Source of the DNA: an uncultured Pirellulales bacterium
GTDB taxonomy: Bacteria; Planctomycetota; Phycisphaerae; Sedimentisphaerales; Anaerobacaceae
Length of the DNA: 64,000 nucleotides
Direction of reading: 5' to 3'
Assembly: GCA_964494325.1 (NCBI GenBank)
Contig: CAZBTJ010000008.1
Span: 2,234 to 66,233 of the forward strand
Shown: positions 1 to 64,000 of the stretch, piece by piece
Numbering within the stretch: position 1 is the stretch's first letter
Layout of the letters: the number at the start of each line of letters is the position of its first letter
Position numbers and translations under genes: made by a program
The notes under the pieces: model-generated
The model's database searches: none
Seen by the model: the letters and a program-made list of their open reading frames with translations, nothing else
What the model was told of the DNA's origin: nothing

Positions 1-1383
1 ACACACAACCAAGCCCATTTACTCCAGTTTTGGCCTTCGCTAAACAGTGAGGACCAGAATAAACTCAGCCAACAAATCGAGAATTTGAGCCTGGACCACC
101 TGGATCAGTGGATAAATGAGTATATCCTAAATGATCACAGCGCCAAAATACCGACCCATTTTTCCCCGGCCCCTGCCTATCCATCGAATCCTGAAAAACC
201 AGACATGCAGGAAAAGTATGCCAGGGCTTCGGTTTTGGGTGAAAAACTCCTGCGAGAAGGCAAGGTTGGCGCATTTGTCGTGGCAGGCGGACAGGGCACT
301 CGACTCGGCTTTGATGGCCCAAAGGGCAACTACCCCATTAGTCCCATCAAACACAAGACTTTATTTCAGCTCTTTGCAGAGTCAATCCTCGCGACCTGTA
401 AGAAATACAACACGCGCTGTCCCTGGTACATCATGACCAGCCCATTAAATGATGAGACCACCCAAAAAACGTTCAAATCGAACGGGTATTACGACCTGCC
501 TGAAGAGGATGTCGTGATCTTCCAACAAGGGACATTACCCAACTTTGCCATGGACGGGCTTATTTTTTTGGCTGATAAGCACAGAATAGCCACCTCTCCG
601 GATGGTCACGGCGGGAGCCTGAAGGCCCTGCACGAGAGCAACGCAGTGGACCACATGAAACATCGGGGTGTAGAATACCTTAGCTATTGGCAGGTAGACA
701 ATCCCTTAATCACCATTTTTGACCCGCTGTTTATAGGGTTGCACGTCATGGATGACTCTCAAATGTCTTCCAAAGCCCTTGTCAAGAGTGACCCCATGGA
801 AAAAGTGGGCAATTTTTGCCTGGTCGATAACCACGTGACCGTGATCGAGTACAGCGACCTGCCTGAGAAAGAAGCCCTCAAAAAGAATCCGGACGGTTCA
901 CTGGCCTTTGAGTTGGGCAGTATTGGCATTCACTTGGTCAGCCGAACCTTTGTGGAGCAACTCAATGCCGGCGAATTCTCTCTACCATTCCACCGAGCCG
1001 TCAAAAGAATCCCCCATATCAATGCTGAGGGACAGTATGTGGCCCCCGCAGAGCCCAACGGCATCAAACTTGAAACATTCGTGTTTGATGCCCTGCCCCT
1101 GGCCTCCCACTCCATGATCCTTGAGACAAAACGCAGTGAAGAATTTGGACCCGTTAAAAATGCCACGGGCGTAGACAGTGCTGAAACATCTAGAGAGATG
1201 ATCATTGAAAGAGCCGCCATCTGGCTGGAATCTGCAGGGATCTTCGTCCCCAGGACAGATAGCGGAAAGGTTGATTGTCTACTCGAAATTGCCCCGTCAT
1301 TCGCACTCAGCCCTCAAGACCTCAAGGCCAAACCCCATGAGATCCCTGAGATCAAGCCCGGGGATGCCCTGTATCTCAGTTGA
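1..1383 (+). CDS. UDP-N-acetylhexosamine / UDP-sugar pyrophosphorylase (UAP1/UDPGP family); 5' end probably lies outside the window
   Basis: Frame 1 is open from nt 1 (LLQFWPSLNSEDQNKLSQQIENL precedes the listed Met at 85). Family motifs VVAGGQGTRLGFDGPKGNYPI, SPDGHGGSLKAL, YWQVDNPL. Confidence 0.8.
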   Translation, partial: THNQAHLLQFWPSLNSEDQNKLSQQIENLSLDHLDQWINEYILNDHSAKIPTHFSPAPAYPSNPEKPDMQEKYARASVLGEKLLREGKVGAFVVAGGQGTRLGFDGPKGNYPISPIKHKTLFQLFAESILATCKKYNTRCPWYIMTSPLNDETTQKTFKSNGYYDLPEEDVVIFQQGTLPNFAMDGLIFLADKHRIATSPDGHGGSLKALHESNAVDHMKHRGVEYLSYWQVDNPLITIFDPLFIGLHVMDDSQMSSKALVKSDPMEKVGNFCLVDNHVTVIEYSDLPEKEALKKNPDGSLAFELGSIGIHLVSRTFVEQLNAGEFSLPFHRAVKRIPHINAEGQYVAPAEPNGIKLETFVFDALPLASHSMILETKRSEEFGPVKNATGVDSAETSREMIIERAAIWLESAGIFVPRTDSGKVDCLLEIAPSFALSPQDLKAKPHEIPEIKPGDALYLS

Positions 1384-1388
1384 CAGGA

Positions 1389-2678
1389 CTAGTCATTACC
1401 TGACTCATCCGAAGGCGGGTTGTGGTCGCGTGTGGCACGTCGGCTGCTGTTGGAACGTCGTCGGTTTTGGGGCGATTGGCGCGGCGGCACAGGACGCGTA
1501 TCGACAAATCCCTCGAACTTGCCAAAAATCATCTTGCCCGCTGAGGTCTGAAGAGAACTTGTCACGCTGATAGTTATGTCACGACCAATTTTATTACGAG
1601 CCCCTTCGATCACAACCATAGTTCCGTCCTCAAGATACCCAATGCCTTGATCAGATTCCTCACCGGGCTTGATGACCTTGATCTTCATGGGCTCACCAGG
1701 CAAGGCCACCACCTTCAACATGCTGGCCAGGTCATTGATATTCAAGACATCAACACCGCGAACCTGGGCCACCTTGCTTAGATTATAGTCCGTTGTCACC
1801 ACGCGTCCGTTGTTGATCTTGGCAAAAGACACGATTTTCTGGTCTACGCCTCGCAATTCTTCAACTTCAGCAATCACGGAATCGTCAATTTCAACATCCA
1901 TAACAGGGTCATTCTGCATCTTATTAAGAATATCCAGGCCCCGACGTCCCCGTTGACGTTTGAGTTTATCCGCAGAATCTGCAATCAATTGGAGTTCGTT
2001 CAGCACAAAACGAGGCACCAGCACGGCCGCATCGAATAGCTTGTTTTGGCACAGGTCTGAAATACGTCCATCTACAATGGCCGATGTGTCGAGCACCAGA
2101 GGCCGCATGCCCTTGGTCTGTTTGGAAAACTCCACGTAGGGAATCACAAACCGCACATCGTCTTTGGTACGCATAATGATGCTGATCGTCAGATAACAGA
2201 TGCAAATCGCCATCATCGTACGGATAGCCACCACCACATCCGAGGCCAGCCCCATACCCCAGGACTCATTGATCATGTTCACCACATCGGCCAGGGCGCT
2301 ACTGAGAAACAGTCCAACCAACAGGCCAAAAAATACACCGGCCAGGGCACCTAGCTTCTTTTTGGGCGTGAACACATCCAGCAGAAAAACCAGAATTGTC
2401 ATACTCAAGCCCGTAAAAACCAAGGCGTTAAATCCTTTGTCCGGGTCCTCATTACGACCACTGCCGCTGGACGCAATTGGCCTGTACGACAGTCGCCTTT
2501 CTTCGTTGGCGTCTTGGACACCATTGGCATCCGAAGTCTCTGTGGTCGAAAGCGTCTGCTGCCCCTTGTCCAACTCACTGAGCCGGAATGCATGCCTGGA
2601 CGCCTCTTTACTCACATAGGTAAACAATGCGGCCACAATAACAACCAGAAAAACACCACGAAACGCCCAGTTCAACAT
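1389..2678 (-). CDS. Membrane-anchored PIN/TRAM-domain protein (YacL-like putative ribonuclease)
   Basis: N-terminal TM helices, then PIN-like LVLDTSAIVDGRISDLC...VPRFVLNELQLIADS. C-terminal TRAM-like MKIKVIKPGEESDQGIGYLEDGTMVVIEGA, followed by a basic tail. Confidence 0.7.
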   Translation of the reverse strand: MLNWAFRGVFLVVIVAALFTYVSKEASRHAFRLSELDKGQQTLSTTETSDANGVQDANEERRLSYRPIASSGSGRNEDPDKGFNALVFTGLSMTILVFLLDVFTPKKKLGALAGVFFGLLVGLFLSSALADVVNMINESWGMGLASDVVVAIRTMMAICICYLTISIIMRTKDDVRFVIPYVEFSKQTKGMRPLVLDTSAIVDGRISDLCQNKLFDAAVLVPRFVLNELQLIADSADKLKRQRGRRGLDILNKMQNDPVMDVEIDDSVIAEVEELRGVDQKIVSFAKINNGRVVTTDYNLSKVAQVRGVDVLNINDLASMLKVVALPGEPMKIKVIKPGEESDQGIGYLEDGTMVVIEGARNKIGRDITISVTSSLQTSAGKMIFGKFEGFVDTRPVPPRQSPQNRRRSNSSRRATRDHNPPSDESGND

Positions 2679-2700
2679 GGCATGGCCTCCTTTTCAGGAT

Positions 2701-2932
2701 TTAATTCGAATGATTATAATTTAGTTATGATACCGTTGCGAATTATACAGGGGCCTGTAAACCACTTCAACTGAATTACCCCTCTTCGCCATGGGGGACA
2801 AAATCAGATGATGTCACGAACCCCGTCCACAGCTTTTCCACAATGTCCACTTGCATCGTGTATAACGTGTTTACAAGATTTTTTTTTCGCGCGCAAAGCC
2901 AACAATGGCAACACTCTCAGAAAAGTGGAAAA
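2701..2932. promoter_or_regulatory. Candidate oriC segment: AT-rich stretch plus a cluster of DnaA-box-like 9-mers upstream of dnaA
   Basis: AT-rich 2701-2750 (ttaattcgaatgattataatttagttatgata). DnaA-box-like sites: cgTCCACA 2824-2831, TTTTCCACA 2834-2842, aTGTCCAC 2844-2850, and inverted AGTGGAAAA 2924-2932. Consensus is TTATCCACA. The position immediately 5' of dnaA fits. Confidence 0.35.
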
Positions 2933-3086
2933 CAAAGAAGGCAAAACACAGTTGATTCATGGCCCATTCTCAAGATAATAGGCTGCATTAGGATTGAGGG
3001 ATTGATTTTAATCGGACTCTTTTGATTCGAACGATACTTCAGACGTTAGTGACCCGAAGGTAGTAAGCCAAACTTGGAGCAACTGA

Positions 3087-4562
3087 ATGCAAGAAACAAT
3101 CATGGATGAGAGTTCCATTGCAACCTCAACAACTATAGATGCGATTGAGCAGGCGTTGATGCGAAAGATCGGGTCACAAAAGTTTCGCATATGGTTCAAG
3201 GATTCAGCCAGCATTACGCTTGACGATGGATATCTTAAAGTCGGCGTGCCAAACACATTTACGGCGCGTTGGATTGAAAACCACTTTCTAAAGGACCTTC
3301 AGGCGATCACCGAACGTGTCACTGGCCAATGTCACAAGGTCACGTTTTCGGTGTTGGCTTCCCCAAATACCAGCCCTTCTGCCGCCACAGAGCAAACTTC
3401 AAGGATTATGCCAGTTCATACTGCCCCGGCAAACACAGCGTGGCCCAGGCCCAAACCAACCGCAAGGCAACCCAAACTACGTCTTGCATTGGATTCATTT
3501 GTTGTGGGCCAATCCAACGAACTGGCCTATAACGCTGCACAGGTGGTGATCAGAGAACAACATAGCCCATTCAATCCGCTGTTCATTCACGGAGGATATG
3601 GCGTGGGTAAAACCCATCTGCTGCAAGGTGTATGCAATGCAATTCGTCAGGTCAGACCCCATACACAATGGATGTACCTCTCTGCCGAAGACTTTGCCAA
3701 TCAATTTGTGCTGGCCTTAAAAACCAAGAAACTTGAAGCCTTTCGTCAACGCATGAGAAAGACAGACCTGCTCGCCATTGACGATATCCACTTTCTGACA
3801 AACAAACCCTCAACCCAGGAAGAGTTTTTGCACACATTCAATACGATCAACCTTGCAGGCAAACAGGTGATCTTGGTGTCAGATGCAGCCCCCAAAAGCA
3901 TCAAGCAGTTGTCTGACAAGCTGACCAACCGCTTTGTCTCGGGCATGGTCGTCAAGATTGATACACCCGATTTCACCACACGCTGTAAGATTTGTGAGCA
4001 ATGTGCACTTACCATGGTCCCTACCACATACAAAGGTATGATGCCCAAAACCGATAAGACGCCGAAGCTACCCGAGAGTGTCATTCATTTTATTGCTCAG
4101 AACGTCAGGTCAAATGTTCGTGAATTAGAAGGTGCATTACTCAAGGTCATTGCGTTTTCAGCACTGCAAAACGGCCCGATTACGCTGGCCCTTGCCAAGG
4201 AAGTCCTGGCCGATCATGTGGAACGTTGTGACCCTGTGGTTCACCTTTCCAGTATTGAATCCTCTGTGGCTGAGTACTTTGGCACCACGCCTACGATTAT
4301 CCATTCCGCCAAAAAAGACAAAACCGTGGCCATGGCACGTCACTTCAGTATGTATCTGGCGCGCAAACATACAAAGATGTCATCCTCTGAAATTGGACGT
4401 CTTATGGGCAACAAAAACCACGCCACAGTACTGGTCGCCTGTAAGAAGGTGGAAGACATGGTACAGCGTGACGCAGAAATTCACTGGCGTGGCCCTGCAG
4501 GCAACAAGGTCTCCACCTCCAAAACCACCATCTTAGCACTGGAAAACAGTATCTCGCAATAA
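3087..4562 (+). CDS. dnaA: Chromosomal replication initiator protein DnaA
   Basis: AAA+ Walker A LFIHGGYGVGKTHLLQGV, Walker B/sensor DLLAIDDIHFL. C-terminal DNA-binding signature VAMARHFSMYLARKHTKMSSSEIGRLMGNKNHATVLVACKKV. Confidence 0.95.
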   Translation: MQETIMDESSIATSTTIDAIEQALMRKIGSQKFRIWFKDSASITLDDGYLKVGVPNTFTARWIENHFLKDLQAITERVTGQCHKVTFSVLASPNTSPSAATEQTSRIMPVHTAPANTAWPRPKPTARQPKLRLALDSFVVGQSNELAYNAAQVVIREQHSPFNPLFIHGGYGVGKTHLLQGVCNAIRQVRPHTQWMYLSAEDFANQFVLALKTKKLEAFRQRMRKTDLLAIDDIHFLTNKPSTQEEFLHTFNTINLAGKQVILVSDAAPKSIKQLSDKLTNRFVSGMVVKIDTPDFTTRCKICEQCALTMVPTTYKGMMPKTDKTPKLPESVIHFIAQNVRSNVRELEGALLKVIAFSALQNGPITLALAKEVLADHVERCDPVVHLSSIESSVAEYFGTTPTIIHSAKKDKTVAMARHFSMYLARKHTKMSSSEIGRLMGNKNHATVLVACKKVEDMVQRDAEIHWRGPAGNKVSTSKTTILALENSISQ

Positions 4563-4680
4563 GATTTTTAGGCTTTTAGGCTGAAGGGTTTTGGTAATGG
4601 AGTTTCTGTTCACTTCTCCTAAAAACCGCCTCCTGAACATTTGCTGCTGAAAGCTGACAGCTGAGTGCTGAATGCTGTTT

Positions 4681-4956
4681 TCAATATCTTATTCGAAAAT
4701 CGAAGTGCCTTGGGTCTGGTGTGATCTCGGTGACTTTCACTTCGCGAATTGACCGCCCATAGTATTCTAGTATTTCATCAATATATTGCTGAACGTCTGA
4801 CAGGGAACCTTGGGCGAACATTTCAACAGATCGATCCGGCAGGTTGCGCACAAACCCTGATATGTCATACCGTCCTGCCATACGATGCACGGTATAACGA
4901 AATCCAACGCCCTGTACACAACCTATAAAAACCAATCTTTTGGCCTTGTCGTTCAT
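4681..4956 (-). CDS. acyP: Acylphosphatase
   Basis: 91 aa. VQGVGFRYTVHRMAGRYDISGFVRNLPDRSVEMFAQG matches the acylphosphatase signature (V.G.VQGVGFR ... G.V.N..DGSVE). Confidence 0.85.
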   Translation of the reverse strand: MNDKAKRLVFIGCVQGVGFRYTVHRMAGRYDISGFVRNLPDRSVEMFAQGSLSDVQQYIDEILEYYGRSIREVKVTEITPDPRHFDFRIRY

Positions 4957-5018
4957 TTTTGTGACGGTCTAAATGATTATGGTTGACGGGTTCACCAAGA
5001 ACATTATGCTCTTGACCA

Positions 5019-6926
5019 TTGAATAAACATCATAACCTAGCCCATCCCAAGGTTCAAGACATGACTGAGCGTCATACTAAAAAACATCAAATAGAACGCA
5101 TGCTGACCCATCCCACCTGGCCTATTGCCATGGCCCTGCTGGCTATGGTGACATGCCTGCCCACACTCTGGTCTGGCCTGTTTAATGACGATTTTTTACA
5201 GCGTGCTGAACTCATGGCCCCAAATCAATCGCACCAGGCGCTGGCTCAAGTCGGCCTGGATGTCAATGAACCGGGCGATCTTGGCACCTGCCTGTCCAAA
5301 CTGTTTGTGGCAGTCGGCCCCAGTAAAAATCGGACAGCCCTGCTCAACTACGGGGCCTTACCGTGGTGGACCGGCCCCCAGTACAAAGTGGCTTTGTTTC
5401 GTCCCCTGGCCACATTGACCCACTGGATCGATTCTCACTGGCTTGGTGACAGTCTCCTCTGGATGCACGCACACAATGTGATCTGGTTAGGTCTCATCCT
5501 GCTGATGTCAGGTGTCATCTACAGAACATTGATGCCTGCGAGCCTGGCTGTAGCGGGGCTGGGTCTGTTCTTTCTGGCCATTGACAGCAACCATTACTTC
5601 CCCACAATGTGGATTGCCAACCGAAATCAACTTCTGGCCTTGTTTTTTGCCCTGGTAAGCCTCTTTCTTCATCACCAGTGGCGAATCAAAACCGACGCCT
5701 ATGCTGCCGTATTATCCACCTGTGCACTGCTCGCATCCTTGCTTTCTGCAGAGGGTGGTGTCGCCACATTTGCCTTTATTTTTGCCTATGCCCTGTGCCT
5801 TGATCCAGGCCCGCGACTGAAACGCCTGATCAGCCTGCTGCCCAGTATTGCTCTGATTATTCTGTGGCGTCTGGCCTACAGTCATTACGGCTATGGCGCT
5901 CAAGGGGGTGGTTTCTACTTTGACCCCGCAGGGCAGCCCGTGGCATTTGTCCAGGCAGCACTCCAGCGCAGCGCCTTTCTTCTGGCAGGTCAATGGTATA
6001 CCATTCCCCCGGACCTGTTTGCCTTCATCCATGACACAGCGCGATGGCCCTACAGCTTGACGCTGTGGGCACTTCTGGTTGTGGCTTTTTTCATGTGCCT
6101 CCCACTCCTTCGCCACGACCGGACAGCCCGCTTCTGGTGCGTGGCCATGTGCGTCGCTATTGTGCCGGTCTGTGCGGCAGTGCCCATGGGACGCAATCTC
6201 CTGTTTGCCTCCATCGCGGGATTTGGACTCATTGCCCAATTTATCCATGGGGTCCTGACTAAGGCCAGTTGGCTGCCCAGGGCCAAGGCCTGGAAATGGC
6301 TCGTTTACCTCACAGCCTGGGTATTGATTGCGCTGCATGGCCTGGTCAGTTTGGGCCTCACAACCTGCATGCCCAAGATCGCACGCCATATGATCGTCAA
6401 GATGAATGCCACATGTGACCTCAATCTTGCCAATCATCAAAACAATCAAACCCTGGTGATTATCAATGCCCCCAACCCGGCATCCATGATTTACGTGCCC
6501 TACAAACAGGCCCTCACAAAACAACCTCTACCTGCAGCAATCCACATACTCGCCCCGGCCTATGGCGCATTGCAGGTGTCTCGCCCCGACAATCGAAGCC
6601 TTCGCCTAAAGGCCCTGGAAGCGAGCCTCCTGACTTGCCCCCCCACTTCCAAGCTTGAAATGGTCCATCTTTATCGACATTTGAGCGATTTCAGACAAGC
6701 CCAGGACCGGCTGACACCGGGCAAACCCATACAAATAGGAAATTTGAGCATCACCGTGGAATCCATAGACCCTCAAGGGCATCCCATCGAAATCCTGTGT
6801 CGATTCAGCCAGCCCCTGGAACAATCCGCACAAACATGGGTCACATGGAGCTGGTCTCTCAAACAGTACCAACCTTTTGCCCTGCCCGCCATAGGAGACG
6901 TGGTCACCGTGAAGGGACCCAATTAA
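5019..6926 (+). CDS. Polytopic membrane protein of unknown function (GT-C-like architecture suspected only)
   Basis: Long ORF with more than 10 hydrophobic helices and a soluble C-terminal ~150 aa. Listed start is TTG; an ATG lies at 5061. No diagnostic motif recognised. Confidence 0.55.
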   Translation: MNKHHNLAHPKVQDMTERHTKKHQIERMLTHPTWPIAMALLAMVTCLPTLWSGLFNDDFLQRAELMAPNQSHQALAQVGLDVNEPGDLGTCLSKLFVAVGPSKNRTALLNYGALPWWTGPQYKVALFRPLATLTHWIDSHWLGDSLLWMHAHNVIWLGLILLMSGVIYRTLMPASLAVAGLGLFFLAIDSNHYFPTMWIANRNQLLALFFALVSLFLHHQWRIKTDAYAAVLSTCALLASLLSAEGGVATFAFIFAYALCLDPGPRLKRLISLLPSIALIILWRLAYSHYGYGAQGGGFYFDPAGQPVAFVQAALQRSAFLLAGQWYTIPPDLFAFIHDTARWPYSLTLWALLVVAFFMCLPLLRHDRTARFWCVAMCVAIVPVCAAVPMGRNLLFASIAGFGLIAQFIHGVLTKASWLPRAKAWKWLVYLTAWVLIALHGLVSLGLTTCMPKIARHMIVKMNATCDLNLANHQNNQTLVIINAPNPASMIYVPYKQALTKQPLPAAIHILAPAYGALQVSRPDNRSLRLKALEASLLTCPPTSKLEMVHLYRHLSDFRQAQDRLTPGKPIQIGNLSITVESIDPQGHPIEILCRFSQPLEQSAQTWVTWSWSLKQYQPFALPAIGDVVTVKGPN

Positions 6927-7088
6927 GCACCCTCTCAACCACAGAAGCGTGGTTTGATCTTCGGAGAAATGTCTGCAGGTTTTAGATGTGATCGCCCTTG
7001 AAAAAACCCACTTTGTGGTTTTCCCCGATTCGGTCCTGTCGTATAATGGTTTTTTTTATCCAAGACAGATTCTTTGACGTGCTGAAAA

Positions 7089-8471
7089 ATGGCTAAGAAG
7101 TCCAAAAAAGAGATCGAACTCGGCGAGCAGATTTATCAGTTGTCCTCGTTGGTAGCAGGTGAGTTTTCCCTGCAAGAGGTCCTAGATAAACTGGCCGAAG
7201 CCGCTGTTAACATCGTGGGCGTCAAGGCATGCTCCATCCGCCTGCTCGACGAGGATACGAATGACCTGAAGATGCGGAGTACTTACGGATTGAGTGAGGC
7301 CTACCGCAACAAGGGTGTAGTGTCGAAAAAAGACCCCGTCATTGAAGCGGCATTTCGGGGCAAGGCTGAGGCCGTGGATAATATGGGTAAAGACCCGCGT
7401 ATCCGCTACCCCGAAGCCACGCTGCAGGAGGGTCTGGTCAGCCAGCTCACGGTCGCCTTGACCTTTCGCAACAACCCCATAGGCGTCTTAAGGCTGTACA
7501 GCCCAGAACCCAAGCATTTTGACAAAGACGACATTAACCTGGCCCGCGCAGTCGCGTCCCAATGTGCGGTCGCCATCACCAATGCCCGGTTTTATTCTGA
7601 GGCGATTCAGGGGGCACGCTCCACAGAGCAAATGCGTTTGGCGGGGCTGATCCAACGTCGCATGATCCCAGAAAAAGTGCCCAGCCTCTGTGGATTTGAT
7701 ATAGCAGCCACGTACATTCCCTGTTTTGAGGTGGGGGGAGATTTTTACGATTTCCTGCCCTTGGGAAAGAACAAACTGGGCATTGTCATTGCAGATGTGA
7801 TTGGCAAGGGCATGCCTGCTGCCCTAATGATGAGTTGGTTAAGAGGGGCAGTACGTGCCTACACAGACAGTTTTCGCCAGGAAATTCAAAGTGGTGGGGC
7901 AGATTGGGACCAACCCACAAACACGGCCGTCAATGAGACATATATTCGAAAAGCGATCATCAAATTTAACCGTATGGCCTGTCGAGAATGTCAGACAGGT
8001 GAATTTATTACACTCTTCTACGCCATCCTGGACTGTCACTCAAAAACCATGACCTATGCCAGTTGCGGCCACGAACCCACCCTGCTGCTACGGGATGGCC
8101 ATTTCAAAGACCTGGCCACGGGTGGATTGGTCCTGGGTGTTTTACCTGAGGCTAATTACGAAATCGAAACGGTGACACTGAATGACGGAGACTGCCTAAT
8201 TTTCTACACGGACGGTCTCATTGACGCGCAGAACTTTGACGGCGAACTCTGGACCCGAGAACAAATGATCTACGCCGCCCAAAAGGCGGTCGCATGCTCC
8301 GCCAATCATGTGGCCAAAAACATGCTACGATATAGACGCCGCTTTGTGGGGCTGGCCAACCAAATCGACGACACAAGCTTTGTGGTGGTCAAAGTGGGTG
8401 AACCTGAAAAAGATGCCCTATGCAAAGAGTGCAAAGAACTGGGAGAGGAATCCGCATGGCCCAAGGCATAA
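7089..8471 (+). CDS. GAF-domain-containing PP2C-type (SpoIIE/RsbU-like) serine phosphatase
   Basis: N-terminal GAF-like region (ACSIRLLDEDTNDLKMRSTYGLSE...IGVLRLYS). PPM/SpoIIE motifs IAATYIPCFEVGGDFYDF, IADVIGKGMPAAL, LIFYTDGLIDA. Confidence 0.85.
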   Translation: MAKKSKKEIELGEQIYQLSSLVAGEFSLQEVLDKLAEAAVNIVGVKACSIRLLDEDTNDLKMRSTYGLSEAYRNKGVVSKKDPVIEAAFRGKAEAVDNMGKDPRIRYPEATLQEGLVSQLTVALTFRNNPIGVLRLYSPEPKHFDKDDINLARAVASQCAVAITNARFYSEAIQGARSTEQMRLAGLIQRRMIPEKVPSLCGFDIAATYIPCFEVGGDFYDFLPLGKNKLGIVIADVIGKGMPAALMMSWLRGAVRAYTDSFRQEIQSGGADWDQPTNTAVNETYIRKAIIKFNRMACRECQTGEFITLFYAILDCHSKTMTYASCGHEPTLLLRDGHFKDLATGGLVLGVLPEANYEIETVTLNDGDCLIFYTDGLIDAQNFDGELWTREQMIYAAQKAVACSANHVAKNMLRYRRRFVGLANQIDDTSFVVVKVGEPEKDALCKECKELGEESAWPKA

Positions 8472-9142
8472 TCACCATTGATGGCCCCGCTGCCAGCGGT
8501 AAAAGTACGGTGGCCAAACGCATTGCCAAGCGCCTTGGATGTGTGTTCCTTGATACAGGGGCCATGTACCGTGCAGTCACTCTGGCCTGCATGAGAGCGG
8601 ACATAGACCTGCGTGATGCAGATGCCATTATCGCCGTACTGAATTCCCACCACTTTGAATTTGATCAAACACAAGTCAAGATAGACCGTTGGGATGCCTC
8701 AGAGGCCATTCGTGATCCCAAGGTGACTGAAAACGTCAAATTCATAGCGGGCGCCTCGGCGGTTCGGGCCAAGCTTGTAGATTTGCAGCGACAGTTTTCA
8801 AAGACCCACCCAATCTTCGTCACGGAAGGACGAGACCAGGGTACTGTGGCCTTCCCCCATGCCCAGGTCAAAATCTTTCTCACCGCAGATCCTGTCGAAC
8901 GGGCCAGACGACGCCTCGCAGAATTGCAGGCCAAGGGTCTGGACCAGGACCTCGACAGCTTGACGCAGGCCGTGATACAACGTGACCGAAGCGACGAGCA
9001 ACGTGACACCGGCCCTTTAAAGGCCGCAACGGACGCCAGGCACGTGGACACCACGGGCCTCACCCTGGATCAGGTCGTGGCCGTCATTCTGGACCATGTT
9101 CGAGGCCTGTGCCCGGGCATTTTTCCTTCGGAGACCTCATGA
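8456..9142 (+). CDS. cmk: Cytidylate kinase
   Basis: MAQGIITIDGPAASGKSTVAKRIAKRLG P-loop start typical of Cmk. Start moved to the Met at 8456, overlapping the upstream gene by 16 nt. Confidence 0.9.
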   Translation: MAQGIITIDGPAASGKSTVAKRIAKRLGCVFLDTGAMYRAVTLACMRADIDLRDADAIIAVLNSHHFEFDQTQVKIDRWDASEAIRDPKVTENVKFIAGASAVRAKLVDLQRQFSKTHPIFVTEGRDQGTVAFPHAQVKIFLTADPVERARRRLAELQAKGLDQDLDSLTQAVIQRDRSDEQRDTGPLKAATDARHVDTTGLTLDQVVAVILDHVRGLCPGIFPSETS

Positions 9143-10011
9143 GAGTTCTTGTCGCCAACAAATGCGGCTTTTGCCCGGGTGTTCGCAACGCCATCAGTAC
9201 CGCAGAAAAACTCCTGAAAACCGCATCAGATACCGATTGCGTGTGTAGTCTTGGTCCGGTTATCCATAACCGAGATGAAGTCAATCGTCTAGAGCAGGCG
9301 GGGTTGGCCGTCGTAGAGTCGGTAGATGACATCCAGGGCGGTAGTGTCTTGATCCGTTCCCACGGTGCAGCCCCGAACCAGTTCGAAAGAATCACCAGAA
9401 AAGGGGCCCGCATTGTGGATGCCACATGCGTATTGGTCAAACGCTTCCAGAAGATTGCCAAACAACTGGAAGATGATGGCCTCCAGGTCATTATCATTGG
9501 CGAAGAAAACCACCCTGAAGTCCAGGCCGTTGTGGGGGGACTGAACCACGCGATTGTCATCACCTCTCAAGACGATCTTGCCAAAATCCCCGATGGGGCA
9601 AAACTTGGCATTGTCAGCCAGACCACACAGAGCCCGGACCATTTTGGCACCATGCTAGGGCTTATTGCTCAAAGCAATTTTCGAGAATTGCGAGTCATCA
9701 ACACGCTGTGCAAGGAATCCAGAAAACGACAGGAAGCGGCTGTAGAACTCTGTAAAGAAGTGGACATCATGTTCGTATTGGGTGGTTTACACAGCGCCAA
9801 CACAGCCAGACTCGCCGAAATGTGCACAAAATTCAACCCCAATACCTATCATCTCCAGAGCTGGAAAGATCTGAATACCACGGTTTTGGCCCAAAAATCC
9901 GTGGCTGGCGTCACAGCGGGCGCCTCCACACCCGACTGGATCATTGATGATTTTGTCACATGTCTGAAAACCTGGCCAGATCCAGACAAGACGTCTTCTG
10001 TTTCTTCCTGA
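9139..10011 (+). CDS. ispH: 4-hydroxy-3-methylbut-2-enyl diphosphate reductase
   Basis: GFCPGVRNAI, IGEENHPEVQAVVG, HSANTARLAEMC motifs. The ATG at 9139 forms an ATGA overlap with the cmk stop (9140-9142). Confidence 0.9.
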   Translation: MRVLVANKCGFCPGVRNAISTAEKLLKTASDTDCVCSLGPVIHNRDEVNRLEQAGLAVVESVDDIQGGSVLIRSHGAAPNQFERITRKGARIVDATCVLVKRFQKIAKQLEDDGLQVIIIGEENHPEVQAVVGGLNHAIVITSQDDLAKIPDGAKLGIVSQTTQSPDHFGTMLGLIAQSNFRELRVINTLCKESRKRQEAAVELCKEVDIMFVLGGLHSANTARLAEMCTKFNPNTYHLQSWKDLNTTVLAQKSVAGVTAGASTPDWIIDDFVTCLKTWPDPDKTSSVSS

Positions 10012-10207
10012 GATATTTTGCGATAAACACTTGCAAACACTTAACTTTTATGCTAGAAGCGTGAGTTTGTATAGATCAAAATTGCGCACACTGTGTGGGT
10101 GTGCGACGGAGCTTATCACGAGTGTGTAAACAACACCTGGACCATGGGCGTGTCTGCGGGGCGCTGATCGGTCGAGACTAAAGACGCCGCATTGGGATTA
10201 GAGTAGC

Positions 10208-11971
10208 ATGGTAGACAGAAATCTAATTAATCAACTGGGTTTGTCGAATGAAGAAATCGACGAACAAATCAATGAAATGTTCGGGGAATCAGAGCACGAG
10301 CACCTCGAAAACATGCTCCAGTCAAGGGTAGACTCAAAACTACCTGGCACCATCCTCAAGGGCGTGATTGCACAGCTGATCGGCAATGACGTCATTGTAG
10401 AAGTGGGGCTCAAGAGTGAAGGTAAAGTGGATGTGGCTGAGTTTGGCGATCCGTCAGAAATCGTGCCAGGCCGGGAAATAGAAGTCCTGCTTGAAGATAC
10501 TGACTCCGAGGATGGCCTGATTATGCTGAGCAAACGCAAGGCAGACACCATTCGCGGCTGGGAAACCATTATCAACACCAAGAAGGAAGGTGATGTGGTT
10601 GTGGGTAAAGTCATTCGTCGAATCAAGGGCGGTCTGCTCGTGGATATCGGCGTGGCTGTATTCCTGCCTGCCTCACAGGTGGATATTCGCAAACCAGGTG
10701 ACATCAGTCGCTTTATTGGCAAAGACGTGGAATGCAAGATCCTCAAGATCGACGTGGAAAGCCGCAACATCGTGGTCTCCCGTAGAAAACTTGTGGAAGA
10801 AGAACGCAAGAGCAGCAAAGACAAAATCCTCAATGAAATCGAAATCGGCCAATTGCGCAAGGGTGTGGTCAAAAACATCGCAGACTTTGGTGTATTCGTA
10901 GACCTTGGAGGCCTTGACGGTCTGCTCCATATCTCGGACCTCAGTTGGGGTCGCATCTCTCATCCGTCGGAAGTCGTACATCTGGATCAAGAGATCGAAT
11001 GTATTGTCATTGGCGTAGACAAAGACAACGAAAAGATCTCTCTGGGTCTCAAACAAAAGACCTCTTGTCCATGGGACGACGTGGAAAACCGTTACCCCGT
11101 GGGTTCCCGTGTCCAAGGCAAGGTTGTCAATGTGATGAACTATGGCGTGTTTGTGCGTCTGGAAGATGGCATCGAAGGCCTGGTTCACATCAGCGAAATG
11201 AGCTGGACCAAGCGGCTTGCACACCCCAGCGAAATGGTCAACCTGGGCGACGACATCGAAGTCGTGGTGCTCAGCGTCAACAAGGAAAAGCAAGAGATCT
11301 CTCTGGGCCTCAAACAGACAGAGACCAACCCCTGGTCCATTGCAGCCCAGAAATATCCTGCTGGCACCATGGTCAATGCCGTGGTTCGCAGCCTGACCAA
11401 CTTTGGCGCCTTTGTCGAGATCGAACCTGGCATCGACGGTATGATCCACGTATCAGACCTGAGCTGGACACGCAAGTACGGGCATCCGCGTGAAGTCCTG
11501 GACAAAGATCAGGAAATCAAGTGCGTCGTCCTGGAAGTCAACGAAGAAAAACGCCGTGTGTCTCTGGGTGTCAAACAAATGACAGAAGATCCCTGGATTC
11601 ATGCCATCCCTGCGACCTATATACCAGGTCACATCATCAAGGGCAAGATTGCCAAGCTCACCAACTTTGGTGCCTTCGTCGAGCTCGAAAACGAACTCGA
11701 AGGTCTGCTGCACATCTCCGAGCTGGCTGATCACAAGATCGAAAAGCCCCAGGATGTGGTCGAACCTGGCCAGGAAGTGGAAGTCAAGATCCTCAAGGTC
11801 GACACCGAAGCACGAAAAATCGGCTTGAGCCTGCGTCGCGTCCAATGGGCCGCTGAAGATCAAGCGCAGGCAGAACCTGGTGAAATCAAAGAGGTTACGG
11901 ACAAGCCTGAGGAGCATTCAGGTCCCTACACAGAGACCTTCAGGATCCCAATGCCCCCCACAGAAGAATAA
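10208..11971 (+). CDS. rpsA: 30S ribosomal protein S1
   Basis: 587 aa with six S1 (OB-fold) repeats, e.g. GVFVDLGGLDGLLHISDLSW, GVFVRLEDGIEGLVHISEMSW, GAFVEIEPGIDGMIHVSDLSW. Sits in the usual cmk-rpsA neighbourhood. Confidence 0.95.
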   Translation: MVDRNLINQLGLSNEEIDEQINEMFGESEHEHLENMLQSRVDSKLPGTILKGVIAQLIGNDVIVEVGLKSEGKVDVAEFGDPSEIVPGREIEVLLEDTDSEDGLIMLSKRKADTIRGWETIINTKKEGDVVVGKVIRRIKGGLLVDIGVAVFLPASQVDIRKPGDISRFIGKDVECKILKIDVESRNIVVSRRKLVEEERKSSKDKILNEIEIGQLRKGVVKNIADFGVFVDLGGLDGLLHISDLSWGRISHPSEVVHLDQEIECIVIGVDKDNEKISLGLKQKTSCPWDDVENRYPVGSRVQGKVVNVMNYGVFVRLEDGIEGLVHISEMSWTKRLAHPSEMVNLGDDIEVVVLSVNKEKQEISLGLKQTETNPWSIAAQKYPAGTMVNAVVRSLTNFGAFVEIEPGIDGMIHVSDLSWTRKYGHPREVLDKDQEIKCVVLEVNEEKRRVSLGVKQMTEDPWIHAIPATYIPGHIIKGKIAKLTNFGAFVELENELEGLLHISELADHKIEKPQDVVEPGQEVEVKILKVDTEARKIGLSLRRVQWAAEDQAQAEPGEIKEVTDKPEEHSGPYTETFRIPMPPTEE

Positions 11972-12005
11972 GCTCGGTATTTGCTTTCATTTTGAGTGAT
12001 CCCCA

Positions 12006-12047
12006 CCCCTTGTGTTGAACCATTCAACACAAGGGGTTTTCTTTTTT
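12006..12047 (+). terminator. Rho-independent terminator of rpsA
   Basis: Perfect 14-bp stem ccccttgtgttgaa / ttcaacacaagggg (12006-12019 / 12023-12036), followed by ttttctttttt. Confidence 0.85.
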
Positions 12048-12162
12048 AGGGTAGCTCAAATCGCAGTTTTTACTTTATATTCTCCGGTCATTTCTTATGA
12101 TATTCCATACCAGCTTAGAATAATGGAATTTTCAAGGGACAATTCAGTTAGGAGTTTCAACC

Positions 12163-12435
12163 ATGCCAACGGTTAGAGATATCGTTGTCAGCCAACCCAC
12201 CACCGAACAGGAAACCACCTGCCACACGTGGCCCATCTGGCGTCACGACCCGGACAAATTTGAGTGGACCTATACTGACAAAGAAACCTGCCTGGTCCGT
12301 CAAGGCAACGTCACCATCGCAGATCAAACAGGCTCAATCACCTTCCAGGCCGGAGACATGGTCCTATTCCCAAAAGGATTGGTCTGCACCTGGACTATCC
12401 ATGAAACCGTGGTCAAAAACTTCAGTTTTGGCTAG
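12163..12435 (+). CDS. Small cupin-fold protein (DUF861/cupin_3-like)
   Basis: 90 aa. W.IW......F.W.Y...E.C....G.V.I pattern (TWPIWRHDPDKFEWTYTDKETCLVRQGNVTI) typical of cupin_3. AGGAG lies 8 nt upstream of the ATG. Confidence 0.6.
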   Translation: MPTVRDIVVSQPTTEQETTCHTWPIWRHDPDKFEWTYTDKETCLVRQGNVTIADQTGSITFQAGDMVLFPKGLVCTWTIHETVVKNFSFG

Positions 12436-12487
12436 GCGTGTGTGTTCCACAGATCAAACCGACTTTTCTGTTGTTGAAACGGGTTCT

Positions 12488-12603
12488 CAACACCCAATAT
12501 CCAACACGGAACATCCAATGTCCAAGGAAGGAAGTCGCTTCGCTCCGCTTTCTTCCTTCATCCGATGGACATTCCTTGTTGAATATTGGATATTCACTTT
12601 TTT
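12488..12603 (+). terminator. Large imperfect palindrome followed by a T6 run (probable terminator of the cupin gene)
   Basis: Left arm ccaatatccaacacggaacatccaatgtccaaggaaggaag pairs with right arm ctttcttcctt...ggacatt..cttgttgaatattgg. tttttt at 12598-12603. Confidence 0.5.
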
Positions 12604-12786
12604 GCCTGTTTTGTAAACCGCCTATCCTGGAACTCAACCTGTAGGTCCACGTTACATTGTTTTGAACCAGGCCGAAGAACGAGATGCGATTCCCTTGCCG
12701 GGTTCTTTTTCACGTATAGAAATAGGGCGTCAAATCTGGTATCATTCCCTTTTTGATGCGATGTTGATCATTGTGAGGTACACCGA

Positions 12787-14379
12787 ATGGGCACAAAGGC
12801 TGTCACATTATTAGATTATGGCGCAGGCAATGTCCGAAGCGTCATCAATGCCATTAGCAAGCTGGGGTATGCCGTGCGCATGGCCGAGAACGCCGACGAC
12901 ATTCTAAATGCTGACAAACTGGTCTGCCCTGGCGTAGGCGATTTTGGCAGCATGATGACCGCCCTAAATGAGAAGGGCTATACTGAGCCTCTGAAAGAAT
13001 ACCTCAGGCAAAACAGGCCGTATCTCGGCATCTGTCTGGGCCTGCAAGTTTTGTTTGAGAGCAGCGAGGAAGCGCCAGGTATCGCAGGCCTGGGTATCAT
13101 CCCTGGTACAGTCAAGCGATTCCAGACCGATCTGTCTGTACCCCACATTGGCTGGAATGGGCTCTGTGCCAGACAATCTTCCAGATTACTCAATGGCTTA
13201 ACAGGCCTTGAGAAATTCTACTTTGTCCACTCATTCCATGTCGCACCAGAGGAAAAGAGCGTCGTCTTAACCACCACAGACTATGCCTATCAATTTGTGA
13301 GCAGTATCCAGTACGGCAATATTGTGGCCACTCAATTTCACCCTGAAAAAAGCGGGCAACTCGGTCTGCAACTCTTTGGCAACTTCATTGAGACTGAGAC
13401 AGAACCCACAAACACGATGCCTTTAAACGGCCCCACAACACGGCTGGCCAAACGTATCATTGCCTGCCTGGACGTCAGGTCCAACGATGCAGGCGATTTG
13501 GTCGTGACCAAGGGCGATCAGTATGACGTACGTGAAGAAGGCGAAGTGCGAAATCTTGGTATGCCGGTGGATCTGGCGGGTCGTTATTACCACGAGGGTG
13601 CAGACGAAATCACCTTTCTCAATATCACGGGCTTCAGGGACTTTCCCCTGGAAGACATGCCCATGATCGAGGTGCTCAAAAAAACATCTGAGAACGTCTT
13701 TGTACCGCTGACCATCGGCGGTGGTATCCGAGCCTTTACGGACAAGGACGGGCACCACTACACAGCCCTTGACGTCGCACACGAATATTTCAGGTCAGGT
13801 GCAGACAAAATCTCTATTGGTAGTGATGCCGTCACCATTGTAGAAGCGTATCTGGCCAGTGGCAAAATGACTGGCACCAGTTCGATAGAACAGATCTCGC
13901 GAAAATACGGCAACCAGGCCGTGGTGATCTCGGTGGACCCACAACGCCGGTACGTGGCCGATCCAGATGACAAAAAGCACCCTATCATAGAGACTGCCAC
14001 ACCGGGTCCCAATGGCGAACGATACTGCTGGTATCAGTGCACCATCAGGGGCGGCAGAGAAGGCCGAGACCTCGACGCCGTGACCTTTGTGAAGGCCTGC
14101 GAAGCACTGGGTGCCGGTGAAATTCTGCTCAACTGCATAGACAAAGACGGCACAAACTCCGGCTTTGATCTCGAACTGATAAATGCTGTAAGAGACGCAG
14201 TCACCATCCCGGTCATTGCCTCCAGCGGCGCCGGTTGTGTCGAACACTTCTCCGAGGTTTTTGATAAAACCGACGTAGAGGCCGGGCTCGCCGCAGGTAT
14301 CTTCCACAGGCAGGAAGTCCCAATCAGTGCCGTCAAGCAGCATCTAAAAGACACCAGCATCGAAATCCGCCAGGCCTAG
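12787..14379 (+). CDS. hisHF: Imidazole glycerol phosphate synthase, fused glutaminase (HisH) and cyclase (HisF) domains
   Basis: HisH part: LLDYGAGNVRSVINAI, CPGVGDFG, GICLGLQVLFE (Cys nucleophile), QFHPEKSG. HisF part: RIIACLDVR, PLTIGGGIR, ILLNCIDKDGTNSGFDLELI, PVIASSGAG. One uninterrupted 530-aa ORF. Confidence 0.9.
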   Translation: MGTKAVTLLDYGAGNVRSVINAISKLGYAVRMAENADDILNADKLVCPGVGDFGSMMTALNEKGYTEPLKEYLRQNRPYLGICLGLQVLFESSEEAPGIAGLGIIPGTVKRFQTDLSVPHIGWNGLCARQSSRLLNGLTGLEKFYFVHSFHVAPEEKSVVLTTTDYAYQFVSSIQYGNIVATQFHPEKSGQLGLQLFGNFIETETEPTNTMPLNGPTTRLAKRIIACLDVRSNDAGDLVVTKGDQYDVREEGEVRNLGMPVDLAGRYYHEGADEITFLNITGFRDFPLEDMPMIEVLKKTSENVFVPLTIGGGIRAFTDKDGHHYTALDVAHEYFRSGADKISIGSDAVTIVEAYLASGKMTGTSSIEQISRKYGNQAVVISVDPQRRYVADPDDKKHPIIETATPGPNGERYCWYQCTIRGGREGRDLDAVTFVKACEALGAGEILLNCIDKDGTNSGFDLELINAVRDAVTIPVIASSGAGCVEHFSEVFDKTDVEAGLAAGIFHRQEVPISAVKQHLKDTSIEIRQA

Positions 14380-14414
14380 AGCCGAATGGCACTTAAGGCC
14401 TCCTCCCGTCTCAA

Positions 14415-14524
14415 CCTTGTCGCAAGCCTTGTCGCGAGCCTTGTCGAAAGCTTTGTCGCGAGCTTTGTCGCGAGCCTTGTCGAAACAACGACAAAGGAAC
14501 CTATCGACAAAGCTCGCGACAAAG
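14415..14524. repeat. Six tandem 12-bp repeats (CYTTGTCGMRAG) followed by three inverted copies, including a perfect 20-bp inverted repeat
   Basis: Units start at 14415, 14427, 14439, 14451, 14463 and 14475. ctttgtcgcgagctttgtcg (14451-14470) is the exact reverse complement of cgacaaagctcgcgacaaag (14505-14524). Confidence 0.9.
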
Positions 14525-14643
14525 AAAAGGCCCCCTGCCCCCTGGTCTCTAACTTTTTACATACATTTTACACCCCAACACAGATCTCATGCGTATTATT
14601 AATAGTGATATAACTTGAAGATCATTATTGAAAGGAAAGACCC

Positions 14644-15831
14644 ATGAGACACATGACTGTTGTTTTTTCTATGGCCTGTCTGATACTCTCACCTCTGTGT
14701 TTCGCACAGGAGCACCCCATCGTAACCCCGGTCAGGGCTACGCGCGTCAACAAGCCCGTGATCTGTCCCCCGAAGCCCCTGGTGCAGATGGCCATACTCT
14801 TGGACACCAGTGGCAGCATGTCCGGCCTGATTGACCAGGCTCGGGGCGAGCTGTGGTCCATTGTCAATGAGTTTATCTCGTCGCAGAGAGATGGTGTGAC
14901 ACCGGAGATTCACGTGGCCCTGTTTGAATATGGCAAAAGCAGCCTGCCTCAAGCCTCAGGCTACATTCGATCCATCGTACCATTCACCACGGACCTGGAC
15001 ACCCTCTCTGAAGAGCTGTTCGCCCTGCACACCAATGGCGGTGATGAATATTGTGGATGGGTCATCAAGGAGGCTGTCGAAGGACTGAAGTGGAGTGACA
15101 ATTCAAGGGATCTTAAAGTCATCTTCATTGCAGGCAACGAACCCTTCACACAGGGCCCAGTGGATTACAAGATCAGTAATAAAGCCGCCATAAAAAAAGG
15201 CATTATCGTCAACACGATCCACTGCGGGTCTGAGGCAGCGGGACTTGAGGGCCAGTGGAAGCAGGGTGCATTAATCGCAGATGGCCAATATCTCAACATT
15301 AATCAAAACCAGAAGATTGTCTACATCCCGGCCCCGCAGGATGATCAGATCGCCCTGCTCAGTCAACAATTGAACAGCACCTACATCCCCTTCGAACGCC
15401 AAGGCACCGAACGTCAGACTGCACAGGCCGCTCAGGACCACAATGCCAAGCGACTCTCCGTAACCTCCTCACTCCAGCGGGCCGTGGCCAAGGCTTCTTC
15501 CAACTACTCAAACAGCCATTGGGACCTGGTGGACGCCATCAAGCGGAAAGGCCTTGATCCCAATACCCTGAAACCGAATGACTTGCCTGAAGTCATGAAG
15601 ACCATGAGCCCCAAACAGCGATTTGTCTACATTGATCAAAAGGCCAGAAAGCGAGCCAACATTCAAGTGCAGATTAAGAAACTCAATGAGCAACGAAATG
15701 CTTATGTCGCTCAGGTCAAGAAGAGCCAACCCTCTCAAAAGACACTCGGATCTGCCATCACCCTGGCCATTCGAGACCAAGCCATCAAAAGCGGCCTGAC
15801 CTTCGTTGATCCGAAGACCAAGACAAAGTGA
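14644..15831 (+). CDS. Secreted von Willebrand factor type A (vWA) domain protein
   Basis: Signal-peptide-like N-terminus MRHMTVVFSMACLILSPLCFAQE. MIDAS motif ILLDTSGSMSG. C-terminal Lys/Gln-rich helical region. Confidence 0.75.
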   Translation: MRHMTVVFSMACLILSPLCFAQEHPIVTPVRATRVNKPVICPPKPLVQMAILLDTSGSMSGLIDQARGELWSIVNEFISSQRDGVTPEIHVALFEYGKSSLPQASGYIRSIVPFTTDLDTLSEELFALHTNGGDEYCGWVIKEAVEGLKWSDNSRDLKVIFIAGNEPFTQGPVDYKISNKAAIKKGIIVNTIHCGSEAAGLEGQWKQGALIADGQYLNINQNQKIVYIPAPQDDQIALLSQQLNSTYIPFERQGTERQTAQAAQDHNAKRLSVTSSLQRAVAKASSNYSNSHWDLVDAIKRKGLDPNTLKPNDLPEVMKTMSPKQRFVYIDQKARKRANIQVQIKKLNEQRNAYVAQVKKSQPSQKTLGSAITLAIRDQAIKSGLTFVDPKTKTK

Positions 15832-15984
15832 CAATGAAAGTAAATGGCTCCAGACAGACATGTGACTGCTAACAGGTCTGCAGTCAGCGTGATAACAACC
15901 AGAACAAAAAAGTCTCAGTCTCCAACATGGGCATACTGAGGCTTTTGATTTTTTGCATGGATTATCTAATCGTACTTATTTACT

Positions 15985-16074
15985 GAAGTTTTGCAAACTT
16001 CAAGTTTTTAGTTTTTAGTAGGCAGTATACAGCGTAAAAAACGTGTTTTACTAAAAACTGAAAACCAAAAACTG
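15985..16074. terminator. Two hairpins between convergent genes (vWA gene and RND pump); probable bidirectional terminator
   Basis: gaagttt-tgc-aaacttc (15985-16001). agtttttagta (16010-16020) pairs with tactaaaaact (16049-16059), with extended imperfect pairing of the flanking T/A-rich words. Confidence 0.55.
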
Positions 16075-16104
16075 TACACCACAGGGCTTTTTGCAAAAGT
16101 CCTG

Positions 16105-19100
16105 TTATTTAATCACCTCTGTAGCCAAGGCAGTGTCAGGCTCCGAACGCCCATATGCCTCAACCATCACTCGACTCCAAAAAGTCGTAAAATCATCGAT
16201 CATGAGGTACAAACAGGGTACGAGAATCAGCGTAATCGTGGTGGCAAACAAAATACCAAAACCCAGCGAGATAGCCATGGGAATTAAAAAGCGTGCCTGC
16301 ATGGACGTCTCAAAAATCATAGGCGCCAAACCGCCAAAGGTCGTAAACGTGGTCAGGATAATAGGCCTGAAACGACGGATGCCTGCCTGATGGATCGCAT
16401 CAAAGGCCGTGTATCCCTGGTTTCTATGCAAGCGATTGGCATAGTCAATCAATACAAGTGAGTCGTTGACCACCACACCGGACAAAGCCACAATCCCCAT
16501 CATACTCATAAGACTCAGGGAGTAGCCCATGAGCACATGGCCCAAAACAGCCCCTACAACACCAAATGGAATGGCCACCATCACGATGACAGGCTGGATG
16601 TAACTCTTGAATGGAATGGCCAACATGGCATAGATGGCGAACATGGCCATACCAAAGCCTTTAAACAGCCCTCCCATGCTCTCACGCATATCCGCCTGCT
16701 GACCTTCCCAGTCATATGACAGTCCAGGATATGCTTCGCCCAATTGAGGCAACACGTCCTGCTTGAGTGTCCCAAGGACCTGATTGGTTTCTCTGGCAGG
16801 TTCCACATTGGCAGTGACGGTCACCGTGCGCTGACCTTTGCGGCGAGAGATGGTGGTATAGGCCCTGCCTCGTTCCACAGAGGCCACCTCCATCAATGCC
16901 ACATCGCGTCCCTTGGGTGTACGGATCAAAAGTTGCTCAATGTTGTACTCACTGTCACGCTGCGATTCGGGGAGCTTGACAAACACGCGCACTTCATTGC
17001 GTCCTCGCTGCTGACGCAGGGCCTCTGCCCCATAAAATGAACTTCTCACCTGGCGAGCCACATCCCAGGCGGTCAACCCCAGGCTCAGCCCCTTGGGCTT
17101 CATGGTAAAATTGAGCTGTTGTTTGCCGGGCGTGTACCCATCGTCAATGTCCATAACATTCGAAAAGTCACTCAACTTGGCGGCGAGGATTTCACTCGTC
17201 TTGTCCAGCACGGCAATATCCCGGTGGCTCAATTCGATGGTCAATCCGGCACCAGACCCCGGACCCCCTCGGTCGGCTTCAAACTTAAGGGATTCCAGTC
17301 CTTCAAGCAGTCCCACGTGATCACGCCATTTATTGATCAGCTGCATGGTCCCCAGAGTTCGCACTTCAGGGTCAGTCAAATAAATACTGACCTCCACCTT
17401 ATGCTCATTGATGCTGGTGAAGATCCCTTTGCATAGCTCATCGCCCCCATTATCGCCGACCACTTCTTCGGCCTTCTTAACCAATATGTGACTGAGCGTT
17501 TCAGCCCTGTCCATGGGACTGCCATAGGGCAGTGTCGCCGTGACAACGGCCACATCAGATTCCACACGCGGCATCATCACAATACCAATGCGACCGCTGG
17601 CCACAAAGCTCACGATCACAATCAATATGGCAAACCCGATGGCCACACTAATCTGGCGATATTTGATGCATTGATCCAAAAATGGGCCAAACCGGGTCTC
17701 AACGAAGCGAATAAACCGTTGACTAAATGCCTGCTGTTTGTTGTGCAGATACTGAGCCATGGGATTTCTGCGATTTTTGGGCACATGGGACAGATGGGCC
17801 GGTAAAATGAACAGGGCCTCAATCCATGAAATGCCAAAGACCGTGATCACCACGAGGGGAATCACAATAAAGAACTTGCCCATAATCCCAGGGACAAAAC
17901 AGAGCGGCAAGAAGGCCACCATGTTGGTCAGAATGCTAAATGTCACGGGCAAGGCCACATCTTTGGCACCCTGGATGGCCGCGTCCAGCAGGCTCATGCC
18001 CCGGTTGCGATATTCATAGATATTTTCCCCCACCACAATGGCATCATCCACCACAATCCCGAGGGCAATGATGAAGGCAAACATGGAAATCATATTGATC
18101 GTAACACCCATGCCAGACAAAAATAAGAAGCCGCCCAGAAAGGACGTGGGAATCCCCATGGTGACCCAGAACGCCAGCCTGAATTCCAGGAAGAGCCCCA
18201 GCAGACACAGCACCAAAATCAGCCCCAGAAAGGCGTTGCGTAACAGCAATTCCAAACGCTGGCGATAAATATCCGACATATCGCGTCCCACGGTCCACCC
18301 CACCCCAGGCGGCAGGCGTTCTTCAATCTGTGCCATGGCCTTAAGAGCGGCGTCTGATACACCGATGGGCGTCTGACTGCCCACACGAAATATATTAATA
18401 CCAATCGCACGCTTCCCATTATAAAACGCCACCTTGTCTGTGTCCTGAAACCCTTCGGTCACCTCAGCAATGTCACTGAGATACACAGTACCGCCTCCAA
18501 CTGTGGTAATGATGGGCAGACGCGAAAATTCCTTGGCCCAGTCGCGACGTTCCTTGACACGCAAGAGAATGTCCCCACCTTTTGCCTCGATATACCCCCC
18601 GGGCAATTCAATGGCCGATCTTCGAATGGTATTGGCCACGCCCTGACAGGTCAGATTGTACCGTCTCAGCGTTTCCTGGTTGATCTGGACATGGATCTCG
18701 TAGGTGCGGGCACCGCGAAGTTCGACCTGCGTAATATCCGGATACTGCAGGAGACCGTCACGCACCTGCTCAGCCAGTTCCCGCAAGACCCACTCAGACG
18801 CATCACCATACAACTGAATATCCATCACTTCCCGGCGATGCATAATCATACTAACTTCAGGACGTTCTGCATCTTCCGGGAATGTGACAATACGGTCCAC
18901 CTGTTGCTTAATGTCCTGATACACCTTCTGCTCATTGATACCTTCCAGCAGCTCTATGGTCACAATGCCAATACCTTCGTTGGCAGATGCCTGGATTTCC
19001 TTGATACCATCCAAACCACGCACCGCTTCTTCGAGCACCAGAACAATGCCCTGTTCCACCTCCTCCGGACTGGAGCCTGGATACGGAACCTTAATGACGA

Positions 19101-19266
19101 CCATATCCAGATCAAACTCGGGAAACACCTCTTGCTTGATCGACTTGGCAAACAGAAACCCACCCACAATAAAAATAATCATCAGCAGGTTTGGTGTCAC
19201 GCCATTCCGTGTCATCCAGGCGATCATCCCCTTCGACCCCGTTTTGTGATCTTCATTCAATGTCAT
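16105..19266 (-). CDS. RND efflux transporter permease (AcrB/HAE family)
   Basis: 1053 aa, 12-TM RND architecture. N-terminus WMTRNGVTPNLLMIIFIVGGF...QEVFPEFDLDMVVIKVPYPGSSPEEVEQGI. Follows the MFP and OMF genes in one operon. Confidence 0.9.
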   Translation of the reverse strand: MTLNEDHKTGSKGMIAWMTRNGVTPNLLMIIFIVGGFLFAKSIKQEVFPEFDLDMVVIKVPYPGSSPEEVEQGIVLVLEEAVRGLDGIKEIQASANEGIGIVTIELLEGINEQKVYQDIKQQVDRIVTFPEDAERPEVSMIMHRREVMDIQLYGDASEWVLRELAEQVRDGLLQYPDITQVELRGARTYEIHVQINQETLRRYNLTCQGVANTIRRSAIELPGGYIEAKGGDILLRVKERRDWAKEFSRLPIITTVGGGTVYLSDIAEVTEGFQDTDKVAFYNGKRAIGINIFRVGSQTPIGVSDAALKAMAQIEERLPPGVGWTVGRDMSDIYRQRLELLLRNAFLGLILVLCLLGLFLEFRLAFWVTMGIPTSFLGGFLFLSGMGVTINMISMFAFIIALGIVVDDAIVVGENIYEYRNRGMSLLDAAIQGAKDVALPVTFSILTNMVAFLPLCFVPGIMGKFFIVIPLVVITVFGISWIEALFILPAHLSHVPKNRRNPMAQYLHNKQQAFSQRFIRFVETRFGPFLDQCIKYRQISVAIGFAILIVIVSFVASGRIGIVMMPRVESDVAVVTATLPYGSPMDRAETLSHILVKKAEEVVGDNGGDELCKGIFTSINEHKVEVSIYLTDPEVRTLGTMQLINKWRDHVGLLEGLESLKFEADRGGPGSGAGLTIELSHRDIAVLDKTSEILAAKLSDFSNVMDIDDGYTPGKQQLNFTMKPKGLSLGLTAWDVARQVRSSFYGAEALRQQRGRNEVRVFVKLPESQRDSEYNIEQLLIRTPKGRDVALMEVASVERGRAYTTISRRKGQRTVTVTANVEPARETNQVLGTLKQDVLPQLGEAYPGLSYDWEGQQADMRESMGGLFKGFGMAMFAIYAMLAIPFKSYIQPVIVMVAIPFGVVGAVLGHVLMGYSLSLMSMMGIVALSGVVVNDSLVLIDYANRLHRNQGYTAFDAIHQAGIRRFRPIILTTFTTFGGLAPMIFETSMQARFLIPMAISLGFGILFATTITLILVPCLYLMIDDFTTFWSRVMVEAYGRSEPDTALATEVIK

Positions 19267-19269
19267 ATC

Positions 19270-20532
19270 TTACTCTCCTTGCCCTGCCTGAGGCATGGAC
19301 TGATTCGATTCCAGTGCGATCTCACCGACCTGCTGCAATGGCATCCCTTCAACCGGTGCGGCAATATCGGTCAACACAATCTGCTGCCCATCGGCCAGAC
19401 CACTGACCACACACACCTGCTCTTTCCCTCGAAAACTGGTGACAACAGGTTGAATCTTCAAAGTATTGTCCTCTGTCAACACCCAGACGTTATCCCCGTC
19501 GCGGAGCCATTCCCGTTGCAGGGGAATAACCGACTCAAGAATCTCACCCTGTATTTCCACATCCACTTTGGACCCAAGCAGCAACTTTGGCTTGTCTTTG
19601 TTTTCAGGCAACAAGGCCAGGGGGTCCTTGATAGACACCAACAGACGCGCCATCAAACCATCCGGCTCAATATCACTGAGTAAACGAATCACCACACCTT
19701 CACGCGAGAGGCCAGCCCCCCATGTGTCTGGATCATAAATGGTCACCCTGGAGCCTGTACCGTCCTGTCCGGACGGTGCATTGATCCATTTAAGTTTACT
19801 GACCGGCACAGAGGCTGCAATCCAGTATTCATCTGTTCCCACCAAGGATATCAGGCTCGACCCGGGTGACACGCGTGTACCCAGATCGATTTGCTTCTCC
19901 TGAACCACGGCATTGAAGGGAGCCGCGACCTGGCAACGATTCAAATCCAACTCAGCGCGACGCACGGCTGCCTGAGCCGCTTCCAGAGAGGCCTGCGCCT
20001 CTACCAGATGCGGTTCTCGCAATACCAAAGCCCGATCCTCCTCGGAGATCTCTTCATTGAGCATATCGTATTCCTGCCTGGCAATGGTCTGGTTACCTCG
20101 CTCCAACTCCAGTTTTAAATGAGCCTTGGCCACATCACTCTGTCGCTGCTGCAATGCCAAACGATAGTCACTCGCATCAATGCCCAACAGGGCCTGGCCC
20201 TTGGACACAATACCGCCCGGAATGACATCGGGACTCAGTGTCACAATCAAACCAGAGACCTGAGGACTGAGCGTCACGGCCTGTGCCGGTATCACAGGCC
20301 CTTGAATGTCGTCCACAACAACTCGCACCTGCGTCTGGTTCACGGTCTGCACCTGCACCTTTTTGGCCTGAGACTGAAGAGGCTTGCGTTTGGCCAAGGG
20401 CTTGGTCTTCATTTGAACCACGAAAAATGTGGCCGCCGCCGCAATAATCATAATGGGAATGAACAATTTGACTAAAAAGGCCACTAGCTTTGTACCGATT
20501 CCCGCATTGGTTTCAGATTGTTTGCTCTTCAT
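19270..20532 (-). CDS. RND efflux periplasmic adaptor (membrane fusion protein, HlyD family)
   Basis: N-terminal TM anchor and a coiled-coil hairpin region (RQSDVAKAHLKLELERGNQ...AQAAVRRAELDLNRC). Stop lies 4 nt before the RND permease start. Confidence 0.85.
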   Translation of the reverse strand: MKSKQSETNAGIGTKLVAFLVKLFIPIMIIAAAATFFVVQMKTKPLAKRKPLQSQAKKVQVQTVNQTQVRVVVDDIQGPVIPAQAVTLSPQVSGLIVTLSPDVIPGGIVSKGQALLGIDASDYRLALQQRQSDVAKAHLKLELERGNQTIARQEYDMLNEEISEEDRALVLREPHLVEAQASLEAAQAAVRRAELDLNRCQVAAPFNAVVQEKQIDLGTRVSPGSSLISLVGTDEYWIAASVPVSKLKWINAPSGQDGTGSRVTIYDPDTWGAGLSREGVVIRLLSDIEPDGLMARLLVSIKDPLALLPENKDKPKLLLGSKVDVEIQGEILESVIPLQREWLRDGDNVWVLTEDNTLKIQPVVTSFRGKEQVCVVSGLADGQQIVLTDIAAPVEGMPLQQVGEIALESNQSMPQAGQGE

Positions 20533-20566
20533 AAACTCACCTTATACTATGTTTTCTCGCAGAACA

Positions 20567-21967
20567 TTAGTTGGATAAATAGGCCATGTCTGGACGGTCC
20601 ATATCCCAGGCACCCGCCAGGGCACGACATAAATCAATGCGTCGCTCAATCAGCGCCCGCTGGGCACTCAACTGTGAACGCTCCAATCGCTGCTGTAGTA
20701 CCAGAGAATCCAGCACACGAAGATAATTCCCCATGCCTTTTTTATATCGCTGATCGGTTTGTTGATACGTTTGTTGGGCCAGATTCAACTGCGTTCCCAG
20801 ATTCGCCAAATAGGCCCGTTGATGGGTTTCCTGCGCGAGGGCGTCTTCCACTTCCTGAATGGACACCAACACGGTCTGTTTGTAGGTATGTATGGCCTGT
20901 GACAAAATGGCACGCGTTCGCTCAGCCTCAGCCTCACGCAGATTCGCGTCAAACACAGGCCCTGCCAAACTCGCAGCCAAACTGGCCAGCCAATCGTCAA
21001 ACAGGTCCTCAATCCGAGAGTCAGACGTGGTCAAAGTCCCTGTGAGACTCAGCGAAGGATACTTGTCTGCAATGGCCACAGCCGTGCGTAAGTCAGCCGC
21101 TTGAATCGCGTAAAATGCACTGGCCACATCCGGACGCTTCTGAATGATCTCCAGGGGTACGCCAGTGACAGGCAAGGGTGGCAACTCAATCAAAGCCAAC
21201 ATCTGGTCGGCCCAAGCCTGATCTGGCACACGACCCACCAGCACACAGAGTCGATGCTGCAACAGCTTAACCTGTTCTATAGCCTGAATCATTTGTCCCC
21301 GCGAAGATTCCACCAATTGTTTCTGACGCAACACATCGGGCGCCCCCACCTTGGCATTGCGAAACTGCGTGGTCACAAGAACCAGCACCTTCTTGTTGAC
21401 CTCCAACTGCTCTGCCACCAAAGCCACCTGAAGCTTGCCTTCGGCCAACTGATACCAAGTCTTGGCCACCGTCGCACTTAAAGTGACAGCCGCACCTGCC
21501 AAATCCTGGGCCCTAGCCCGAACATCAGCCAAGGACGCCTCACGACCAGAACGCACCTTATTCCACAGATCTACTTCATAGGAAGCCACCAGGCCACCCG
21601 ACAGACTGGTTGTATATTCCTCAGGCAGACCTGGCTCCCGGCGTGTTCGTGTGGCACCGGCTTGATACCTCACACTCGGCAACAAGGGAGCCCCGGTCTT
21701 GACCGCAATCTGTTCGGCCTGGACCAACCGATCCCATGACGTCTGCAGGGTAAAATTTCCGGCCAAGGCCTCTTCAATCAACTCATTCAATAGAGGATCA
21801 TCCAGAGACAACCACCACTTCTCAGGCAAAACCTCTGATCCTGTGGCTGAAAATGCCTCGGGCACTGCCATAACCGGCGCCACAGGCAGAGACTTAGATC
21901 TCGACCGACATCCAGCCATCCCCCCTATCAGGCCCACACAAAAAATCGATACAATCCAATTTCGCAT
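20567..21967 (-). CDS. Outer-membrane efflux factor lipoprotein (NodT/TolC family)
   Basis: Lipobox-like GGMAGC at the N-terminus. WW..L.D..L..LI..AL..N..L pattern (EKWWLSLDDPLLNELIEEALAGNFTLQ). Two repeated OEP halves. Confidence 0.85.
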   Translation of the reverse strand: MRNWIVSIFCVGLIGGMAGCRSRSKSLPVAPVMAVPEAFSATGSEVLPEKWWLSLDDPLLNELIEEALAGNFTLQTSWDRLVQAEQIAVKTGAPLLPSVRYQAGATRTRREPGLPEEYTTSLSGGLVASYEVDLWNKVRSGREASLADVRARAQDLAGAAVTLSATVAKTWYQLAEGKLQVALVAEQLEVNKKVLVLVTTQFRNAKVGAPDVLRQKQLVESSRGQMIQAIEQVKLLQHRLCVLVGRVPDQAWADQMLALIELPPLPVTGVPLEIIQKRPDVASAFYAIQAADLRTAVAIADKYPSLSLTGTLTTSDSRIEDLFDDWLASLAASLAGPVFDANLREAEAERTRAILSQAIHTYKQTVLVSIQEVEDALAQETHQRAYLANLGTQLNLAQQTYQQTDQRYKKGMGNYLRVLDSLVLQQRLERSQLSAQRALIERRIDLCRALAGAWDMDRPDMAYLSN

Positions 21968-21990
21968 ACAATTACCTCTTTTATTAGCTC

Positions 21991-22647
21991 TCAGCTGTCT
22001 TTAGACAGTTTCGCCCGAATCCCGGCAATGCCAGCCAGGGAAAACTCTGTAATATGATCGGCCAAGCGGTCTGAAAAACCCTCGGCCGCCATAATATCTG
22101 TATTGAACGGATGCTTGGCATGCTTGCCGCGACGATGACTAAATGCAAAACACAGATGCACCACGCTCATGGTACACAAATGGATCTGATCATTCGGCGC
22201 GTCAGGCCCCAATAACTCCTTAATCACCGCATAGGTGTACATCACGACCGGCTGAAGTGCGTCGGCAAACACCTCTTGAATGACCTCCGTAGGATTCGCC
22301 ATCTCCATCAGGAGGATCTGCCCTGCTTCGCCCAATGTGCCCTGATCCAAAACCCGGTGTACATGCGATCGAATCAGCGCCTTCAATTTCTGCTCAGCCG
22401 ACGCACTCTCGGACAATCCCTCATCCAGAGGATGGATCTCAAATGACTTGTCAAATGCCTGTCGCCAAACCTGGCCATACAGTCCATCTTTGGACCCGAA
22501 ATGATAATTTACAGCTGCCACATTTGCGTGTGCAGCCTTACACACCTGTGCGATTGTCGTGTCCTTATACCCCCTCTCAGCAAATACCCGAGCCGCCACC
22601 TCTAACAGTCGCTCACGAGTATCGCACCCATCTTTACGCATCACCAT
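21991..22647 (-). CDS. TetR-family transcriptional regulator
   Basis: HTH TTIAQVCKAAHANVAAVNYHFGSKDGLY. First gene of the efflux operon. Confidence 0.85.
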   Translation of the reverse strand: MVMRKDGCDTRERLLEVAARVFAERGYKDTTIAQVCKAAHANVAAVNYHFGSKDGLYGQVWRQAFDKSFEIHPLDEGLSESASAEQKLKALIRSHVHRVLDQGTLGEAGQILLMEMANPTEVIQEVFADALQPVVMYTYAVIKELLGPDAPNDQIHLCTMSVVHLCFAFSHRRGKHAKHPFNTDIMAAEGFSDRLADHITEFSLAGIAGIRAKLSKDS

Positions 22648-22662
22648 AACGCTATCTTTCCC

Positions 22663-22710
22663 AATTTAAACGTGCGATTTAAATATACATTTTAAATGCG
22701 CGTTTGAATT
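22663..22710. promoter_or_regulatory. Candidate TetR operator: 48-bp near-palindrome in the divergent TetR / histidine-kinase intergenic region
   Basis: aatttaaacgtgcgatttaaa (22663-22683) versus tttaaatgcgcgtttgaatt (22691-22710). The arms are reverse complements apart from the central CG-rich core and 1-2 mismatches. Confidence 0.45.
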
Positions 22711-22851
22711 AATCAAGCAGTTTTTTAAGAAAATAGGGATGATCTAAAGATCGCTCCAGAATTGTTTTACAAAATGAACCCTTTCCTTATATACTACGCA
22801 AGCCAAATTGAAGAGGGCCTGGTGTGGCATAAATGAATAGAGAGGATTACT

Positions 22852-23841
22852 ATGTCAGATACCCACAACATTCTTTCAGAGACATCGGAACAACCGCCAG
22901 TGCTGCGTATTCGCCCCGTTCGGAAGGCAATAATTGTGTCAGCATGCTACTTTACAGTGGCCTCTGTGTATATCCTGTTGTCCGGACAGATTGCCGCTTT
23001 GCTTTCCATGTCCGTGTCCGAGCTCGCCAAAGTCGAACAGATCAAAGGCTCTCTTTTTGTACTGACAACGACGGTTCTTCTGTTTGTATTGGTCTTCTGC
23101 ATGTTCAAACGAATTGCTTCAGACGAACAAAAGATTGAGTCGTACAGAGACATATTGATCGCTTCTGAACGCCGCGCTGCAGCCGGACTTTTTGCCTCTT
23201 CTGTAGCCCATGACATAGGGAGTATTCTGACTATCTCCAAACTGGCTACATCGCAACTCAGCACGGGCCCCAGTATCCCGGAAGACAAGCAATATCTGCT
23301 TAAACAGCTGGAACAGGCGAATCAGGCGTTGTTTAACCTGACAGAACGGTTAAGCAAGGCGCCCTCGCAGGAGACAACCGAGCAGTCAGTCAATTTTGAT
23401 TTGGTCACAAAGACCAAAGAAACCCTCAATTTAGCCCGCCTGCACAAGAAACTCATCCACTGCTCACTTGAAATGGACGCCCCGGATACCCTGGACTTCC
23501 GGGGCGATCCCCTGTTAATCCACCAGATGGTCCTGAATCTTCTCATTAATGCAGCCGACGCCACTGAGCAAAAGGGAAAGATTTTTGTCAAAATTCTGGA
23601 ACAGGAACAGGACTGCGTGATTGAAGTACATGATAATGGAACCGGCATCCCCCAGACTGACAGAGCACGTATCATGGAACCCTTCGTCACCACAAAAAAA
23701 GATGGCAGTGGCCTGGGTTTACTCTCAGTCAAAGCCTGTGCAGAAGCCTACAAAGGCAGTGTCAGAATCTCTGATTCACAACTCGGGGGCGTCTGCTTCA
23801 TCATACGACTCAAGAACCCCCTGAGCAAAGAAGCAAGCTGA
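22852..23841 (+). CDS. Membrane sensor histidine kinase (no cognate response regulator in the window)
   Basis: Two N-terminal TM helices. H-box FASSVAHDIGSILT, N-box VLNLLINAADAT, G-boxes HDNGTGIP and GSGLGLLSV. Confidence 0.8.
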   Translation: MSDTHNILSETSEQPPVLRIRPVRKAIIVSACYFTVASVYILLSGQIAALLSMSVSELAKVEQIKGSLFVLTTTVLLFVLVFCMFKRIASDEQKIESYRDILIASERRAAAGLFASSVAHDIGSILTISKLATSQLSTGPSIPEDKQYLLKQLEQANQALFNLTERLSKAPSQETTEQSVNFDLVTKTKETLNLARLHKKLIHCSLEMDAPDTLDFRGDPLLIHQMVLNLLINAADATEQKGKIFVKILEQEQDCVIEVHDNGTGIPQTDRARIMEPFVTTKKDGSGLGLLSVKACAEAYKGSVRISDSQLGGVCFIIRLKNPLSKEAS

Positions 23842-24004
23842 TATGGAAGGTCACTCGAAATGGCCTGATGATGACTTCCGGCCTTCTTTTGAACAGTCTA
23901 TAGCGGCAGCCATAAACTGGCCACACAACCCGTGATGTCCGGACCTTTGTAGACTTGATAAACCATCTCCCAGCCAGTACACTGTTTGCGTGTACTGTTA
24001 ATCC

Positions 24005-24679
24005 ATGTCAAACGGGAGTATTCATGTTATGCTAGACGGTTTATTTGAGAATAATCGGGCGTGGGCCGAAAGAATGAATCGAGAGAATCCAGGCCTATTT
24101 GAACGCCTGGCTCTTCAACAGGCACCCCAGTATCTCTGGATCGGTTGCGCAGACAGCCGTGTGCCAGCCAGCCAGATCCTGGGCGTCGGCCCGGGTGAAC
24201 TCTTTGTCCACAGGAACATCGGCAATACAGTGGTTCATACGGATCTGAATTGCCTGTCCGTGCTCCAATACGCCGTAGACATACTCAAGATCAAAGACGT
24301 GATGGTCTGTGGCCACTATGAATGCGGCGGTATCAGGGCCGCTTTGAACGGTCATCGTTATGGCCTCATCGACAACTGGCTCAGCCACATTCGCGAGGTC
24401 TTCACAAAACATAAATCCCTGCTCACCCCTCTGTCCCCGGACAAACAAATTGAACGCATGTGCGAGTTGAACGTGGCGGAACAAGTGCTCAATGTCTGCC
24501 AAAGCAGTGTCATGGCCGATGTGTGGCGGCGCGGCGAAGAAATCTGTGTGCATGGTCTGATCTATAGTATCCGAGATGGACTGATCAATGCCCCTATGCT
24601 CTCTGTCAAAAACCTGGAGGAGACCCAGGAAGCATACAACAACGCCATTGAGATCATCACTCTGAAATGCCAGCATTAA
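24005..24679 (+). CDS. Beta-class carbonic anhydrase
   Basis: Zinc-ligand motifs CADSRVPASQILG and VCGHYECGG. Length (224 aa) fits the Can/CynT type. Confidence 0.9.
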   Translation: MSNGSIHVMLDGLFENNRAWAERMNRENPGLFERLALQQAPQYLWIGCADSRVPASQILGVGPGELFVHRNIGNTVVHTDLNCLSVLQYAVDILKIKDVMVCGHYECGGIRAALNGHRYGLIDNWLSHIREVFTKHKSLLTPLSPDKQIERMCELNVAEQVLNVCQSSVMADVWRRGEEICVHGLIYSIRDGLINAPMLSVKNLEETQEAYNNAIEIITLKCQH

Positions 24680-25449
24680 TCGATTCGTCCCAACAAACGA
24701 AGCAATCCGTCCAGGAGCGTCAGGGGATGTGGTGGACAGCCAGGTACATAGAGATCCACGGGAATCCATCCTTCTACGCCGTTATAAACTTCTGGATGTT
24801 CCACAAATAGTCCACCACTAATCGCACAGGCCCCCACGGCAATCACCACCTTGGGACTGGGCACGGCCTCGTATGTCTTGATCAGGGCCTCTCGCATATT
24901 CTCCGTGACCGGACCGGTCACCAACAAACCGTCTGCATGACGTGGCGACGCGACAAACTCGATACCAAAGCGTCCCATGTCCCACGCCAGGGTGCCAAGA
25001 ACATTGGCATCCGCTTCGCAGGCATTGCAGCCGCCTGCGGAGACCTGACGAAGTTTCAAGGACCGACCAAATACACGTTGAATCAAGCCATCGTGAACGC
25101 TGGCACAGGCCTCAGACGTCCGATCAACCACCAGCGACTGACGATCTGACACAGCCAGTTGGTGATCCCGCTCAAACCGGATGATCCCGGCAGGACACGC
25201 AGACTCGCAGGCCCCGCAAAATAGACAACGCCCCAGATCCACACACACATGGCGATGATCGCCCTGGCCCGATATGTCAATGGCCCCGGTGGGACAGACC
25301 TCGACACAGGCCGAACAACTCGACACACAGGCCATGGGCTGGATGACTGGCCTGCCTTGAAACCGATCCGGCAGGGTCGGACTTGGCCCATCTGGATAAC
25401 TCAGGGTCTGGTACTTTTGTTGGAATCGTGCTCGCAATATATCAAACAT
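24676..25449 (-). CDS. Fusion of a 2x[4Fe-4S] ferredoxin (HycF/NuoI-like) with a NuoB/HycG-like small subunit
   Basis: N-terminal CSACVEVCPTGAI and CLFCGACESACPAGII. C-terminal NuoB-type cluster ligands GGCNACE, VGACAISGG, VPGCPPHP. Confidence 0.8.
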   Translation of the reverse strand: MFDILRARFQQKYQTLSYPDGPSPTLPDRFQGRPVIQPMACVSSCSACVEVCPTGAIDISGQGDHRHVCVDLGRCLFCGACESACPAGIIRFERDHQLAVSDRQSLVVDRTSEACASVHDGLIQRVFGRSLKLRQVSAGGCNACEADANVLGTLAWDMGRFGIEFVASPRHADGLLVTGPVTENMREALIKTYEAVPSPKVVIAVGACAISGGLFVEHPEVYNGVEGWIPVDLYVPGCPPHPLTLLDGLLRLLGRID

Positions 25450-25460
25450 GTGTCATCCTC

Positions 25461-26930
25461 TCATAAATCATGGCCACAATAGGATAGATTAAAGCTCTTG
25501 TTACACAGTGGAAAATCAGAGATTTGCTGATGACGCAGCGACAGAGCCAAACCAGACCAATTATGGAACGATGGGTCCACCACTTTATAGGCAGCCAGTT
25601 CGCCTTGCGCATCAGTCAAGGCCACGTGACAGATTTCGCCTCGCCAACCCTCGACCAGGGAGACTGACAACCGATCCCCGGCGCACGGTGTCATGGCTCG
25701 CATCACCGGCCCGGCAGGAAGAGAGGCCAACTGATCCTGAATGAACCGCATGGATCGCTTCGCCTCCAGCCATCGCACCATCGCCCTGGCATGCGCATCG
25801 CCTGCAGTACACACAGATACCGGCATCTGAGCCATGGCATACAAGCCGTATGGCAGGTCTCTTCGAACATCTTGCTCCAGGCCACAGGCACGGGCTGCCA
25901 CACCCACCAGACCAATCTCCACGGCCTGCTGTGGTGTCACAATTCCCACACCCTCCAGACGCGCCAGTACGGATGGGCTGTTAAACATCAACTCCACCGC
26001 TGACGTGACATCCTTCTCTACCCGGCCCAGACCCAGGTTGAGTCGCGATACACGTGTCTCATCCAGATCAAACCCCACACCCCCTGGGCGCACAAGCCCG
26101 CGTCCGAATCGGTTGCCGCACAGTTCCGCTGTCAGGTTGAGTACATCACCCCGAATCCGTCCACAGTAACTTTGCGTGGGTAAAAATCCCACGTCACCGG
26201 CCAGGGCCCCCAGGTCGCCGATGTGGTTGGCCAGACGTTCCAGCTCTGCAGCCACTGCACGAATGGCCTGGGCGCGGGCCGACACGGGCGTGTGACTAAT
26301 CGCCTCGACAAGACGGCTATAGGCCCCGGCGTGGCCAATGGTTGTGTCCCCGGCCAAGGTCTCCATCAGGTGGATACGTCCATTGATCGGCCCTGAGATT
26401 ATGCGGCATTCCACACCACGATGTTGATAGCCCAGCGAGATCTCCAGGTGCGTCACGGTTTCACCGTGACATTGAAATCGAAAATGGCCCGGCTCGATCA
26501 CGCCGGCATGCACCGGGCCGACTGCGACCTCATGGATCTCGGGTCCTGCCACCCGGAAAAAGTCCATCACGCCCACGTGTCCCGAAGAAAACCGCACCGG
26601 CTTGAGCCAGGGATGCCCCTGGGGCAGGATGTCCCATTGCTCATAGATCTCCCGCTCAAACAGGTGGACCTGGGGACACTCATTTGTCAGACTGGGATAG
26701 GTGGCCCCCACATCAGTCCAGACCAAGTCGAGTTTCCCGGCATGATCACGGGCCAGCACCACCAGGAGTCTGCGCGTGTCTGCCACAGGCACCACACATA
26801 GGCAAACCACCCTGGCACCGGCTGCCACGGCCCCGATCAAGGACCGACGAAACACGGCATACGACACCCGTGGAATATAAGTAACATCCACGACCAGGCC
26901 ATTGGTCAGGGTACAAAAAGTCGTACTCAT
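25461..26930 (-). CDS. NuoC+NuoD / HycE-like 'large subunit' lacking the canonical NiFe-binding cysteines
   Basis: Homology blocks AAELERLANHIGDLGALAGDVGF and DPSFHNWSGLALSL. Where the L1 motif is expected it reads METLAGDTTIGHAGAY; the C-terminus reads SDFPLCNKSFNLSYCGHDL. Start set to MSTTFCTL at 26930, where TGA and ATG share one nt with the upstream gene. Confidence 0.8.
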   Translation of the reverse strand: MSTTFCTLTNGLVVDVTYIPRVSYAVFRRSLIGAVAAGARVVCLCVVPVADTRRLLVVLARDHAGKLDLVWTDVGATYPSLTNECPQVHLFEREIYEQWDILPQGHPWLKPVRFSSGHVGVMDFFRVAGPEIHEVAVGPVHAGVIEPGHFRFQCHGETVTHLEISLGYQHRGVECRIISGPINGRIHLMETLAGDTTIGHAGAYSRLVEAISHTPVSARAQAIRAVAAELERLANHIGDLGALAGDVGFLPTQSYCGRIRGDVLNLTAELCGNRFGRGLVRPGGVGFDLDETRVSRLNLGLGRVEKDVTSAVELMFNSPSVLARLEGVGIVTPQQAVEIGLVGVAARACGLEQDVRRDLPYGLYAMAQMPVSVCTAGDAHARAMVRWLEAKRSMRFIQDQLASLPAGPVMRAMTPCAGDRLSVSLVEGWRGEICHVALTDAQGELAAYKVVDPSFHNWSGLALSLRHQQISDFPLCNKSFNLSYCGHDL

Positions 26931-28402
26931 CACAGCATCCCCCCACAGGTCGCGGCGGCGTGCAGAACCCGGTCCAGCCCCGCAGGGACCATCAGGCCCA
27001 ACCCCAAGACCACGGCCACCAGGGCCAATAGAGGCCACACCGAATCAGGAGGCTCTGTCTGCATGATCGTCTCAGACGGCGCCGGGCCAAAGACCATGGC
27101 CAGGACGGCACGCATCATCACCACAAACACCATCCCCAGACCCAGCAGATACAGTCCTGCCGAAATCCAGTGACCGGTCTGAACCGCGCCCTTTAGAATC
27201 GTGAGTTCGCTTAGGAACAGGCCAAAGGGAGGTGACCCAGTAATAGCCAGGATGCCGATGAGCCAAAACACGGCCGTGACAGGCAACCGCTTGATCAGTG
27301 CGCTGGTGCCCTGAATCTCCTTGGTCTGATACGCCGCCAGGATATTGCCCGCACACAGGAACAGCAGGGCCTTGGTCACCGAGTGATTGACCGTGTGCAA
27401 CATAGCCCCATAACCGGCCACTCCGCCCAGGCCCACACCCAGGGCGAGGATCCCCATGTGCTCCACACTGGAATAGGCCAGCATGCGTTTGTAATCAGTC
27501 TGCACGATCATCAGGGCTGCGGCCACACCAATGGAGAGCAAACCAAAGCCCACCAACAGATCACCACTGAACCGACCCAGATGGGCCGCCACCATGACCG
27601 AGTGACTTCGCAGGATGCCCATGAATGCACAGTTCAACAGGGCCCCGGACAACAGAGCCGAGACCGCAGAGGGGGCCTCACTGTGGGCGTCGGGGAGCCA
27701 GGTATGCATGGGGACCAGTCCCATCTTGGTGCCGTATCCCACCAGGCACAGGAGAAATCCGGCCTTGAGCCAGGTGGTATTGAGGGCCGGCGCATGTGAC
27801 AGGAGTGTTGACAGAGTCAAGTGTACCGTCTGCTCGGAGTGCGACGCAGCCACGGCAAAGAAAAAGTTACCCAACAGGGCCAGGGCAATACCGACCGAAC
27901 AGATCAACAGGTATTTCCAGGTCGCTTCCAGACTGCGATGATGCCGGTGAAATCCAATCAAGGGCGCACTGGCCAGGGTCGTAGCCTCCACAGCCATCCA
28001 CAACAGACCCAGGTGACGGCTCACCAGGACGAGTGTCATGGAGGCGAGAAACAACAACAGACACCCCACGAACCGGGCTTCAGGCGCATTGGAAAATAAT
28101 ACGCCCTCTTCGAAATCGCGTTCGACTCGGTGTACAGCTTCACGCCTGAGATAGCCCACACTATACACAGCCACCACCAGGAACAGGCCCGATGTCACGC
28201 TCAGAAACAATAGCGACAGCGCGTCGATGCCAAGCCAGGCATGGGCCTCTGGCGTAAGGGGCTGGGTCCAGACCCAACCGACCAGACCGGCATGCACGCT
28301 GGCCGTGACCACAAGCAGGATCGATCTCGCGACAAAGCCGCGTATGACCCAGCTCAGCAGTCCCGCCATGACGGGCATCAATATCATCATCCAGATGAGC
28401 AT
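26930..28402 (-). CDS. Antiporter-like membrane subunit (HyfF / NuoM-NuoN / MrpD family)
   Basis: 490 aa, about 14 TM helices, proton_antipo_M-like core (WLPDAHSEAPSAVSALLSGALLNCAF). Operon context. Confidence 0.8.
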   Translation of the reverse strand: MLIWMMILMPVMAGLLSWVIRGFVARSILLVVTASVHAGLVGWVWTQPLTPEAHAWLGIDALSLLFLSVTSGLFLVVAVYSVGYLRREAVHRVERDFEEGVLFSNAPEARFVGCLLLFLASMTLVLVSRHLGLLWMAVEATTLASAPLIGFHRHHRSLEATWKYLLICSVGIALALLGNFFFAVAASHSEQTVHLTLSTLLSHAPALNTTWLKAGFLLCLVGYGTKMGLVPMHTWLPDAHSEAPSAVSALLSGALLNCAFMGILRSHSVMVAAHLGRFSGDLLVGFGLLSIGVAAALMIVQTDYKRMLAYSSVEHMGILALGVGLGGVAGYGAMLHTVNHSVTKALLFLCAGNILAAYQTKEIQGTSALIKRLPVTAVFWLIGILAITGSPPFGLFLSELTILKGAVQTGHWISAGLYLLGLGMVFVVMMRAVLAMVFGPAPSETIMQTEPPDSVWPLLALVAVVLGLGLMVPAGLDRVLHAAATCGGML

Positions 28403-28403
28403 G

Positions 28404-29051
28404 TCAATCCCTCAAAACGGACAATTGGTCCGTATCAATATGGTCAAATTCCCGGTTGATGTGGTTGATCGTAATACCCATCACAAACACGCCCACCAAC
28501 ACATCCAGCAACACGCCCATCTCCACGAGTAGGGGTTCCTGCAACGCAAAGGCGATGCCAAAGGCCCAGATCCCATTCTCCATGACCAGATACCCGAGCA
28601 CCTGAGTGATCGCCTTTTTGCGTGATACAATTAGAAACAGACCCGTCACGATCGTGAACAAACCAGTGGCAATGAGCAGGGTCTGGCACGGCAACTCGGA
28701 CAGGGCCAAGCGGTCTGCCATAGAGAAACACACAGCCAGCATGGCCAGCCCGATCAGGCCGGACAGGGAGAATCCCACAAAGGGCACCACTTCCCGGCTG
28801 GTATTGCATTGCCGCAAAGAACGAAAGAGTAACCACGGCAGCAATCCGGCCTTGATAGCCACGCTAGACAAGACGATCAGGATCAACTCCACACCCAGGT
28901 CGCTGCCATGCTGCAAAAATGCAATCAATCCCAGGAGCACGGCCTGCTGAGCCACGGTCTGGATGCAGGTGCCCAATCGACTGGTGCACAGCAACCGCAG
29001 GTTTAACAGAATGACCAGTACAGCCGTAACATCCATCCAGGTCGCCATCAC
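28404..29051 (-). CDS. Small membrane subunit (HyfE-like)
   Basis: 215 aa, about 7 TM helices. Sits between the NuoH-like and HyfF-like genes as in hyf-type operons. The call rests mostly on context. Confidence 0.65.
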   Translation of the reverse strand: MMATWMDVTAVLVILLNLRLLCTSRLGTCIQTVAQQAVLLGLIAFLQHGSDLGVELILIVLSSVAIKAGLLPWLLFRSLRQCNTSREVVPFVGFSLSGLIGLAMLAVCFSMADRLALSELPCQTLLIATGLFTIVTGLFLIVSRKKAITQVLGYLVMENGIWAFGIAFALQEPLLVEMGVLLDVLVGVFVMGITINHINREFDHIDTDQLSVLRD

Positions 29052-29960
29052 TTACCTCATCACCAAGATCAAAGAAACAAGACTCAACACCAGACCAATG
29101 GACAGGAGTTGCGGCACATGCAGCAGACGCAGTCTCGCCATGGTCGACTCCATAATCCCCACCACCACGGCAATCACGCCGATACCCACCAACCCGATAA
29201 GCCCGTCCACCACGACCATCCCCGTGCGAATCGGAATCAGCACACCGACCAGCAAGGCACTGAAAATCCACAACTTGATTGCCGCGCCATACTGAATCAT
29301 GGCCAGGTCCGGCCCACTGTGATCCAGCACCATCACCTCGTGGATCATGGTTAACTCCAGGTGCGTGTTGGGATCATCCACCGGCATCCTGGCATTCTCC
29401 GCCAGAAGCACAATCATCATGACGGCCGAAACCAGGGGCAGGACCATAGGGGCTGTGCCCGCCATGGCCAGAGTGCCGTACATACCCTCCAAGGACAACT
29501 GCCCAGTCAATTTGCACAGAGCGGCCAGGGCCAGGATCAGGCTCGGCTCGGTCAGTGCAGAAAAGAAGACCTCCCTACTGGCACCCAACCCTTCAAAGGC
29601 AGAACCCGTATCCATGGCCGCCAAAACCGTCAGAAATCGACCCACTCCCAACAGATAGGCCATCAATAATAAGTCCCCTGAAAAACTCACGCAGGCCCCA
29701 AATCCTGTCAAGGGAACAAACAACAGGGCCATAACCACCGCAGCCAAGGTTCCCATGGGACCGATTCGAAAGACCCAAGTCGTGGTTCGGCTATACACCG
29801 CCCCCTTGCGCAGCAGTTTGAACAGGTCATAATACAACTGACACAAAGGCTGGCCCCGACGACCGGCAAACCGGGCCTTGACCCGATTGATGATACCCAG
29901 CAACAAGGGCGACAAGGTCATGGCGAGGAAAACGTGACTCAGACCCGTGACATAGTACAT
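29052..29960 (-). CDS. NuoH / HycD (HyfC)-like membrane subunit
   Basis: 302 aa, 8 TM helices. LGIINRVKARFAGRRGQPLCQLYYDLFKLLRKG matches the N-terminal pattern of HycD/NuoH proteins; AENARMPVDDPNTHLELTMIHE matches the conserved loop. Confidence 0.8.
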   Translation of the reverse strand: MYYVTGLSHVFLAMTLSPLLLGIINRVKARFAGRRGQPLCQLYYDLFKLLRKGAVYSRTTTWVFRIGPMGTLAAVVMALLFVPLTGFGACVSFSGDLLLMAYLLGVGRFLTVLAAMDTGSAFEGLGASREVFFSALTEPSLILALAALCKLTGQLSLEGMYGTLAMAGTAPMVLPLVSAVMMIVLLAENARMPVDDPNTHLELTMIHEVMVLDHSGPDLAMIQYGAAIKLWIFSALLVGVLIPIRTGMVVVDGLIGLVGIGVIAVVVGIMESTMARLRLLHVPQLLSIGLVLSLVSLILVMR

Positions 29961-29963
29961 CGT

Positions 29964-31952
29964 TTACCTCATCTTCCAAATAAACAAGACTAGAATCGTA
30001 ATTGCAATATAAAGGACATAGAGTTGGTTGCGCCCCTGTTGAATGCACCGAAGCATCCCTGCCAAACGTGCGACCAGAGCAAATAAAGGTCGATAGCCCC
30101 GCTCAAGAAAACAGTCCTTAATGTCAGTGTGCAATGAAGCCTGAATCGGGAATAATCCTTCCGGGTCACATCCATGCCGTTGCGGTCGAAAGAAGGCGTG
30201 AAACCATGCCACAACCGGCCATACAAACGATGAAGCCGTATATTGCATCCGTGCATTCGGGGCGGTGAAACCGCAGTCCCACGTGGGGGCCTGTCGAACC
30301 GTACGTTGTGACAGCAGACGCTGACGTATCCCAGCCAGCAGCCCGACCAAGCCTAAAAGCCCCACAGCAGCCAGGCTGATCCACGCCAAAGATCTAACCG
30401 GCAAGGCCGTGCCATCCAAAGCGACAGGATCAATCTGACCGGCCAACAAGGTCGCCATCACAGGCTTGATACCCTGCACCACAAACGGGCCAAGAAGCCC
30501 AACGGCAATGCACACCGCTGCCAACATCGCCAGAGGCCAGGTCATGGATCGCGGCGACTCATGCACAGAAGAAGCGGTCACTCTGGGCTCGCCCAGGAAA
30601 ATCACGGAAAAGGCCTTGGCAAAACAGGCCGCTGCCAACCCTCCAATCAGGGCCAGCCCCCCTGCAATCAGAACCCCCGCCCAGGCAGTATGGATACCGG
30701 AGGACGTCACCAGAGCAGAGAGTGCCCCCATATAAATCAGAAACTCACTGACAAATCCGTTCAATGGAGGAAGACCGGCAATGGCTGCCGAGCCCACTAG
30801 AAAGGTGGTACCTGTCACAGGCATGCGTTTGAGCAGGCCGCCAAGTCGATCAATTTCCAAGGTCCCGGTGGCATGTTGTATGCTACCGGCCCCAAGAAAC
30901 AATAAACTCTTGAAGATCGCATGATTGAATACATGCAAAAGCCCGCCGGCAAACCCCAGAATCGCCCAGGACAGATGGCCCGTACCAATCCCCAATACTC
31001 CCAGCCCCAGTCCCAGCGTAATGATACCGATATTTTCCACGCTATGATATGCCAACAGGCGCTTGAGATCGTGCTGCACCATGGCCAGCAAGACCCCCAG
31101 GATACCCGAGATCACACCCACTGCAATCAAAGTCCAGCCCCACCAAACCGCAGGGGCGCCTAGCAAAGTCAAGACGCGCAGCAGACCGTAGATCCCGGTC
31201 TTGATCATGACCCCACTCATCACAGCAGAGACGTGGGACGGTGCCGCCGGGTGAGCCAGAGGGAGCCACACATGCATGGGCATCAAACCCGCCTTTGTGC
31301 CGAACCCCACCAAGGCCAGGACAAACGCCCACCCCGCGATGGTCGGCGTGGCCGCAGCCATGGACTCAAAATCCAAAGAACCCTGTGTACCGGACAACAA
31401 CACAAACATGGCCAACAGGCAGGCTGTACCCAGGTGCGTTGCCACCAGATAAGTCCAGCCGGCCTCCACCACCTCCTGGCGTTCATGCTCGTAAATAACC
31501 AGAAAAAAGGAGGTCAGGGACATGCATTCCCAGGCCACCAGAAACAGCACCGCATTACTCGCGGTCACCACCAGCCACATACTGACCAACAGCCCGTTGA
31601 ACCAGAACCAACTCAGACCCAGATTTTTTCGTTTCGCATCATGCTTGAGGTAACCATAGCCATAGACCGATGCCACCAATGACACCACAGCAATCACCGC
31701 CACAAAAAAACCGGATAACGGATCCATGGCCAGTTGAAAAGCCCCCATGGGCACGGGCCAGGCCCAGCTCAAAGACCACGCTGAATGGATCATCCCATCC
31801 AGCCCTGAAACCAAAGCCATCCCACTTGCCAATACCGCAGTAGCCGCGCCCAACCCATGCGCCACGCCACGTCGCCCCAGACAAAGACACAAAAAACCAC
31901 CAACCCCACACACCGCCAGGGCCACCAAAAACACCGGATATCCCAAACTCAT
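29964..31952 (-). CDS. Large antiporter-like membrane subunit (HyfB / NuoL family)
   Basis: About 660 aa, more than 15 TM helices, proton_antipo_M core (HVWLPLAHPAAPSHVSAVMSGVMIKTGIYG). Start set to MSLGYPVF at 31952, which forms an ATGA overlap with the upstream EIIA gene stop. Confidence 0.8.
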   Translation of the reverse strand: MSLGYPVFLVALAVCGVGGFLCLCLGRRGVAHGLGAATAVLASGMALVSGLDGMIHSAWSLSWAWPVPMGAFQLAMDPLSGFFVAVIAVVSLVASVYGYGYLKHDAKRKNLGLSWFWFNGLLVSMWLVVTASNAVLFLVAWECMSLTSFFLVIYEHERQEVVEAGWTYLVATHLGTACLLAMFVLLSGTQGSLDFESMAAATPTIAGWAFVLALVGFGTKAGLMPMHVWLPLAHPAAPSHVSAVMSGVMIKTGIYGLLRVLTLLGAPAVWWGWTLIAVGVISGILGVLLAMVQHDLKRLLAYHSVENIGIITLGLGLGVLGIGTGHLSWAILGFAGGLLHVFNHAIFKSLLFLGAGSIQHATGTLEIDRLGGLLKRMPVTGTTFLVGSAAIAGLPPLNGFVSEFLIYMGALSALVTSSGIHTAWAGVLIAGGLALIGGLAAACFAKAFSVIFLGEPRVTASSVHESPRSMTWPLAMLAAVCIAVGLLGPFVVQGIKPVMATLLAGQIDPVALDGTALPVRSLAWISLAAVGLLGLVGLLAGIRQRLLSQRTVRQAPTWDCGFTAPNARMQYTASSFVWPVVAWFHAFFRPQRHGCDPEGLFPIQASLHTDIKDCFLERGYRPLFALVARLAGMLRCIQQGRNQLYVLYIAITILVLFIWKMR

Positions 31953-32638
31953 TTTGACGTACTGAGCGAGAGGCGTTCTTCCAGGCACTTGGCTTGGTCG
32001 AGGATTGCCTCACGCATCCCTTTCTCCAAAATGGCCTTGGAAAACTCCGGGTCCTGCAAACCAAAAGCAAGCCTGGACAACAGGCTCAGGTGGGCCTTGA
32101 CTGTGGGACTGACGATTGTGAATAGAATGTCCACAGGCTTGCCATCCAGGGCTCCGTATTCGACTGGCTCGTCTAGAAAACAGAGGGTCACTGCAGGCTT
32201 GGCAATATGTAAAACAATGGGATTTCGTGCGTGGGGAATGGCAATGCCTCCACCAATGGCTGTGGATCCCAAGGTTTCGCGAGCCAGCAAGACCTCATGC
32301 AGAAACTTCCGATCCACTTCATCAGGCAACGGCATAACTGCCACAACCCGGGCCAACACGGAAGCCTTGTCCTTGCCCCCCACACGGTAAAAAATGCCGC
32401 CCGATCCCAGTGCTTCGGACAGAGTCGGTACAGGCAACTCCTCATCATCCGATTCCACCAGGATCTGGGGCGACACCGCAATACGATGACTCGTAGCCCA
32501 ATCCAAAAGTTCTGACCGATTGAACCGATGCTGCCCACTCATCTTATAGACGGGCAGCTTGTCCTGAGCCACCCACCGATACACGGTCTTCTCAGATACA
32601 CCAAATAAGTGAGCGACATCGCGAACACCCAGTCTCAT
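31949..32638 (-). CDS. Excisionase/MerR-type HTH fused to a PTS EIIA(Ntr/Fru, type 2) domain; first gene of the complex operon
   Basis: HTH VRDVAHLFGVSEKTVYRWVAQDKLPVYKMSGQHRFNRSELLDWA. EIIA-2 phosphorylation-site region TAIGGGIAIPHARNP. Start chosen at ATG 32638, which has AAGGTGA 5 nt upstream. Confidence 0.75.
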   Translation of the reverse strand: MRLGVRDVAHLFGVSEKTVYRWVAQDKLPVYKMSGQHRFNRSELLDWATSHRIAVSPQILVESDDEELPVPTLSEALGSGGIFYRVGGKDKASVLARVVAVMPLPDEVDRKFLHEVLLARETLGSTAIGGGIAIPHARNPIVLHIAKPAVTLCFLDEPVEYGALDGKPVDILFTIVSPTVKAHLSLLSRLAFGLQDPEFSKAILEKGMREAILDQAKCLEERLSLSTSK

Positions 32639-32670
32639 ACAATCACCTTGGCCATAACTCCTCTTACTTA

Positions 32671-32700
32671 GACATTCTTGGACATTCGTAGACATTATGC
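32671..32700. promoter_or_regulatory. Three 10-bp-phased direct repeats (GACATTNNNN) in the leader/promoter region of the EIIA-complex operon
   Basis: gacattcttg gacattcgta gacattatgc, with copies starting at exactly 32671, 32681 and 32691, 33-62 nt upstream of the preferred start codon (32638). Confidence 0.5.
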
Positions 32701-32842
32701 CCAAACACTGCCCATAAAGTCAAGCGCCTGAGCACCAAAAAAGTAAAATTAAAGAGTTTTCCTACAGCCTGACCGCAAATACAGCTAAAATACCCCCCAG
32801 AAGTTAAACGAATCTAAAATCCAGAATCTAAAATCTAAAATG

Positions 32843-33229
32843 AAAAGAGTGGGTTGGGCGATCGCTGGTCACCATGGTGGCTGGAGGAAAGTCCGGGCAG
32901 GACAGGGCACGGTGGTGGCTAACGGCCACCGGGGGCAACCTCAGGGATAGTGCCACAGAAAATATACCGCCAATGGCCTTCGGGCACAGGTAAGGTTGAA
33001 ATGGTGCGGTAAGAGCGCACCGCAATCCTGGCAACAGGATTGGCAGGGTAAACCCCACCGCCTGCAATACCAAGCAGCTGGCCGAATCTTCGGATTCATG
33101 ACTCGGCCCGGGTCACAACAGCGGGTAGGTAGCTTCCCTTCGGGGAGAGCCGACTGGCAACAGTCGGTCCAGATAAATGATCGCCATCCCTTTGGGATAC
33201 AGGACCCGGCTTACAGACCCACTCTTTTC
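32843..33229 (+). ncRNA. rnpB: RNase P RNA, bacterial type A
   Basis: Universally conserved P4 strand GGAGGAAAGTCCGGGC (about 32887), GGTAAGAGCGCACC, GGGTAAACCCCACC, and 3' P4 strand ACAGGACCCGGCTTAC. P1 pairs aagagtgggt (5') with acccactctt (3'). Length about 387 nt. Confidence 0.95.
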
Positions 33230-33372
33230 ATTTTTGATTTTTGATGGCGGATTTTTGATTTGGGCTCTCGCCATTCAAAACAGCCATCTTTTTCTCCTTG
33301 ATTCTCATTTGCCCTTGTAGTCCATGCAGTCTATACTATTGGCTTTGATAAGGAATTCACTGGTTTCTGACA

Positions 33373-36300
33373 ATGAGCATAGCGTATCCAAAACATCTTC
33401 CTGAACCACCACAAGGCTTCCGGTGTTATCGGTCGAAGCGAGACGTAGTCCGGGACAGCACGTTGCTTCCTTATCAGCACCTATTGCTCCGGGCATGGAA
33501 GTCGATGAACCTCACCGCTGTCTTGGTACTTGACGGAATTCCCACAGTCTATGTGCGTGACGAGAAGCGTCCCCTCCGTCCTGAAGAAGCGGCTGCCGTG
33601 CACCAGAAGTTCTGGAACCAAGGCGTGGCAACTGTACTTCTGTTGCGTAATCCCGAGAAGGTACGCGTATTCTCGTCCATGACAAAACCGGTCAACCCGT
33701 CTGTTGCCAGTAAGGCAGACATTGAGGACCGTCTCGTGGAAACGATTAAACTCGCCACACAGGCAAGCTGGGCTGAGAAATTCTACATCCAGCTAGCAAC
33801 GGGCCAATACTACTCAGGAGAGAATGAGTCTAAATTCGATCCGCAGCAAGCCGTGGACGCGTACTTAATCGACAACCTTGGCGCAGTCCGTGATCAATTG
33901 ACCAAAGGAAACGCCTCCCTGAAGCCCTCTGTGGCTCACGCATTCCTTGGACGACTCTTGTTCACCTGCTACCTGTGCGACCGTGGCATCATTGAGTTGC
34001 AGAACTACTTCCCCAATCGTTCCTGGAAACGAATCCAGGACCTGCTCGTCGAGGACAAAAGCCATGACCCTCTCGCAGATCTCTATGACACGCTCTTCCC
34101 TGACCTGAAACGCGACTTCAACGGCAGCATGTTTGATGAAGACCTCGATAACGAACGCGATTTGATAAAAATCGACCACTTGCAGGCCGTTCGTCGCTTC
34201 CTGAACGGAGACGAAGTACGAAAAGGCCAGCGTTCGCTTGGCTTCTGGGCCTATGACTTTAAATTCATCCCTGTCGAGACCATCAGTGCCATCTACGAAG
34301 ATTTCCTCGAAAAGGAAGGTGGTTCTGAGAAACGCAAAAGTGGAGCTTACCATACGCCGAGATTCCTAGCAGAGATGACACTTGACCTCGCTCTGGAAGG
34401 TGTGCGTCCGCTACGTGGCAAGCAATATCTGGATCCGGCGGTAGGTTCCGGGATTTTCCTTGTACTCATCTTCAACCGTTTGGCCGCCGAATGGCGTACA
34501 GCTCTAAGGAACCAACCATCGCCCGAGCAACAGGCAAAGGACTTGCGTGGTCTGCTTGCCTCTCTCCGGGGTGTGGATAAGAATCTGACGGCATGCCGTA
34601 TTGCGTGCTTCAGCCTCTATCTTGCCTTCCTTGACCAGTTTGACCCACCTGACATACTGGCCTACATGAAGGCTACGGGCGAAAAGCTACCGAGCCTTCT
34701 TCAGTTCGCCAATGCCAAGAAGAAAACCCCTGACCTTCCAGTGGTTTGGGAAGAGGACTTTCTCGATTTAGCGCCACAATGGGAGGGCCAGTTTGACATC
34801 GTGATTGGTAATCCCCCCTGGGCGGGACGTGGCAGCAAGCAGATTGCACACAAGTTTATGGATGCCGCTCCAGACGTGCTGAATGATTCCGGTCATGCCT
34901 GTCTCTTGCTGCCCTCCAAGGTGTTCCTCAATCAGACCGATAAGTTTCAATCTCAATGGCTTCGGCGGGTGACCTTGGACAAGGTGGTACAGCTTGCTGA
35001 CTATCGTTTTATCCTGTTCAAAGAAGCCCTTTGTCCATGCAACATCGCAAGATTCACCAAGCAGCCTCCGGATATTGCCACGCATGAGATTGAATATGTG
35101 ACGCCCAAGGTATCCCGTGTGGATTTGCGGGATGGCGTGATTTCGGTCGCCCCACAAGACCGGAAATGGATTCCGCTTCGCCTCCTGCTGGGATCACCGG
35201 AACAAAAAGCAACAGCCATGATATGGAAGTCGCATCTCTGGGGCACCCGATGTGACTTGAAATTCCTCGACTATCTCTTTACACTGCCCAAGCTTAAGGA
35301 TTTGGTAGGTACTGTAAGAGAAGTAAAGCAGAGGCATAAGCGATGGTGTAAGGGACAAGGATTTCAGCCGTTGCGATTGGGGCAAAAGGCGAAGAAGCCT
35401 AAGGCACTCAGTTGGCCAATGACTGATCGGTTCGTCACACCTGAATTGATTAGTGATGTTTTTTCGCTGCCCAAGATACTTACGCACAAACTTGATGAAT
35501 ACCTCATAAAACGCGATTACTTAACTGATAAAGCACGTCGGTTGCCAGCTGAACGGATCTTTCAGTATCCACTCGTATTGTTGAACCAAGGATTCAGTAA
35601 CGCAGCCTTTTTCGACTATCGTGTTCGATTTCAGCACTCACTCCAATCAATTTCAGGGGCAATAGAAGACACCGAGAGTTTGCTTTTCTTAACCGCATTC
35701 CTCAAGTCGAAGCTTGCTCGCTACTTTGTATTTCACACTGCAGCAAACCTCGGAACGGAACGTGACAAAGTACATATGCCGGAAGTATTCCGCTTGCCTT
35801 TCTTCCTGCCGGATAATGAGGTGGCATGTCCCAATGCATCCGTCATTGTCTCAAAAGTCGCCACCAAAATTCGACGTCTAAAGAACGAAATAGAAGTGGA
35901 CGCGGAAAAGTTGGACAAGAAACTCCGGTCAACAGAATTTCGTCTTCGATCCGAGGACGAAGATACCGATGAAAAAGAACGTCGGAAATGGCTCGAACGA
36001 CAGCGAGAAAAGTCAAGAAAGCTCCAAGCGGCGTTGGAACCACTCATCTATGAGTACTTTGGCCTCAATGACCAGGAAATTGCCCTCATTGAAGATACCT
36101 GTAACATTTTCGATAAGAGCGACACACCAGGCTCACTTGAAGCAGCCAAGAACATTCCCACGCTTCAGCCACTTGATGCCACAGGTCTTGAATCCTACGC
36201 CAATATGCTCACCAAGATGCTCAATGAGTGGGCCAGCGGTTCATTACGTGTTTCCGCCTCCGGCGGCATGGACCACGAGCTGGGACTCGGCCTGATCGAA

Positions 36301-36561
36301 CTGAACCAGACCAGGACCGCGAAAGACTTCAAAATACACACTCTCCGAAGCGGACTTACCCATGCCCTCCAACGCCTTCAAGAGGCCTCAACCGAACAAT
36401 CGGGCAGATTGGCGTACCTCAGAGGCGCCTGGGTCTTTGACGGCACGCGTATCTTGATTGTCAAGCCGGCCATCAAGGGACAGTGGACACGCACAACCGC
36501 GTTGAACGATGCTGCCGACCTTTATGCCCACATCGCCGAAGCGAGGAGGCCGTCGAAGTGA
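33373..36561 (+). CDS. Type IIG/IIL-like restriction-modification fusion: N6-adenine DNA methyltransferase (Eco57I/MmeI/PglX-like) with a possible N-terminal PD-(D/E)xK nuclease and a C-terminal specificity region
   Basis: MTase motifs SGAYHTPRFLAEMTLD, motif I YLDPAVGSGIFLV, motif IV FDIVIGNPPWAGRG. Family-typical helical-domain motifs FNGSMFDE and IPVETISAIYEDFLE. TRD-type LLFLTAFLKSKLARYFVFH. N-terminal LVLDGIPTVYVRDEK fits D-x8-D-x-K. Confidence 0.8.
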   Translation: MSIAYPKHLPEPPQGFRCYRSKRDVVRDSTLLPYQHLLLRAWKSMNLTAVLVLDGIPTVYVRDEKRPLRPEEAAAVHQKFWNQGVATVLLLRNPEKVRVFSSMTKPVNPSVASKADIEDRLVETIKLATQASWAEKFYIQLATGQYYSGENESKFDPQQAVDAYLIDNLGAVRDQLTKGNASLKPSVAHAFLGRLLFTCYLCDRGIIELQNYFPNRSWKRIQDLLVEDKSHDPLADLYDTLFPDLKRDFNGSMFDEDLDNERDLIKIDHLQAVRRFLNGDEVRKGQRSLGFWAYDFKFIPVETISAIYEDFLEKEGGSEKRKSGAYHTPRFLAEMTLDLALEGVRPLRGKQYLDPAVGSGIFLVLIFNRLAAEWRTALRNQPSPEQQAKDLRGLLASLRGVDKNLTACRIACFSLYLAFLDQFDPPDILAYMKATGEKLPSLLQFANAKKKTPDLPVVWEEDFLDLAPQWEGQFDIVIGNPPWAGRGSKQIAHKFMDAAPDVLNDSGHACLLLPSKVFLNQTDKFQSQWLRRVTLDKVVQLADYRFILFKEALCPCNIARFTKQPPDIATHEIEYVTPKVSRVDLRDGVISVAPQDRKWIPLRLLLGSPEQKATAMIWKSHLWGTRCDLKFLDYLFTLPKLKDLVGTVREVKQRHKRWCKGQGFQPLRLGQKAKKPKALSWPMTDRFVTPELISDVFSLPKILTHKLDEYLIKRDYLTDKARRLPAERIFQYPLVLLNQGFSNAAFFDYRVRFQHSLQSISGAIEDTESLLFLTAFLKSKLARYFVFHTAANLGTERDKVHMPEVFRLPFFLPDNEVACPNASVIVSKVATKIRRLKNEIEVDAEKLDKKLRSTEFRLRSEDEDTDEKERRKWLERQREKSRKLQAALEPLIYEYFGLNDQEIALIEDTCNIFDKSDTPGSLEAAKNIPTLQPLDATGLESYANMLTKMLNEWASGSLRVSASGGMDHELGLGLIELNQTRTAKDFKIHTLRSGLTHALQRLQEASTEQSGRLAYLRGAWVFDGTRILIVKPAIKGQWTRTTALNDAADLYAHIAEARRPSK

Positions 36562-36977
36562 AGATAAAGCATGAGGCCGTTGATTGGGTCCCCCTCTTCC
36601 CTGCTGAAGAGATTCCCTTCATCCTGGACGCAGTGCTACGTGGCTCAGCGACTCTGCGTAAGAAACATGCCACCGAACACGAAAACCACATCAGCAATAA
36701 ATTGCGTAAACGCCTGATCCAAGATGTTGCCTTGCGTCAACGCCCAATCCATTTGGACCCAGAAGCCTATGTATACGACGGTGACATCAAAAAGGCACGC
36801 ACCTCCGTAGGCAACTCAATTGAGGCCAACCACAAAAAACTCAAGACTATCCCTCCCTTCAAACTGACACCTTCTTCAGTGCTGCCTAGAAACTCCCGCG
36901 TATCCGAGACAATCCATGCACTCCCACAGGGAGATTTTGTCATCTACCACGTATTTGTCGCAGTCCTGGATGATTAA
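36558..36977 (+). CDS. Hypothetical protein (139 aa) translationally coupled to the methyltransferase; possibly a truncated remnant
   Basis: GTG at 36558 overlaps the MTase stop (GTGA, 36558-36561). GAGGAGG lies at 36543-36549, 8 nt upstream. No recognisable motif; the C-terminal half has odd composition. Confidence 0.4.
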   Translation: MKIKHEAVDWVPLFPAEEIPFILDAVLRGSATLRKKHATEHENHISNKLRKRLIQDVALRQRPIHLDPEAYVYDGDIKKARTSVGNSIEANHKKLKTIPPFKLTPSSVLPRNSRVSETIHALPQGDFVIYHVFVAVLDD

Positions 36978-37402
36978 ATCGCAAAAGATACCACTTAGAG
37001 ACTTCACCGAGCCCTATACGACTTGGTAAAACTTCGCCAGGGTCAGAGTACCAGCCCTTGCTTTAAGCTTTTGATGGCAAGCATAAGGCACATTCTCAGC
37101 CATTGATGCTTAGGCCCAAAGAGGTCGAGCAGATAATTTTACACCACCAGAATAATCCCCACCCAAAAGCTTATAACTCTTCAAAGAAGTTGAACTTACA
37201 AACCAACAACCCATCTCATCTCGGTTATCTTTTTTCATCTAGCGTGTCTATCTGAAACATGAGAAGACCGAAATCTCCTTCATGTCCATTGCTTGTAATT
37301 TTTGCAGTTGCATTGAATTTGTGCCAAGGGTAGCAAAAGATCAAACAGGGCTGCGAAGTGGCTCTGCCAATCCGAAATAAAAAATCAAAACTCCGCAATG
37401 AG

Positions 37403-40400
37403 TCAAGGCTCCATTCGAGCCAGACTTGCCTGCGCTGCATCTCTCAGAAGGGTATGTGACGATTCTGCAGCACATTTTAGCTTGCTGTGAATGGTGCTTC
37501 TGTGGGTCAGACTCTTCATGGCCAACAGGTGGGTCAAAGCCCTGGCCGCAGCCCGCCGCACAGAGGAGACATCACAAGAAAGGGCATAAATGAGTTTATC
37601 AATGGCCTCGGGTACTGACAGGCCCTTTTTCAGGATGGCATCAGCAGGGACCCGATCGCTAACCATATCCATCTCCACGATCAACTGGAGGGCATCCAAC
37701 TGCTCGGGCAGATGTCGACCGTGAATCTGAGCATACATTTTGACATAGTCATGCAACAAACGAAGCCAACGATGGTCCGTATTAAAGGCATTGTAGGACA
37801 TCTCTGCATGGGTCAACTTCACAGGATTCCCTTGGGCATCCTGGTAGAGTTTTCGATGACCAAAGGTATACACTTCCACGGCATCCTCTAGGGCCTCCAG
37901 CAAAGCCACGCCTGTAAAACCTCTAAATTTGATGCCATTGGTGGGATCCTTGATGTCTCCAAAGTTGCCATCAGACACGGTGGCCTTGAGCCCGTCCTGG
38001 TGATGAGCCACCACGGGTGTACCTCCGGCATGCGCTTCCTGCTGACTGATACCACAGGGCTCTCCCACATCGCCCCCGGAAGGCATGACAAAGAATTGAC
38101 TGCCCAAATACAGGTTTCGATAGAGGGACGGGGACAAAGATCCCTCTGGATAATAGGCCAATCGTCCCTGAAATTCAGGTAAGCCTGCAATCCGACGAAA
38201 TTGGGCATCAAACCGTCGTCCGTCAAAACTGTCCTCTACACGACCACAGATCGCAAATTGTGCGAGATCATGTGTCGACAAAAAGTACTCCAGCACAGTA
38301 AAGCCCCGCATATTCCAGGGCTCATACTGAATATCCAATCCATGGGACTGCGGATACACCTTCCAATCCACCAGCAATTCAAACCCCTTTTGTCGACAGA
38401 TTCTGTGCAACATGCCAAAGATGATGTGATCGCGTTTGGGATCATCCGGCCTCAAACGAATACAAGCATCATTTTGAAGGTTGAGCTTGGCGTTCTGCTT
38501 GTTCCGCGTGTATTTGAGAAATAGACGCCTGGAGGCCGTATGGCTATAGGTTTCGAGCAGGCTTCTTTTGCTGCCAAACCAGAACCGTTGACGAGCCGCC
38601 ATGTTAAATCCATTTCGCCGACCAAAGAACCGGTCGGTTTCTGCCTTTTCCCGAAACAACATGACATGACGAAACACGGACGGCTCGTCCAGGATACGCT
38701 GCCTCATGGCACGACTCACTGTGCCCACATAGGATGAGGTCTTCAACATGATCTGGGTCAGGTCAATGTCATGGCCCGTCGCACTGTATGGATCATAAAA
38801 CAAATCATAATGCGTCCTTGGGTCTAAATCGAGTACCTGACAATAATAGGCCCATTTTGCCAACTCCTTCTCGGCCAGTACAATACTGTAGGCTGGATGA
38901 GGATTGTGCATCATACTCAAGGTTTCCGTCTCTGCAAAATGGGGATCATCACGGAAGGTCGGCTGGTATTGCAGATACGCAGGGATGAGCCAGGTGGGCC
39001 ATTCATTGGTCTGGATGATGGTGGGGTAATAGTTGTAGCAGCGTAAGGCCTCCAACGCGGACTGAGCAAACAAGCGAGCCCGCCTGAGTTTGTCTTCTGC
39101 GGTCGAGCCCCCATAGGGCTCATCAAAGTAAACCGAATTCTCCAGATAAATGACCTCCACCCTGGATCGTTGTCCGTGACTCATGCGATTGAGCTTGGCA
39201 CGCAAGAAATTGACCACATCAGGCTGGCCACCTGGCACTACGGAACGCCCCCCTTCATCAAATTCGGGAAATGTCACGCTGGTAGTATGGCCTTCATACC
39301 TTGGGGCGTACCGTTTGAATATCTGGTCACGATTACACTGGTACAAGGGCGTCACAATGACCACATGAAATCCCATTTCACTGAGCACGTCTGCAATATC
39401 CGTGGTATACAACCCCACGCCGCCAGAACTGCCGCTGAACCTGGACTCCGGTGACACCATGGCAATGGTCCCCACATTGATGGAATGTAATATGTCCGCC
39501 GCCGCTTGGCGAATGTCCATATCCATCTGCTGTTTTCTCATCGCTGCCACACGCATCAGAAACTCAATGATCACCTGCCGTTGCTGAGCCTCGTGCTCAC
39601 TGATTTCTGCCAGAACCGTCGAAAGATCGGCGATACCCAGTGCGCGAGATTTTAAGATCCACGTCACCACAATCACAAATAGCTCAACAAAACGCTTAAA
39701 GCCGCCCCGCTTCATCTGACAGGCCCTGCGAAAAGCCGCAGCAATGTACGCATGGCGAACACGATCTTCCTTGCCATACTGAAAATACCGTAAGAAAGAA
39801 TCTGGCAATACGTACTTTTCATGAATCGAATGGTCCCGGTAGATGATTTCATACACGTGGGATGACACCGATGTCAACACCCCGCCAAAGCCAAGGTGCA
39901 TGAGTTCTTCGCCGGACCAATACCCCATTTTCCCGCGACGCCTGCGTCCCTCTGCATTATTGTATTTCTCTTTGATCTCGTAGATTTCATCCCATTGAAT
40001 CACAGGCAGTGGTTCTCCGAGACCTGTACTCTTAAGCGAGAAATTGAATTCCCTGTCCACTGCCTGCTGTCCCTCATCATGCGGATTGGGAAAATTAAAA
40101 ACACACAAAAAGGCCTGTTCCCCATACCGCCTGACAAAGGCAGCAATGCGTCCATTGTGGGTATCAATAGGCACCAACGACCCCTTGGTCAAGGCCTGAT
40201 GTTCGTCCGCAAAACTATAAAGACCTCTCAAATAGAGCCCAAATCCCTTGAGATAAGGGTACTGCTGTAAAAGACCCTGCTTGGCCTCAGATTCCCCGGG
40301 CCAGGGATGGTTAAAGCGATTGTTCACCCAATGCTTCCAGCACTCCAGATAGGCCAGATCGAAACGCTTCCGAAAGCTCCCTTCTTCAGGCCCTGGCAAA

Positions 40401-42907
40401 CGGCTGATATGGTACATGAGCGGTCCGTAGCTACTGAACACGAGCAAGGCGGCGGCAGGCCAGATCATATTCTGGAAATTGCTGGTGGGAGACTCTTCAT
40501 CATGACTGTTAAAGAGCGAAATGGTCTGCCCGCCATAGTCGCGAACCATCTGTCGCAGATAATGCAGGTTGTCATTGAGCCCCAAGGGCTGATGTACAGA
40601 TTCTCCGGTTCGAATATTCTCCAGGTTCTTGATCAGTGAATTGTAGGGAATAGAACCCGCCTGGAGCATACGTGCTTCATTCCCGTGCCACTGTTCTGCA
40701 AACATCAGAGGGATCGAAGGATTCTTTTTCTGAGCGCGATAGTGCAGATACAACAGGGGGATATTGGGCTGTGCAGTACCACGCAAGTCAACCGGCTCGA
40801 ATCCAGGGACAGTCACCTCACCCAACAAGCGAGTCGGTGCGGTCAGCTCCGAATGGGTGGGAAAGACCGTGTCGTAGCCATGTCCCACATCAATACGCAA
40901 GCCAAATCCCAATCCAGAAAGCGCCTCTGCCAATGTAGCCAATCGTGACACATTGTCAAAATCCCGCATGTTCACCATAAAACTGTCAAACCACTCATCC
41001 CATTCACCGTCCCAGCCTGCCCGACGCTGCAGTGTCTTATTCTGGTCCGCAATATACACGGGGTAATGGTAGGGATAATCACACTGGGCCCGAGAGAAAT
41101 GAGACAAGGCGCAGAGAATAATCTTTATGCCCAGTTTATCCGCTTCCTCGCGAAGCGCCAGCAATCCCTCAATGCCCCCCATGTCACGCCGCACAGTGAT
41201 ACCATCCCACACGGAAAATACCGAGGGATCAGGACCTGCCTCGCCAGGCCACCCCAGCGCCAGGGCCCCCAGTGGATAGATGCGTGTATACCCCTCGTCC
41301 TTAATGCCCTGCAATTGCTCTGCAATCGTGGCAAAGGTGCCGTACACATACGATCCAACTTCATCGCGCACAGGCTGTTGCTGTTCGTTCAACCGAAGGT
41401 TGAATGTATCAGCATAAAAACTCAGGATGCGATGTCCCCGCTCATCAGCCACTGCCTTGAGCAACCCATTGGACTGCGCATCATAGACGTCACTTTTCCA
41501 GGTGGCACCCTGATCATAGGAAACTTGAACTGAGTAGTGAATCCAACCCTTCAGTAGGGGAAACTCACCTTTAAAAATCAGTTGGGCCCCCAGACTTTCT
41601 TCCTTGACCCAGTCCATGTCCAATGGGCGTTTCCGGTATCCATTCATGGCCCACTGAAGCCTGGCCCTGACATGAGTCTCCTTGACACGGTAGAGCCTGG
41701 CAACTCTGATCTTCACCTCTGCTGAGTCACCACGTATCACACAACGGTTCACATGACTGGGTGGAAAACTTGTGGGACGCTCAGTCAGTAGATCCTCCAA
41801 AATCTTACTGACACGCAATCCTATAGACCGACACATGCCTCGATCCGGGTGATACCAATAGTAGAGACTGGCATAGAGCAAACGCAGAGACTCCTCTGCA
41901 TTGTTCTTGTCACGAATTCTCCCGACCAAGGTGTCAATGGCCGCATCCACGACATGAATATCACTCGTAATAAGTTTCTCCGCCAAAACCGCCAGCGAAG
42001 GATCTTTTTGGTATCGTGTTAATCGGTCCAACCAGGGATCAATATAGCGGCGCACGTCATAAAAGATATCAGTGCGTACATCTCCATAAGGCAAGGAAGA
42101 ACAAGCGGCGGGAGAGGCCATGGCATCCAAAACGTCCGATCCACAGACACGAATCACTTTGGTGACACGCCTGCCCAACGAGTAAACGAACACCACAGAC
42201 TGGCTATCAGGAAAGAGGCAAGAAAACTTTCGTAACCACGAAAGTGTGTCCGGGCATACACCCTGGCTCTGCGCATAGGCCGAGATCAGTCGAGTCATGA
42301 CTTCCTTGATTTTTCGCCCGGCCTTGGGATAGAGTGCTATCGCCTTATTTTGGATCGTGCATATATTGCATTTCTCACCCACCCACTTCCAGAACTGCTC
42401 CAGAACGACCAGCTTCTCTCTTCGCTGAAGCAGGGCCAACCAGTCACGGGATTCAACCGTGGACTCTCTCTGCTCAAGCTCATGGATTGTGGCAAGACAA
42501 ATCTTGTCCTGCGCTGCGAGAAAATGCAGGGAATGATGCATGATCTGGCTGATGTGAAACTCGGGATGACACCATTGGAACAGAGCTCTTTCAAGCAGTG
42601 CTATAAGAAAGTCCCGCCTGGTTTCTTTTTGACTCGGCGTAAAAAAGAACAGATCCATATCCAGCAGAACTTCCTGCGGAGTCACCTGCAGTACGCCTTC
42701 AAAAGACTCAGTCAAACGAAAGATCAAAGTCTGCCCCAATAGTGTTCGATAACTACTAAATGAGGATTCCCGCAGACGTCTTGCGGTTTGATTTAAGGCA
42801 CCTTTCAGAAAACGAATCTGGTTATGCGTAAGTTGCGACTTCAGACAGGGACCGCTTGCGTCGCACTGCCCCTCTTCATTAATCTGTATAAAAGCGTGGC
42901 AATCCAT
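37403..42907 (-). CDS. 1834-aa multidomain glucan enzyme: unknown N-terminal region + GH13-like alpha-amylase domain + glycogen/starch-synthase-like GT5/GT1 domain + C-terminal HEAT-like repeat
   Basis: Amylase-family regions GLRIDVGHGY (about aa 669), MFAEQWHG (about aa 735), LFNSHDE (about aa 798). Synthase start IAMVSPESRFSGSSGGVGLYTTDIADVLSEMGFHVVIVTPLY (about aa 1148). GT1 C-lobe PSGGDVGEPCGISQQEAHAGGTPVVAHHQDGLKATV. HEAT-like SCDVSSVRRAAARALTHLL. Confidence 0.8.
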   Translation of the reverse strand: MDCHAFIQINEEGQCDASGPCLKSQLTHNQIRFLKGALNQTARRLRESSFSSYRTLLGQTLIFRLTESFEGVLQVTPQEVLLDMDLFFFTPSQKETRRDFLIALLERALFQWCHPEFHISQIMHHSLHFLAAQDKICLATIHELEQRESTVESRDWLALLQRREKLVVLEQFWKWVGEKCNICTIQNKAIALYPKAGRKIKEVMTRLISAYAQSQGVCPDTLSWLRKFSCLFPDSQSVVFVYSLGRRVTKVIRVCGSDVLDAMASPAACSSLPYGDVRTDIFYDVRRYIDPWLDRLTRYQKDPSLAVLAEKLITSDIHVVDAAIDTLVGRIRDKNNAEESLRLLYASLYYWYHPDRGMCRSIGLRVSKILEDLLTERPTSFPPSHVNRCVIRGDSAEVKIRVARLYRVKETHVRARLQWAMNGYRKRPLDMDWVKEESLGAQLIFKGEFPLLKGWIHYSVQVSYDQGATWKSDVYDAQSNGLLKAVADERGHRILSFYADTFNLRLNEQQQPVRDEVGSYVYGTFATIAEQLQGIKDEGYTRIYPLGALALGWPGEAGPDPSVFSVWDGITVRRDMGGIEGLLALREEADKLGIKIILCALSHFSRAQCDYPYHYPVYIADQNKTLQRRAGWDGEWDEWFDSFMVNMRDFDNVSRLATLAEALSGLGFGLRIDVGHGYDTVFPTHSELTAPTRLLGEVTVPGFEPVDLRGTAQPNIPLLYLHYRAQKKNPSIPLMFAEQWHGNEARMLQAGSIPYNSLIKNLENIRTGESVHQPLGLNDNLHYLRQMVRDYGGQTISLFNSHDEESPTSNFQNMIWPAAALLVFSSYGPLMYHISRLPGPEEGSFRKRFDLAYLECWKHWVNNRFNHPWPGESEAKQGLLQQYPYLKGFGLYLRGLYSFADEHQALTKGSLVPIDTHNGRIAAFVRRYGEQAFLCVFNFPNPHDEGQQAVDREFNFSLKSTGLGEPLPVIQWDEIYEIKEKYNNAEGRRRRGKMGYWSGEELMHLGFGGVLTSVSSHVYEIIYRDHSIHEKYVLPDSFLRYFQYGKEDRVRHAYIAAAFRRACQMKRGGFKRFVELFVIVVTWILKSRALGIADLSTVLAEISEHEAQQRQVIIEFLMRVAAMRKQQMDMDIRQAAADILHSINVGTIAMVSPESRFSGSSGGVGLYTTDIADVLSEMGFHVVIVTPLYQCNRDQIFKRYAPRYEGHTTSVTFPEFDEGGRSVVPGGQPDVVNFLRAKLNRMSHGQRSRVEVIYLENSVYFDEPYGGSTAEDKLRRARLFAQSALEALRCYNYYPTIIQTNEWPTWLIPAYLQYQPTFRDDPHFAETETLSMMHNPHPAYSIVLAEKELAKWAYYCQVLDLDPRTHYDLFYDPYSATGHDIDLTQIMLKTSSYVGTVSRAMRQRILDEPSVFRHVMLFREKAETDRFFGRRNGFNMAARQRFWFGSKRSLLETYSHTASRRLFLKYTRNKQNAKLNLQNDACIRLRPDDPKRDHIIFGMLHRICRQKGFELLVDWKVYPQSHGLDIQYEPWNMRGFTVLEYFLSTHDLAQFAICGRVEDSFDGRRFDAQFRRIAGLPEFQGRLAYYPEGSLSPSLYRNLYLGSQFFVMPSGGDVGEPCGISQQEAHAGGTPVVAHHQDGLKATVSDGNFGDIKDPTNGIKFRGFTGVALLEALEDAVEVYTFGHRKLYQDAQGNPVKLTHAEMSYNAFNTDHRWLRLLHDYVKMYAQIHGRHLPEQLDALQLIVEMDMVSDRVPADAILKKGLSVPEAIDKLIYALSCDVSSVRRAAARALTHLLAMKSLTHRSTIHSKLKCAAESSHTLLRDAAQASLARMEP

Positions 42908-43002
42908 AGCCTGTCGTTTTCAAGAAACTTCGGTTTACTATAAATAGAGTCACATTATAATTTTATGCGGAATGGCCAGTAATCTCAAATGCAAAACAAT
43001 GT

Positions 43003-45129
43003 TTATTTCATGGCTCGGCTGTAGGCCAACAGAATGTCCAGCAAGTCATCACCGATTTTCTCCCATGTTTTTTTGCCCACGCCTCGAACTCGCTTGAGTT
43101 GCATCCTGGTGACAGGTACTTCATTGGCAATACTGATCATCACCTTCAAGCTCAGGAGCGACTGGGGCGCCACCTGCGTCTGCTCGGCCTTTTTCTGACG
43201 CCAGGCCTTGAGCTGCTCATAGAGGTCAGGATGCGTCACATCCACACCCTTTTCCCGCGCACCAGAGGCTTTCCGTTTGCCTGGTCCCCGGATGTTAATC
43301 GCAGCCTCAGCCCTGACCTTCAGGTAGGTCTTAACAGAAAAGCCGGTGTCGCAGGCCTTCAAACAGGCCAATTTGAGCTTGATCAGATGTGTCAGTTGAT
43401 CGATCACCTCTTCGATTGACTTTCGCACGGCCTTGTTGTCTGTTTCCACAACCAGATCTGTCATCGGGCTCAGGAGAAGGTCCCTGATCTTCTCCTCAAA
43501 ATACAGACTCCCCTTTATCACGCGTTCCTGCAACAGACCATGGGTTTCTAGATCCGTGGTCTGATCCGCGCTGATGCCCAGGATTTGTCGATGAAACTTC
43601 AAGGCAATGTCACTAATATCACCTCGCACGTTTTGATCAATCTCTTCGAACCAGGACACAGGATTCTCCGGCAAGGCCACGGCCTGCTCACGCACCCGTT
43701 TGATCATCCGTGTCAGGGGCCAGTGAAACGACCTAAAATCAAACAGGTCCAACACCAGCTGTTGCTGATAATTGTGTTTGGCAAAGACCAGTTGTTCAGG
43801 ACCGGGCTGATTGTTTTCAACGTCATGCGTAAAGGACCGCACATCAGAATGAGATTTCACGGCCTGCGATGTAATACGGGTGCTCAAGACGAGCCCCTCC
43901 AGGGTACGGCAACGGCTCAATGCCACATACACTTGACCGTGGGCAAATGCGGCCCGAGCGTCAATAATCACCTTGTCAAAAGTCAAACCCTGGCTTTTAT
44001 GAATAGTAATGGCCCAGGCCAACTTCAGGGGCACCTGGGTAAATGTACCCACCACATCTTCCTGGATTTCTTTGGTCTGGTCATTCAGGGTATACTTGGT
44101 GTTTTCCCACACCACGGGTGACACCAAAATAACCTCTTCATCCCCGGGGCACTGAACCCGGACAAGCGTGTCCTCGAACCCCTTGAGCGTGCCAATTTTG
44201 CCATTGTAAAACCGCTTTTCCAGGGCCGTGTCATTTTTTACGAACATCACCTGAGCCCCAACCTTGAGTTGCAGGTGGGCTTCAGTAGGATGCAGATAAT
44301 CCGAAAAATCACCACTCACCTCTGCCTTGAAAGTCTTGGCTTGACCTGCAAGCTTGGCAAGTTTTGCCTCGTTGATCCTGTGCGCCTGGGCATTGTGTGT
44401 GGTCAGGGTAATCACACCCGTACCCTCTGCCGGCACAAAGTCGGGATGATACTGTTGATCCAGTCTCTGGCAGGTCTCCACATCCATTCGATTGTCACGA
44501 ACTCTATTGAGTAGATCAATGAACTTGGGATCGCTTTGACGATAGATGTGCTGCAGCTCAATGCTCACAAACCGAGTCTGTTGCAAGGCCAGACTGCTAA
44601 AGAAGAATCCTGTCTCGTAATACGGGCTCAGGATGGCCCATTCTTCCTTTTTGATCACTGGTGCCAATTGCTGAAGATCCCCGATCATTAACAATTGCAC
44701 GCCACCAAAGGGTCGAAAACGATCCTTGTATTTGCGAAGGACCGTGTCGATGCCATCCAAAAGATCAGCCCGTACCATACTGATCTCGTCAATCACCAGC
44801 AGATCCAATCCCTTGATGATGTTGATTTTGGTACGGCTAAACTTCCGAACAATGGCCTGGCCCTGACTGTCCGTGGGGCTGCCAGACACAGAAGGAATCA
44901 AGGGACCAAAGGGCATCTGAAAAAAGGAGTGTATGGTCACTCCACCGGCATTCATGGCTGCCACGCCAGTCGGGGCCACAACAATCATACGTTTGGTACA
45001 GCACGCCTTGAGGCCATGCAGGAATGTCGTTTTTCCGGTACCGGCCTTGCCCGTCAGGAATATGTGTTCGCCGGTCCAATGGACATACTCATGGGCCAGT
45101 TTAAGTTGTGGATTTTCTGCCATTAACAA
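43003..45129 (-). CDS. PIF1/RecD-family SF1 DNA helicase with a C-terminal HRDC/HhH-like domain
   Basis: Walker A IFLTGKAGTGKTTFL, Walker B LLVIDEISMV. Motifs GDLQQLAPV, ITIHKSQGLTFDKVIID, YVALSRCRTLEGLVL. C-terminal LKAWRQKKAEQ...LKRVRGVGKKTWEKIGDDLLDIL. Confidence 0.85.
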   Translation of the reverse strand: MLMAENPQLKLAHEYVHWTGEHIFLTGKAGTGKTTFLHGLKACCTKRMIVVAPTGVAAMNAGGVTIHSFFQMPFGPLIPSVSGSPTDSQGQAIVRKFSRTKINIIKGLDLLVIDEISMVRADLLDGIDTVLRKYKDRFRPFGGVQLLMIGDLQQLAPVIKKEEWAILSPYYETGFFFSSLALQQTRFVSIELQHIYRQSDPKFIDLLNRVRDNRMDVETCQRLDQQYHPDFVPAEGTGVITLTTHNAQAHRINEAKLAKLAGQAKTFKAEVSGDFSDYLHPTEAHLQLKVGAQVMFVKNDTALEKRFYNGKIGTLKGFEDTLVRVQCPGDEEVILVSPVVWENTKYTLNDQTKEIQEDVVGTFTQVPLKLAWAITIHKSQGLTFDKVIIDARAAFAHGQVYVALSRCRTLEGLVLSTRITSQAVKSHSDVRSFTHDVENNQPGPEQLVFAKHNYQQQLVLDLFDFRSFHWPLTRMIKRVREQAVALPENPVSWFEEIDQNVRGDISDIALKFHRQILGISADQTTDLETHGLLQERVIKGSLYFEEKIRDLLLSPMTDLVVETDNKAVRKSIEEVIDQLTHLIKLKLACLKACDTGFSVKTYLKVRAEAAINIRGPGKRKASGAREKGVDVTHPDLYEQLKAWRQKKAEQTQVAPQSLLSLKVMISIANEVPVTRMQLKRVRGVGKKTWEKIGDDLLDILLAYSRAMK

Positions 45130-45167
45130 TTCTCACGGGTTCAGGACAATTCTCGGTTTCTTTTCTA

Positions 45168-45330
45168 GGAGTGTGTCGGAGAATCCGGCGTTAAGGCCCG
45201 AGAGCGAGCCATTTTAATCTCTGGCAAGGACGGCGAAGCAGCCTATGTTGGTTTTATAGGCGATACAGCCGGACGCAGTCCAGAGATTAAAAGGGCCGCT
45301 CGAAGCCAGTCCGGTTCTCCGACAAGCTCC
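45168..45330. repeat. 163-nt near-perfect extended hairpin (rod-like inverted repeat) in the divergent helicase / 528-aa-gene intergenic region
   Basis: Paired blocks: gtcggagaa(t)ccgg/ccggttctccgac; gagcg(a)gcc/ggccgctc; ttttaatctctgg/ccagagattaaaa (13 bp perfect); cggc/gccg; gcctat/ataggc. Apical loop gttggtttt (45247-45255). Three internal loops. Confidence 0.8.
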
Positions 45331-45443
45331 TGGTCAGTGTTCACGGACCAATATACCCAATGGGACGACTGTTGTGAAGCCTATTGCAGTGAACAAGATC
45401 GTCTCTATTTGGACCTTGCTTTTCTGGACACAATTGGTACTCT

Positions 45444-47030
45444 GTGAGCCTTATGGAAAATAGTATAACAACCTTGTGTCGAGACGTTTCCAGATTGACA
45501 AGTGCGGGTGACCTGCTCAGTCAAGCTGGAACCTATCTCATGAGAAAGAGCCCGCGTGCCACACTCTGGACTGCGGGTATCTCTTCCTCTGGCTTTTTAT
45601 CCAATTTCATTGGCCTGAACGGTTTTACCGCAATGCAGGCAGTGGCGGCGCCCCTGATCGTAGGTAGCGGCATGCTCTCACTGGGTGCGTGCTTGAAATT
45701 TATCCCCTCGAAACTATGGCGCCAACTTGAAGACATTGCCCAGGCCAATGACCTGAATCTCATGGAAGACTATCGTAAATCGCTTTGTGTCAGCCATCTG
45801 AATCTTTTGTGGGACAAGGTATTTTCCTATGAAGCACGCCTCCACTATACGCCCCAGGCGCAGCAAGAAGAACACTCTGGAATTCTTGAATTCAAAGACC
45901 GTATTAGCCACAACCTGAATCAATGGAGTCCCGATATTCTCACGCACCTCGGCGCCATTTCAGGTCAGGACAAGGCCGATCTTGTTCTAGCTCTCGTCAC
46001 AGAACGGCCCTTGAGCTGCAACCTGGAAAAATCACGTGAAGGCTTCCTGATTTCAAGCCTATATGCGATGCGTCACGCCATGGCACAATCCACTCAGACC
46101 CATACCATTGGATTTCGTCTGAACCTATACGAAGACTATTGTGACGGCGCCTGTTTTGACAAGAGTGATGACATGCTCTTTCAACAATTCAAAGGCCATA
46201 CTTGCCTGACTGACATCAAAAAACAGGCTCATTTTTCCGGCCTGAAAGCGATTCTCTACACCCCCTCTTCGATTGGACATCGTCTCTGGTTCACCCTGGT
46301 GACACGCAAGGTCTCGGCCGGGGTAGGCAGAGCCGTACGCAGCCTCAACCAAACCTATGAGACAGATCGGTTCAATGCTCAGGTTCTGCTCTGGCCTGGC
46401 GAAGAACATGCCGAATGGCTCAAATCCATGCCCAATGCAAAACAGGAAATACTCACGTTGCGTCGTCAAATACTCCAGAGCGCATTGGGCAGCACCTACG
46501 AAAACGCAGAACACGTGCTGAATCGCATGTTGCTTCCGGGATTAAAACAGGCCATGGACTTACGCATGCTGTTTGATTACGAATATTGCGACCAAAGCCT
46601 GGACTGCATCGCACGGGATACGCAACAGACCATCACAGATCATGCGCTGGCCGACTTAAAGGCAATAGGATGTCAGGGACATGCATTAGAGAAGAAACAG
46701 GCGTTTCTCACCCAGGCTGTCTCATCCATGGCGTCATTCATGACCTATCTCAAAAGCAGTGCCTATGCCTCAGTTTTGGAAGATGCCGAAACCCTTCGAG
46801 CCGTTAAAATCATGTTCCACAGTAATCAAGATCAGATTCACAAGCTTTTCAAAACACCAGAGACCGAAGAAGCCAGGCAACGCCTGCCCCAGCTGATTCG
46901 CCATGCCACAGACCACAAAACACAAACGACATGCAGACTCATGGCCATACGCATGCATTGTCAACTGGCGCAACTCCAGATCCAGGAATACAAAACACTG
47001 GTCAAGACGCTTGGGTATGATCCATCATAA
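45444..47030 (+). CDS. Hypothetical membrane-anchored protein (528 aa), no recognisable domain
   Basis: Long ORF with two predicted TM helices (about aa 40-95), then about 430 aa of helical-looking sequence with no motif I can name. GTG start listed; an ATG lies at 45453. Confidence 0.6.
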   Translation: MSLMENSITTLCRDVSRLTSAGDLLSQAGTYLMRKSPRATLWTAGISSSGFLSNFIGLNGFTAMQAVAAPLIVGSGMLSLGACLKFIPSKLWRQLEDIAQANDLNLMEDYRKSLCVSHLNLLWDKVFSYEARLHYTPQAQQEEHSGILEFKDRISHNLNQWSPDILTHLGAISGQDKADLVLALVTERPLSCNLEKSREGFLISSLYAMRHAMAQSTQTHTIGFRLNLYEDYCDGACFDKSDDMLFQQFKGHTCLTDIKKQAHFSGLKAILYTPSSIGHRLWFTLVTRKVSAGVGRAVRSLNQTYETDRFNAQVLLWPGEEHAEWLKSMPNAKQEILTLRRQILQSALGSTYENAEHVLNRMLLPGLKQAMDLRMLFDYEYCDQSLDCIARDTQQTITDHALADLKAIGCQGHALEKKQAFLTQAVSSMASFMTYLKSSAYASVLEDAETLRAVKIMFHSNQDQIHKLFKTPETEEARQRLPQLIRHATDHKTQTTCRLMAIRMHCQLAQLQIQEYKTLVKTLGYDPS

Positions 47031-47082
47031 AACCAACCCGAAACCCGTACTTTGTATAACGTGTAAAAGTTGAACAAGACCT

Positions 47083-47391
47083 ATGGATTGGATAAAGCAA
47101 CATATACCCATGACCCTATTGGGTTTGTACCTATTGAGCATCAACGGAATTACGTTTGTTCAATATGGCTGGGACAAACACCAGGCAAAAAAACAGAAAC
47201 GCCGCATTCCAGAGAAACGGCTTCACATTCTGGCCCTGATAGGTGGCACACCCGGCGCCCTTCTGGGACAACTCACGTTCAGGCACAAGACCAAGAAAAA
47301 ACGCTTTCAAGTGGTGTTCATTGGGATTGTGGTACTACAACTGGCTCTGATTGCCGCAGGGCTATATCTGAACTGGAAAGTCAAAAGCTAA
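47083..47391 (+). CDS. DUF1294-family small membrane protein
   Basis: NGITFVQYGWDKHQAKKQKRRIPEKRLHILALIGGTPGALLGQLTFRHKTKK matches the DUF1294 pattern (D.. A......RIPE..L.......GG..GA......FRHKT.K). Confidence 0.7.
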   Translation: MDWIKQHIPMTLLGLYLLSINGITFVQYGWDKHQAKKQKRRIPEKRLHILALIGGTPGALLGQLTFRHKTKKKRFQVVFIGIVVLQLALIAAGLYLNWKVKS

Positions 47392-47425
47392 CAGCTGAGG
47401 GGTGAAGCTACAGTGAAGATAAGAA

Positions 47426-47456
47426 GGCAGAATGAGTGAAAAACACCCACTCTGCC
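47426..47456 (-). terminator. Probable terminator hairpin of pntB
   Basis: ggcagaatgagtg / cacccactctgcc. The two mismatches become G-U pairs only in the minus-strand transcript. A T-rich tract follows on the minus strand. Confidence 0.5.
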
Positions 47457-47463
47457 TGTGAAT

Positions 47464-48873
47464 CTAACTTTTAAACTCTGACACCAATTCACCAATGGTG
47501 GCCTTGGCATCACCGAACAGCATGCGTGTGTTGTCCTTGAAGAACAAGGGATTGTCCACACCGGCAAAGCCAGGATTCATGGAGCGTTTGAGCACAATAC
47601 AAGTGCGTGCTCGGTCCACGTCAATAATGGGCATACCCCACAAGGGACTTTTTTCATCTTCACGTGCCGCTGGATTGACCACATCATTGGCCCCAATTAC
47701 AATGGCCACATCGGTCATTTCCATGGTGGGATTGACGTCCTGCGGTTCCACCAGCATTTCATACGGCACATTGGCCTCTGCCAACAAGACATTCATATGG
47801 CCCGGCATACGACCTGCCACAGGATGAATGCAGTATTTGACGTCAGCGCCATTGGCCTCCAGCATTTCACCCAATTCGCGTACCCCGTGCTGGGCCTGAG
47901 CAGCAGCCATGCCATAGCCCGGTACAAAAACCACGCTGCTGGCCGCTTCCAGTATGAGATAGGCATCCTGGCTACTCACAGGCTTGGCCTCGCCCTGATA
48001 ACCCGCTGCCTGATCCGTATCGGCCACAGCACCAAAACCGCTGAACAACACATTGCTCAGAGACCGGTTCATGGCCTTGCACATGATATTGGTCAGGATC
48101 AGACCTGAGGCACCCACCAGGGAGCCGGACACAATCAGCACATTGTTGCTGATAATAAACCCTGCTGCACAGGCGGCCAAACCGGAGTAGCTATTGAGCA
48201 AACAGATCACCACGGGCATGTCTGCTCCACCAATGCTAATGGTAGACAATACGCCCAATGCCATGGCCAGCGCCACAGTCAGGAGCAACAACACATACAT
48301 CCCAGGTCCGCCCGCAGCCAAAGTCTGCCTACAGAAGAAGATGCCAATGCCCACAATGGCCACCAGAATACCACTGTTGACCAGATTCTGTCCTTTATAC
48401 CGAATCGGCTTTCCAGTCAGCACGCCAGCCAATTTGCCATAGGCAATCAAGCTGCCAGAAAATGTCACGCCACCAATCAGAACGGTAAGATAAATGGCCA
48501 CCATCGTGAACAAGGCCATATCCACGGGTAAAGCAATCGCCCAATTCGAATGAAACTCGGACCAACCCACCAGTAAACTGGCCAGACCGCCAAACCCATT
48601 AAACAGTCCCACCATTTGAGGAATCGACGTCATCTGCACCAGGCGTGCGGACACACACCCCACCACCACGCCGATGCCAGCGCCTACCAGAATCCAAATG
48701 ACAGGAATCGACTTCATGGCCGTTAGAGTGATCACAATGGCCAACAGCATACCCATAGAAGAGATAAGATTGCCCTTCCGTGCCGTGGCCGCTGAGCTGA
48801 GCATCTTGAGACCGACCACAAACAGAATGGCAGCACCAATGTAAAGTATTCCACGAATTAACTCGGCATTCAT
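47464..48873 (-). CDS. pntB: NAD(P) transhydrogenase subunit beta
   Basis: 469 aa. N-terminal TM domain plus C-terminal NADP(H)-binding dIII (VFVPGYGMAAAQAQH, CIHPVAGRMPGHMNVLLAEA, VIGANDVVNPAA). Confidence 0.9.
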   Translation of the reverse strand: MNAELIRGILYIGAAILFVVGLKMLSSAATARKGNLISSMGMLLAIVITLTAMKSIPVIWILVGAGIGVVVGCVSARLVQMTSIPQMVGLFNGFGGLASLLVGWSEFHSNWAIALPVDMALFTMVAIYLTVLIGGVTFSGSLIAYGKLAGVLTGKPIRYKGQNLVNSGILVAIVGIGIFFCRQTLAAGGPGMYVLLLLTVALAMALGVLSTISIGGADMPVVICLLNSYSGLAACAAGFIISNNVLIVSGSLVGASGLILTNIMCKAMNRSLSNVLFSGFGAVADTDQAAGYQGEAKPVSSQDAYLILEAASSVVFVPGYGMAAAQAQHGVRELGEMLEANGADVKYCIHPVAGRMPGHMNVLLAEANVPYEMLVEPQDVNPTMEMTDVAIVIGANDVVNPAAREDEKSPLWGMPIIDVDRARTCIVLKRSMNPGFAGVDNPLFFKDNTRMLFGDAKATIGELVSEFKS

Positions 48874-49184
48874 GCGGCGCCTCCCTTCTTATCTTTGCTC
48901 TTAAACATCTTGAGCATACGATCTGTCACAAGGTAGCCGCCCACAACATTGATCATGGCAAGCGCCACAGCCAGGGTCCCCAGGATAGTGACCACCAGGC
49001 CACTGCCTTCATGCCCCAGGGCCAGAAGTGCGCCCACAATGGTAATCCCAGAAATGGCATTTGACCCGGACATCAAGGGCGTATGCAACTGGGATGGTAC
49101 TTTTTTGATCAGCTCCACACCCAGAAGCATGGCCAGAATAAACACAAAGAATAACAGAGACATAGTCTGAGGTGTCAAGTTCAT
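48870..49184 (-). CDS. pntAB: NAD(P) transhydrogenase subunit alpha, part 2 (membrane)
   Basis: 104 aa, 3 TM helices. VPSQLHTPLMSGSNAISGITIVGA motif. 4-nt overlap with the pntB start. Confidence 0.85.
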   Translation of the reverse strand: MNLTPQTMSLLFFVFILAMLLGVELIKKVPSQLHTPLMSGSNAISGITIVGALLALGHEGSGLVVTILGTLAVALAMINVVGGYLVTDRMLKMFKSKDKKGGAA

Positions 49185-49291
49185 AGAGTGAACTCCTATT
49201 TCTAAAAAAGGTTCACGGTTCGCAGTTCCAGATTCACGGTTAAGTCAGAGCGCTGGTTTTTCCAGCCACCAACCGTGAGCAGTTACCCTTA

Positions 49292-50434
49292 TTAGTTCGA
49301 AACCGCCTCTACTTTCTTGAGCATGGGATGAACAATTTCCCCATTGTGGGTCAAGAGGCAACCCTGAATGATTTCATCTTCACGGTTGAGCACAAACTGT
49401 TTGGCCTCTTTATCCCAGAAATGGGTGACCAGATGGCACAGATTACTGGAGAACATCTGACTGGCAGGCACAGGCACCATACGCTGCAACTCTGGCAGGC
49501 CAATAATTGTCACACCCTTGCGATCAACCTCTTCACCCAGCCTAGAAGCCTCCACATTCCCCCCCGTCTCCACAGCCATATCCACCACCAGACTGCCCGG
49601 CTGCATGGCGTCGAGCATCTCGTGGGTCACGATTAACGGGGCTTTTCTACCAAACACCTTGGCCGTGGTAATGACCACGTCGGACAGTCCACATTGCTTG
49701 GCCATGGCCGCCCGTTGGATTTGGATCTGTTCATCGGTCAACTGTTTTGCATAGCCATCCTTGGTCTTGCCCGTGTCACCCAGATCGATCCGAAGGGGCT
49801 TGGCACCCAGCGACAATATTTGCTCCTGGGCCTCCGGCCTCACATCAAAGGCCTCCACACGCGCCCCCAGACGCTTGGCCGTGGCAATCGCCTGCAATCC
49901 GGCCACGCCTACCCCAATAATAAACACACGGGCCGGCTGAATGGTACCTGCAGGCGTCATCATCATGGGGAAGATCTTTTTCTGACGTTCCGCAGCCAGA
50001 ACAACCGACACATATCCGGCCAGGTTCGCTTGCGAACTCAACACATCCATTTTCTGTGCGATCGTGGTACGAGGAATCATCTCAAGGCTGATCCCACTGA
50101 CCCCGGCATCGGCCATCGCCCTGACCAATTCAGTATTATTAAAGGGATCCAGGTTGCTCACATGTACCGCACCTTTTTTGAGGCCAGCCAACTCATCGCC
50201 CCTGGGGATGCTCATGCGAAGCACCAGATCGGCCTCTTTCAATGCAGTCTTTCGGCCCCTGGTCACAGTGGCACCGGCCTGGGTGTAAACCTCATCCGAA
50301 ATATGAATGGACTTGCCAATCCCCACCTCCACAGTCACTTCTGCACCCAGTTGCACCAATTTCCCGACATCAACGGGCAACATCGGCACCCGGGTCTCTT
50401 CAACGCCTGCTTCTTTCACAACGAATAACTTCAT
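49292..50434 (-). CDS. pntAA: NAD(P) transhydrogenase subunit alpha, part 1 (dI, alanine-dehydrogenase-like)
   Basis: KE....E.RV...P pattern (VKEAGVEETRVPMLP). Rossmann VFIIGVGVAGLQAIATAKRLGARVEAFDVR. Confidence 0.9.
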   Translation of the reverse strand: MKLFVVKEAGVEETRVPMLPVDVGKLVQLGAEVTVEVGIGKSIHISDEVYTQAGATVTRGRKTALKEADLVLRMSIPRGDELAGLKKGAVHVSNLDPFNNTELVRAMADAGVSGISLEMIPRTTIAQKMDVLSSQANLAGYVSVVLAAERQKKIFPMMMTPAGTIQPARVFIIGVGVAGLQAIATAKRLGARVEAFDVRPEAQEQILSLGAKPLRIDLGDTGKTKDGYAKQLTDEQIQIQRAAMAKQCGLSDVVITTAKVFGRKAPLIVTHEMLDAMQPGSLVVDMAVETGGNVEASRLGEEVDRKGVTIIGLPELQRMVPVPASQMFSSNLCHLVTHFWDKEAKQFVLNREDEIIQGCLLTHNGEIVHPMLKKVEAVSN

Positions 50435-50757
50435 TTGAACTCCTTAAAACACGGATTATGTGGCTTATGCTTTTTAAGTGCAGATCAGATTTCCGTTATT
50501 ACACGCAGCAAACAACACAATCACGCCCCTGTCAAGTGTATTTAAATCCCAGTACGTGGGTCAATTCAGTCAAGTTCAGGAAAGGGGCTGTTTTGGGGGG
50601 AAGATGCCAAATAAAAACAGATTGAAGCGGTTTTAAACCCGTGGACTAACCCTGTTTTTTTGACCTGAAACAGACACTTTTACGTGGCATAGCTGGAGTG
50701 CGATCTTGCCTTGTGAGAACTGAGAACTTGAAGTCTGCAAAGCTTGAGTTACGGCAT

Positions 50758-51723
50758 TCATCTTGCCCTGGCAGCTTCCCTTTGCGCCGTCCTCTCACGG
50801 ACCTGACGAATCAATGACAGGTGATGGCTCTTATCAATACCTCCGGCCTGACAATAGGCGTGGAAAAATCTCCAGCGGTCTGAGTCGGTTAGATTTTTCA
50901 CAAAGAGATGAAGCTGCACCAGGTTTTTGATGCGGCGTCTTTCAGGTAGGATACCAAACTGGACCGTGCGTTCGTTGTCGAGCAGCCAAAACCGCCAGGT
51001 ATCACCTGCCTCCTGAACCAGAACATTGCCTACACGCAGATCACCATGAAAGATCCCATGACCATGCAACCGCCCGATTTCGCAACCCAAAGTCTGAAGA
51101 AACCGTCTTCTTCTAGCCAGTCCCTCAATGCCATTAAAGTACAGATTCAGAGCAATCGCATCCGTCACGGCCAGGGTCACAGTAGAACTAGCCCTACAAT
51201 AGGGAAGATTGCGAAGCCCTGGCACATGGGCCAACCACGGACGGTAACACGCAGTGGCAATCACGACAGGACACCCAAATCCATATCGGATCAGCATGGC
51301 AGACGCCGCATGATTTCGTCTGGCACGACCGGCCCGGACCAAATGCTTGAGTCGGTCTACCACGGATCGATACAGGTACTTCTTCACATACACGGGATAG
51401 GTAGCACCTTCAGCCTCTACAAACCCAGTGAACACCCGTGCGTAGGGTGAAGCCTGAACAGGCTCAAGCGTCGCAGTCTCTGGCACAAACACCGCCAAAT
51501 TCACAATAGATCTAGGGTAGCTCCGGTGCGCATACACAACCCATCCCCCATGGGCATAGGTTTGATATGGGTCACTTTGGCCTTTCTTGACTGTCATCGG
51601 CTGCATCCTACGCGAAAAATCACAAAACTGGCCAGAGAAACTCCCGGGTTTCCATGAAATGTTGCATCTGCTGAACGCTCTGCTATGACTTACGTGCCAC
51701 TGCTTCGATTGTATTAAAGGCAT
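50758..51723 (-). CDS. Lipopolysaccharide-kinase (Kdo/WaaP/InaA) family protein kinase-like protein
   Basis: Catalytic loop GIFHGDLRVGNVLV and LLDNERT. The true start may be the internal Met at about 51606. Confidence 0.7.
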   Translation of the reverse strand: MPLIQSKQWHVSHSRAFSRCNISWKPGSFSGQFCDFSRRMQPMTVKKGQSDPYQTYAHGGWVVYAHRSYPRSIVNLAVFVPETATLEPVQASPYARVFTGFVEAEGATYPVYVKKYLYRSVVDRLKHLVRAGRARRNHAASAMLIRYGFGCPVVIATACYRPWLAHVPGLRNLPYCRASSTVTLAVTDAIALNLYFNGIEGLARRRRFLQTLGCEIGRLHGHGIFHGDLRVGNVLVQEAGDTWRFWLLDNERTVQFGILPERRRIKNLVQLHLFVKNLTDSDRWRFFHAYCQAGGIDKSHHLSLIRQVRERTAQREAARAR

Positions 51724-51798
51724 TGTGGGGCGTAAGAATCACATGGTCCTTTTTGGAAAGTGCCAGAAACCATTAACCAGAAACCCAGAGCTGAACCG

Positions 51799-52365
51799 CT
51801 ATTTGTTCAACTTTTTGAGCAGCCAGGCCATGTTTTCGCCCAAGTTTTGCATGTTCTTCATGCCTTCGTCATCATTCAGCGATTCGCCTTTGGCCAGGCC
51901 CAACCCAAAATTCCAGTAGGTTGACCCGATCATGATCATCTGGTTGATCTGGGCCATACGGAGTATGGCATCGTATGTCGGCACTGCCCCGCCACGGCGA
52001 ACCGCCACAACCCCTGCCATGGGCTTTCGAATCAGTTTACCTGTCACACGACCCAAAAAGCCCACGCGATCCAAAAAAGCCTTGGCCTCGGCAGTCACAT
52101 TGGCAAAGTACGTGGGTGACCCCACCAAAATGGCGTCGGCCTCGCAAGCCGTGTCAAACCACGTATTCAGATCATCATTTTGCACACAACGCCCCCCATT
52201 CTTGGTACATCCAAAACACCCAGTACAGCCACGCAGCGCTTTTCTCGCAATGTCTATGCGCTCGCACCCAATGCCCTTCTCCCGAAGCACGCCAAACACG
52301 GTTTCAATCATCTGCTGGGTATTCCCATTGGGCCGAGGCGACCCATTAAATGCGACAACCTTCAT
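51799..52365 (-). CDS. Flavodoxin-like FMN reductase / iron-sulfur flavoprotein family protein
   Basis: MKVVAFNGSPRPNGNT, Cys cluster CTGCFGC...C, VGSPTYFANVTAEAKAFLDR. Confidence 0.75.
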   Translation of the reverse strand: MKVVAFNGSPRPNGNTQQMIETVFGVLREKGIGCERIDIARKALRGCTGCFGCTKNGGRCVQNDDLNTWFDTACEADAILVGSPTYFANVTAEAKAFLDRVGFLGRVTGKLIRKPMAGVVAVRRGGAVPTYDAILRMAQINQMIMIGSTYWNFGLGLAKGESLNDDEGMKNMQNLGENMAWLLKKLNK

Positions 52366-52611
52366 AGTTTCAACTCCTTACAAAACGATATTATTCAAAA
52401 TGAGAACGCGTGATTGTCGCCGATTAAATCCTGTTTGGCAACCAGGAATGCTGATTTGAACCTCTGTTATGCCTGACGAACCAGCACAGTGCGCAAGAAA
52501 ATGGGTATCTGGGCCGATTTTGGAACTTTTCCCTGGACACCCCTGCAGGCAATCGCTAAAATACCCCTTTTCTACACTCACAAGACGAACTAATATTCGA
52601 GGTTAAAGAAT

Positions 52612-52845
52612 ATGGCTCATAAAAAAGGTCAAGGGTCTACCAGAAATGGTAGTGATAGTAATCCTCAATATAGAGGCGTAAAACTGTATGGCGGTCAAAC
52701 GGCAAAGGCTGGCTCTATTATTGTCAGGCAATGCGGTACAAAGTTCTTTCCTGGCAACAATGTGGGCATGGGAAGGGATTACACCTTGTATGCCAAAGCT
52801 GAAGGCAAGGTTACGTTCGTGGGTCGCAAGATTCACGTTCAGTAA
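52612..52845 (+). CDS. rpmA: 50S ribosomal protein L27
   Basis: [29 protein letters not shown]...[28 protein letters not shown]. Confidence 0.95.
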
Positions 52846-52876
52846 TTACCTGCTTTGGCAGTTCAATTGATTTTCT

Positions 52877-52905
52877 AAAGGATGGTCCGAGACCATCCTT
52901 TTTTT
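52877..52905 (+). terminator. Rho-independent terminator/attenuator between rpmA and obg
   Basis: Perfect 11-bp stem aaaggatggtc / gaccatccttt (52877-52887 / 52891-52901), running into a T run that ends at 52905. Confidence 0.75.
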
Positions 52906-52924
52906 GTAATACCCAAGTGCAATT

Positions 52925-53920
52925 ATGTTTTTTGATCAAGCAAAAATCTATATCAAGGCTGGAGACGGCGGCCACGGATGCGTGAGCTTGCACCGGGAGA
53001 AGTTTATTCCCAAGGGCGGACCAGACGGGGGTGACGGCGGCTACGGTGGCCATGTCTATTTTGTGGCCGTAGACGACCTCGATACCCTGATTGATTTTAA
53101 CGGAAAGCAACACTGGATCGCCAAGAGTGGTTTGCCTGGTGAAGGCAACAACCGCCACGGGGCTGAAGGCGAAGACCTTATTATCCGCGTGCCGGTTGGC
53201 ACCATGCTGTTTGACATGGATCTGGACGACCTGATGATCAAAGACCTCACAGAGGTCGGCGTCAAGGTCAAGGTCTGCAAGGGGGGCAAAGGTGGCAAGG
53301 GAAACAAGAGCTTTGCAAACGCCATTCGCCAAACCCCAAAATTTGCCACAAATGGCAAGATTGGCCAATCTCGCAATCTTAGGCTTGAGCTCAAGCTCAT
53401 AGCCGATGTGGGACTCCTGGGCATGCCCAATGCAGGTAAGAGCACCTTGGTATCCCGCTGCTCGGCAGCACGCCCCAAAATTGCAGATTATCCGTTCACC
53501 ACCTTGGAACCGGTGTTGGGCATTGTGGAATTAAGCGGTTACCGAAGATATGTGATGGCGGATATTCCCGGTATTATCGAAGGCGCCCACGATGGGGTGG
53601 GACTGGGACTCGATTTCTTACGGCACATCGAGCGCACCAGCGTCCTGGCCCATATCCTTGATGCCCAACCCATGGATGGCTCTGACCCGGTTGAAAACTA
53701 TCATACCCTGAGAAATGAGCTGGCCAAGTACAGCCCAGTCCTGGCAGCCAAGCCTGAAGTCATCGTACTCAACAAGATCGACCTGGCCCCTGACTCAGAC
53801 ATCATTGAGGACATCACATCAAGGCTGGGCAAGAAAAAAGTGCATACCGTCTCTGCAGTATCAGGGCAGGGCCTGCGTGAGCTCAACGAAGCCCTCTGGC
53901 AACAACTCAACAAGGAATAG
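52925..53920 (+). CDS. obg: GTPase Obg/CgtA
   Basis: Obg fold MFFDQAKIYIKAGDGGHGCVSLHREKFIPKGGPDGGDGGYGGHVYF. G1 GMPNAGKSTL, G3 DIPGIIEGA, G4 NKID. Confidence 0.95.
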   Translation: MFFDQAKIYIKAGDGGHGCVSLHREKFIPKGGPDGGDGGYGGHVYFVAVDDLDTLIDFNGKQHWIAKSGLPGEGNNRHGAEGEDLIIRVPVGTMLFDMDLDDLMIKDLTEVGVKVKVCKGGKGGKGNKSFANAIRQTPKFATNGKIGQSRNLRLELKLIADVGLLGMPNAGKSTLVSRCSAARPKIADYPFTTLEPVLGIVELSGYRRYVMADIPGIIEGAHDGVGLGLDFLRHIERTSVLAHILDAQPMDGSDPVENYHTLRNELAKYSPVLAAKPEVIVLNKIDLAPDSDIIEDITSRLGKKKVHTVSAVSGQGLRELNEALWQQLNKE

Positions 53921-53923
53921 ACC

Positions 53924-54709
53924 ATGAACCTCATTGCCATTGACATCGGCAACACCAACCTGCACCTTGGCCTCTTTATTCATGATGAACAAGTCTCCAT
54001 TGAATCTGTGCCTGGTGAAGACACGGCAAAAATCAAGGCAGCCCTGTCAGCGGCGTGGGACCAATGCCCAGTGCTGTCGTCATCTACTGAGGAAAAACGA
54101 GATGCTGTGGTAGTCGTCAGCAGTGTACAACCCGAAAGAACAGAGCGCTTCCGAGAACTGGTGCGTAACACGCTGGATGAACGGATCTATCTGATAGGCG
54201 AGGACATTAACTTACCTATTGCCGCCTGGGTGGATGCCCCGCAAGAGGTCGGCACTGACCGGCTGGTTGCGGCGGCGGCTGCCTATTCTGTCGCTGAAAA
54301 CGCTGTGATCATTGCAGACTTTGGCACGGCCGTGACTATTGACGTGGTAGATGCGAAGGGCGTATTTCAGGGCGGTGTGATCTTTCCAGGCTTTGATTTA
54401 GGTGCTCAGAGCCTCAATGAACACACAGCCAAGCTCCCCAAGGTTGCCGTGTCACGCCCAGCCGAACCGTGGGGTAAAAACACACAAGAGGCCATCAACT
54501 GTGGCCTCTACTACAGTGCGGTCGGCGCCTTGCAGGAAATCGTGCAACGCTACTCTGAAAAAATGGGTAGCTGGCCTCAAACCGTGATCACTGGTTCAGG
54601 TGCCAAAGTCATTCACCAGGACTGTGAATTCATTGACTCATACGTACCGCATATGGTCATCAAGGGCATTGTCTTGGCCTATAGAAAACACATTGAGGAA
54701 CAACGGTAG
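53924..54709 (+). CDS. coaX: Type III pantothenate kinase
   Basis: LIAIDIGNTNLHLGLF, GTDRLVAAAAAY, IIADFGTAVTIDVV, ITGSGA motifs. Confidence 0.9.
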   Translation: MNLIAIDIGNTNLHLGLFIHDEQVSIESVPGEDTAKIKAALSAAWDQCPVLSSSTEEKRDAVVVVSSVQPERTERFRELVRNTLDERIYLIGEDINLPIAAWVDAPQEVGTDRLVAAAAAYSVAENAVIIADFGTAVTIDVVDAKGVFQGGVIFPGFDLGAQSLNEHTAKLPKVAVSRPAEPWGKNTQEAINCGLYYSAVGALQEIVQRYSEKMGSWPQTVITGSGAKVIHQDCEFIDSYVPHMVIKGIVLAYRKHIEEQR

Positions 54710-54715
54710 ACAAAC

Positions 54716-55864
54716 ATGCAAACCCTGGCTGCAGTTTTGACAGGCTCAGGCACCAGTGCCATTGCTACCATTGAAGTCTTTGGCCCGGAAGCCTGCAACA
54801 TTGTGTCACACCTATTCACACCCTATGGCACCTCCCCCCCCCGCTTTGACGTGGGATCAATTCTGGTGGGCCATTTGCACGACAACCACAAGCCGATTGA
54901 CCAGATCACAGTCGGCTGCGAAGGCGAACATCACTTAGCACTCCATTGCCACGGCAATCCATTAATCGTTGAAACTGCCATGACTTTGCTTAAGGCCCAA
55001 GGCGTCCAACTGGTCAAACCCGAAGACATCAGGACCAGACAGCTTGCGACCTCGAACTTGTCCCTCTGTCAACAGGAAACCCATCTGGCCCTGGTTCACT
55101 GCAGGACCCTGCTCGGGGCGCGTCTCTTGAATCACCAGATCCAGGAAAGCCTGACAGCCTGGGCACAAAAGAAACACAACAGCGTTGAAGCCCTACACAG
55201 CCAATGCAAGATAATCCTTGACCAAAGCCTCACTGCACACCAGATTTTAAATGGTATCACGGTAGCCCTGATTGGTCCCCCCAACTCGGGTAAAAGCACT
55301 TTGCTCAACAGCCTGTCCGGACAGGACGCAGCCATTGTCACTGACATCAAAGGCACCACACGCGACTGGGTCGAGGCAAACTGCCACACAGACAACCTTG
55401 CCATGCGTCTTATCGACACGGCCGGCCTGGACAGCATGCTCCAACAGAACCGCCTGGATACAGAATCACAGGACAGAACACTCAGCGTCATTCGTGGGGC
55501 ACATATTTTACTGCTCGTTCTGGACAACGCTCAATCTGCCACTCAAATCGAATCCCACTGGTTCGACCGGCTCCCAAAGGTCCCCCGCCTCACCCTCCTC
55601 AACAAATCCGACCTGCCCAACCAACTCAATCTCAAAGATCTGGGTCTGAACCCTGCTACGGCCATCTCCATCAGTGCCAAAAACGAAACCGGCCTGAACA
55701 ACCTCTTGACCCGAATCGAACAGACGCTACAGGTCAAAAACTTTGACATCACGCAACCCTTGTGTGTCACCCCGAGACAACGGCAGTGCCTTGAAGAAGT
55801 CCTGTTGACTCAAACTCTGGCTCAGGCGCAAAAACACCTTAAGGTCTTGGTCAATGGAAACTGA
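54716..55864 (+). CDS. MnmE (TrmE)-like GTPase, short form lacking the C-terminal CIGK motif
   Basis: N-terminal SAIATIEVFGPEA. G domain IGPPNSGKSTLLNSL, VTDIKGTTRD, IDTAGL, LLNKSDL. 382 aa, ending ...KHLKVLVNGN. Confidence 0.7.
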   Translation: MQTLAAVLTGSGTSAIATIEVFGPEACNIVSHLFTPYGTSPPRFDVGSILVGHLHDNHKPIDQITVGCEGEHHLALHCHGNPLIVETAMTLLKAQGVQLVKPEDIRTRQLATSNLSLCQQETHLALVHCRTLLGARLLNHQIQESLTAWAQKKHNSVEALHSQCKIILDQSLTAHQILNGITVALIGPPNSGKSTLLNSLSGQDAAIVTDIKGTTRDWVEANCHTDNLAMRLIDTAGLDSMLQQNRLDTESQDRTLSVIRGAHILLLVLDNAQSATQIESHWFDRLPKVPRLTLLNKSDLPNQLNLKDLGLNPATAISISAKNETGLNNLLTRIEQTLQVKNFDITQPLCVTPRQRQCLEEVLLTQTLAQAQKHLKVLVNGN

Positions 55865-56082
55865 GTAACCCGTCCACGCCAGGGATCCATCTGACGGCTC
55901 TCACTCGTCATGCGTCCGGGAAAACCACAAAAACTGGTAGACTATGTAAGGGGCTATCAATGGCCCTGATAAGGCAATAGCGACTCTCTTTGGCTTATTT
56001 ACATTTACTTAAAGCAAAATTCAAGCGGGGCTATAGTAGGTCTTTCCGTACATAAGTCTGTGCCTTGCGTGAGATCAAGTAA

Positions 56083-56345
56083 ATGTCCGATTATGAACGA
56101 ACACACAAATATATCTGGCTGCTCATTCTGCTATTGATGACTGGCATGAGCGTGGTCGTTTGCCTCGCCACGTTCTTGCTTGATACGGCTGAGGTCAACG
56201 TGTCAGTCCAAGAACTGCTCAATAGCCCAGGGGCGGTGAATATGATGACCAGCATGCCCGAGGTCATAGCCGGCCTGCTCGGGATCACCATTTCCGTGGT
56301 GGCCATCATCGTAGAATTGGCAGCCATTATCTCGCGGCTGCTCAT
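56083..56345 (+). pseudogene. N-terminal fragment of a membrane protein (DUF2254-like?) truncated at the jetD stop
   Basis: MSDYERTHKYIWLLILLLMTGMSVVVCLATFLLD...GLLGITISVVAIIVELAA reads like a genuine TM N-terminus. From about 56345 the frame continues only as the antisense of jetD. Confidence 0.4.
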
Positions 56346-57223
56346 GAGATTCGCTCAAACCGCACAGATTTTCTCAGCAGGATTTCCTGTTCCAGACCGC
56401 CATTGCTTTTGTTCATCAATGACACAATCCTTCGCACTTCAGGATCTCTGGATTCTCGTAAGCGTTTTAATAATGCAGCAGCATTTTTATTGTTCAGAAG
56501 TGTCAGATTGGCGTAACGTTCAAACAACATGTCAATGTCATTGGGGACAAACAGGGTCACCCGATCTCCCGGCAATGATTCCTTTAGCCGTAAGAACTCA
56601 TCCAAACCCACGGGGTCATAGTCACCACTGTGTACAAAAGAGCAACCTTGCATCGCCAAACTTTTAAACCAGCGAATCATGCGATCTGAGGTCCGACCGG
56701 CCGTCCAGATTGCGATATCCGCCTCAATGCCCATTCGCTGCCAGTGGATAAAACTAGCGTAGTTTTCAACAGAAACAATGTGCCCTAAAAACTGCCAATA
56801 GCCAGACTCTCCCTCGTCCAACACAAAACTAGCCACGCCAGCCATCTCTGTCAGACACCCCACCTCCAACTGATCACGTCCCCGCACCAGTACCTGCCCG
56901 GGCTTGGCAGACACCATGACAACTTCGGAATTCAAACGACCCTGCTTGGAGTTGCGCAACTTGGCAATGCCTTCTGATCTTGACAAAACTCCGATGTCAC
57001 TGTCCGGGAGGCCTTCCGGGCAATGCTTGGCAATAAACGCAGAAAAGGCCTCACCCTTGTTAATTGTCACACAGTACCCACGCCCTTTGCGAACGTCCAG
57101 TAAGATCTCTGTGGCAAACAAAGCATGCAACGCCTGGCGATGCGTACCAGACAGATCACTGGCAGGCATGGCCCCCTGTTCACTGAGTCGTTTCAGTCTC
57201 TTGGCCAATGGTTTTGAGATCAT
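56342..57223 (-). CDS. jetD: Wadjet JetD (MksG-like, Toprim/DUF2220-type nuclease subunit)
   Basis: IVSVENYASF and VHSGDYDPVGLDEF match the Toprim-like (E ... GD.D..G) signature of the JetD C-terminal domain. ATGA overlap with the jetC stop (57220-57223). Confidence 0.8.
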   Translation of the reverse strand: MISKPLAKRLKRLSEQGAMPASDLSGTHRQALHALFATEILLDVRKGRGYCVTINKGEAFSAFIAKHCPEGLPDSDIGVLSRSEGIAKLRNSKQGRLNSEVVMVSAKPGQVLVRGRDQLEVGCLTEMAGVASFVLDEGESGYWQFLGHIVSVENYASFIHWQRMGIEADIAIWTAGRTSDRMIRWFKSLAMQGCSFVHSGDYDPVGLDEFLRLKESLPGDRVTLFVPNDIDMLFERYANLTLLNNKNAAALLKRLRESRDPEVRRIVSLMNKSNGGLEQEILLRKSVRFERIS

Positions 57224-59952
57224 GCGTCACCTGATCCAGGGCGTACAATCTCAACCAGGCTGTGTTTGGGATTCAGTGTGACACGGCCTTGGTGTTCACT
57301 GAGATAATAGAGATGATTCGCTGCATCCATGGCCTCAGGACTGGCCAGGACTGCGATAAAGCCCAATTTCCGAGCCTCTTGCACAATGGAACGTAGGTTT
57401 TCGCTGTCCAGGCTAGAACACTCATCCAGATAAAATGGCACATTGGCACTGTCATCGACCAAGAGCCCTTGCAGCAAAATTAGATTGATGAGCACCTTGA
57501 TGGTAATGGTGGTGCCATTGGATTCAATGCGGTCCAGGTGGTCGTATTTTTTTGTACCACCCTGAATCGTGGTAATTTCAAAGTGCATGTCAAACATGTC
57601 TTCCAGTGAGAGTACAGGCCGCTCCTGGAGCATATGACTGATCTTACGCATGGCCTCATCTGTTTTCGCAGTATCCGCAAACAGGGGGGCTGCTTCATTG
57701 CGTTCAACCTGACGGAAGTGACGTTGAAATTCAGCATGAAATGAGAGTGTTATCTTCAAATTTGCCAGGTTTGAGATGTGGACCTTGGCCAGTTTACCAT
57801 TGAGTGAATTCACCTTGGCGGAGAGTTGCTCCATGTCACGGTTCAGTTCTTTGAAATCCTTCTTCAGTTGCACTGTAAATGAAAGCCAGTTCTGTTCCAA
57901 GGCTGCCTGTTTTTCCTTAAGACTCTCCAGTTCAATGCGAAAGTTGGCCAAGGTTTCCAATTCTGAGTCGCCTTGATAACGGCCGTAGGTCTGACTGTGA
58001 ATGGTCTCCAATTCTCCATCAATGCGCTGGGCCAACTGCTGATGCTGATCACTCAAGCGGCTGTAGTGTTCAATTAAATCCTGGAGAACCCATTTCTTTT
58101 GCGGAGGCTCGTCCGTGAGCCAGGTGTCTCCCGGACGGGGCACATCAGCCATCTTGCTGTCCACCTTGTCCAATTGTCCTGTGAGTTCGTCACGCTCATT
58201 ATCCAGTTGAAGCTTCTTCTGATGCCGTTTGGCCCGCTTGTCCTGGACTTCTGCGAGCTGAGTCTTCAATTGGGCGAGTGTCCGGTCCACGGCAATCACC
58301 TTTTTACCCAGGTTTTGATGATCTTCTTGTTTAATCTGATAGTCCCTGAATCGAGTACGCTCATCCTGCAAGCCTTCAAGACGGTCTTTCTGCTCGCCCA
58401 GGGCCTGAATATGAGTCTCATGATCCTTGGCTGCCGCGAGGATCTCTTGGCCCTGTTGAATGGCTTTGCCCAGATAAACCAGCTTCTCCCGCAAACGATC
58501 GGGATCCAAATAGTCTTCAGCGTCAAAATGCGTCATAGCATCAAGAACCAATGTCACCGTCTCATCCTGATAGGTCGTGCCTCGAAAGCGTCCAAGCAGG
58601 ATGTTCAACTGCTCTACCAATGCCTGGATACTATGAATCTTGACCTTGGCGACGTCACCCAGGGTGGATAGACGCAGAATCCCCTCATTGAACAAACGTG
58701 ACAATTGCCCTGTTTGTTCAGCACCCATATGCTCAACCAGCACCGAGACCAGAGAGTGCTCAATGTTTTCCAATTGATCGGTCAACTGCTGACACTGGGA
58801 TCGGGTGGTTTTGAGACGTCGTTCAATGGCCTCAGGAGATTCATGTGCGGCAGACTCCAATGTCGATTCCAACACACGTACCTTTTTTTCCAATTCCAAG
58901 ATCTGCGTGTCGGTCCATGCGGAGTGATAGTCGCTGAATCGTTCCTTTAAGGCATTAAGCTCCTGAACGATCTGATTGAGCTGCCCCTTTTCCTGGAGGG
59001 TGTCATTGTGTTGAGCAGTCAGTTGCTCGTGACGCTCATTCAATGCTGTAGCTTCTTGGCTCAACTTGCCCTGTTGGATATCCAGCGTCTTTAAGCGGTT
59101 TTGGGTGTCTGCTTTAAAATCATGAAACAACCGCCCCATCAGGCCATAGAAGGCTCTTAGCGTGGCACGCATGGGGTCTCTTTGTGCCACATTTTCCAGA
59201 ATACGACCAATGGCCGCTTCATTGCGTTGCAGGTCCTGAACATCCGCCTTTTGACGTTGGAGTTGATCTAGCTGCGGCGCAAAATCCTCTTGAAGATTGA
59301 TCTGACGTTTTGTGAAGTCCCCTTCAAAGAGTTCCAAAAGCAGTGTCTTGAGTTCCTCCTGACGCAAATGACTCAAGCGCAGCAGATTCAGGAACACAGT
59401 ACAGAAGCGTTTGTAGCCCACACGTTTTCTTAGCGGCACCAGGGATAGATTCACGGCCTCGGCTGAGGACGCCCCTTTCTTGAGTGTGCTGCCAATCAAT
59501 GCGGCCCTCAGATCAGAAGGCCTTAGGAGGGCAAAGCCCTTGGAAGCCAATCGGGTCTTGACCTGATCCCAAGGCAGGATTCTGTTGTCGTCAGAAAGAA
59601 AATCTGATCGCTTATACTGTTCCCGACAGGCAAAGCGTTCAATGTTGTAACTTCGAACAGGCCCCAGACCATGAACGCCGGTCAGCATAAATCCTTCAGG
59701 CCCCAGCGATTCAAAGAGTGCATAACTGCGGTCATCCGGAAAGTAATACTTTCGGGTCGTGGGCATGTCGCGACTAAATCGCATTTTGTTCTGGTCGTCA
59801 ACATAAAGGAACTGAAGCAAGGCAATGAGCGAGGTCTTGCCAATGTTATTGGGCCCCACCAAATGCAATGGGACATCCAAATCAATCTCAGCGTAGTCAA
59901 ACTTGCCGCAATTCAGAAGTATCAAACGTGTGGGTCCAACCCTCTCACTCAT
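57220..59952 (-). CDS. jetC: Wadjet JetC (MksB-like SMC-family ATPase)
   Basis: Walker A LVGPNNIGKTSLIALLQFLY, about 600 aa of heptad-rich coiled coil, Walker B VPFYLDECSSLD. Start set to MSERVGPTRLILLNCG at 59952, an 8-nt overlap with jetB. Confidence 0.85.
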   Translation of the reverse strand: MSERVGPTRLILLNCGKFDYAEIDLDVPLHLVGPNNIGKTSLIALLQFLYVDDQNKMRFSRDMPTTRKYYFPDDRSYALFESLGPEGFMLTGVHGLGPVRSYNIERFACREQYKRSDFLSDDNRILPWDQVKTRLASKGFALLRPSDLRAALIGSTLKKGASSAEAVNLSLVPLRKRVGYKRFCTVFLNLLRLSHLRQEELKTLLLELFEGDFTKRQINLQEDFAPQLDQLQRQKADVQDLQRNEAAIGRILENVAQRDPMRATLRAFYGLMGRLFHDFKADTQNRLKTLDIQQGKLSQEATALNERHEQLTAQHNDTLQEKGQLNQIVQELNALKERFSDYHSAWTDTQILELEKKVRVLESTLESAAHESPEAIERRLKTTRSQCQQLTDQLENIEHSLVSVLVEHMGAEQTGQLSRLFNEGILRLSTLGDVAKVKIHSIQALVEQLNILLGRFRGTTYQDETVTLVLDAMTHFDAEDYLDPDRLREKLVYLGKAIQQGQEILAAAKDHETHIQALGEQKDRLEGLQDERTRFRDYQIKQEDHQNLGKKVIAVDRTLAQLKTQLAEVQDKRAKRHQKKLQLDNERDELTGQLDKVDSKMADVPRPGDTWLTDEPPQKKWVLQDLIEHYSRLSDQHQQLAQRIDGELETIHSQTYGRYQGDSELETLANFRIELESLKEKQAALEQNWLSFTVQLKKDFKELNRDMEQLSAKVNSLNGKLAKVHISNLANLKITLSFHAEFQRHFRQVERNEAAPLFADTAKTDEAMRKISHMLQERPVLSLEDMFDMHFEITTIQGGTKKYDHLDRIESNGTTITIKVLINLILLQGLLVDDSANVPFYLDECSSLDSENLRSIVQEARKLGFIAVLASPEAMDAANHLYYLSEHQGRVTLNPKHSLVEIVRPGSGDA

Positions 59953-60523
59953 GATTTGTCCCCTCCTCACCAAGCCCATTCTGGGTTTGGCTGGATGCAA
60001 TATCCTGGCAGATATCCAGAAAACGATACACTGGGCAGCGAAAGGCAAAAACCTCCTCATTGACACGCTCCGCAAAGCCCGTGCGAATCATATTCGTGAC
60101 AATGGTACGCAACCCATCACTATCAAAGATACCCAACTGAGCCATGTAATCACGATACCGCTGACTTGTTAAATGTGGCAACTCATCAAAACTGAATTGC
60201 TGGCTCATCAGAGCCTCCTCAATATTGTGCCCCTGATCCGTAATCCACTCAATAAGGATAAACATAAACACTGCAAGACGTTCTGATCTTTCGCTCATAG
60301 CATTGGGTGAACAAAAATAGTAGAAATCCCGACGATGCTTTTTGAGTTCAAATCCCAGTTGGTCAAAGAGACTTGTAAACACCTCTCTGTCATCTTCAAG
60401 CGACTGATAGAGCAATCCGTCGGCTCGACTGAGGTGACGGCCTTGACGCAGAGCCTCAAAAACACCTCTAAGGTGAGGTAAGGTGCCCATGGCCTGATTT
60501 GATGGTTTGCCTACATTAGACAT
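59945..60523 (-). CDS. jetB: Wadjet JetB (MksE-like, DUF4194-type kleisin partner)
   Basis: 192 aa. FEALRQGRHLSRADGLLYQSLEDDREVFTSLFDQLGFELKKHRRDFYYF resembles the DUF4194 pattern. Positioned between jetA and jetC with 8-nt overlaps on both sides. Confidence 0.7.
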   Translation of the reverse strand: MSNVGKPSNQAMGTLPHLRGVFEALRQGRHLSRADGLLYQSLEDDREVFTSLFDQLGFELKKHRRDFYYFCSPNAMSERSERLAVFMFILIEWITDQGHNIEEALMSQQFSFDELPHLTSQRYRDYMAQLGIFDSDGLRTIVTNMIRTGFAERVNEEVFAFRCPVYRFLDICQDIASSQTQNGLGEEGTNHE

Positions 60524-61751
60524 CAGAAGTTTCCTTTATCCATGTCATGGGACATGCCTTTAATGTAATACCGTGACTTTGATAGAGATGCGGCTCATCA
60601 GAAAACGTAAGATATCCCAGGCCCTCAGTGTGAAACATCCCGTACACCCGTAAATGGCCGGCCACACCTTCTTGCGGAAAGACTTCAAGAATCCACTGAA
60701 GCACATCATCTATATGAAGCAATCCGTGAAGGCGACGTTTCAAATCGCTGAGCCCCGTGAATACAGGGATCTTGTCCACGACCCAATCAGGATCAATGCA
60801 CACATCTTTCGGTTCGTACAGGCTGATGCCATACAGATAGGCGGCCAATCCGGCATCATCAATGAGGCCCTGCGTACGAAATGAAGCCAATCCCAATCGG
60901 TTAGCCAAATCCAGGGTTTTGAAACCTTGCCTGCCAATCTCTTTTAACGCCGTTGTGGCACCTTGAGCAATGAGCGTCTCTTTGCGACAACGTTCATACA
61001 GAGGCATCAGTTCTCGATAACTTTCTCGAAAGTCCACATCGATATCACGTTTGAGTCGCAACAACCGGGCCAGGGTTCGACCGTACAATTGGCGGACATG
61101 ACGATCAGCTTCAAACCGATCCTTGCCTGTGGTTAGAGATCGCTGAAGACGCTCTAACTGCGTGTCCATCTCCTTGCTGACGTCAATCATATCTCGCATA
61201 GGCATGAGATACTTGGTATAGAGATGATTAATCAATTCAAAACGCTGACGAACAGAAGACTTGTCCGAATTGATCTTGGCCTTCACACAATCAGCAATGA
61301 TCCGTTGGCGATTATTGAGCGAATCACTTCGCATCCGTTCACTATGCTCATCAATTTCATACACGATTCGCACCACAGCATCGCCATCCACCTGGCCCCC
61401 TGCCTGATCCAATTCAAGGCAATATCGATCAAGGGCTTTCAAATAGCCCTGGATGACTTCCACACTGGTCAGGCGGTATTCCTGTAGAAGAAATCCCAAG
61501 AGCCTACTAATGGCATGGGGCATCTCGTAGGTCCTGTCTGTATCCGGCGCATATTCGAGAAAACCCAAACGTAACATACGCTCCACCAGATAGGCCGTAG
61601 ATGGCGACTCCGGCGTAATGTAACGCCTAATTACCCGCGAAAGACGAGACTCTGGAATGCTCTGCCTGCCACAATGCCGATACAACTCCAATAGCATATC
61701 GCAGTGGTCACCTGCAAAACGAAAAAATTTTTCTGGCTGAACCTGGGCCAT
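60516..61751 (-). CDS. jetA: Wadjet JetA (MksF-like, DUF3375-type kleisin)
   Basis: 411 aa and the first gene of the 4-gene overlapped operon. The assignment rests mainly on the conserved jetABCD order and size; no catalytic motif is expected. Confidence 0.65.
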   Translation of the reverse strand: MAQVQPEKFFRFAGDHCDMLLELYRHCGRQSIPESRLSRVIRRYITPESPSTAYLVERMLRLGFLEYAPDTDRTYEMPHAISRLLGFLLQEYRLTSVEVIQGYLKALDRYCLELDQAGGQVDGDAVVRIVYEIDEHSERMRSDSLNNRQRIIADCVKAKINSDKSSVRQRFELINHLYTKYLMPMRDMIDVSKEMDTQLERLQRSLTTGKDRFEADRHVRQLYGRTLARLLRLKRDIDVDFRESYRELMPLYERCRKETLIAQGATTALKEIGRQGFKTLDLANRLGLASFRTQGLIDDAGLAAYLYGISLYEPKDVCIDPDWVVDKIPVFTGLSDLKRRLHGLLHIDDVLQWILEVFPQEGVAGHLRVYGMFHTEGLGYLTFSDEPHLYQSHGITLKACPMTWIKETSDV

Positions 61752-62008
61752 AACGGGTCCAATTCCGAATCATGGAAGAAAATACCTTTGCAACGTCTCC
61801 GCAAGAACCACATTCGGTGGTTTTGGGGGTCCTTTGAGCACGATCTCGTCTACTGTAGCGAACGCATAGGTTTTCTCAAGTGAAAAATTCTAATATCTCC
61901 TGCTATCGGATCGTCTTACTCTCTTCGCTTCAGATAGGAGGCTGATCGCTTCTCATTTGATCCAGATTCTAAAAACGAACCACGAAAAGCTAAAACCTAA
62001 AAACAATC

Positions 62009-62770
62009 TCACACAGAGTCACGGTGGACCACTGCATTGGCGACAGCCTCACGCAGGGCCTCCTCCGGAAGCTCCGGGCGTTCCTCCCGGGTGGGGGTCT
62101 TGATGATGAACTCGGTATTGATCTTGGATAAAATATAGTTGACCGCTTCACGATAATTGCGATAGGGATCACAAGCCAGGAGTTTGCTGTCGAGGATCTT
62201 GACCTTGGTCGTGCCCATGAACAGGCCACACATGACAATAGCCGTGGTGTGAAAGGCCCGAATATCCTCGGCCAACAACCAGGCCCCGGCATTGGTCATC
62301 TGTCCGTTGCTGAGTAGATGCAGGTTTTCCAGGGCCTGTATGCGATCCATGTCTTCCGAAATATGTGCGCGCTTGGCAAAGACTTTAAAGGGCGATCTAT
62401 CCAGATCCTTGGGCATGTGAAATTTATGGCAAGGCATTTCATCGTAGTGGATCAACCCTTCTCGAAAGTAAAAGTCACGGATTTCGTTTCGACTGAGTTG
62501 CTGGCAATTGGCCCCCTCTCGCACATAGAATCTACCGCTGTCTGAATAGGGTTTGTTATGCTGTTCAGGGATCGTGACCACCAACACGTCTTCCACACTC
62601 TCAATGTCTATAAGCACCGCAGGTTCAATCTGACGGGCCATGGATTGGACTGCGGATTTGAGTCGGTTAGGCTCAGCCACACCCACGATCGTGCCATGAT
62701 CGTCCACGCCAATCAGGATACGCCCACCCGAACCATTGGCAAACGCGCAGAGTTCGCGCCCCAGATGACT
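62009..62770 (-). pseudogene. Fragment of an AlbA_2/Schlafen-like ATP-binding putative DNA-binding protein, truncated at both ends
   Basis: AlbA_2 core ELCAFANGSGGRILIGVDDHGTIVGV: the part up to LIG is read by me upstream of the listed GTG (62707), in a frame with no usable start codon. The protein ends at ALREAVANAVVHRDSV*, where full-length homologues continue with a HATPase_c_4 domain. Confidence 0.65.
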
Positions 62771-63006
62771 GGTATCCCTCGTCGAACATTCTTCGCTGGA
62801 TTTGATCCATTTGTTATTGTTCCTTCAAAAGAAACATCCCCTTCCCACGGTTGAACTAAACCACAAACAGTTTTTAAGGTCGTAGACTTACCAGAACCAT
62901 TCGGTCCAATGATCGCCACAATCTCGCCAGGCTCAATATTCAGAGACATCCCAAACAGAACCTGCTTTTTGTCATACCCAGTTTGTAGATTCTTAATCTG
63001 AAGCAT
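62771..63006 (-). pseudogene. N-terminal fragment of an ABC-transporter ATPase (LivF-like)
   Basis: MLQIKNLQTGYDKKQVLFGMSLNIEPGEIVAIIGPNGSGKSTTLKTVCGL...RRGI carries only Walker A. No Q-loop, signature or Walker B follows; the frame runs into the AlbA_2 fragment. Confidence 0.7.
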
Positions 63007-63013
63007 GCTATCC

Positions 63014-63352
63014 CTAGCCCATTGCCGCTTTCATATCAGACTTATGTATTTCCTCAAACTGACTAATAGTCACATCACCTTCTGGAAAATGTGCAACAAT
63101 ACGCAATTCACCACCCATAGCAGCAAGAAAACGCCGTAAGGTGCTAATATACATATCAGATTGATGCTCTACTTTAGATACCGCAGCTTGGTTCATATTT
63201 AGATTATCAGCCAATTGCTGTTGAGTTAACTCAAGTGCCTGCCTTAACTCTTGCAATGCCATCTCTGAATACATCTTATCTGTACTTTTCTCAATTCGAG
63301 CCTGGCTTTCAGCTGACATTTTTGATACTAAGTTTTTAAATGACTTTGCCAT
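63014..63352 (-). CDS. higA: XRE-family HTH antitoxin (HigA-type)
   Basis: HTH LELTQQQLADNLNMNQAAVSKVEHQSD. Starts on the last nt of the toxin gene (63352). Toxin-first gene order. Confidence 0.8.
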   Translation of the reverse strand: MAKSFKNLVSKMSAESQARIEKSTDKMYSEMALQELRQALELTQQQLADNLNMNQAAVSKVEHQSDMYISTLRRFLAAMGGELRIVAHFPEGDVTISQFEEIHKSDMKAAMG

Positions 63353-63711
63353 TATAAATCACCGTCCTTTCGTAGCTGATCTAGATGCTCATCATAGAGC
63401 TTGTCGGCAATTGGAACAAACTGGTCATACCACCGATCTTTACCAGTCTTATCGCCACCTACCAGTAGAATAGCATTTCTCCTGGGATCAAAAGCATATA
63501 ACACCCTATACGGGTGCCCTGCATGTTGAATTCGAAGCTCTCGCATATGGCCATGCCTAGACTTCGCAATACCTGAACTATGCGGAAAAGGCAACTGAGG
63601 CCCTTTCCTTTCAAGCAGACCAACAGTCGCAGCAACAGACACCTGCTCTGCTTCAGTTAAAAGGCTCCACCATGAACCAAACTCATCAGTATATTCAACA
63701 TTCCATGCCAT
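63352..63711 (-). CDS. higB: RelE/ParE-superfamily toxin (HigB / phage Gp49-like)
   Basis: MRELRIQHAGHPYRVLYAFDPRRNAILLVGGDKTGKDRWY is the characteristic Gp49/HigB block. Confidence 0.8.
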   Translation of the reverse strand: MAWNVEYTDEFGSWWSLLTEAEQVSVAATVGLLERKGPQLPFPHSSGIAKSRHGHMRELRIQHAGHPYRVLYAFDPRRNAILLVGGDKTGKDRWYDQFVPIADKLYDEHLDQLRKDGDL

Positions 63712-63732
63712 ATAATATAACCTAATAGGAAT

Positions 63733-63748
63733 ATAACTAATTAGTTAT
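63733..63748. promoter_or_regulatory. Perfect 16-bp palindrome upstream of higB; candidate HigA operator
   Basis: ATAACTAATTAGTTAT equals its own reverse complement, 22 nt upstream of the higB ATG (63711). Confidence 0.55.
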
Positions 63749-63810
63749 CTCAAGTCAAACTTTTTTTTCAGTCATCCGTCCTCAGCCCTCTGTGTTTCTG
63801 TCCTCTGTCA

Positions 63811-63957
63811 TCAACCGATATATGCCTCAATAACTTTTGGATCATTTCTTACCTGCTGGGGTGTTCCTTCACTGACCTTAGCACCGGTATCCATAAAGAT
63901 CACACGATCACAAACCTGCATCACAGCATCAAGGTCATGCTTATCCACTAATTCACA
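63811..63957 (-). pseudogene. C-terminal ~45-aa fragment of an ABC-transporter ATPase (LivG-like)
   Basis: Own translation of the minus strand: VDKHDLDAVMQVCDRVIFMDTGAKVSEGTPQQVRNDPKVIEAYIG*. This is the H-loop to C-terminus of branched-chain-type ABC ATPases. An in-frame TAG lies 3 codons upstream (63958-63960), and AT-rich non-coding DNA lies beyond it. Confidence 0.65.
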
Positions 63958-64000
63958 CTAATCTTCACTAATAAAAAGAACAAAGATATTTCACAGAACT

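What the first reader, a model, noticed from the sequence alone, without database searches (positions are those of the whole stretch)
24676..32638. Seven-gene, translationally coupled operon for a group-4-hydrogenase/complex-I-like membrane complex that is probably not a hydrogenase (Ehr-type)
Seven co-directional minus-strand genes are joined by overlaps or gaps of 11 nt or less (ATGA at 31949-31952; TGA/ATG sharing nt 26930). Their products are: an HTH-EIIA regulator; a HyfB/NuoL-like subunit; a NuoH/HycD-like subunit; a HyfE-like subunit; a HyfF/NuoM-like subunit; a NuoC-NuoD/HycE-like subunit; and a ferredoxin-NuoB/HycG fusion. This is the architecture of hydrogenase-4 / formate hydrogenlyase. 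However, the window contains no fdhF, no hyp maturation genes and no HycI protease, and the catalytic subunit lacks the NiFe ligands (separate finding). That fits the 'energy-converting hydrogenase related' (Ehr) class inferred from comparative genomics. To my knowledge its substrate and physiological role have not been established. This is the best candidate in the window for an uncharacterised energy-conversion system.
Basis: partly seen in the sequence, partly recalled or inferred. Interest (0 to 1): 0.7.

Follow-up and report, generated by a model that had tools for sequence, protein, structure and literature searches.

The report
Ehr-type hydrogenase-like membrane complex operon
This is a real seven-gene operon for a widespread membrane complex that descends from hydrogen-producing enzymes, has lost the nickel-iron site, and still has no known job; here it comes with a dedicated, apparently self-controlling regulator that gives a way to find out when it is switched on.

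Summary
Seven minus-strand genes (24676-32638) are joined by overlaps or gaps of at most 11 nt. They encode an HTH_17+EIIA protein, HyfB-, HyfC/NuoH-, HyfE- and HyfF-like membrane subunits, a NuoC-NuoD/HycE-like large subunit, and a NuoI/HycF+NuoB/HycG fusion.

The large subunit has Ala, Thr, Ser and Gly at the four [NiFe] cysteine positions, and so do 80/80 relatives (A/S/G, T/S/A, S, G). 148 of the 150 nearest cluster representatives also lack the full set. It is an Ehr-type complex, a class known since 2005/2013 whose function is still unknown in papers up to 2026.

It is not a decayed relic. Three [4Fe-4S] cysteine sets, the beta1-beta2-loop Glu, the canopy Arg, the E-channel, the ND3-loop Cys and the Glu/Lys pairs of both antiporter-like subunits are conserved.

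New here:
- The EIIA-HTH gene is a dedicated member of these operons across many phyla.
- It sits behind a conserved sigma70-like promoter whose -10/+1 region carries TGTCY direct repeats spaced 10 nt apart.

The carbonic anhydrase is linked only in this narrow lineage. No hyp, hycI or fdhF was found nearby.

Best reading: a ferredoxin-fed, redox-driven ion pump with an unknown acceptor, repressed by a PTS-responsive regulator. Verdict: new member of a known kind, moderate interest.

The parts
32694..32723 (-). Sigma70-like promoter: -35 TTGACT (32723-32718), 18-nt spacer, -10 CATAAT (32699-32694)
   Evidence: This is the best promoter-like match on the minus strand of 24400-33300, 10 of 12 positions. 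The same layout, TTGAC(A) followed by a -10-like box that ends at the first TGTCY repeat, is seen in 30 of 47 homologous upstream regions. It is a consensus match only; no transcription start was measured.
32667..32696 (-). Candidate operator: three direct repeats of a 10-nt unit (AATGTCTAcG AATGTCCAaG AATGTCTAaG). The first repeat overlaps the last base of the -10 box.
   Evidence: the repeat finder family D1 gives 3 copies with 10-nt spacing. TGTCYN5TGTCYN5TGTCY occurs once in the 64-kb window against 0.00 expected. Two or more phased TGTCY sites occur in 49/108 REG-upstream regions, against 32/2000 random segments and 5/108 on the opposite strand; the spacing is 10 nt in 50/56 cases. Binding by REG is inferred, not shown.
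31949..32638 (-). REG: 229-aa HTH_17 (excisionase/MerR-like) + PTS EIIA-2 (PtsN-like) protein; candidate autoregulator of the operon
   Evidence: Pfam PF12728 51.8 bits and PF00359 82.8 bits. The closest solved structures are PtsN proteins, and the phospho-His motif GIAIPH(136)ARNP aligns with theirs. The His is invariant in alignment A2. An HyfB-like gene lies downstream in about 64 of 65 assessable metagenomic homologues.
29964..31952 (-). HyfB-like antiporter-like subunit (662 aa) with a C-terminal NuoA/ND3-like extension
   Evidence: NCBIfam NF005086 'hydrogenase 4 subunit B', 623 bits, below its 667-bit cutoff. 37% identity to E. coli HyfB. E142/K220/K251/H340/H344/K348/E403 and the ND3-loop Cys560 are conserved in 66-67 of 67 relatives.
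29052..29960 (-). HyfC/HycD/NuoH-like membrane anchor subunit (302 aa)
   Evidence: PF00146 106.9 bits. 30% identity to HycD against 22% to NuoH. The HycD E-channel residues R108, E130, E138, E188, E202, E208 and F122 are conserved in 60-61 of 61 relatives.
28404..29051 (-). HyfE-like small membrane subunit (215 aa; NuoK-like C-terminal half)
   Evidence: NF008556 'hydrogenase 4 membrane subunit' 81.9 bits, below its cutoff; PF00420 26.0 bits, just below its 26.1-bit cutoff. Invariant charged residues are K67, R144, E158, E177 and D183.
26930..28402 (-). HyfF-like antiporter-like subunit (490 aa)
   Evidence: NF005044 'hydrogenase 4 subunit F' 372.7 bits, below its cutoff. 40% identity to E. 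coli HyfF. E139/K226/H336/H340/K344/E399 follow the same pattern as E. coli HyfF.
25461..26930 (-). EhrL: NuoC+NuoD/HycE-like large subunit (489 aa) without [NiFe] ligands
   Evidence: PF00346 137.7 bits. Best solved relative is HycE 7z0s_E, by sequence (133 bits) and by fold (TMq 0.78). HycE C241/C244/C531/C534 align to A193/T196/S483/G486. E146, H200, R430, H236, E389 and R347 are retained. The canopy Asp becomes N481. The protein ends where HycI cuts HycE.
24676..25449 (-). EhrS: fusion of a NuoI/HycF-like 2x[4Fe-4S] domain and a NuoB/HycG-like proximal-cluster domain (257 aa)
   Evidence: PF12838 and PF01058. NF005012 NuoB 121 bits, above its 116-bit cutoff. All 12 cluster cysteines (C41/45/48/52, C75/78/81/85, C141/144/208/238) are conserved in at least 94% of 69 relatives. 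The proximal cluster has the hydrogenase-type CxxC spacing.
24613..24629 (-). Terminator-like hairpin plus T-run, 47 nt downstream of the EhrS stop codon and inside the 3' end of the convergent CA gene
   Evidence: Pattern scan only. The number of such hits in the region is not above the shuffled expectation, so this is a weak candidate.
24005..24679 (+). Convergent beta-class carbonic anhydrase (Can-like) overlapping the operon's 3' end by 4 nt. This is a lineage-specific neighbour, not a family-wide partner.
   Evidence: PF00484 171 bits; NF007756 270.5 bits, above its 251-bit cutoff. The same convergent overlap is present in the 75%-identical relative L085, whose other flanks differ. It is absent from the other 80 genome loci.

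Best explanation
**What it is.** The locus encodes an Ehr-type ('energy-converting hydrogenase related') complex. It is a six-protein, complex-I-like membrane enzyme that descends from Hyf/Hyc-type group 4 [NiFe]-hydrogenases and has no [NiFe] site.

**Shown here.**
- The four metal-binding cysteines are replaced by small residues (Ala, Thr, Ser, Gly), and these replacements are themselves conserved.
- Three [4Fe-4S] cysteine sets are intact.
- The proton-delivery residues around the former active site are conserved (beta1-beta2-loop Glu and His, canopy Arg, His/Glu/Arg pathway).
- The HycD-type E-channel, the ND3-loop Cys and the Glu/Lys/His chains of both antiporter-like subunits are conserved across about 60-80 relatives from many phyla.

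**Inferred mechanism.**
- A low-potential soluble donor, most likely ferredoxin, delivers electrons to the exposed 2x[4Fe-4S] domain of EhrS.
- The electrons pass to the proximal cluster and reduce and protonate a substrate in the remodelled pocket at the EhrL/EhrS/HyfC interface.
- That reaction drives H+ (or Na+) translocation through HyfC, HyfE, HyfB and HyfF, or runs in reverse.
- The acceptor is not identified. Membrane quinone is the leading candidate, at about one chance in three.

**Regulation (inferred).** The first gene encodes a dedicated regulator with an excisionase/MerR-type HTH fused to a PtsN-like EIIA domain. It is read as a repressor that binds head-to-tail to two to four TGTCY repeats, spaced 10 nt apart, that cover the -10/+1 region of a strong sigma70-type promoter. 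Binding would be modulated by phosphorylation of His136 through the PTS (NPr/HPr). Expression of the pump would then follow the cell's PEP/pyruvate or carbon/nitrogen status.
For: - **Gene content and junctions:**
- **Closest to Hyf/Hyc, not Nuo:**. Solved structures: HycE 133 bits > MbhL 119 > Nqo4 111 > MbsL 70. Fold match: HycE, TMq 0.78.
- **Ligand loss:**, in 80/80 relatives. 148 of the 150 nearest representatives lack the full Cys set.
- **Conserved Fe-S cysteines:**
- **Conserved coupling residues:** mapped from the FHL structure paper (PMC9474812) onto the family. Antiporter residues.
- **No electron-input partner nearby:** no conserved partner, maturase or FDH gene within +/-10 kb of 80 genome loci or +/-4 kb of 80 metagenome loci.
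- **Family breadth:** at least 594 species.
- **Regulator linkage:** an EIIA-HTH-type gene is linked in about 40 of 52 assessable genome loci, 30 of them directly upstream on the same strand. About 64 of 65 metagenomic REG homologues have an HyfB-like gene downstream.
- **Phospho-His:** conserved.
- **Operator:**. Promoter.
- **From my own knowledge (not tested here):** excisionase-family and BldC-type HTH proteins bind direct repeats head-to-tail. NCBIfam gave an excisionase-domain hit above its cutoff and a BldC-family hit below its cutoff.
Against: - No activity, donor or acceptor has been shown for any Ehr complex.
- The quinone-binding Tyr and His of NuoD are not conserved; they align to G194 and I145/E146.
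- Riflemargulisbacteria with Ehr reportedly lack quinone biosynthesis (PMC6349859). This weakens quinone as a universal acceptor.
- In Geobacter, Ehr proteins rise on formate (PMC7894505). That may point to an unlinked formate dehydrogenase as the donor rather than ferredoxin.
- The canopy Asp, described as strictly conserved in the whole superfamily, is Asn here. This could mean altered or absent proton-coupled chemistry.
- The AlphaFold model is unreliable exactly at the pocket: residues 110-167 and 469-489 have pLDDT below 50.
- REG binding to the repeats, its sign of action and its phosphorylation are all inferred. Only 45% of upstream regions match the strict repeat pattern, and about 12 of 52 genome loci have no REG gene.
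Confidence: 0.6

Rival explanations
1. It is a genuine H2-evolving [NiFe]-hydrogenase (hydrogenase-4 / formate hydrogenlyase-2 type). Its ligands would have been missed through misalignment, and its maturation genes would lie elsewhere in the genome.
For: NCBIfam names the membrane subunits 'hydrogenase 4 subunit B/F', and JGI annotators call homologues 'Ni,Fe-hydrogenase III large subunit'. The closest solved structure is HycE. The proton-donor Glu and the canopy Arg are retained.
Against: Three independent alignments (phmmer vs PDB, MAFFT) put Ala/Thr/Ser/Gly at the four Cys positions, in 80/80 relatives. All NCBIfam Hyf scores are below their curated cutoffs. The protein ends at the HycI cleavage position. 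No hyp, hycI or fdhF is present in the window or in about 160 related loci. HydDB classifies the equivalent Acidithiobacillus hyfBCEFGI large subunit as a non-hydrogenase (PMC7735108).
Confidence: 0.02
2. It is an evolutionary relic: a hydrogenase that lost its cofactor and is now non-functional and drifting. This was recently suggested for Geobacter KN400.
For: PMC13194489 calls Ehr 'already nonfunctional' and reports missense mutations accumulating in ehr genes during long-term electrode growth. Acidithiobacillus showed no Hyf-like proteins during growth on H2.
Against: All seven reading frames are intact and translationally coupled. The family occurs in at least 594 species, with 53-63% identity across phyla. 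The replaced ligand positions are themselves invariant, and so are the cluster cysteines and the proton-pathway residues. A dedicated regulator and operator are conserved. All subunits are detected, and vary with electron donor, in Geobacter proteomes.
Confidence: 0.03
3. It works with the adjacent beta-carbonic anhydrase as an energy-coupled CO2-hydration or inorganic-carbon uptake system. Analogies are cyanobacterial NDH-1MS/CupA and the DabAB pumps, where antiporter-like subunits power a carbonic anhydrase.
For: A Can-like beta-CA converges on the 3' end of the operon and overlaps it by 4 nt. The same arrangement is kept in a 75%-identical relative whose other flanks are different. Many Ehr-carrying organisms named in the literature are autotrophs, such as Cupriavidus, Acidithiobacillus, Nitrospira and Methylacidiphilum.
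Against: The CA is on the opposite strand. It is absent from the flanks of the other 80 genome loci, apart from one weak hit. No conserved flank family exists at all. Conservation of the three Fe-S clusters argues for redox chemistry, which DAB-type pumps do not need.
Confidence: 0.06
4. It reduces a soluble or sulfur-type acceptor at or near the proximal cluster, as the Pyrococcus MBS/Mbx complex does with polysulfide, rather than reducing quinone.
For: [quoted passage not shown] The quinone ligands are absent. Some Ehr-bearing lineages are reported to lack quinone synthesis.
Against: MbsL is the most distant of the solved relatives, at 70 bits against 133 for HycE. The operon has no Mrp-type MbsA-G module. 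Ehr occurs in many aerobes that have no obvious sulfur respiration.
Confidence: 0.12

Closest known systems
Ehr (Ech/energy-converting hydrogenase related) complex of Geobacter sulfurreducens, GSU0739-0745 (Coppi 2005; Marreiros et al. 2013; cited in PMC7894505, PMC6349859)
   Same: The subunit set and order are the same: NuoL-like, NuoH-like, HyfE-like, NuoM-like, large subunit without CxxC motifs, small subunit. Geobacter argillaceus and Geomonas limicola loci are 54-55% identical in the large subunit. Function is unknown in both.
   Different: In the Geobacter argillaceus locus (L055) and a Geobacter MAG (L052), the EIIA-HTH gene and an extra HyfB-like gene sit divergently upstream, and a gap separates EhrL from EhrS. 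Here everything is one tightly coupled seven-gene unit with a single HyfB. The window's clade also carries a convergent beta-CA.
E. coli hydrogenase-4 (HyfABCDEFGHI) and formate hydrogenlyase-1 (Hyc; PDB 7Z0S)
   Same: These are the closest characterised or solved relatives of every subunit. They share the beta1-beta2 Glu, the canopy Arg, the E-channel, the ND3-loop Cys, the hydrogenase-type CxxC in the small subunit, and the HyfB/HyfF charged-residue pattern.
   Different: The locus has no [NiFe] cysteines, no C-terminal extension or protease, and no HyfA/HycB, HyfD, HyfJ, HyfR or FocB. There is no FdhF or hyp nearby. NuoI-like and NuoB-like subunits are fused. The canopy Asp is Asn. Regulation is by an EIIA-HTH protein instead of a sigma54 activator (FhlA/HyfR).
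Respiratory complex I / ferredoxin-dependent NDH-1 (11-subunit core)
   Same: Homologues of NuoA (fused to HyfB), B, C, D, H, I, K and L/M/N are present. The canopy position is Asn-His, as in NDUFS2 (N185/H186). The overall logic of a redox-driven pump is the same.
   Different: The quinone-ligand Tyr and His are absent, aligning to G194 and I145/E146. There is no NuoEFG. The large subunit matches NuoCD at only 23% identity.
Pyrococcus furiosus MBS/Mbx sulfane-sulfur reductase (PDB 6U8Y)
   Same: It is a hydrogenase-derived, non-hydrogenase member of the same superfamily that still pumps ions.
   Different: It is the weakest sequence match among the solved relatives, at 70 bits. MBS has a full Mrp module. 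Its substrate is known, whereas that of Ehr is not.
PtsN (EIIA-Ntr) and excisionase/BldC-type HTH proteins, for the regulator
   Same: The EIIA-2 fold matches, and the phospho-His motif GIAIPHxR aligns to solved PtsN structures. The HTH scores above the cutoff of the excisionase-family domain model TIGR01764. The direct-repeat operator fits head-to-tail binding, which I know from Xis and BldC; that parallel rests on my own knowledge and was not tested.
   Different: Scores are far below the PtsN equivalog cutoffs (65.5 against 138.7 bits). The two domains are fused in one protein. The gene is tied to Ehr operons rather than to rpoN.

Membership tests
[quoted passage not shown] | Large subunit homologous to group 4 [NiFe]-hydrogenase large subunits and NuoD | tested here: met
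   PF00346 137.7 bits; HycE 7z0s_E E=1.1e-37; Foldseek TMq 0.78 to HycE.
[quoted passage not shown] | All or most of the four [NiFe]-binding cysteines are missing | tested here: met
   A193/T196/S483/G486 align to HycE C241/C244/C531/C534. The same holds in 80/80 relatives and in 148/150 nearest representatives.
[quoted passage not shown] | NuoB-type small subunit with an intact proximal [4Fe-4S] site, plus NuoH-like and Mrp/antiporter-like membrane subunits in one cluster | tested here: met
[quoted passage not shown] | Orthology with the founding Geobacter Ehr cluster | tested here: met
   Geobacter argillaceus, Geomonas limicola and Geobacteraceae MAG loci are 54-58% identical in EhrL and have the same core gene order. 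G. sulfurreducens itself was not retrieved.
Group 4 [NiFe]-hydrogenases (Hyf/Hyc/Ech/Mbh) | N-terminal RxCGxCxxxH and C-terminal DPCxxCxxR ligand motifs | tested here: not met
   The corresponding sequences are ETLAGDTTIGH and FNLSYCGHDL-end.
Group 4 [NiFe]-hydrogenases (Hyf/Hyc/Ech/Mbh) | Hyp maturation genes (and, for the Hyc/Hyf type, a C-terminal extension cut by HycI) | tested here: inconclusive
   There is no C-terminal extension. No HypA-F, HycI or HycH homologue is present in the window or in about 160 related loci. The rest of the source genome could not be examined.
Group 4 [NiFe]-hydrogenases (Hyf/Hyc/Ech/Mbh) | H2 evolution or uptake activity | not testable with these tools
   Needs biochemistry.
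Respiratory complex I / NDH-1 | Quinone-binding Tyr (Nqo4 Y87) and beta1-beta2-loop His (Nqo4 H38) in the NuoD homologue | tested here: not met
   These positions align to G194 and I145/E146 (phmmer alignment to 2fug_4; MAFFT).
Respiratory complex I / NDH-1 | NADH-oxidising N-module (NuoEFG), or curated NuoD/NuoH equivalog scores | tested here: not met
   No NuoEFG in the operon or flanks. NuoD 193.5 bits against a 360-bit cutoff; NuoH 40 bits against 305.
MBS/Mbx sulfane-sulfur reductase | Mrp-type multi-subunit module (MbsA-G) and close similarity to MbsL | tested here: not met
   MbsL (6u8y_L) scores only 70 bits, the lowest of the solved relatives. The operon has no Mrp small subunits.
PTS EIIA-Ntr (PtsN) | EIIA-2 domain with the conserved phosphorylatable His | tested here: met
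   PF00359 82.8 bits against a 27-bit cutoff. GIAIPH136 aligns to the PtsN GVAIPH motif. The His is invariant in 20 homologues.
PTS EIIA-Ntr (PtsN) | Stand-alone PtsN equivalog (curated score) and phosphotransfer from NPr | tested here: not met
   TIGR01419 65.5 bits against 138.7; NF008145 55.7 against 221. The protein carries an extra N-terminal HTH. Phosphotransfer is not testable here.

The most novel reading that the evidence does not exclude
Ehr complexes in many bacterial phyla form one regulatory unit gated by the nitrogen/carbon-sensing PTS. A fused EIIA-HTH repressor sits on 10-nt-phased TGTCCA repeats over the promoter. The enzyme it controls uses the emptied [NiFe] pocket as a new, proton-coupled catalytic site, or a site for a new cofactor, acting on a substrate that is neither H+ nor a classically bound quinone, and it still drives ion pumping. 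The pocket is now lined by invariant small and polar residues: Ala/Gly/Asp/Thr/Thr, Asn, and Ser-Tyr-Cys-Gly-His-Asp-Leu at the C-terminus.
Probability: 0.3. Interest if true: 0.75.

Novelty: new member of a known kind. Interest (0 to 1): 0.45.

Why it matters
Ehr complexes are among the most widespread members of the complex I / membrane-hydrogenase superfamily without an assigned reaction. This scan found relatives in at least 594 species-level genomes. They are often mis-annotated as 'hydrogenase 4' or 'formate hydrogenlyase', which distorts metabolic reconstructions of H2 and formate metabolism.

This locus is an ordinary member of the class. The comparative work it prompted gives three practical handles on the open question.
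- The complex is under strong purifying selection at the former active site and at every known coupling element. It should therefore be treated as a working redox pump, not a relic.
- A dedicated PtsN-like EIIA-HTH regulator travels with the operon. This points to the physiological signal to test: the PEP/pyruvate ratio or the 2-oxoglutarate/glutamine ratio, acting through the PTS.
- A conserved promoter-operator architecture can be used for footprinting, reporter fusions and regulon searches.

Tried and rejected
- **Carbonic anhydrase as a general partner: rejected.** phmmer of the window's CA against ORFs of 80 genome loci found only one weak hit. It is kept only in the 75%-identical relative.
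- **A conserved electron-input or maturation partner in the flanks: none found.** All-against-all clustering of 5100 flank ORFs gave only off-frame artefacts of the core genes and a scattered sigma54-type regulator in 12 loci. phmmer with E. coli HypA-F, HycI, HycH, FdhF and FhlA gave nothing relevant; the HycB and HydN hits are just the ferredoxin domain of EhrS.
- **Organism name: not obtained.** Exact-sequence cluster look-up returned no names, and the only contig read for the window's protein is an unnamed Logan assembly. The source taxon stays unassigned.
- **AlphaFold model of EhrL, to inspect the pocket: unusable.** Only the overall fold match was used.
- **Mapping NuoK Glu36/Glu72 onto HyfE: ambiguous.** The alignment is unreliable, so I make no claim beyond listing the invariant charged residues.
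- **An inverted TGGRCA half-site in the promoter spacer: not general.** It looked attractive by eye but is present in only 8 of 47 regions.
- **Literature searches.** Searches for locus tags of the Cupriavidus necator cluster, and for a functional or structural study of Ehr or Hyf-like non-hydrogenases since 2019, found none. The Geobacter tag search found only papers that list the cluster. No separate search for the EIIA-HTH link was run; none of the papers retrieved mentions it.
- **'DPSFHNW' as the C-terminal ligand motif: rejected.** It is the RxPSFxN motif; the true equivalent is the extreme C-terminus.

Full report
**1. Observation**

The region 24676-32638 carries seven co-directional minus-strand reading frames. 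Reading the junctions gives, in operon order:
- an ATGA stop/start overlap between gene 1 and gene 2 (31949-31952);
- gaps of 3, 0 and 1 nt;
- a TGA/ATG overlap sharing nt 26930;
- an 11-nt gap before the last gene.

| Gene | Coordinates (minus strand) | Pfam / NCBIfam assignment |
|---|---|---|
| 1 | 31949-32638 | HTH_17 + PTS_EIIA_2 |
| 2 | 29964-31952 | HyfB-like; Proton_antipo_M; 'hydrogenase 4 subunit B', 623 bits |
| 3 | 29052-29960 | NADHdh / HycD-like |
| 4 | 28404-29051 | HyfE-like |
| 5 | 26930-28402 | HyfF-like |
| 6 | 25461-26930 | Complex1_49kDa with a weak Complex1_30kDa N-terminal part |
| 7 | 24676-25449 | 2x[4Fe-4S] NuoI/HycF-like domain fused to Oxidored_q6 (NuoB/HycG) |

BLASTP against E. 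coli proteins shows each subunit is closer to Hyf/Hyc than to Nuo. Examples: HyfB 37% identity, HyfF 40%, large subunit 28% to HycE against 23% to NuoCD.

A convergent Can-type beta-carbonic anhydrase (24005-24679, +) overlaps the 3' end by 4 nt. An RNase P RNA gene lies just upstream (32846-33229, +).

**2. Not a hydrogenase**

Three alignments agree: phmmer against PDB chains, and MAFFT with E. coli HycE, HyfG and NuoCD. The HycE ligands C241, C244, C531 and C534 correspond to A193, T196, S483 and G486.

The protein ends (…SYCGHDL) at the position where HycI cleaves HycE, so no processing protease is needed. 'DPSFHNW' is the RxPSFxN motif shared with NuoD, not the ligand motif.

In 80 relatives from species-level genomes, the four positions are A/S/G, T/S/A, S (80/80) and G (80/80).

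An exhaustive HMMER search of 1.84 billion cluster representatives gave 150 best hits (250-598 bits). 148 of them lack the full cysteine set. The two with all four cysteines score 258-266 bits, at 37-39% identity.

All NCBIfam 'hydrogenase 4' and NuoD/NuoH scores fall below their curated cutoffs.

**3. Not a relic**

Alignment A1 of 20 homologues from different phyla has 65% mean column identity. The segments that replace the [NiFe] motifs are among the most conserved: ETLAGDTT[IV]GH and the C-terminal SDFPLCNKSFNLSYCGHDL.

I took the residues highlighted in the E. coli FHL structure paper (PMC9474812) and checked them across the family.

| Element | Residues in the window proteins | Conservation in relatives |
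|---|---|---|
| beta1-beta2 loop (EhrL) | H141, E146 (HycE H188, E193) | 80/80 |
| His after the first motif (EhrL) | H200 | 80/80 |
| Canopy Arg (EhrL) | R430 | 80/80 |
| Proton-pathway residues (EhrL) | H236, E389, R347 | 77-80/80 |
| E-channel (HyfC; HycD equivalents) | R108, E130, E138, E188, E202, E208, F122 | 60-61/61 |
| ND3-loop Cys (HyfB) | C560 | 67/67 |

Both antiporter-like subunits keep the TM5 Glu, TM7 Lys, central His/Lys and TM12 Glu. This includes the TM7 Lys that HycC has lost.

All twelve cysteines for three [4Fe-4S] clusters in EhrS are conserved in at least 94% of 69 relatives. The proximal cluster has the hydrogenase-type CxxC spacing.

One notable change: the canopy Asp, described as strictly conserved in the whole superfamily, is Asn in 77/80. 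The quinone-binding Tyr and His of NuoD are not present; they align to G194 and I145/E146.

**4. Family and context**

A pattern scan of one genome per species found at least 594 species with a relative. The best 80 loci come from Planctomycetota, Verrucomicrobiota, Kiritimatiellae, Acidobacteriota, Desulfuromonadales/Geobacter, Spirochaetota, Riflebacteria, Hydrogenedentota, Elusimicrobia, Myxococcota and others.

The core order is conserved: HyfB (sometimes two copies), HyfC, HyfE, HyfF, EhrL, EhrS.

Clustering of 5100 flank ORFs found no other recurrent family. No HypA-F, HycI, HycH or FdhF homologue occurs in the window or in about 160 related loci.

The carbonic anhydrase is absent from those 80 loci. 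It is present, in the same convergent overlapping position, in a 75%-identical relative whose other flanks differ (L085). I read it as a lineage-specific neighbour.

**5. The regulator**

The HTH_17+EIIA gene is linked in about 40 of 52 assessable genome loci, and lies directly upstream on the same strand in 30 of them.

The reverse test used an alignment of REG homologues (A2) to scan metagenome contigs with no reference to neighbours. It returned 567 relatives. Among the best 80, about 64 of 65 with enough downstream sequence are followed by an HyfB-like gene. REG is therefore dedicated to these operons.

Its EIIA domain is most similar to solved PtsN proteins. The phosphorylatable His (GIAIPH136) is invariant.

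**6. Promoter and operator**

Upstream of REG the best sigma70-like site is TTGACT-18-CATAAT at 32723-32694. Starting at the last base of the -10 box there are three direct 10-nt repeats: AATGTCTAcG AATGTCCAaG AATGTCTAaG. The triple pattern occurs once in the window, against 0.00 expected.

Comparative evidence for the repeats:
- Across 108 REG-upstream regions from genomes and metagenomes, 49 carry at least two phased TGTCY sites. The control rates are 32/2000 for random 200-nt segments and 5/108 on the opposite strand.
- The spacing is exactly 10 nt in 50 of 56 cases.
- The consensus is a.aWTGTCCAaa, at a median of 45 nt before the start codon.
- In 30 of 47 such regions, a TTGAC -35 box sits at the right distance for the first repeat to abut the -10 box.

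A near-consensus promoter with repeats over -10/+1 is the classical arrangement for a repressor. Direct repeats one helical turn apart fit head-to-tail binding. I know that mode from excisionase and BldC-type HTH proteins (my own knowledge). NCBIfam gave an excisionase-domain hit above its cutoff and a BldC hit below its cutoff. Binding, the sign of regulation and phosphorylation are inferences.

**7. Literature**

The class was named Ehr in Geobacter (Coppi 2005) and generalised by Marreiros et al. 2013, as cited in PMC6349859 and PMC7894505.

- Papers from 2019 to 2026 repeat that the proteins lack the CxxC motifs and that the function is unknown.
- One 2026 paper calls Ehr non-functional.
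- Geobacter proteomics found all Ehr subunits more abundant on formate.
- The same six genes are listed as 'hyfBCEFGI' in Cupriavidus, Desulfobacterium, Nitrospira and Acidithiobacillus genome papers.
- None of the papers I retrieved mentions the EIIA-HTH gene or the operator. I did not run a separate search for that link.
- No Ehr structure is in the PDB copy; the best fold match is HycE.

**8. Mechanism: shown and inferred**

*Shown.* The composition; the loss of the [NiFe] ligands; the conservation of the Fe-S sites and of all recognised coupling and proton-pathway residues; the absence of a linked donor module or maturation genes; the dedicated regulator and conserved operator.

*Inferred.* Electrons enter from a soluble low-potential carrier (ferredoxin) at the NuoI-like domain, as in Ech and MBH-type enzymes. 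They reach the proximal cluster and reduce a substrate, which is protonated via E146/R430 in the remodelled pocket. This drives ion translocation through HyfC, HyfE, HyfB and HyfF.

The acceptor is unknown. Quinone is the simplest candidate, but the NuoD ligands are missing, and some Ehr-bearing lineages are reported to lack quinone synthesis. Expression is inferred to be repressed by REG and released according to the phosphorylation state of His136.

**9. Rivals**

- A true hydrogenase is essentially excluded by the sequence.
- A decaying relic is contradicted by the conservation pattern.
- A carbonic-anhydrase-coupled carbon pump is supported only by a lineage-specific neighbour on the opposite strand.
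- An MBS-like soluble or sulfur acceptor remains possible.

**10. Verdict**

The locus is a new member of a known but uncharacterised kind. Its value lies in the comparative results it prompted: the conserved pocket, the intact coupling machinery, and the dedicated EIIA-HTH regulator with its operator. These make the open question of Ehr function more directly testable.

**11. Limits**

- The source organism was not identified.
- The rest of the genome could not be searched for hyp or PTS genes.
- The structure model is unreliable at the pocket.
- All regulatory and catalytic statements beyond sequence conservation are inferences.

Noticed in passing
window 32846-33229 (+), with flanks 32811-32854 and 33217-33260: A bacterial class A RNase P RNA gene (297.5 bits) lies directly upstream of the operon promoter. 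It is bracketed by a 44-nt, 86%-complementary inverted repeat made of AT-rich short repeats (AATCTAAAAT / ATTTTTGATT), which would extend the P1 stem far beyond the Rfam model.
   Followed up: partly
window 32640-32662 (-): A six-codon mini-ORF (ATGGCCAAGGTGATTGTATGA, MAKVIV*) sits in the 5' leader. It has a strong AAGAGGAG Shine-Dalgarno, and its stop overlaps the REG start codon (ATGA). It could be a leader peptide or chance. It was not checked in homologues.
   Followed up: no
window 26000-32000: The operon has higher G+C (0.555-0.60) than its surroundings (about 0.50) and a very strong AT skew (0.2-0.32). This may reflect membrane-protein codon composition on the minus strand, or acquisition by horizontal transfer.
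   Followed up: no
window 56342-61751 (-) and 62009-62707 (-): A Wadjet/MksBEF-like anti-plasmid cluster: JetD_C domain at 56342-57223, a 951-aa JetC-like ORF at 57220-60075, MksE at 59945-60523, and a 411-aa ORF at 60516-61751. It is followed by a Schlafen/AlbA_2-domain gene.
   Followed up: no
window 33373-36561 (+): A 1062-aa Eco57I-type (type IIG-like) restriction-modification methylase/endonuclease fusion lies just beyond the RNase P RNA gene.
   Followed up: no
window 37403-42907 (-): A giant 1834-aa protein whose only Pfam match is a starch-synthase catalytic domain (Glyco_transf_5) at residues 1148-1408. The rest is unannotated.
   Followed up: no
window 3087-4562 (+): A dnaA gene is present, so the window may lie near the chromosomal origin. 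However, the cumulative GC skew shows no turning point anywhere in the window.
   Followed up: no
window 47464-50434 (-): A proton-translocating transhydrogenase (PntB at 47464-48873, PntA at 49292-50434) lies 15 kb from the operon. It is another pmf-linked redox enzyme in the neighbourhood, with no evidence of linkage to Ehr.
   Followed up: no
L036 13239-20566 (Geobacteraceae MAG): A second, paralogous Ehr-like six-gene cluster lies immediately downstream of the first. Its large subunit (265 bits to the window's) also lacks the [NiFe] cysteines (SGDTTVAH; …CNKSFNASYSGHDL), and it lacks the Cys485 equivalent. So at least two Ehr subfamilies coexist in one genome.
   Followed up: partly
L021, L022, L034, L041, L042, L049, L053 and other related loci: Fifteen of the 81 loci scanned carry two HyfB-like genes, and one (L036) carries three. 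A few loci carry two tandem or divergent EIIA-HTH genes (L021, L053, L158). In the Geobacter argillaceus locus (L055) and two Geobacter-lineage MAGs (L036, L052), the REG + HyfB2 pair is divergent from the core operon.
   Followed up: partly
representatives P0133, P0137, P0149, P0156, P0168, P0173, P0187: A subset of cysteine-poor Ehr-like large subunits keeps only the first ligand cysteine (C-G-D-[ST]…) together with the Cys485 equivalent. These may be intermediate forms between hydrogenases and Ehr.
   Followed up: no

Follow-up and report, generated by a model that had tools for sequence, protein, structure and literature searches.

Replaced [NiFe] cysteines in EhrL, an Ehr-type large subunit, and a candidate redox-coupled ion pump

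The 64-kb window (the whole stretch of DNA that was analysed, 64,000 nucleotides) encodes on its minus strand a protein, EhrL, that is almost certainly the large subunit of a membrane complex of the Ehr (energy-converting / Ech-hydrogenase-related) family. All four cysteines that serve as [NiFe] ligands in its hydrogenase relatives are replaced. This loss is real but ordinary, since all Ehr members are without a nickel-iron site, and it is a defining, already published trait of Ehr and Hyq rather than a peculiarity of this gene. The role most likely played by the complex is that of a ferredoxin-fed, ion-pumping oxidoreductase in which electrons would be transferred to a non-NiFe site, and an Ehr-type complex with a rebuilt pocket acting as a ferredoxin-fed ion pump is, overall, the explanation that we consider somewhat probable. 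The gene lies in a seven-gene, translationally coupled operon encoding a regulator, HyfB-, HyfC-, HyfE- and HyfF-like subunits, EhrL, and a fused ferredoxin/NuoB subunit, with the following features:

24676..25449, minus strand: EhrS, 257 aa, an N-terminal 2x[4Fe-4S] ferredoxin-like (NuoI/HycF-like) domain followed by a NuoB-like [4Fe-4S] domain
25461..26930, minus strand: EhrL, 489 aa, a fused NuoC-like and NuoD/HycE-like large subunit (from ORF, translation and Pfam)
25464..25505, minus strand: CNKSFNLSYCGHDL, EhrL residues 476-489, in place of D-P-C-x-x-C, with S483 and G486 at the Cys positions
26331..26363, minus strand: ETLAGDTTIGH, EhrL residues 190-200, in place of E-R-x-C-G-x-C-x3-H, with A193 and T196 at the Cys positions
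26930..28402, minus strand: EhrD, 490 aa, a HyfF/NuoM-N-like antiporter-type subunit (PF00361, 1.1e-52; Hydrogenase 4 subunit F models)
28404..29051, minus strand: EhrC, 215 aa, a HyfE-like membrane subunit (NF008556 hydrogenase 4 membrane subunit, 5.8e-23; PF00420, 7.8e-6)
29052..29960, minus strand: EhrB, 302 aa, a HyfC/NuoH-like membrane subunit (PF00146, 1.7e-30)
29964..31952, minus strand: EhrA, a HyfB/NuoL-like antiporter-type subunit (NF005086 hydrogenase 4 subunit B, 1e-186; PF00361, 1.1e-53), likely start given
31949..32638, minus strand: operon gene 1, a regulator with HTH_17 and PTS EIIA-2 (PtsN-like) domains (PF12728, 1.2e-13; PF00359, 4e-23), likely start given

The EhrL frame runs from an ATG at 26930, one base of which is held in common with the EhrD stop codon, to a stop at 25461-25463. 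A longer frame opening with a GTG at 27038 was rejected, as it overlaps the upstream gene and homologues of 478-537 aa cover about 100% of the 489-aa form. Open and full-length, with a C-terminal end coinciding exactly with that of 99 of the 120 homologues compared, the gene bears no sign of the frameshift against which a preliminary description of this DNA had cautioned. Pfam places it in PF00346 (5e-40), with a match to PF00329 (2.3e-4) that at 22.1 bits falls just below the 22.5-bit cut-off, and gives no match to PF00374 (NiFeSe_Hases) at E <= 0.001. Among solved structures, the best match by sequence is HycE (7z0s_E, 1.1e-37), with further matches to MbhL (2e-33), Nqo4 (5.4e-31) and MbsL (6u8y_L, 1.5e-18); 7z0s_E is also the top Foldseek match (TMq 0.80). 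Overall confidence in the AF2 model is high (pTM 0.83), with pLDDT below 50 in a beta-hairpin region (110-168) and the C-terminal motif (469-489).

To place the metal ligands, EhrL was compared with HycE, MbhL and Nqo4 by HMMER and with natural group-4, 4f-like and NuoD sequences by MAFFT. Against E. coli HycE (7z0s_E), 'metlagdttigh' falls under 'sdrvcgicgfah' with no gaps, thus setting A193 and T196 at the first cysteine pair, and at the C-terminus 'ksfnlsy' falls under 'gsldpcy', which makes S483 the third cysteine position. G486 occupies the fourth in the MAFFT alignment with group-4 hydrogenases and NuoD from the same phylum, a comparison that the preliminary description had called for and that supports all four equivalences. 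Its central claim, that every canonical [NiFe] cysteine is substituted, is thereby borne out, and the strings that it quoted are all present (METLAGDTTIGH at 189, ELERLANHIGD at 229, DPSFHNW at 452, SDFPL at 471 and SFNLSYCGHDL at 479). The two cysteines that it reported as remaining near the C-terminus are C476 and C485, nine residues apart.

The substituted positions rank with the best-conserved columns of the family, in agreement with the earlier proposal of a specific active-site change and not general decay. Across the 120 homologues, which are about 60% identical to EhrL, the replacement motifs ETLAGDTTxGH and CNKSFNLSYCGHDL hardly vary: 119 fit E-x3-G-x5-H at the N-terminal motif, none of them with a cysteine at either ligand position, the C-terminal 14-mer is identical in 99, and C485 is present in 119. 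An alignment of 24 sequences with a mean column identity of 64% has E190, T191, A193, G194, D195, H200 and C476-G486 as invariant columns. Strong purifying selection on the new pocket motif is evident from these alignments. C476 and C485 are family-specific cysteines. Of the three subtypes compared (two of them represented by one Hyq and one variant sequence), every one retains C476, and the second cysteine shifts or is lost. That the gene is a pseudogene in decay, or that the missing ligands stem from faulty sequencing or assembly, is barely conceivable, given an intact frame of 489 aa aligning end to end with its homologues, the same residues in hundreds of independent genomes, and translationally coupled gene junctions. 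Ehr/Hyq-type large subunits without both CxxC motifs are already in print (excerpts of PMC10284858 and PMC3357923), and Ehr complexes lacking these motifs are described there and elsewhere as being of unknown function (excerpts of PMC10284858 and PMC6349859).

Assignment to Ehr follows from homology to both group-4 hydrogenase large subunits and NuoD with both CxxC motifs gone, and from an operon with Mrp/Nuo-type antiporter-like, NuoH-like and NuoB-like subunits whose order is kept in 80 related loci. Ehr was named by Coppi 2005 in Geobacter, and the class was widened to 'energy-converting hydrogenase related' by Marreiros et al. 2013 (both as cited in the available excerpts of PMC7894505, PMC4758237 and PMC6349859). 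The G. sulfurreducens complex, GSU0739-45, comprises EhrA-1, EhrB, EhrC, EhrD, EhrL and EhrS; the Geobacter systems share with the present operon all six subunit types and their order, a large subunit without CxxC motifs, and 54-56% identity over the full length (G. argillaceus locus L041, a Pelobacter MAG, and Geobacter sp./Geobacteraceae MAGs). Judged on the G. argillaceus and MAG loci, EhrL can be taken as orthologous to Geobacter EhrL. The Geobacter-type loci L024, L036 and L041 differ in carrying the EIIA regulator, along with an additional copy of EhrA, on the opposite strand, and in L036 and L041 about 880 bp separate EhrL from EhrS.

A search for the pattern CNKSFNLS in the contigs of one genome per species placed EhrL relatives in at least 592 species genomes, 592 of the 599 matches listed encoding a relative. 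Those listed include Geobacter argillaceus, Pelobacter, Geothrix, Planctomycetota, Verrucomicrobiota, Spirochaetota and Elusimicrobia. The six-gene order is conserved among 80 loci (EhrA in 77, EhrB in 70, EhrC in 74, EhrD in 78, EhrL in 80 and EhrS in 74), many of which are broken by contig ends.

Group 4 [NiFe] hydrogenases, such as HycE of formate hydrogenlyase (7z0s) and P. furiosus MbhL (6cfw), resemble EhrL in fold and in the kind of membrane module, and group 4f-like proteins share with it the blocks GPxHAGxIEPGHFRF, ELERLxNH and DFPLxNKSF. They differ in that EhrL lacks the four cysteines, has no PF00374 match, and is HypD-independent. HypD was not detected in 17 of the 27 EhrL-bearing genomes within a 301-genome sample of the phylum, all of them at least 90% complete apart from the window's own (87.7%), so that Ehr appears to need no Hyp-made cofactor. 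The host genome does have hypF-D-E-A-B, and relatives pair such genes with ordinary [NiFe] hydrogenases; in this 87.7% complete assembly we detected neither a PF00374 hydrogenase nor a second NuoB or NuoD. The idea that Ehr is itself the client of the Hyp system was rejected on the absence of HypD from those 17 genomes and on PF00374 matches in 11 of a further 12 genomes from the same order; given the incompleteness of the host genome, the missing client is probably an assembly gap. The genome further encodes pyruvate:ferredoxin oxidoreductase (PFOR), Rnf/Nqr-type genes and two [FeFe] hydrogenases, and nitrogenase was not found in it.

A more distant relative (36% identity by sequence) is the rhizobial Hyq 'endo-hydrogenase', encoded by hyqRBCEFGI in the N2-fixing alphaproteobacterium Azorhizobium caulinodans (excerpts of PMC2650096, PMC2930871 and PMC3357923). 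Both systems have a seven-gene layout (regulator, B, C, E, F, G, I), and HyqG is likewise a fused NuoC-NuoD protein without CxxC motifs that shares with EhrL G-D-[ST]-T and C-N-K-S-F-N-x-S-Y-x-G-H-D-L, including EhrL C256 and C476. Unlike Ehr, Hyq has a 177-aa HyqI without the 2x[4Fe-4S] domain and a 106-aa HTH protein, HyqR, without EIIA. The second C-terminal cysteine also lies three residues earlier in HyqG, where C497 corresponds to EhrL L482 and a Ser to EhrL C485; of the conserved HyqG cysteines 258, 491 and 497, the first two (258/259 and 491) have their counterparts in EhrL C256 and C476, and 497 is not matched.

By analogy with Hyq, EhrL could belong to a functional hydrogenase whose site is non-canonical, being free of nickel-iron or ligated in another way, and H2 would be oxidised or evolved there, perhaps via C476/C485, D195 and H200/H487. 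We consider this improbable, although the Hyq genetics speaks for it. In the available text of PMC2930871, H2 evolution by nodules is 0.32-0.36 umol per g per h with a single hup or hyq deletion and 27 in the double mutant, and the authors state, with data not presented, that H2 is still recycled by an organism with hyq and without hup/hyp; an excerpt of PMC3357923 makes hyq responsible for about 80% of the H2 evolved microaerobically. The derived motifs are common to Hyq and EhrL (Rhizobium HyqG reads ..SGDST.. and CNKSFNCSYSGHDL), the Hyq operon order R-B-C-E-F-G-I matches Ehr, and the independence of the family from HypD found here agrees. Such H2 turnover (excerpts of PMC2930871 and PMC3357923) also fits poorly with a nickel-iron-free site and so counts against the redox pump that we favour. 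Conversely, EhrL carries the metal ligands of none of the known hydrogenase types, no cell-free activity was measured for Hyq, the assay being one that 'is not at hand' in the excerpted text of PMC3357923, and a Ni,Fe site in HyqG is, in the Hyq authors' own words, 'uncertain, if not unlikely'. Hyq is moreover only 36% identical, with a small subunit lacking the ferredoxin domain and its second cysteine elsewhere; Hyq is nif-regulated, whereas the host genome of EhrL has no detected nitrogenase and already has two [FeFe] hydrogenases.

The comparison with complex I raises another reading, that of a minimal, complex-I-like ferredoxin:quinone oxidoreductase binding menaquinone differently from NuoD. 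NuoD/Nqo4 (the 49-kDa subunit) has a homologous fold, no NiFe cysteines, and NuoB-, NuoH- and antiporter-like partners, so that all three subunit types of the quinone chamber (NuoD-, NuoB- and NuoH-like) are represented here, and the best-scoring named families for EhrL are NCBIfam NuoD models. A second NuoD-like match in 23 of the 27 Ehr-bearing genomes was taken as a hint of quinone-based respiration. However, EhrL scores below every NuoD family cut-off (193.5 bits against 360 for the best model, NF004739), and the Ehr operon, unlike complex I, has no NADH-oxidising module. Nqo4 H38 and Y87, the His/Tyr ligands of the quinone head group, are represented in EhrL by Ile145 and Gly194 (alignment with Nqo4 and two same-phylum NuoD sequences); the His/Tyr pair for which the preliminary description suggested a check is thus absent. 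No MenA and no futalosine-pathway MqnA/D were found in the host assembly, which is, however, only 87.7% complete and has a partial cytochrome bd gene. For Hyq, Sprecher et al. suggested that the partner is quinone (excerpt of PMC3357923), but Ehr is also reported, in the excerpted text of PMC6349859, from lineages without an identified quinone synthesis pathway. On this evidence a quinone oxidoreductase of this kind is unlikely.

The remaining subunits provide the context for the redox-pump reading. EhrS matches Fer4_7 (9.7e-11) and Oxidored_q6 (4.2e-28) in Pfam, and NuoB and formate hydrogenlyase Fe-S subunit models in NCBIfam. The preliminary description held that the NuoB-like partner keeps its [4Fe-4S] ligands, and indeed C141, C144, C208 and C238 are each found in 40-45 of 46 sequences, as are the eight cysteines of the N-terminal 2x[4Fe-4S] domain, for a total of 12 Fe-S cysteines. 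When EhrD is aligned to MbhH (6cfw_H), identical residues occur in the blocks around E138, K225 and K343. For EhrA, the homologue median length of 660 aa and the position of M13 in the translation point to the ATG at 31952 as the likely start, in an open frame extending to a GTG at 31988; from its position in the translation, this ATG would overlap the end of the regulator gene just upstream by 4 nt. The regulator itself likely starts at the ATG at 32638, in an open frame extending to a TTG at 32704, and a promoter-like site lies upstream of the operon at 32723-32694. A regulator homologue was identified in 42 of the 80 related loci (tblastn), mostly directly upstream of EhrA, and Pfam confirms seven neighbours examined.

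No conserved donor or acceptor gene was found beside the operon: among 140 nearest-neighbour ORFs from the 80 loci (149 minus the 9 longest) searched with Pfam, the EIIA regulator alone recurs, and clustering of 1073 flank ORFs gave no extra-operon family in more than about three loci, antisense artefacts aside. In the window, a beta-carbonic anhydrase gene is convergent to EhrS, with 3' ends overlapping by 4 nt. As a conserved partner it was rejected, being detected by tblastn in one of the 80 loci and as a single Pro_CA among the 140 neighbour ORFs. With the window counted, it adjoins the operon in 2 of 81 loci, the second (L038) having the same arrangement, and a link to Ehr is kept as a weak lead.

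These neighbours bear on the possibility that the complex is a non-redox transporter or sensor related to ions or to CO2/bicarbonate, with EhrL as a structural relic. The convergent carbonic anhydrase in the window and in L038, a SulP-type anion transporter directly upstream in L059, and the PtsN-like EIIA domain of the operon regulator are all consistent with it; the PtsN-like EIIA family governs K+ homeostasis in proteobacteria. However, the conservation of all 12 Fe-S cysteines in the clade is difficult to account for if no electrons are transferred, carbonic anhydrase adjoins only 2 of 81 loci and SulP 1 of 80, and no riboswitch or leader RNA was found in the 64-kb window, for which Rfam gives RNase P RNA alone. 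We therefore regard a non-redox function as a doubtful alternative.

In the redox-pump reading, the EhrL lineage would have descended from group-4 [NiFe] hydrogenases. The nearest nickel-type relatives found (L094 and L095, same-phylum proteins that resemble group 4f of the literature) still read ERICGVCAASH ... ELCYSCTDL; on the family profile they reach about 370-375 bits, where true EhrL proteins give 686-872. The four metal-ligating cysteines would have been replaced in an ancestor of the Ehr family and the pocket rebuilt as a strictly conserved polar motif, namely E-T-x-A-G-D-T-T-x-G-H together with C-N-K-S-F-N-L-S-Y-C-G-H-D-L; with all four ligands replaced, it cannot hold the Hyp-made Ni-Fe(CN)2CO centre. 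A low-potential donor would feed electrons to the EhrS ferredoxin domain, whose two [4Fe-4S] clusters would relay them to the NuoB-type cluster. The PFOR, Rnf and two [FeFe] hydrogenases of the host genome suggest that this donor is most likely reduced ferredoxin. An acceptor would then be reduced at the EhrL/EhrS/EhrB junction, and the redox reaction would be coupled to movement of H+ or Na+ via EhrA and EhrD. We give a redox-coupled ion pump an even chance, its donor, acceptor and pumped ion all being deduced; within it, protons, quinone or a sulfur/thiol compound as acceptor are each individually unlikely. Our literature search for the Ehr complex found no biochemistry or structure, and Geobacter Ehr subunits GSU0739-45 are reported as abundant in formate-grown cells (excerpt of PMC7894505).

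By itself this EhrL gene matters little: it adds another member to a family whose lack of nickel ligands has been in the literature since at least 2012. The family, by contrast, is very common (at least 592 species), strongly conserved, and situated at the evolutionary junction of hydrogenases and respiratory complex I. The present results narrow its options through Hyp independence, the absence of complex-I quinone ligands, and a complete three-cluster electron wire in the clade, and the constancy of C476 against a moving second cysteine offers concrete residues for mutation. One long shot is that the replacement pocket (E-T-x-A-G-D-T-T-x-G-H with C476, C485, H487 and D488) forms a new catalytic centre made without the Hyp machinery. 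In a milder form, this might be a cysteine-based acceptor site (thiol/disulfide or persulfide) fed by the NuoB-type cluster. In its boldest form, which the Hyq genetics suggests by analogy, the pocket would turn over H2, and Ehr/Hyq would then constitute a further, unrecognised class of hydrogenase across hundreds of bacterial species.

EhrL is encoded by an intact frame of 489 aa on the minus strand (ATG 26930 to stop 25461-25463), with one base of its ATG belonging also to the upstream gene's stop codon and the next start lying 11 nt past its own stop, with GAGGA within those 11 nt. Pfam assigned it to Complex1_49kDa (PF00346; 5e-40) with a weak Complex1_30kDa (PF00329) match and no match to NiFeSe_Hases, and the NCBIfam NuoD models fell far under cut-off (193.5 bits vs 360). 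A HMMER search of EhrL against all solved chains gave the following matches:

Solved chains matching EhrL
7z0s_E, E. coli HycE: E 1.1e-37
6cfw_L, MbhL: E 2e-33
2fug_4, T. thermophilus Nqo4: E 5.4e-31
6u8y_L, MbsL: E 1.5e-18

HycE was also the top Foldseek match (TMq 0.80) of an AF2 model generated from a 24-sequence alignment (pLDDT 77.9, pTM 0.83; pLDDT below 50 at residues 110-168 and 469-489).

Alignment with HycE placed A193 and T196, without gaps, opposite the first cysteine pair, and at the C-terminal end set 'ksfnlsy' opposite 'gsldpcy', which puts S483 at the third cysteine. A second alignment, of EhrL and natural relatives from same-phylum genomes, upheld these three equivalences and set G486 at the fourth cysteine.

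N-terminal and C-terminal motifs in the alignment of natural relatives
Ordinary group-4 hydrogenases: ERICGICS.SH; DPC.SCT.R
Two 4f-like hydrogenases: ERICGVCAASH; ELCYSCTDL
Window protein: ETLAGDTTIGH; NLSYCGHDL
NuoD: DRMNY.SPM.N; NIIAAELDR

Together the alignments bear out the preliminary description, in which all four NiFe cysteines were said to be substituted, and every peptide string quoted there was found in the order stated. The His/Tyr pair of the NuoD quinone site, raised there as a feature to look for, is not present: counted along the Nqo4 alignment, His38 and Tyr87 correspond to Ile145 and Gly194 of EhrL, a placement with which the two NuoD sequences of the second alignment agree, so that the complex-I quinone ligands are absent too. 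Neither MenA nor MqnA was found in the window's own genome (5.9 Mb, 292 contigs, 87.7% complete). That Ehr is a non-canonical quinone reductase appears improbable, if slightly less so than the two other alternatives considered below.

The rebuilt pocket is under strong constraint. Across the best 120 database homologues (56-100% identity, most about 60%), Ser483 and Gly486 occur in all 120 and C485 in 119, and in 99 the C-terminal 14-mer is the same as in EhrL (CNKSFNLSYCGHDL). Of the 119 that match E-x3-G-x5-H, 115 have Ala and 4 have Ser in the first ligand position, and the second is Thr or Ser. In the 24-sequence alignment (mean column identity 64%), E190, T191, A193, G194, D195, H200 and C476-G486 are invariant, as are six cysteines (154, 256, 271, 434, 476 and 485). 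These counts and invariant residues support the earlier view of an active-site change and not decay; a pseudogene or sequencing error behind the cysteine loss is excluded. A scan for the pattern, with each species represented by a single genome, returned at least 599 matches. Among the matches listed, 592 of 599 encode a relative, and they include Planctomycetota, Verrucomicrobiota, Kiritimatiellae, Geobacter/Pelobacter/Desulfuromonadales, Holophagae/Geothrix, Thermoanaerobaculia, Spirochaetota, Elusimicrobia, Chlamydiota, Omnitrophota and others.

Published papers describe Ehr complexes as devoid of the CxxC motifs (PMC10284858) and as missing Ni- and Fe-coordinating residues (PMC6349859), and ehr and hyq as subtypes without canonical Ni-Fe ligands (PMC4758237); they also report the Geobacter sulfurreducens Ehr cluster as GSU0739-45, with EhrA-1, EhrC, EhrL and EhrS abundant in formate-grown cells (PMC7894505). 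EhrL is 54-56% identical to its homologues in Geobacter argillaceus and in metagenome-assembled genomes labelled Geobacter sp., Geobacteraceae or Pelobacter, where the gene order is alike. Hyq of N2-fixing alphaproteobacteria is a more distant relative. In the one Rhizobium plasmid hyq operon compared, HyqG is 36% identical to EhrL, with motifs GRTSGDSTVAY and CNKSFNCSYSGHDL and cysteines at 259, 491 and 497; HyqI (177 aa) lacks the ferredoxin domain found in EhrS, and the first gene encodes HyqR, a 106-aa HTH-only protein, whereas the window regulator joins HTH_17 to EIIA. Comparison of the motifs shows a derived pocket common to Ehr and Hyq (G-D-[ST]-T; C-N-K-S-F-N-x-S-Y-x-G-H-D-L). It is doubtful that Ehr is a non-canonical hydrogenase: Hyq genetics favour this reading, but EhrL has no known metal site and the claim stands without any cell-free assay.

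EhrL is nickel-less and descends from a group-4 hydrogenase. The EhrL-specific blocks DFPLxNKSF and GPxHAGxIEPGHFRF also occur in two same-phylum nickel-type relatives, L094 (genome G275) and L095 (G049), which read ERICGVCAASH ... ELCYSCTDL. A third cysteine-less variant, L096 (G219), reads AEMVSGDSAIGH ... NLSYAGNDL and lacks C485 and H487. Among the sequences compared, C476 is kept in Ehr, Hyq and the L096 variant, and the second cysteine lies at position 485 in Ehr and 482 in Hyq, with none in L096. L094, L095 and L096 together look like steps of a hydrogenase-to-Ehr transition.

The remaining genes of the operon, and those around it, are as follows:

31949-32638, minus strand: regulator, first operon gene, HTH_17 + PTS-EIIA-2 (PtsN-like EIIA)
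upstream of EhrL, minus strand: EhrA, HyfB/NuoL-like membrane subunit
upstream of EhrL, minus strand: EhrB, HyfC/NuoH-like membrane subunit
upstream of EhrL, minus strand: EhrC, HyfE-like membrane subunit
upstream of EhrL, minus strand: EhrD, HyfF/NuoM-like membrane subunit
downstream of EhrL: EhrS, 257 aa, 2x[4Fe-4S] ferredoxin-like domain fused to a NuoB-like domain
24005-24679, plus strand: beta-class carbonic anhydrase (PF00484, 2.8e-50; NF007756 above cut-off)
32846-33229, plus strand: RNase P RNA, bacterial class A, full length (297.5 bits), separating the Ehr operon from the gene beyond it
22852-23841, plus strand: histidine-kinase-like ORF (329 aa, by translation), next after the RND efflux set
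16105-22647, minus strand: RND efflux set (by translation; 1053-aa inner-membrane pump, 420-aa periplasmic adaptor, 466-aa outer-membrane factor), with a TetR-like ORF of 218 aa before it (by translation)

In the complex the three-cluster wire is complete, and the membrane arm contains two antiporter-type subunits. EhrS carries 12 ligand cysteines, each kept in 40-45 of 46 sequences, in line with the earlier claim that the NuoB-like partner retains its [4Fe-4S] ligands. EhrD aligns best with MbhH, sharing the blocks around E138, K225 and K343, which are antiporter-type charged residues. By tblastn at 80 related loci, many cut by contig ends, homologues were detected of EhrA (77), EhrB (70), EhrC (74), EhrD (78), EhrL (80) and EhrS (74). 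The regulator keeps an 'AIPHA' histidine block in translation, and its stop and the likely EhrA start seem, judging by coordinates and translation, to share an ATGA; a homologue lies beside 42 of the 80 loci (tblastn; 31 of the 42 at 43% identity or more), and no other conserved neighbour was found at them. At one related locus (L046) a PEP-utilising Enzyme-I-like gene lies directly upstream. The carbonic anhydrase gene converges on EhrS, with a 4-nt overlap of 3' ends, an arrangement that recurs at one of the 80 loci (L038, Planctomycetaceae); a SulP transporter likewise adjoins the operon at one (L059). A non-redox ion or bicarbonate-related machine is an unlikely reading of Ehr, on a par with the hydrogenase.

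The window's genome holds a hypF, hypD, hypE, hypA and hypB cluster (contig 79; L091 7084-12945), and in this 87.7% complete assembly no PF00374 hydrogenase and no [NiFe] large or small subunit was found, a combination that raised the idea that the Hyp system serves Ehr. This idea was rejected, since in a phylum sample of 301 genomes (EhrL called at E <= 1e-200) only 10 of the 27 with EhrL have HypD; Ehr is independent of Hyp. PF00374 matches occur in 11 of 12 further genomes from the order to which this genome belongs, so the missing hydrogenase is probably an assembly gap. Within the same genome EhrL is the only NuoD-like gene, and neither a second NuoB-like gene nor any antiporter-like gene besides EhrA and EhrD was found, nor was nitrogenase. 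Contigs 145, 10, 18 and 101 carry two [FeFe]-hydrogenase large subunits (about 594 aa each), Rnf/Nqr-type membrane genes and a pyruvate:ferredoxin oxidoreductase (1202 aa), and a partial cytochrome bd gene is also present. The gene set is that of a ferredoxin-based, anaerobe-like metabolism.

The missing NiFe cysteines are a published hallmark of a known, very common family, and there is little new in their loss from EhrL, a family trait already in print. As for what the complex does, we infer that Ehr would be a ferredoxin-fed oxidoreductase that translocates ions, the most likely of the readings considered.
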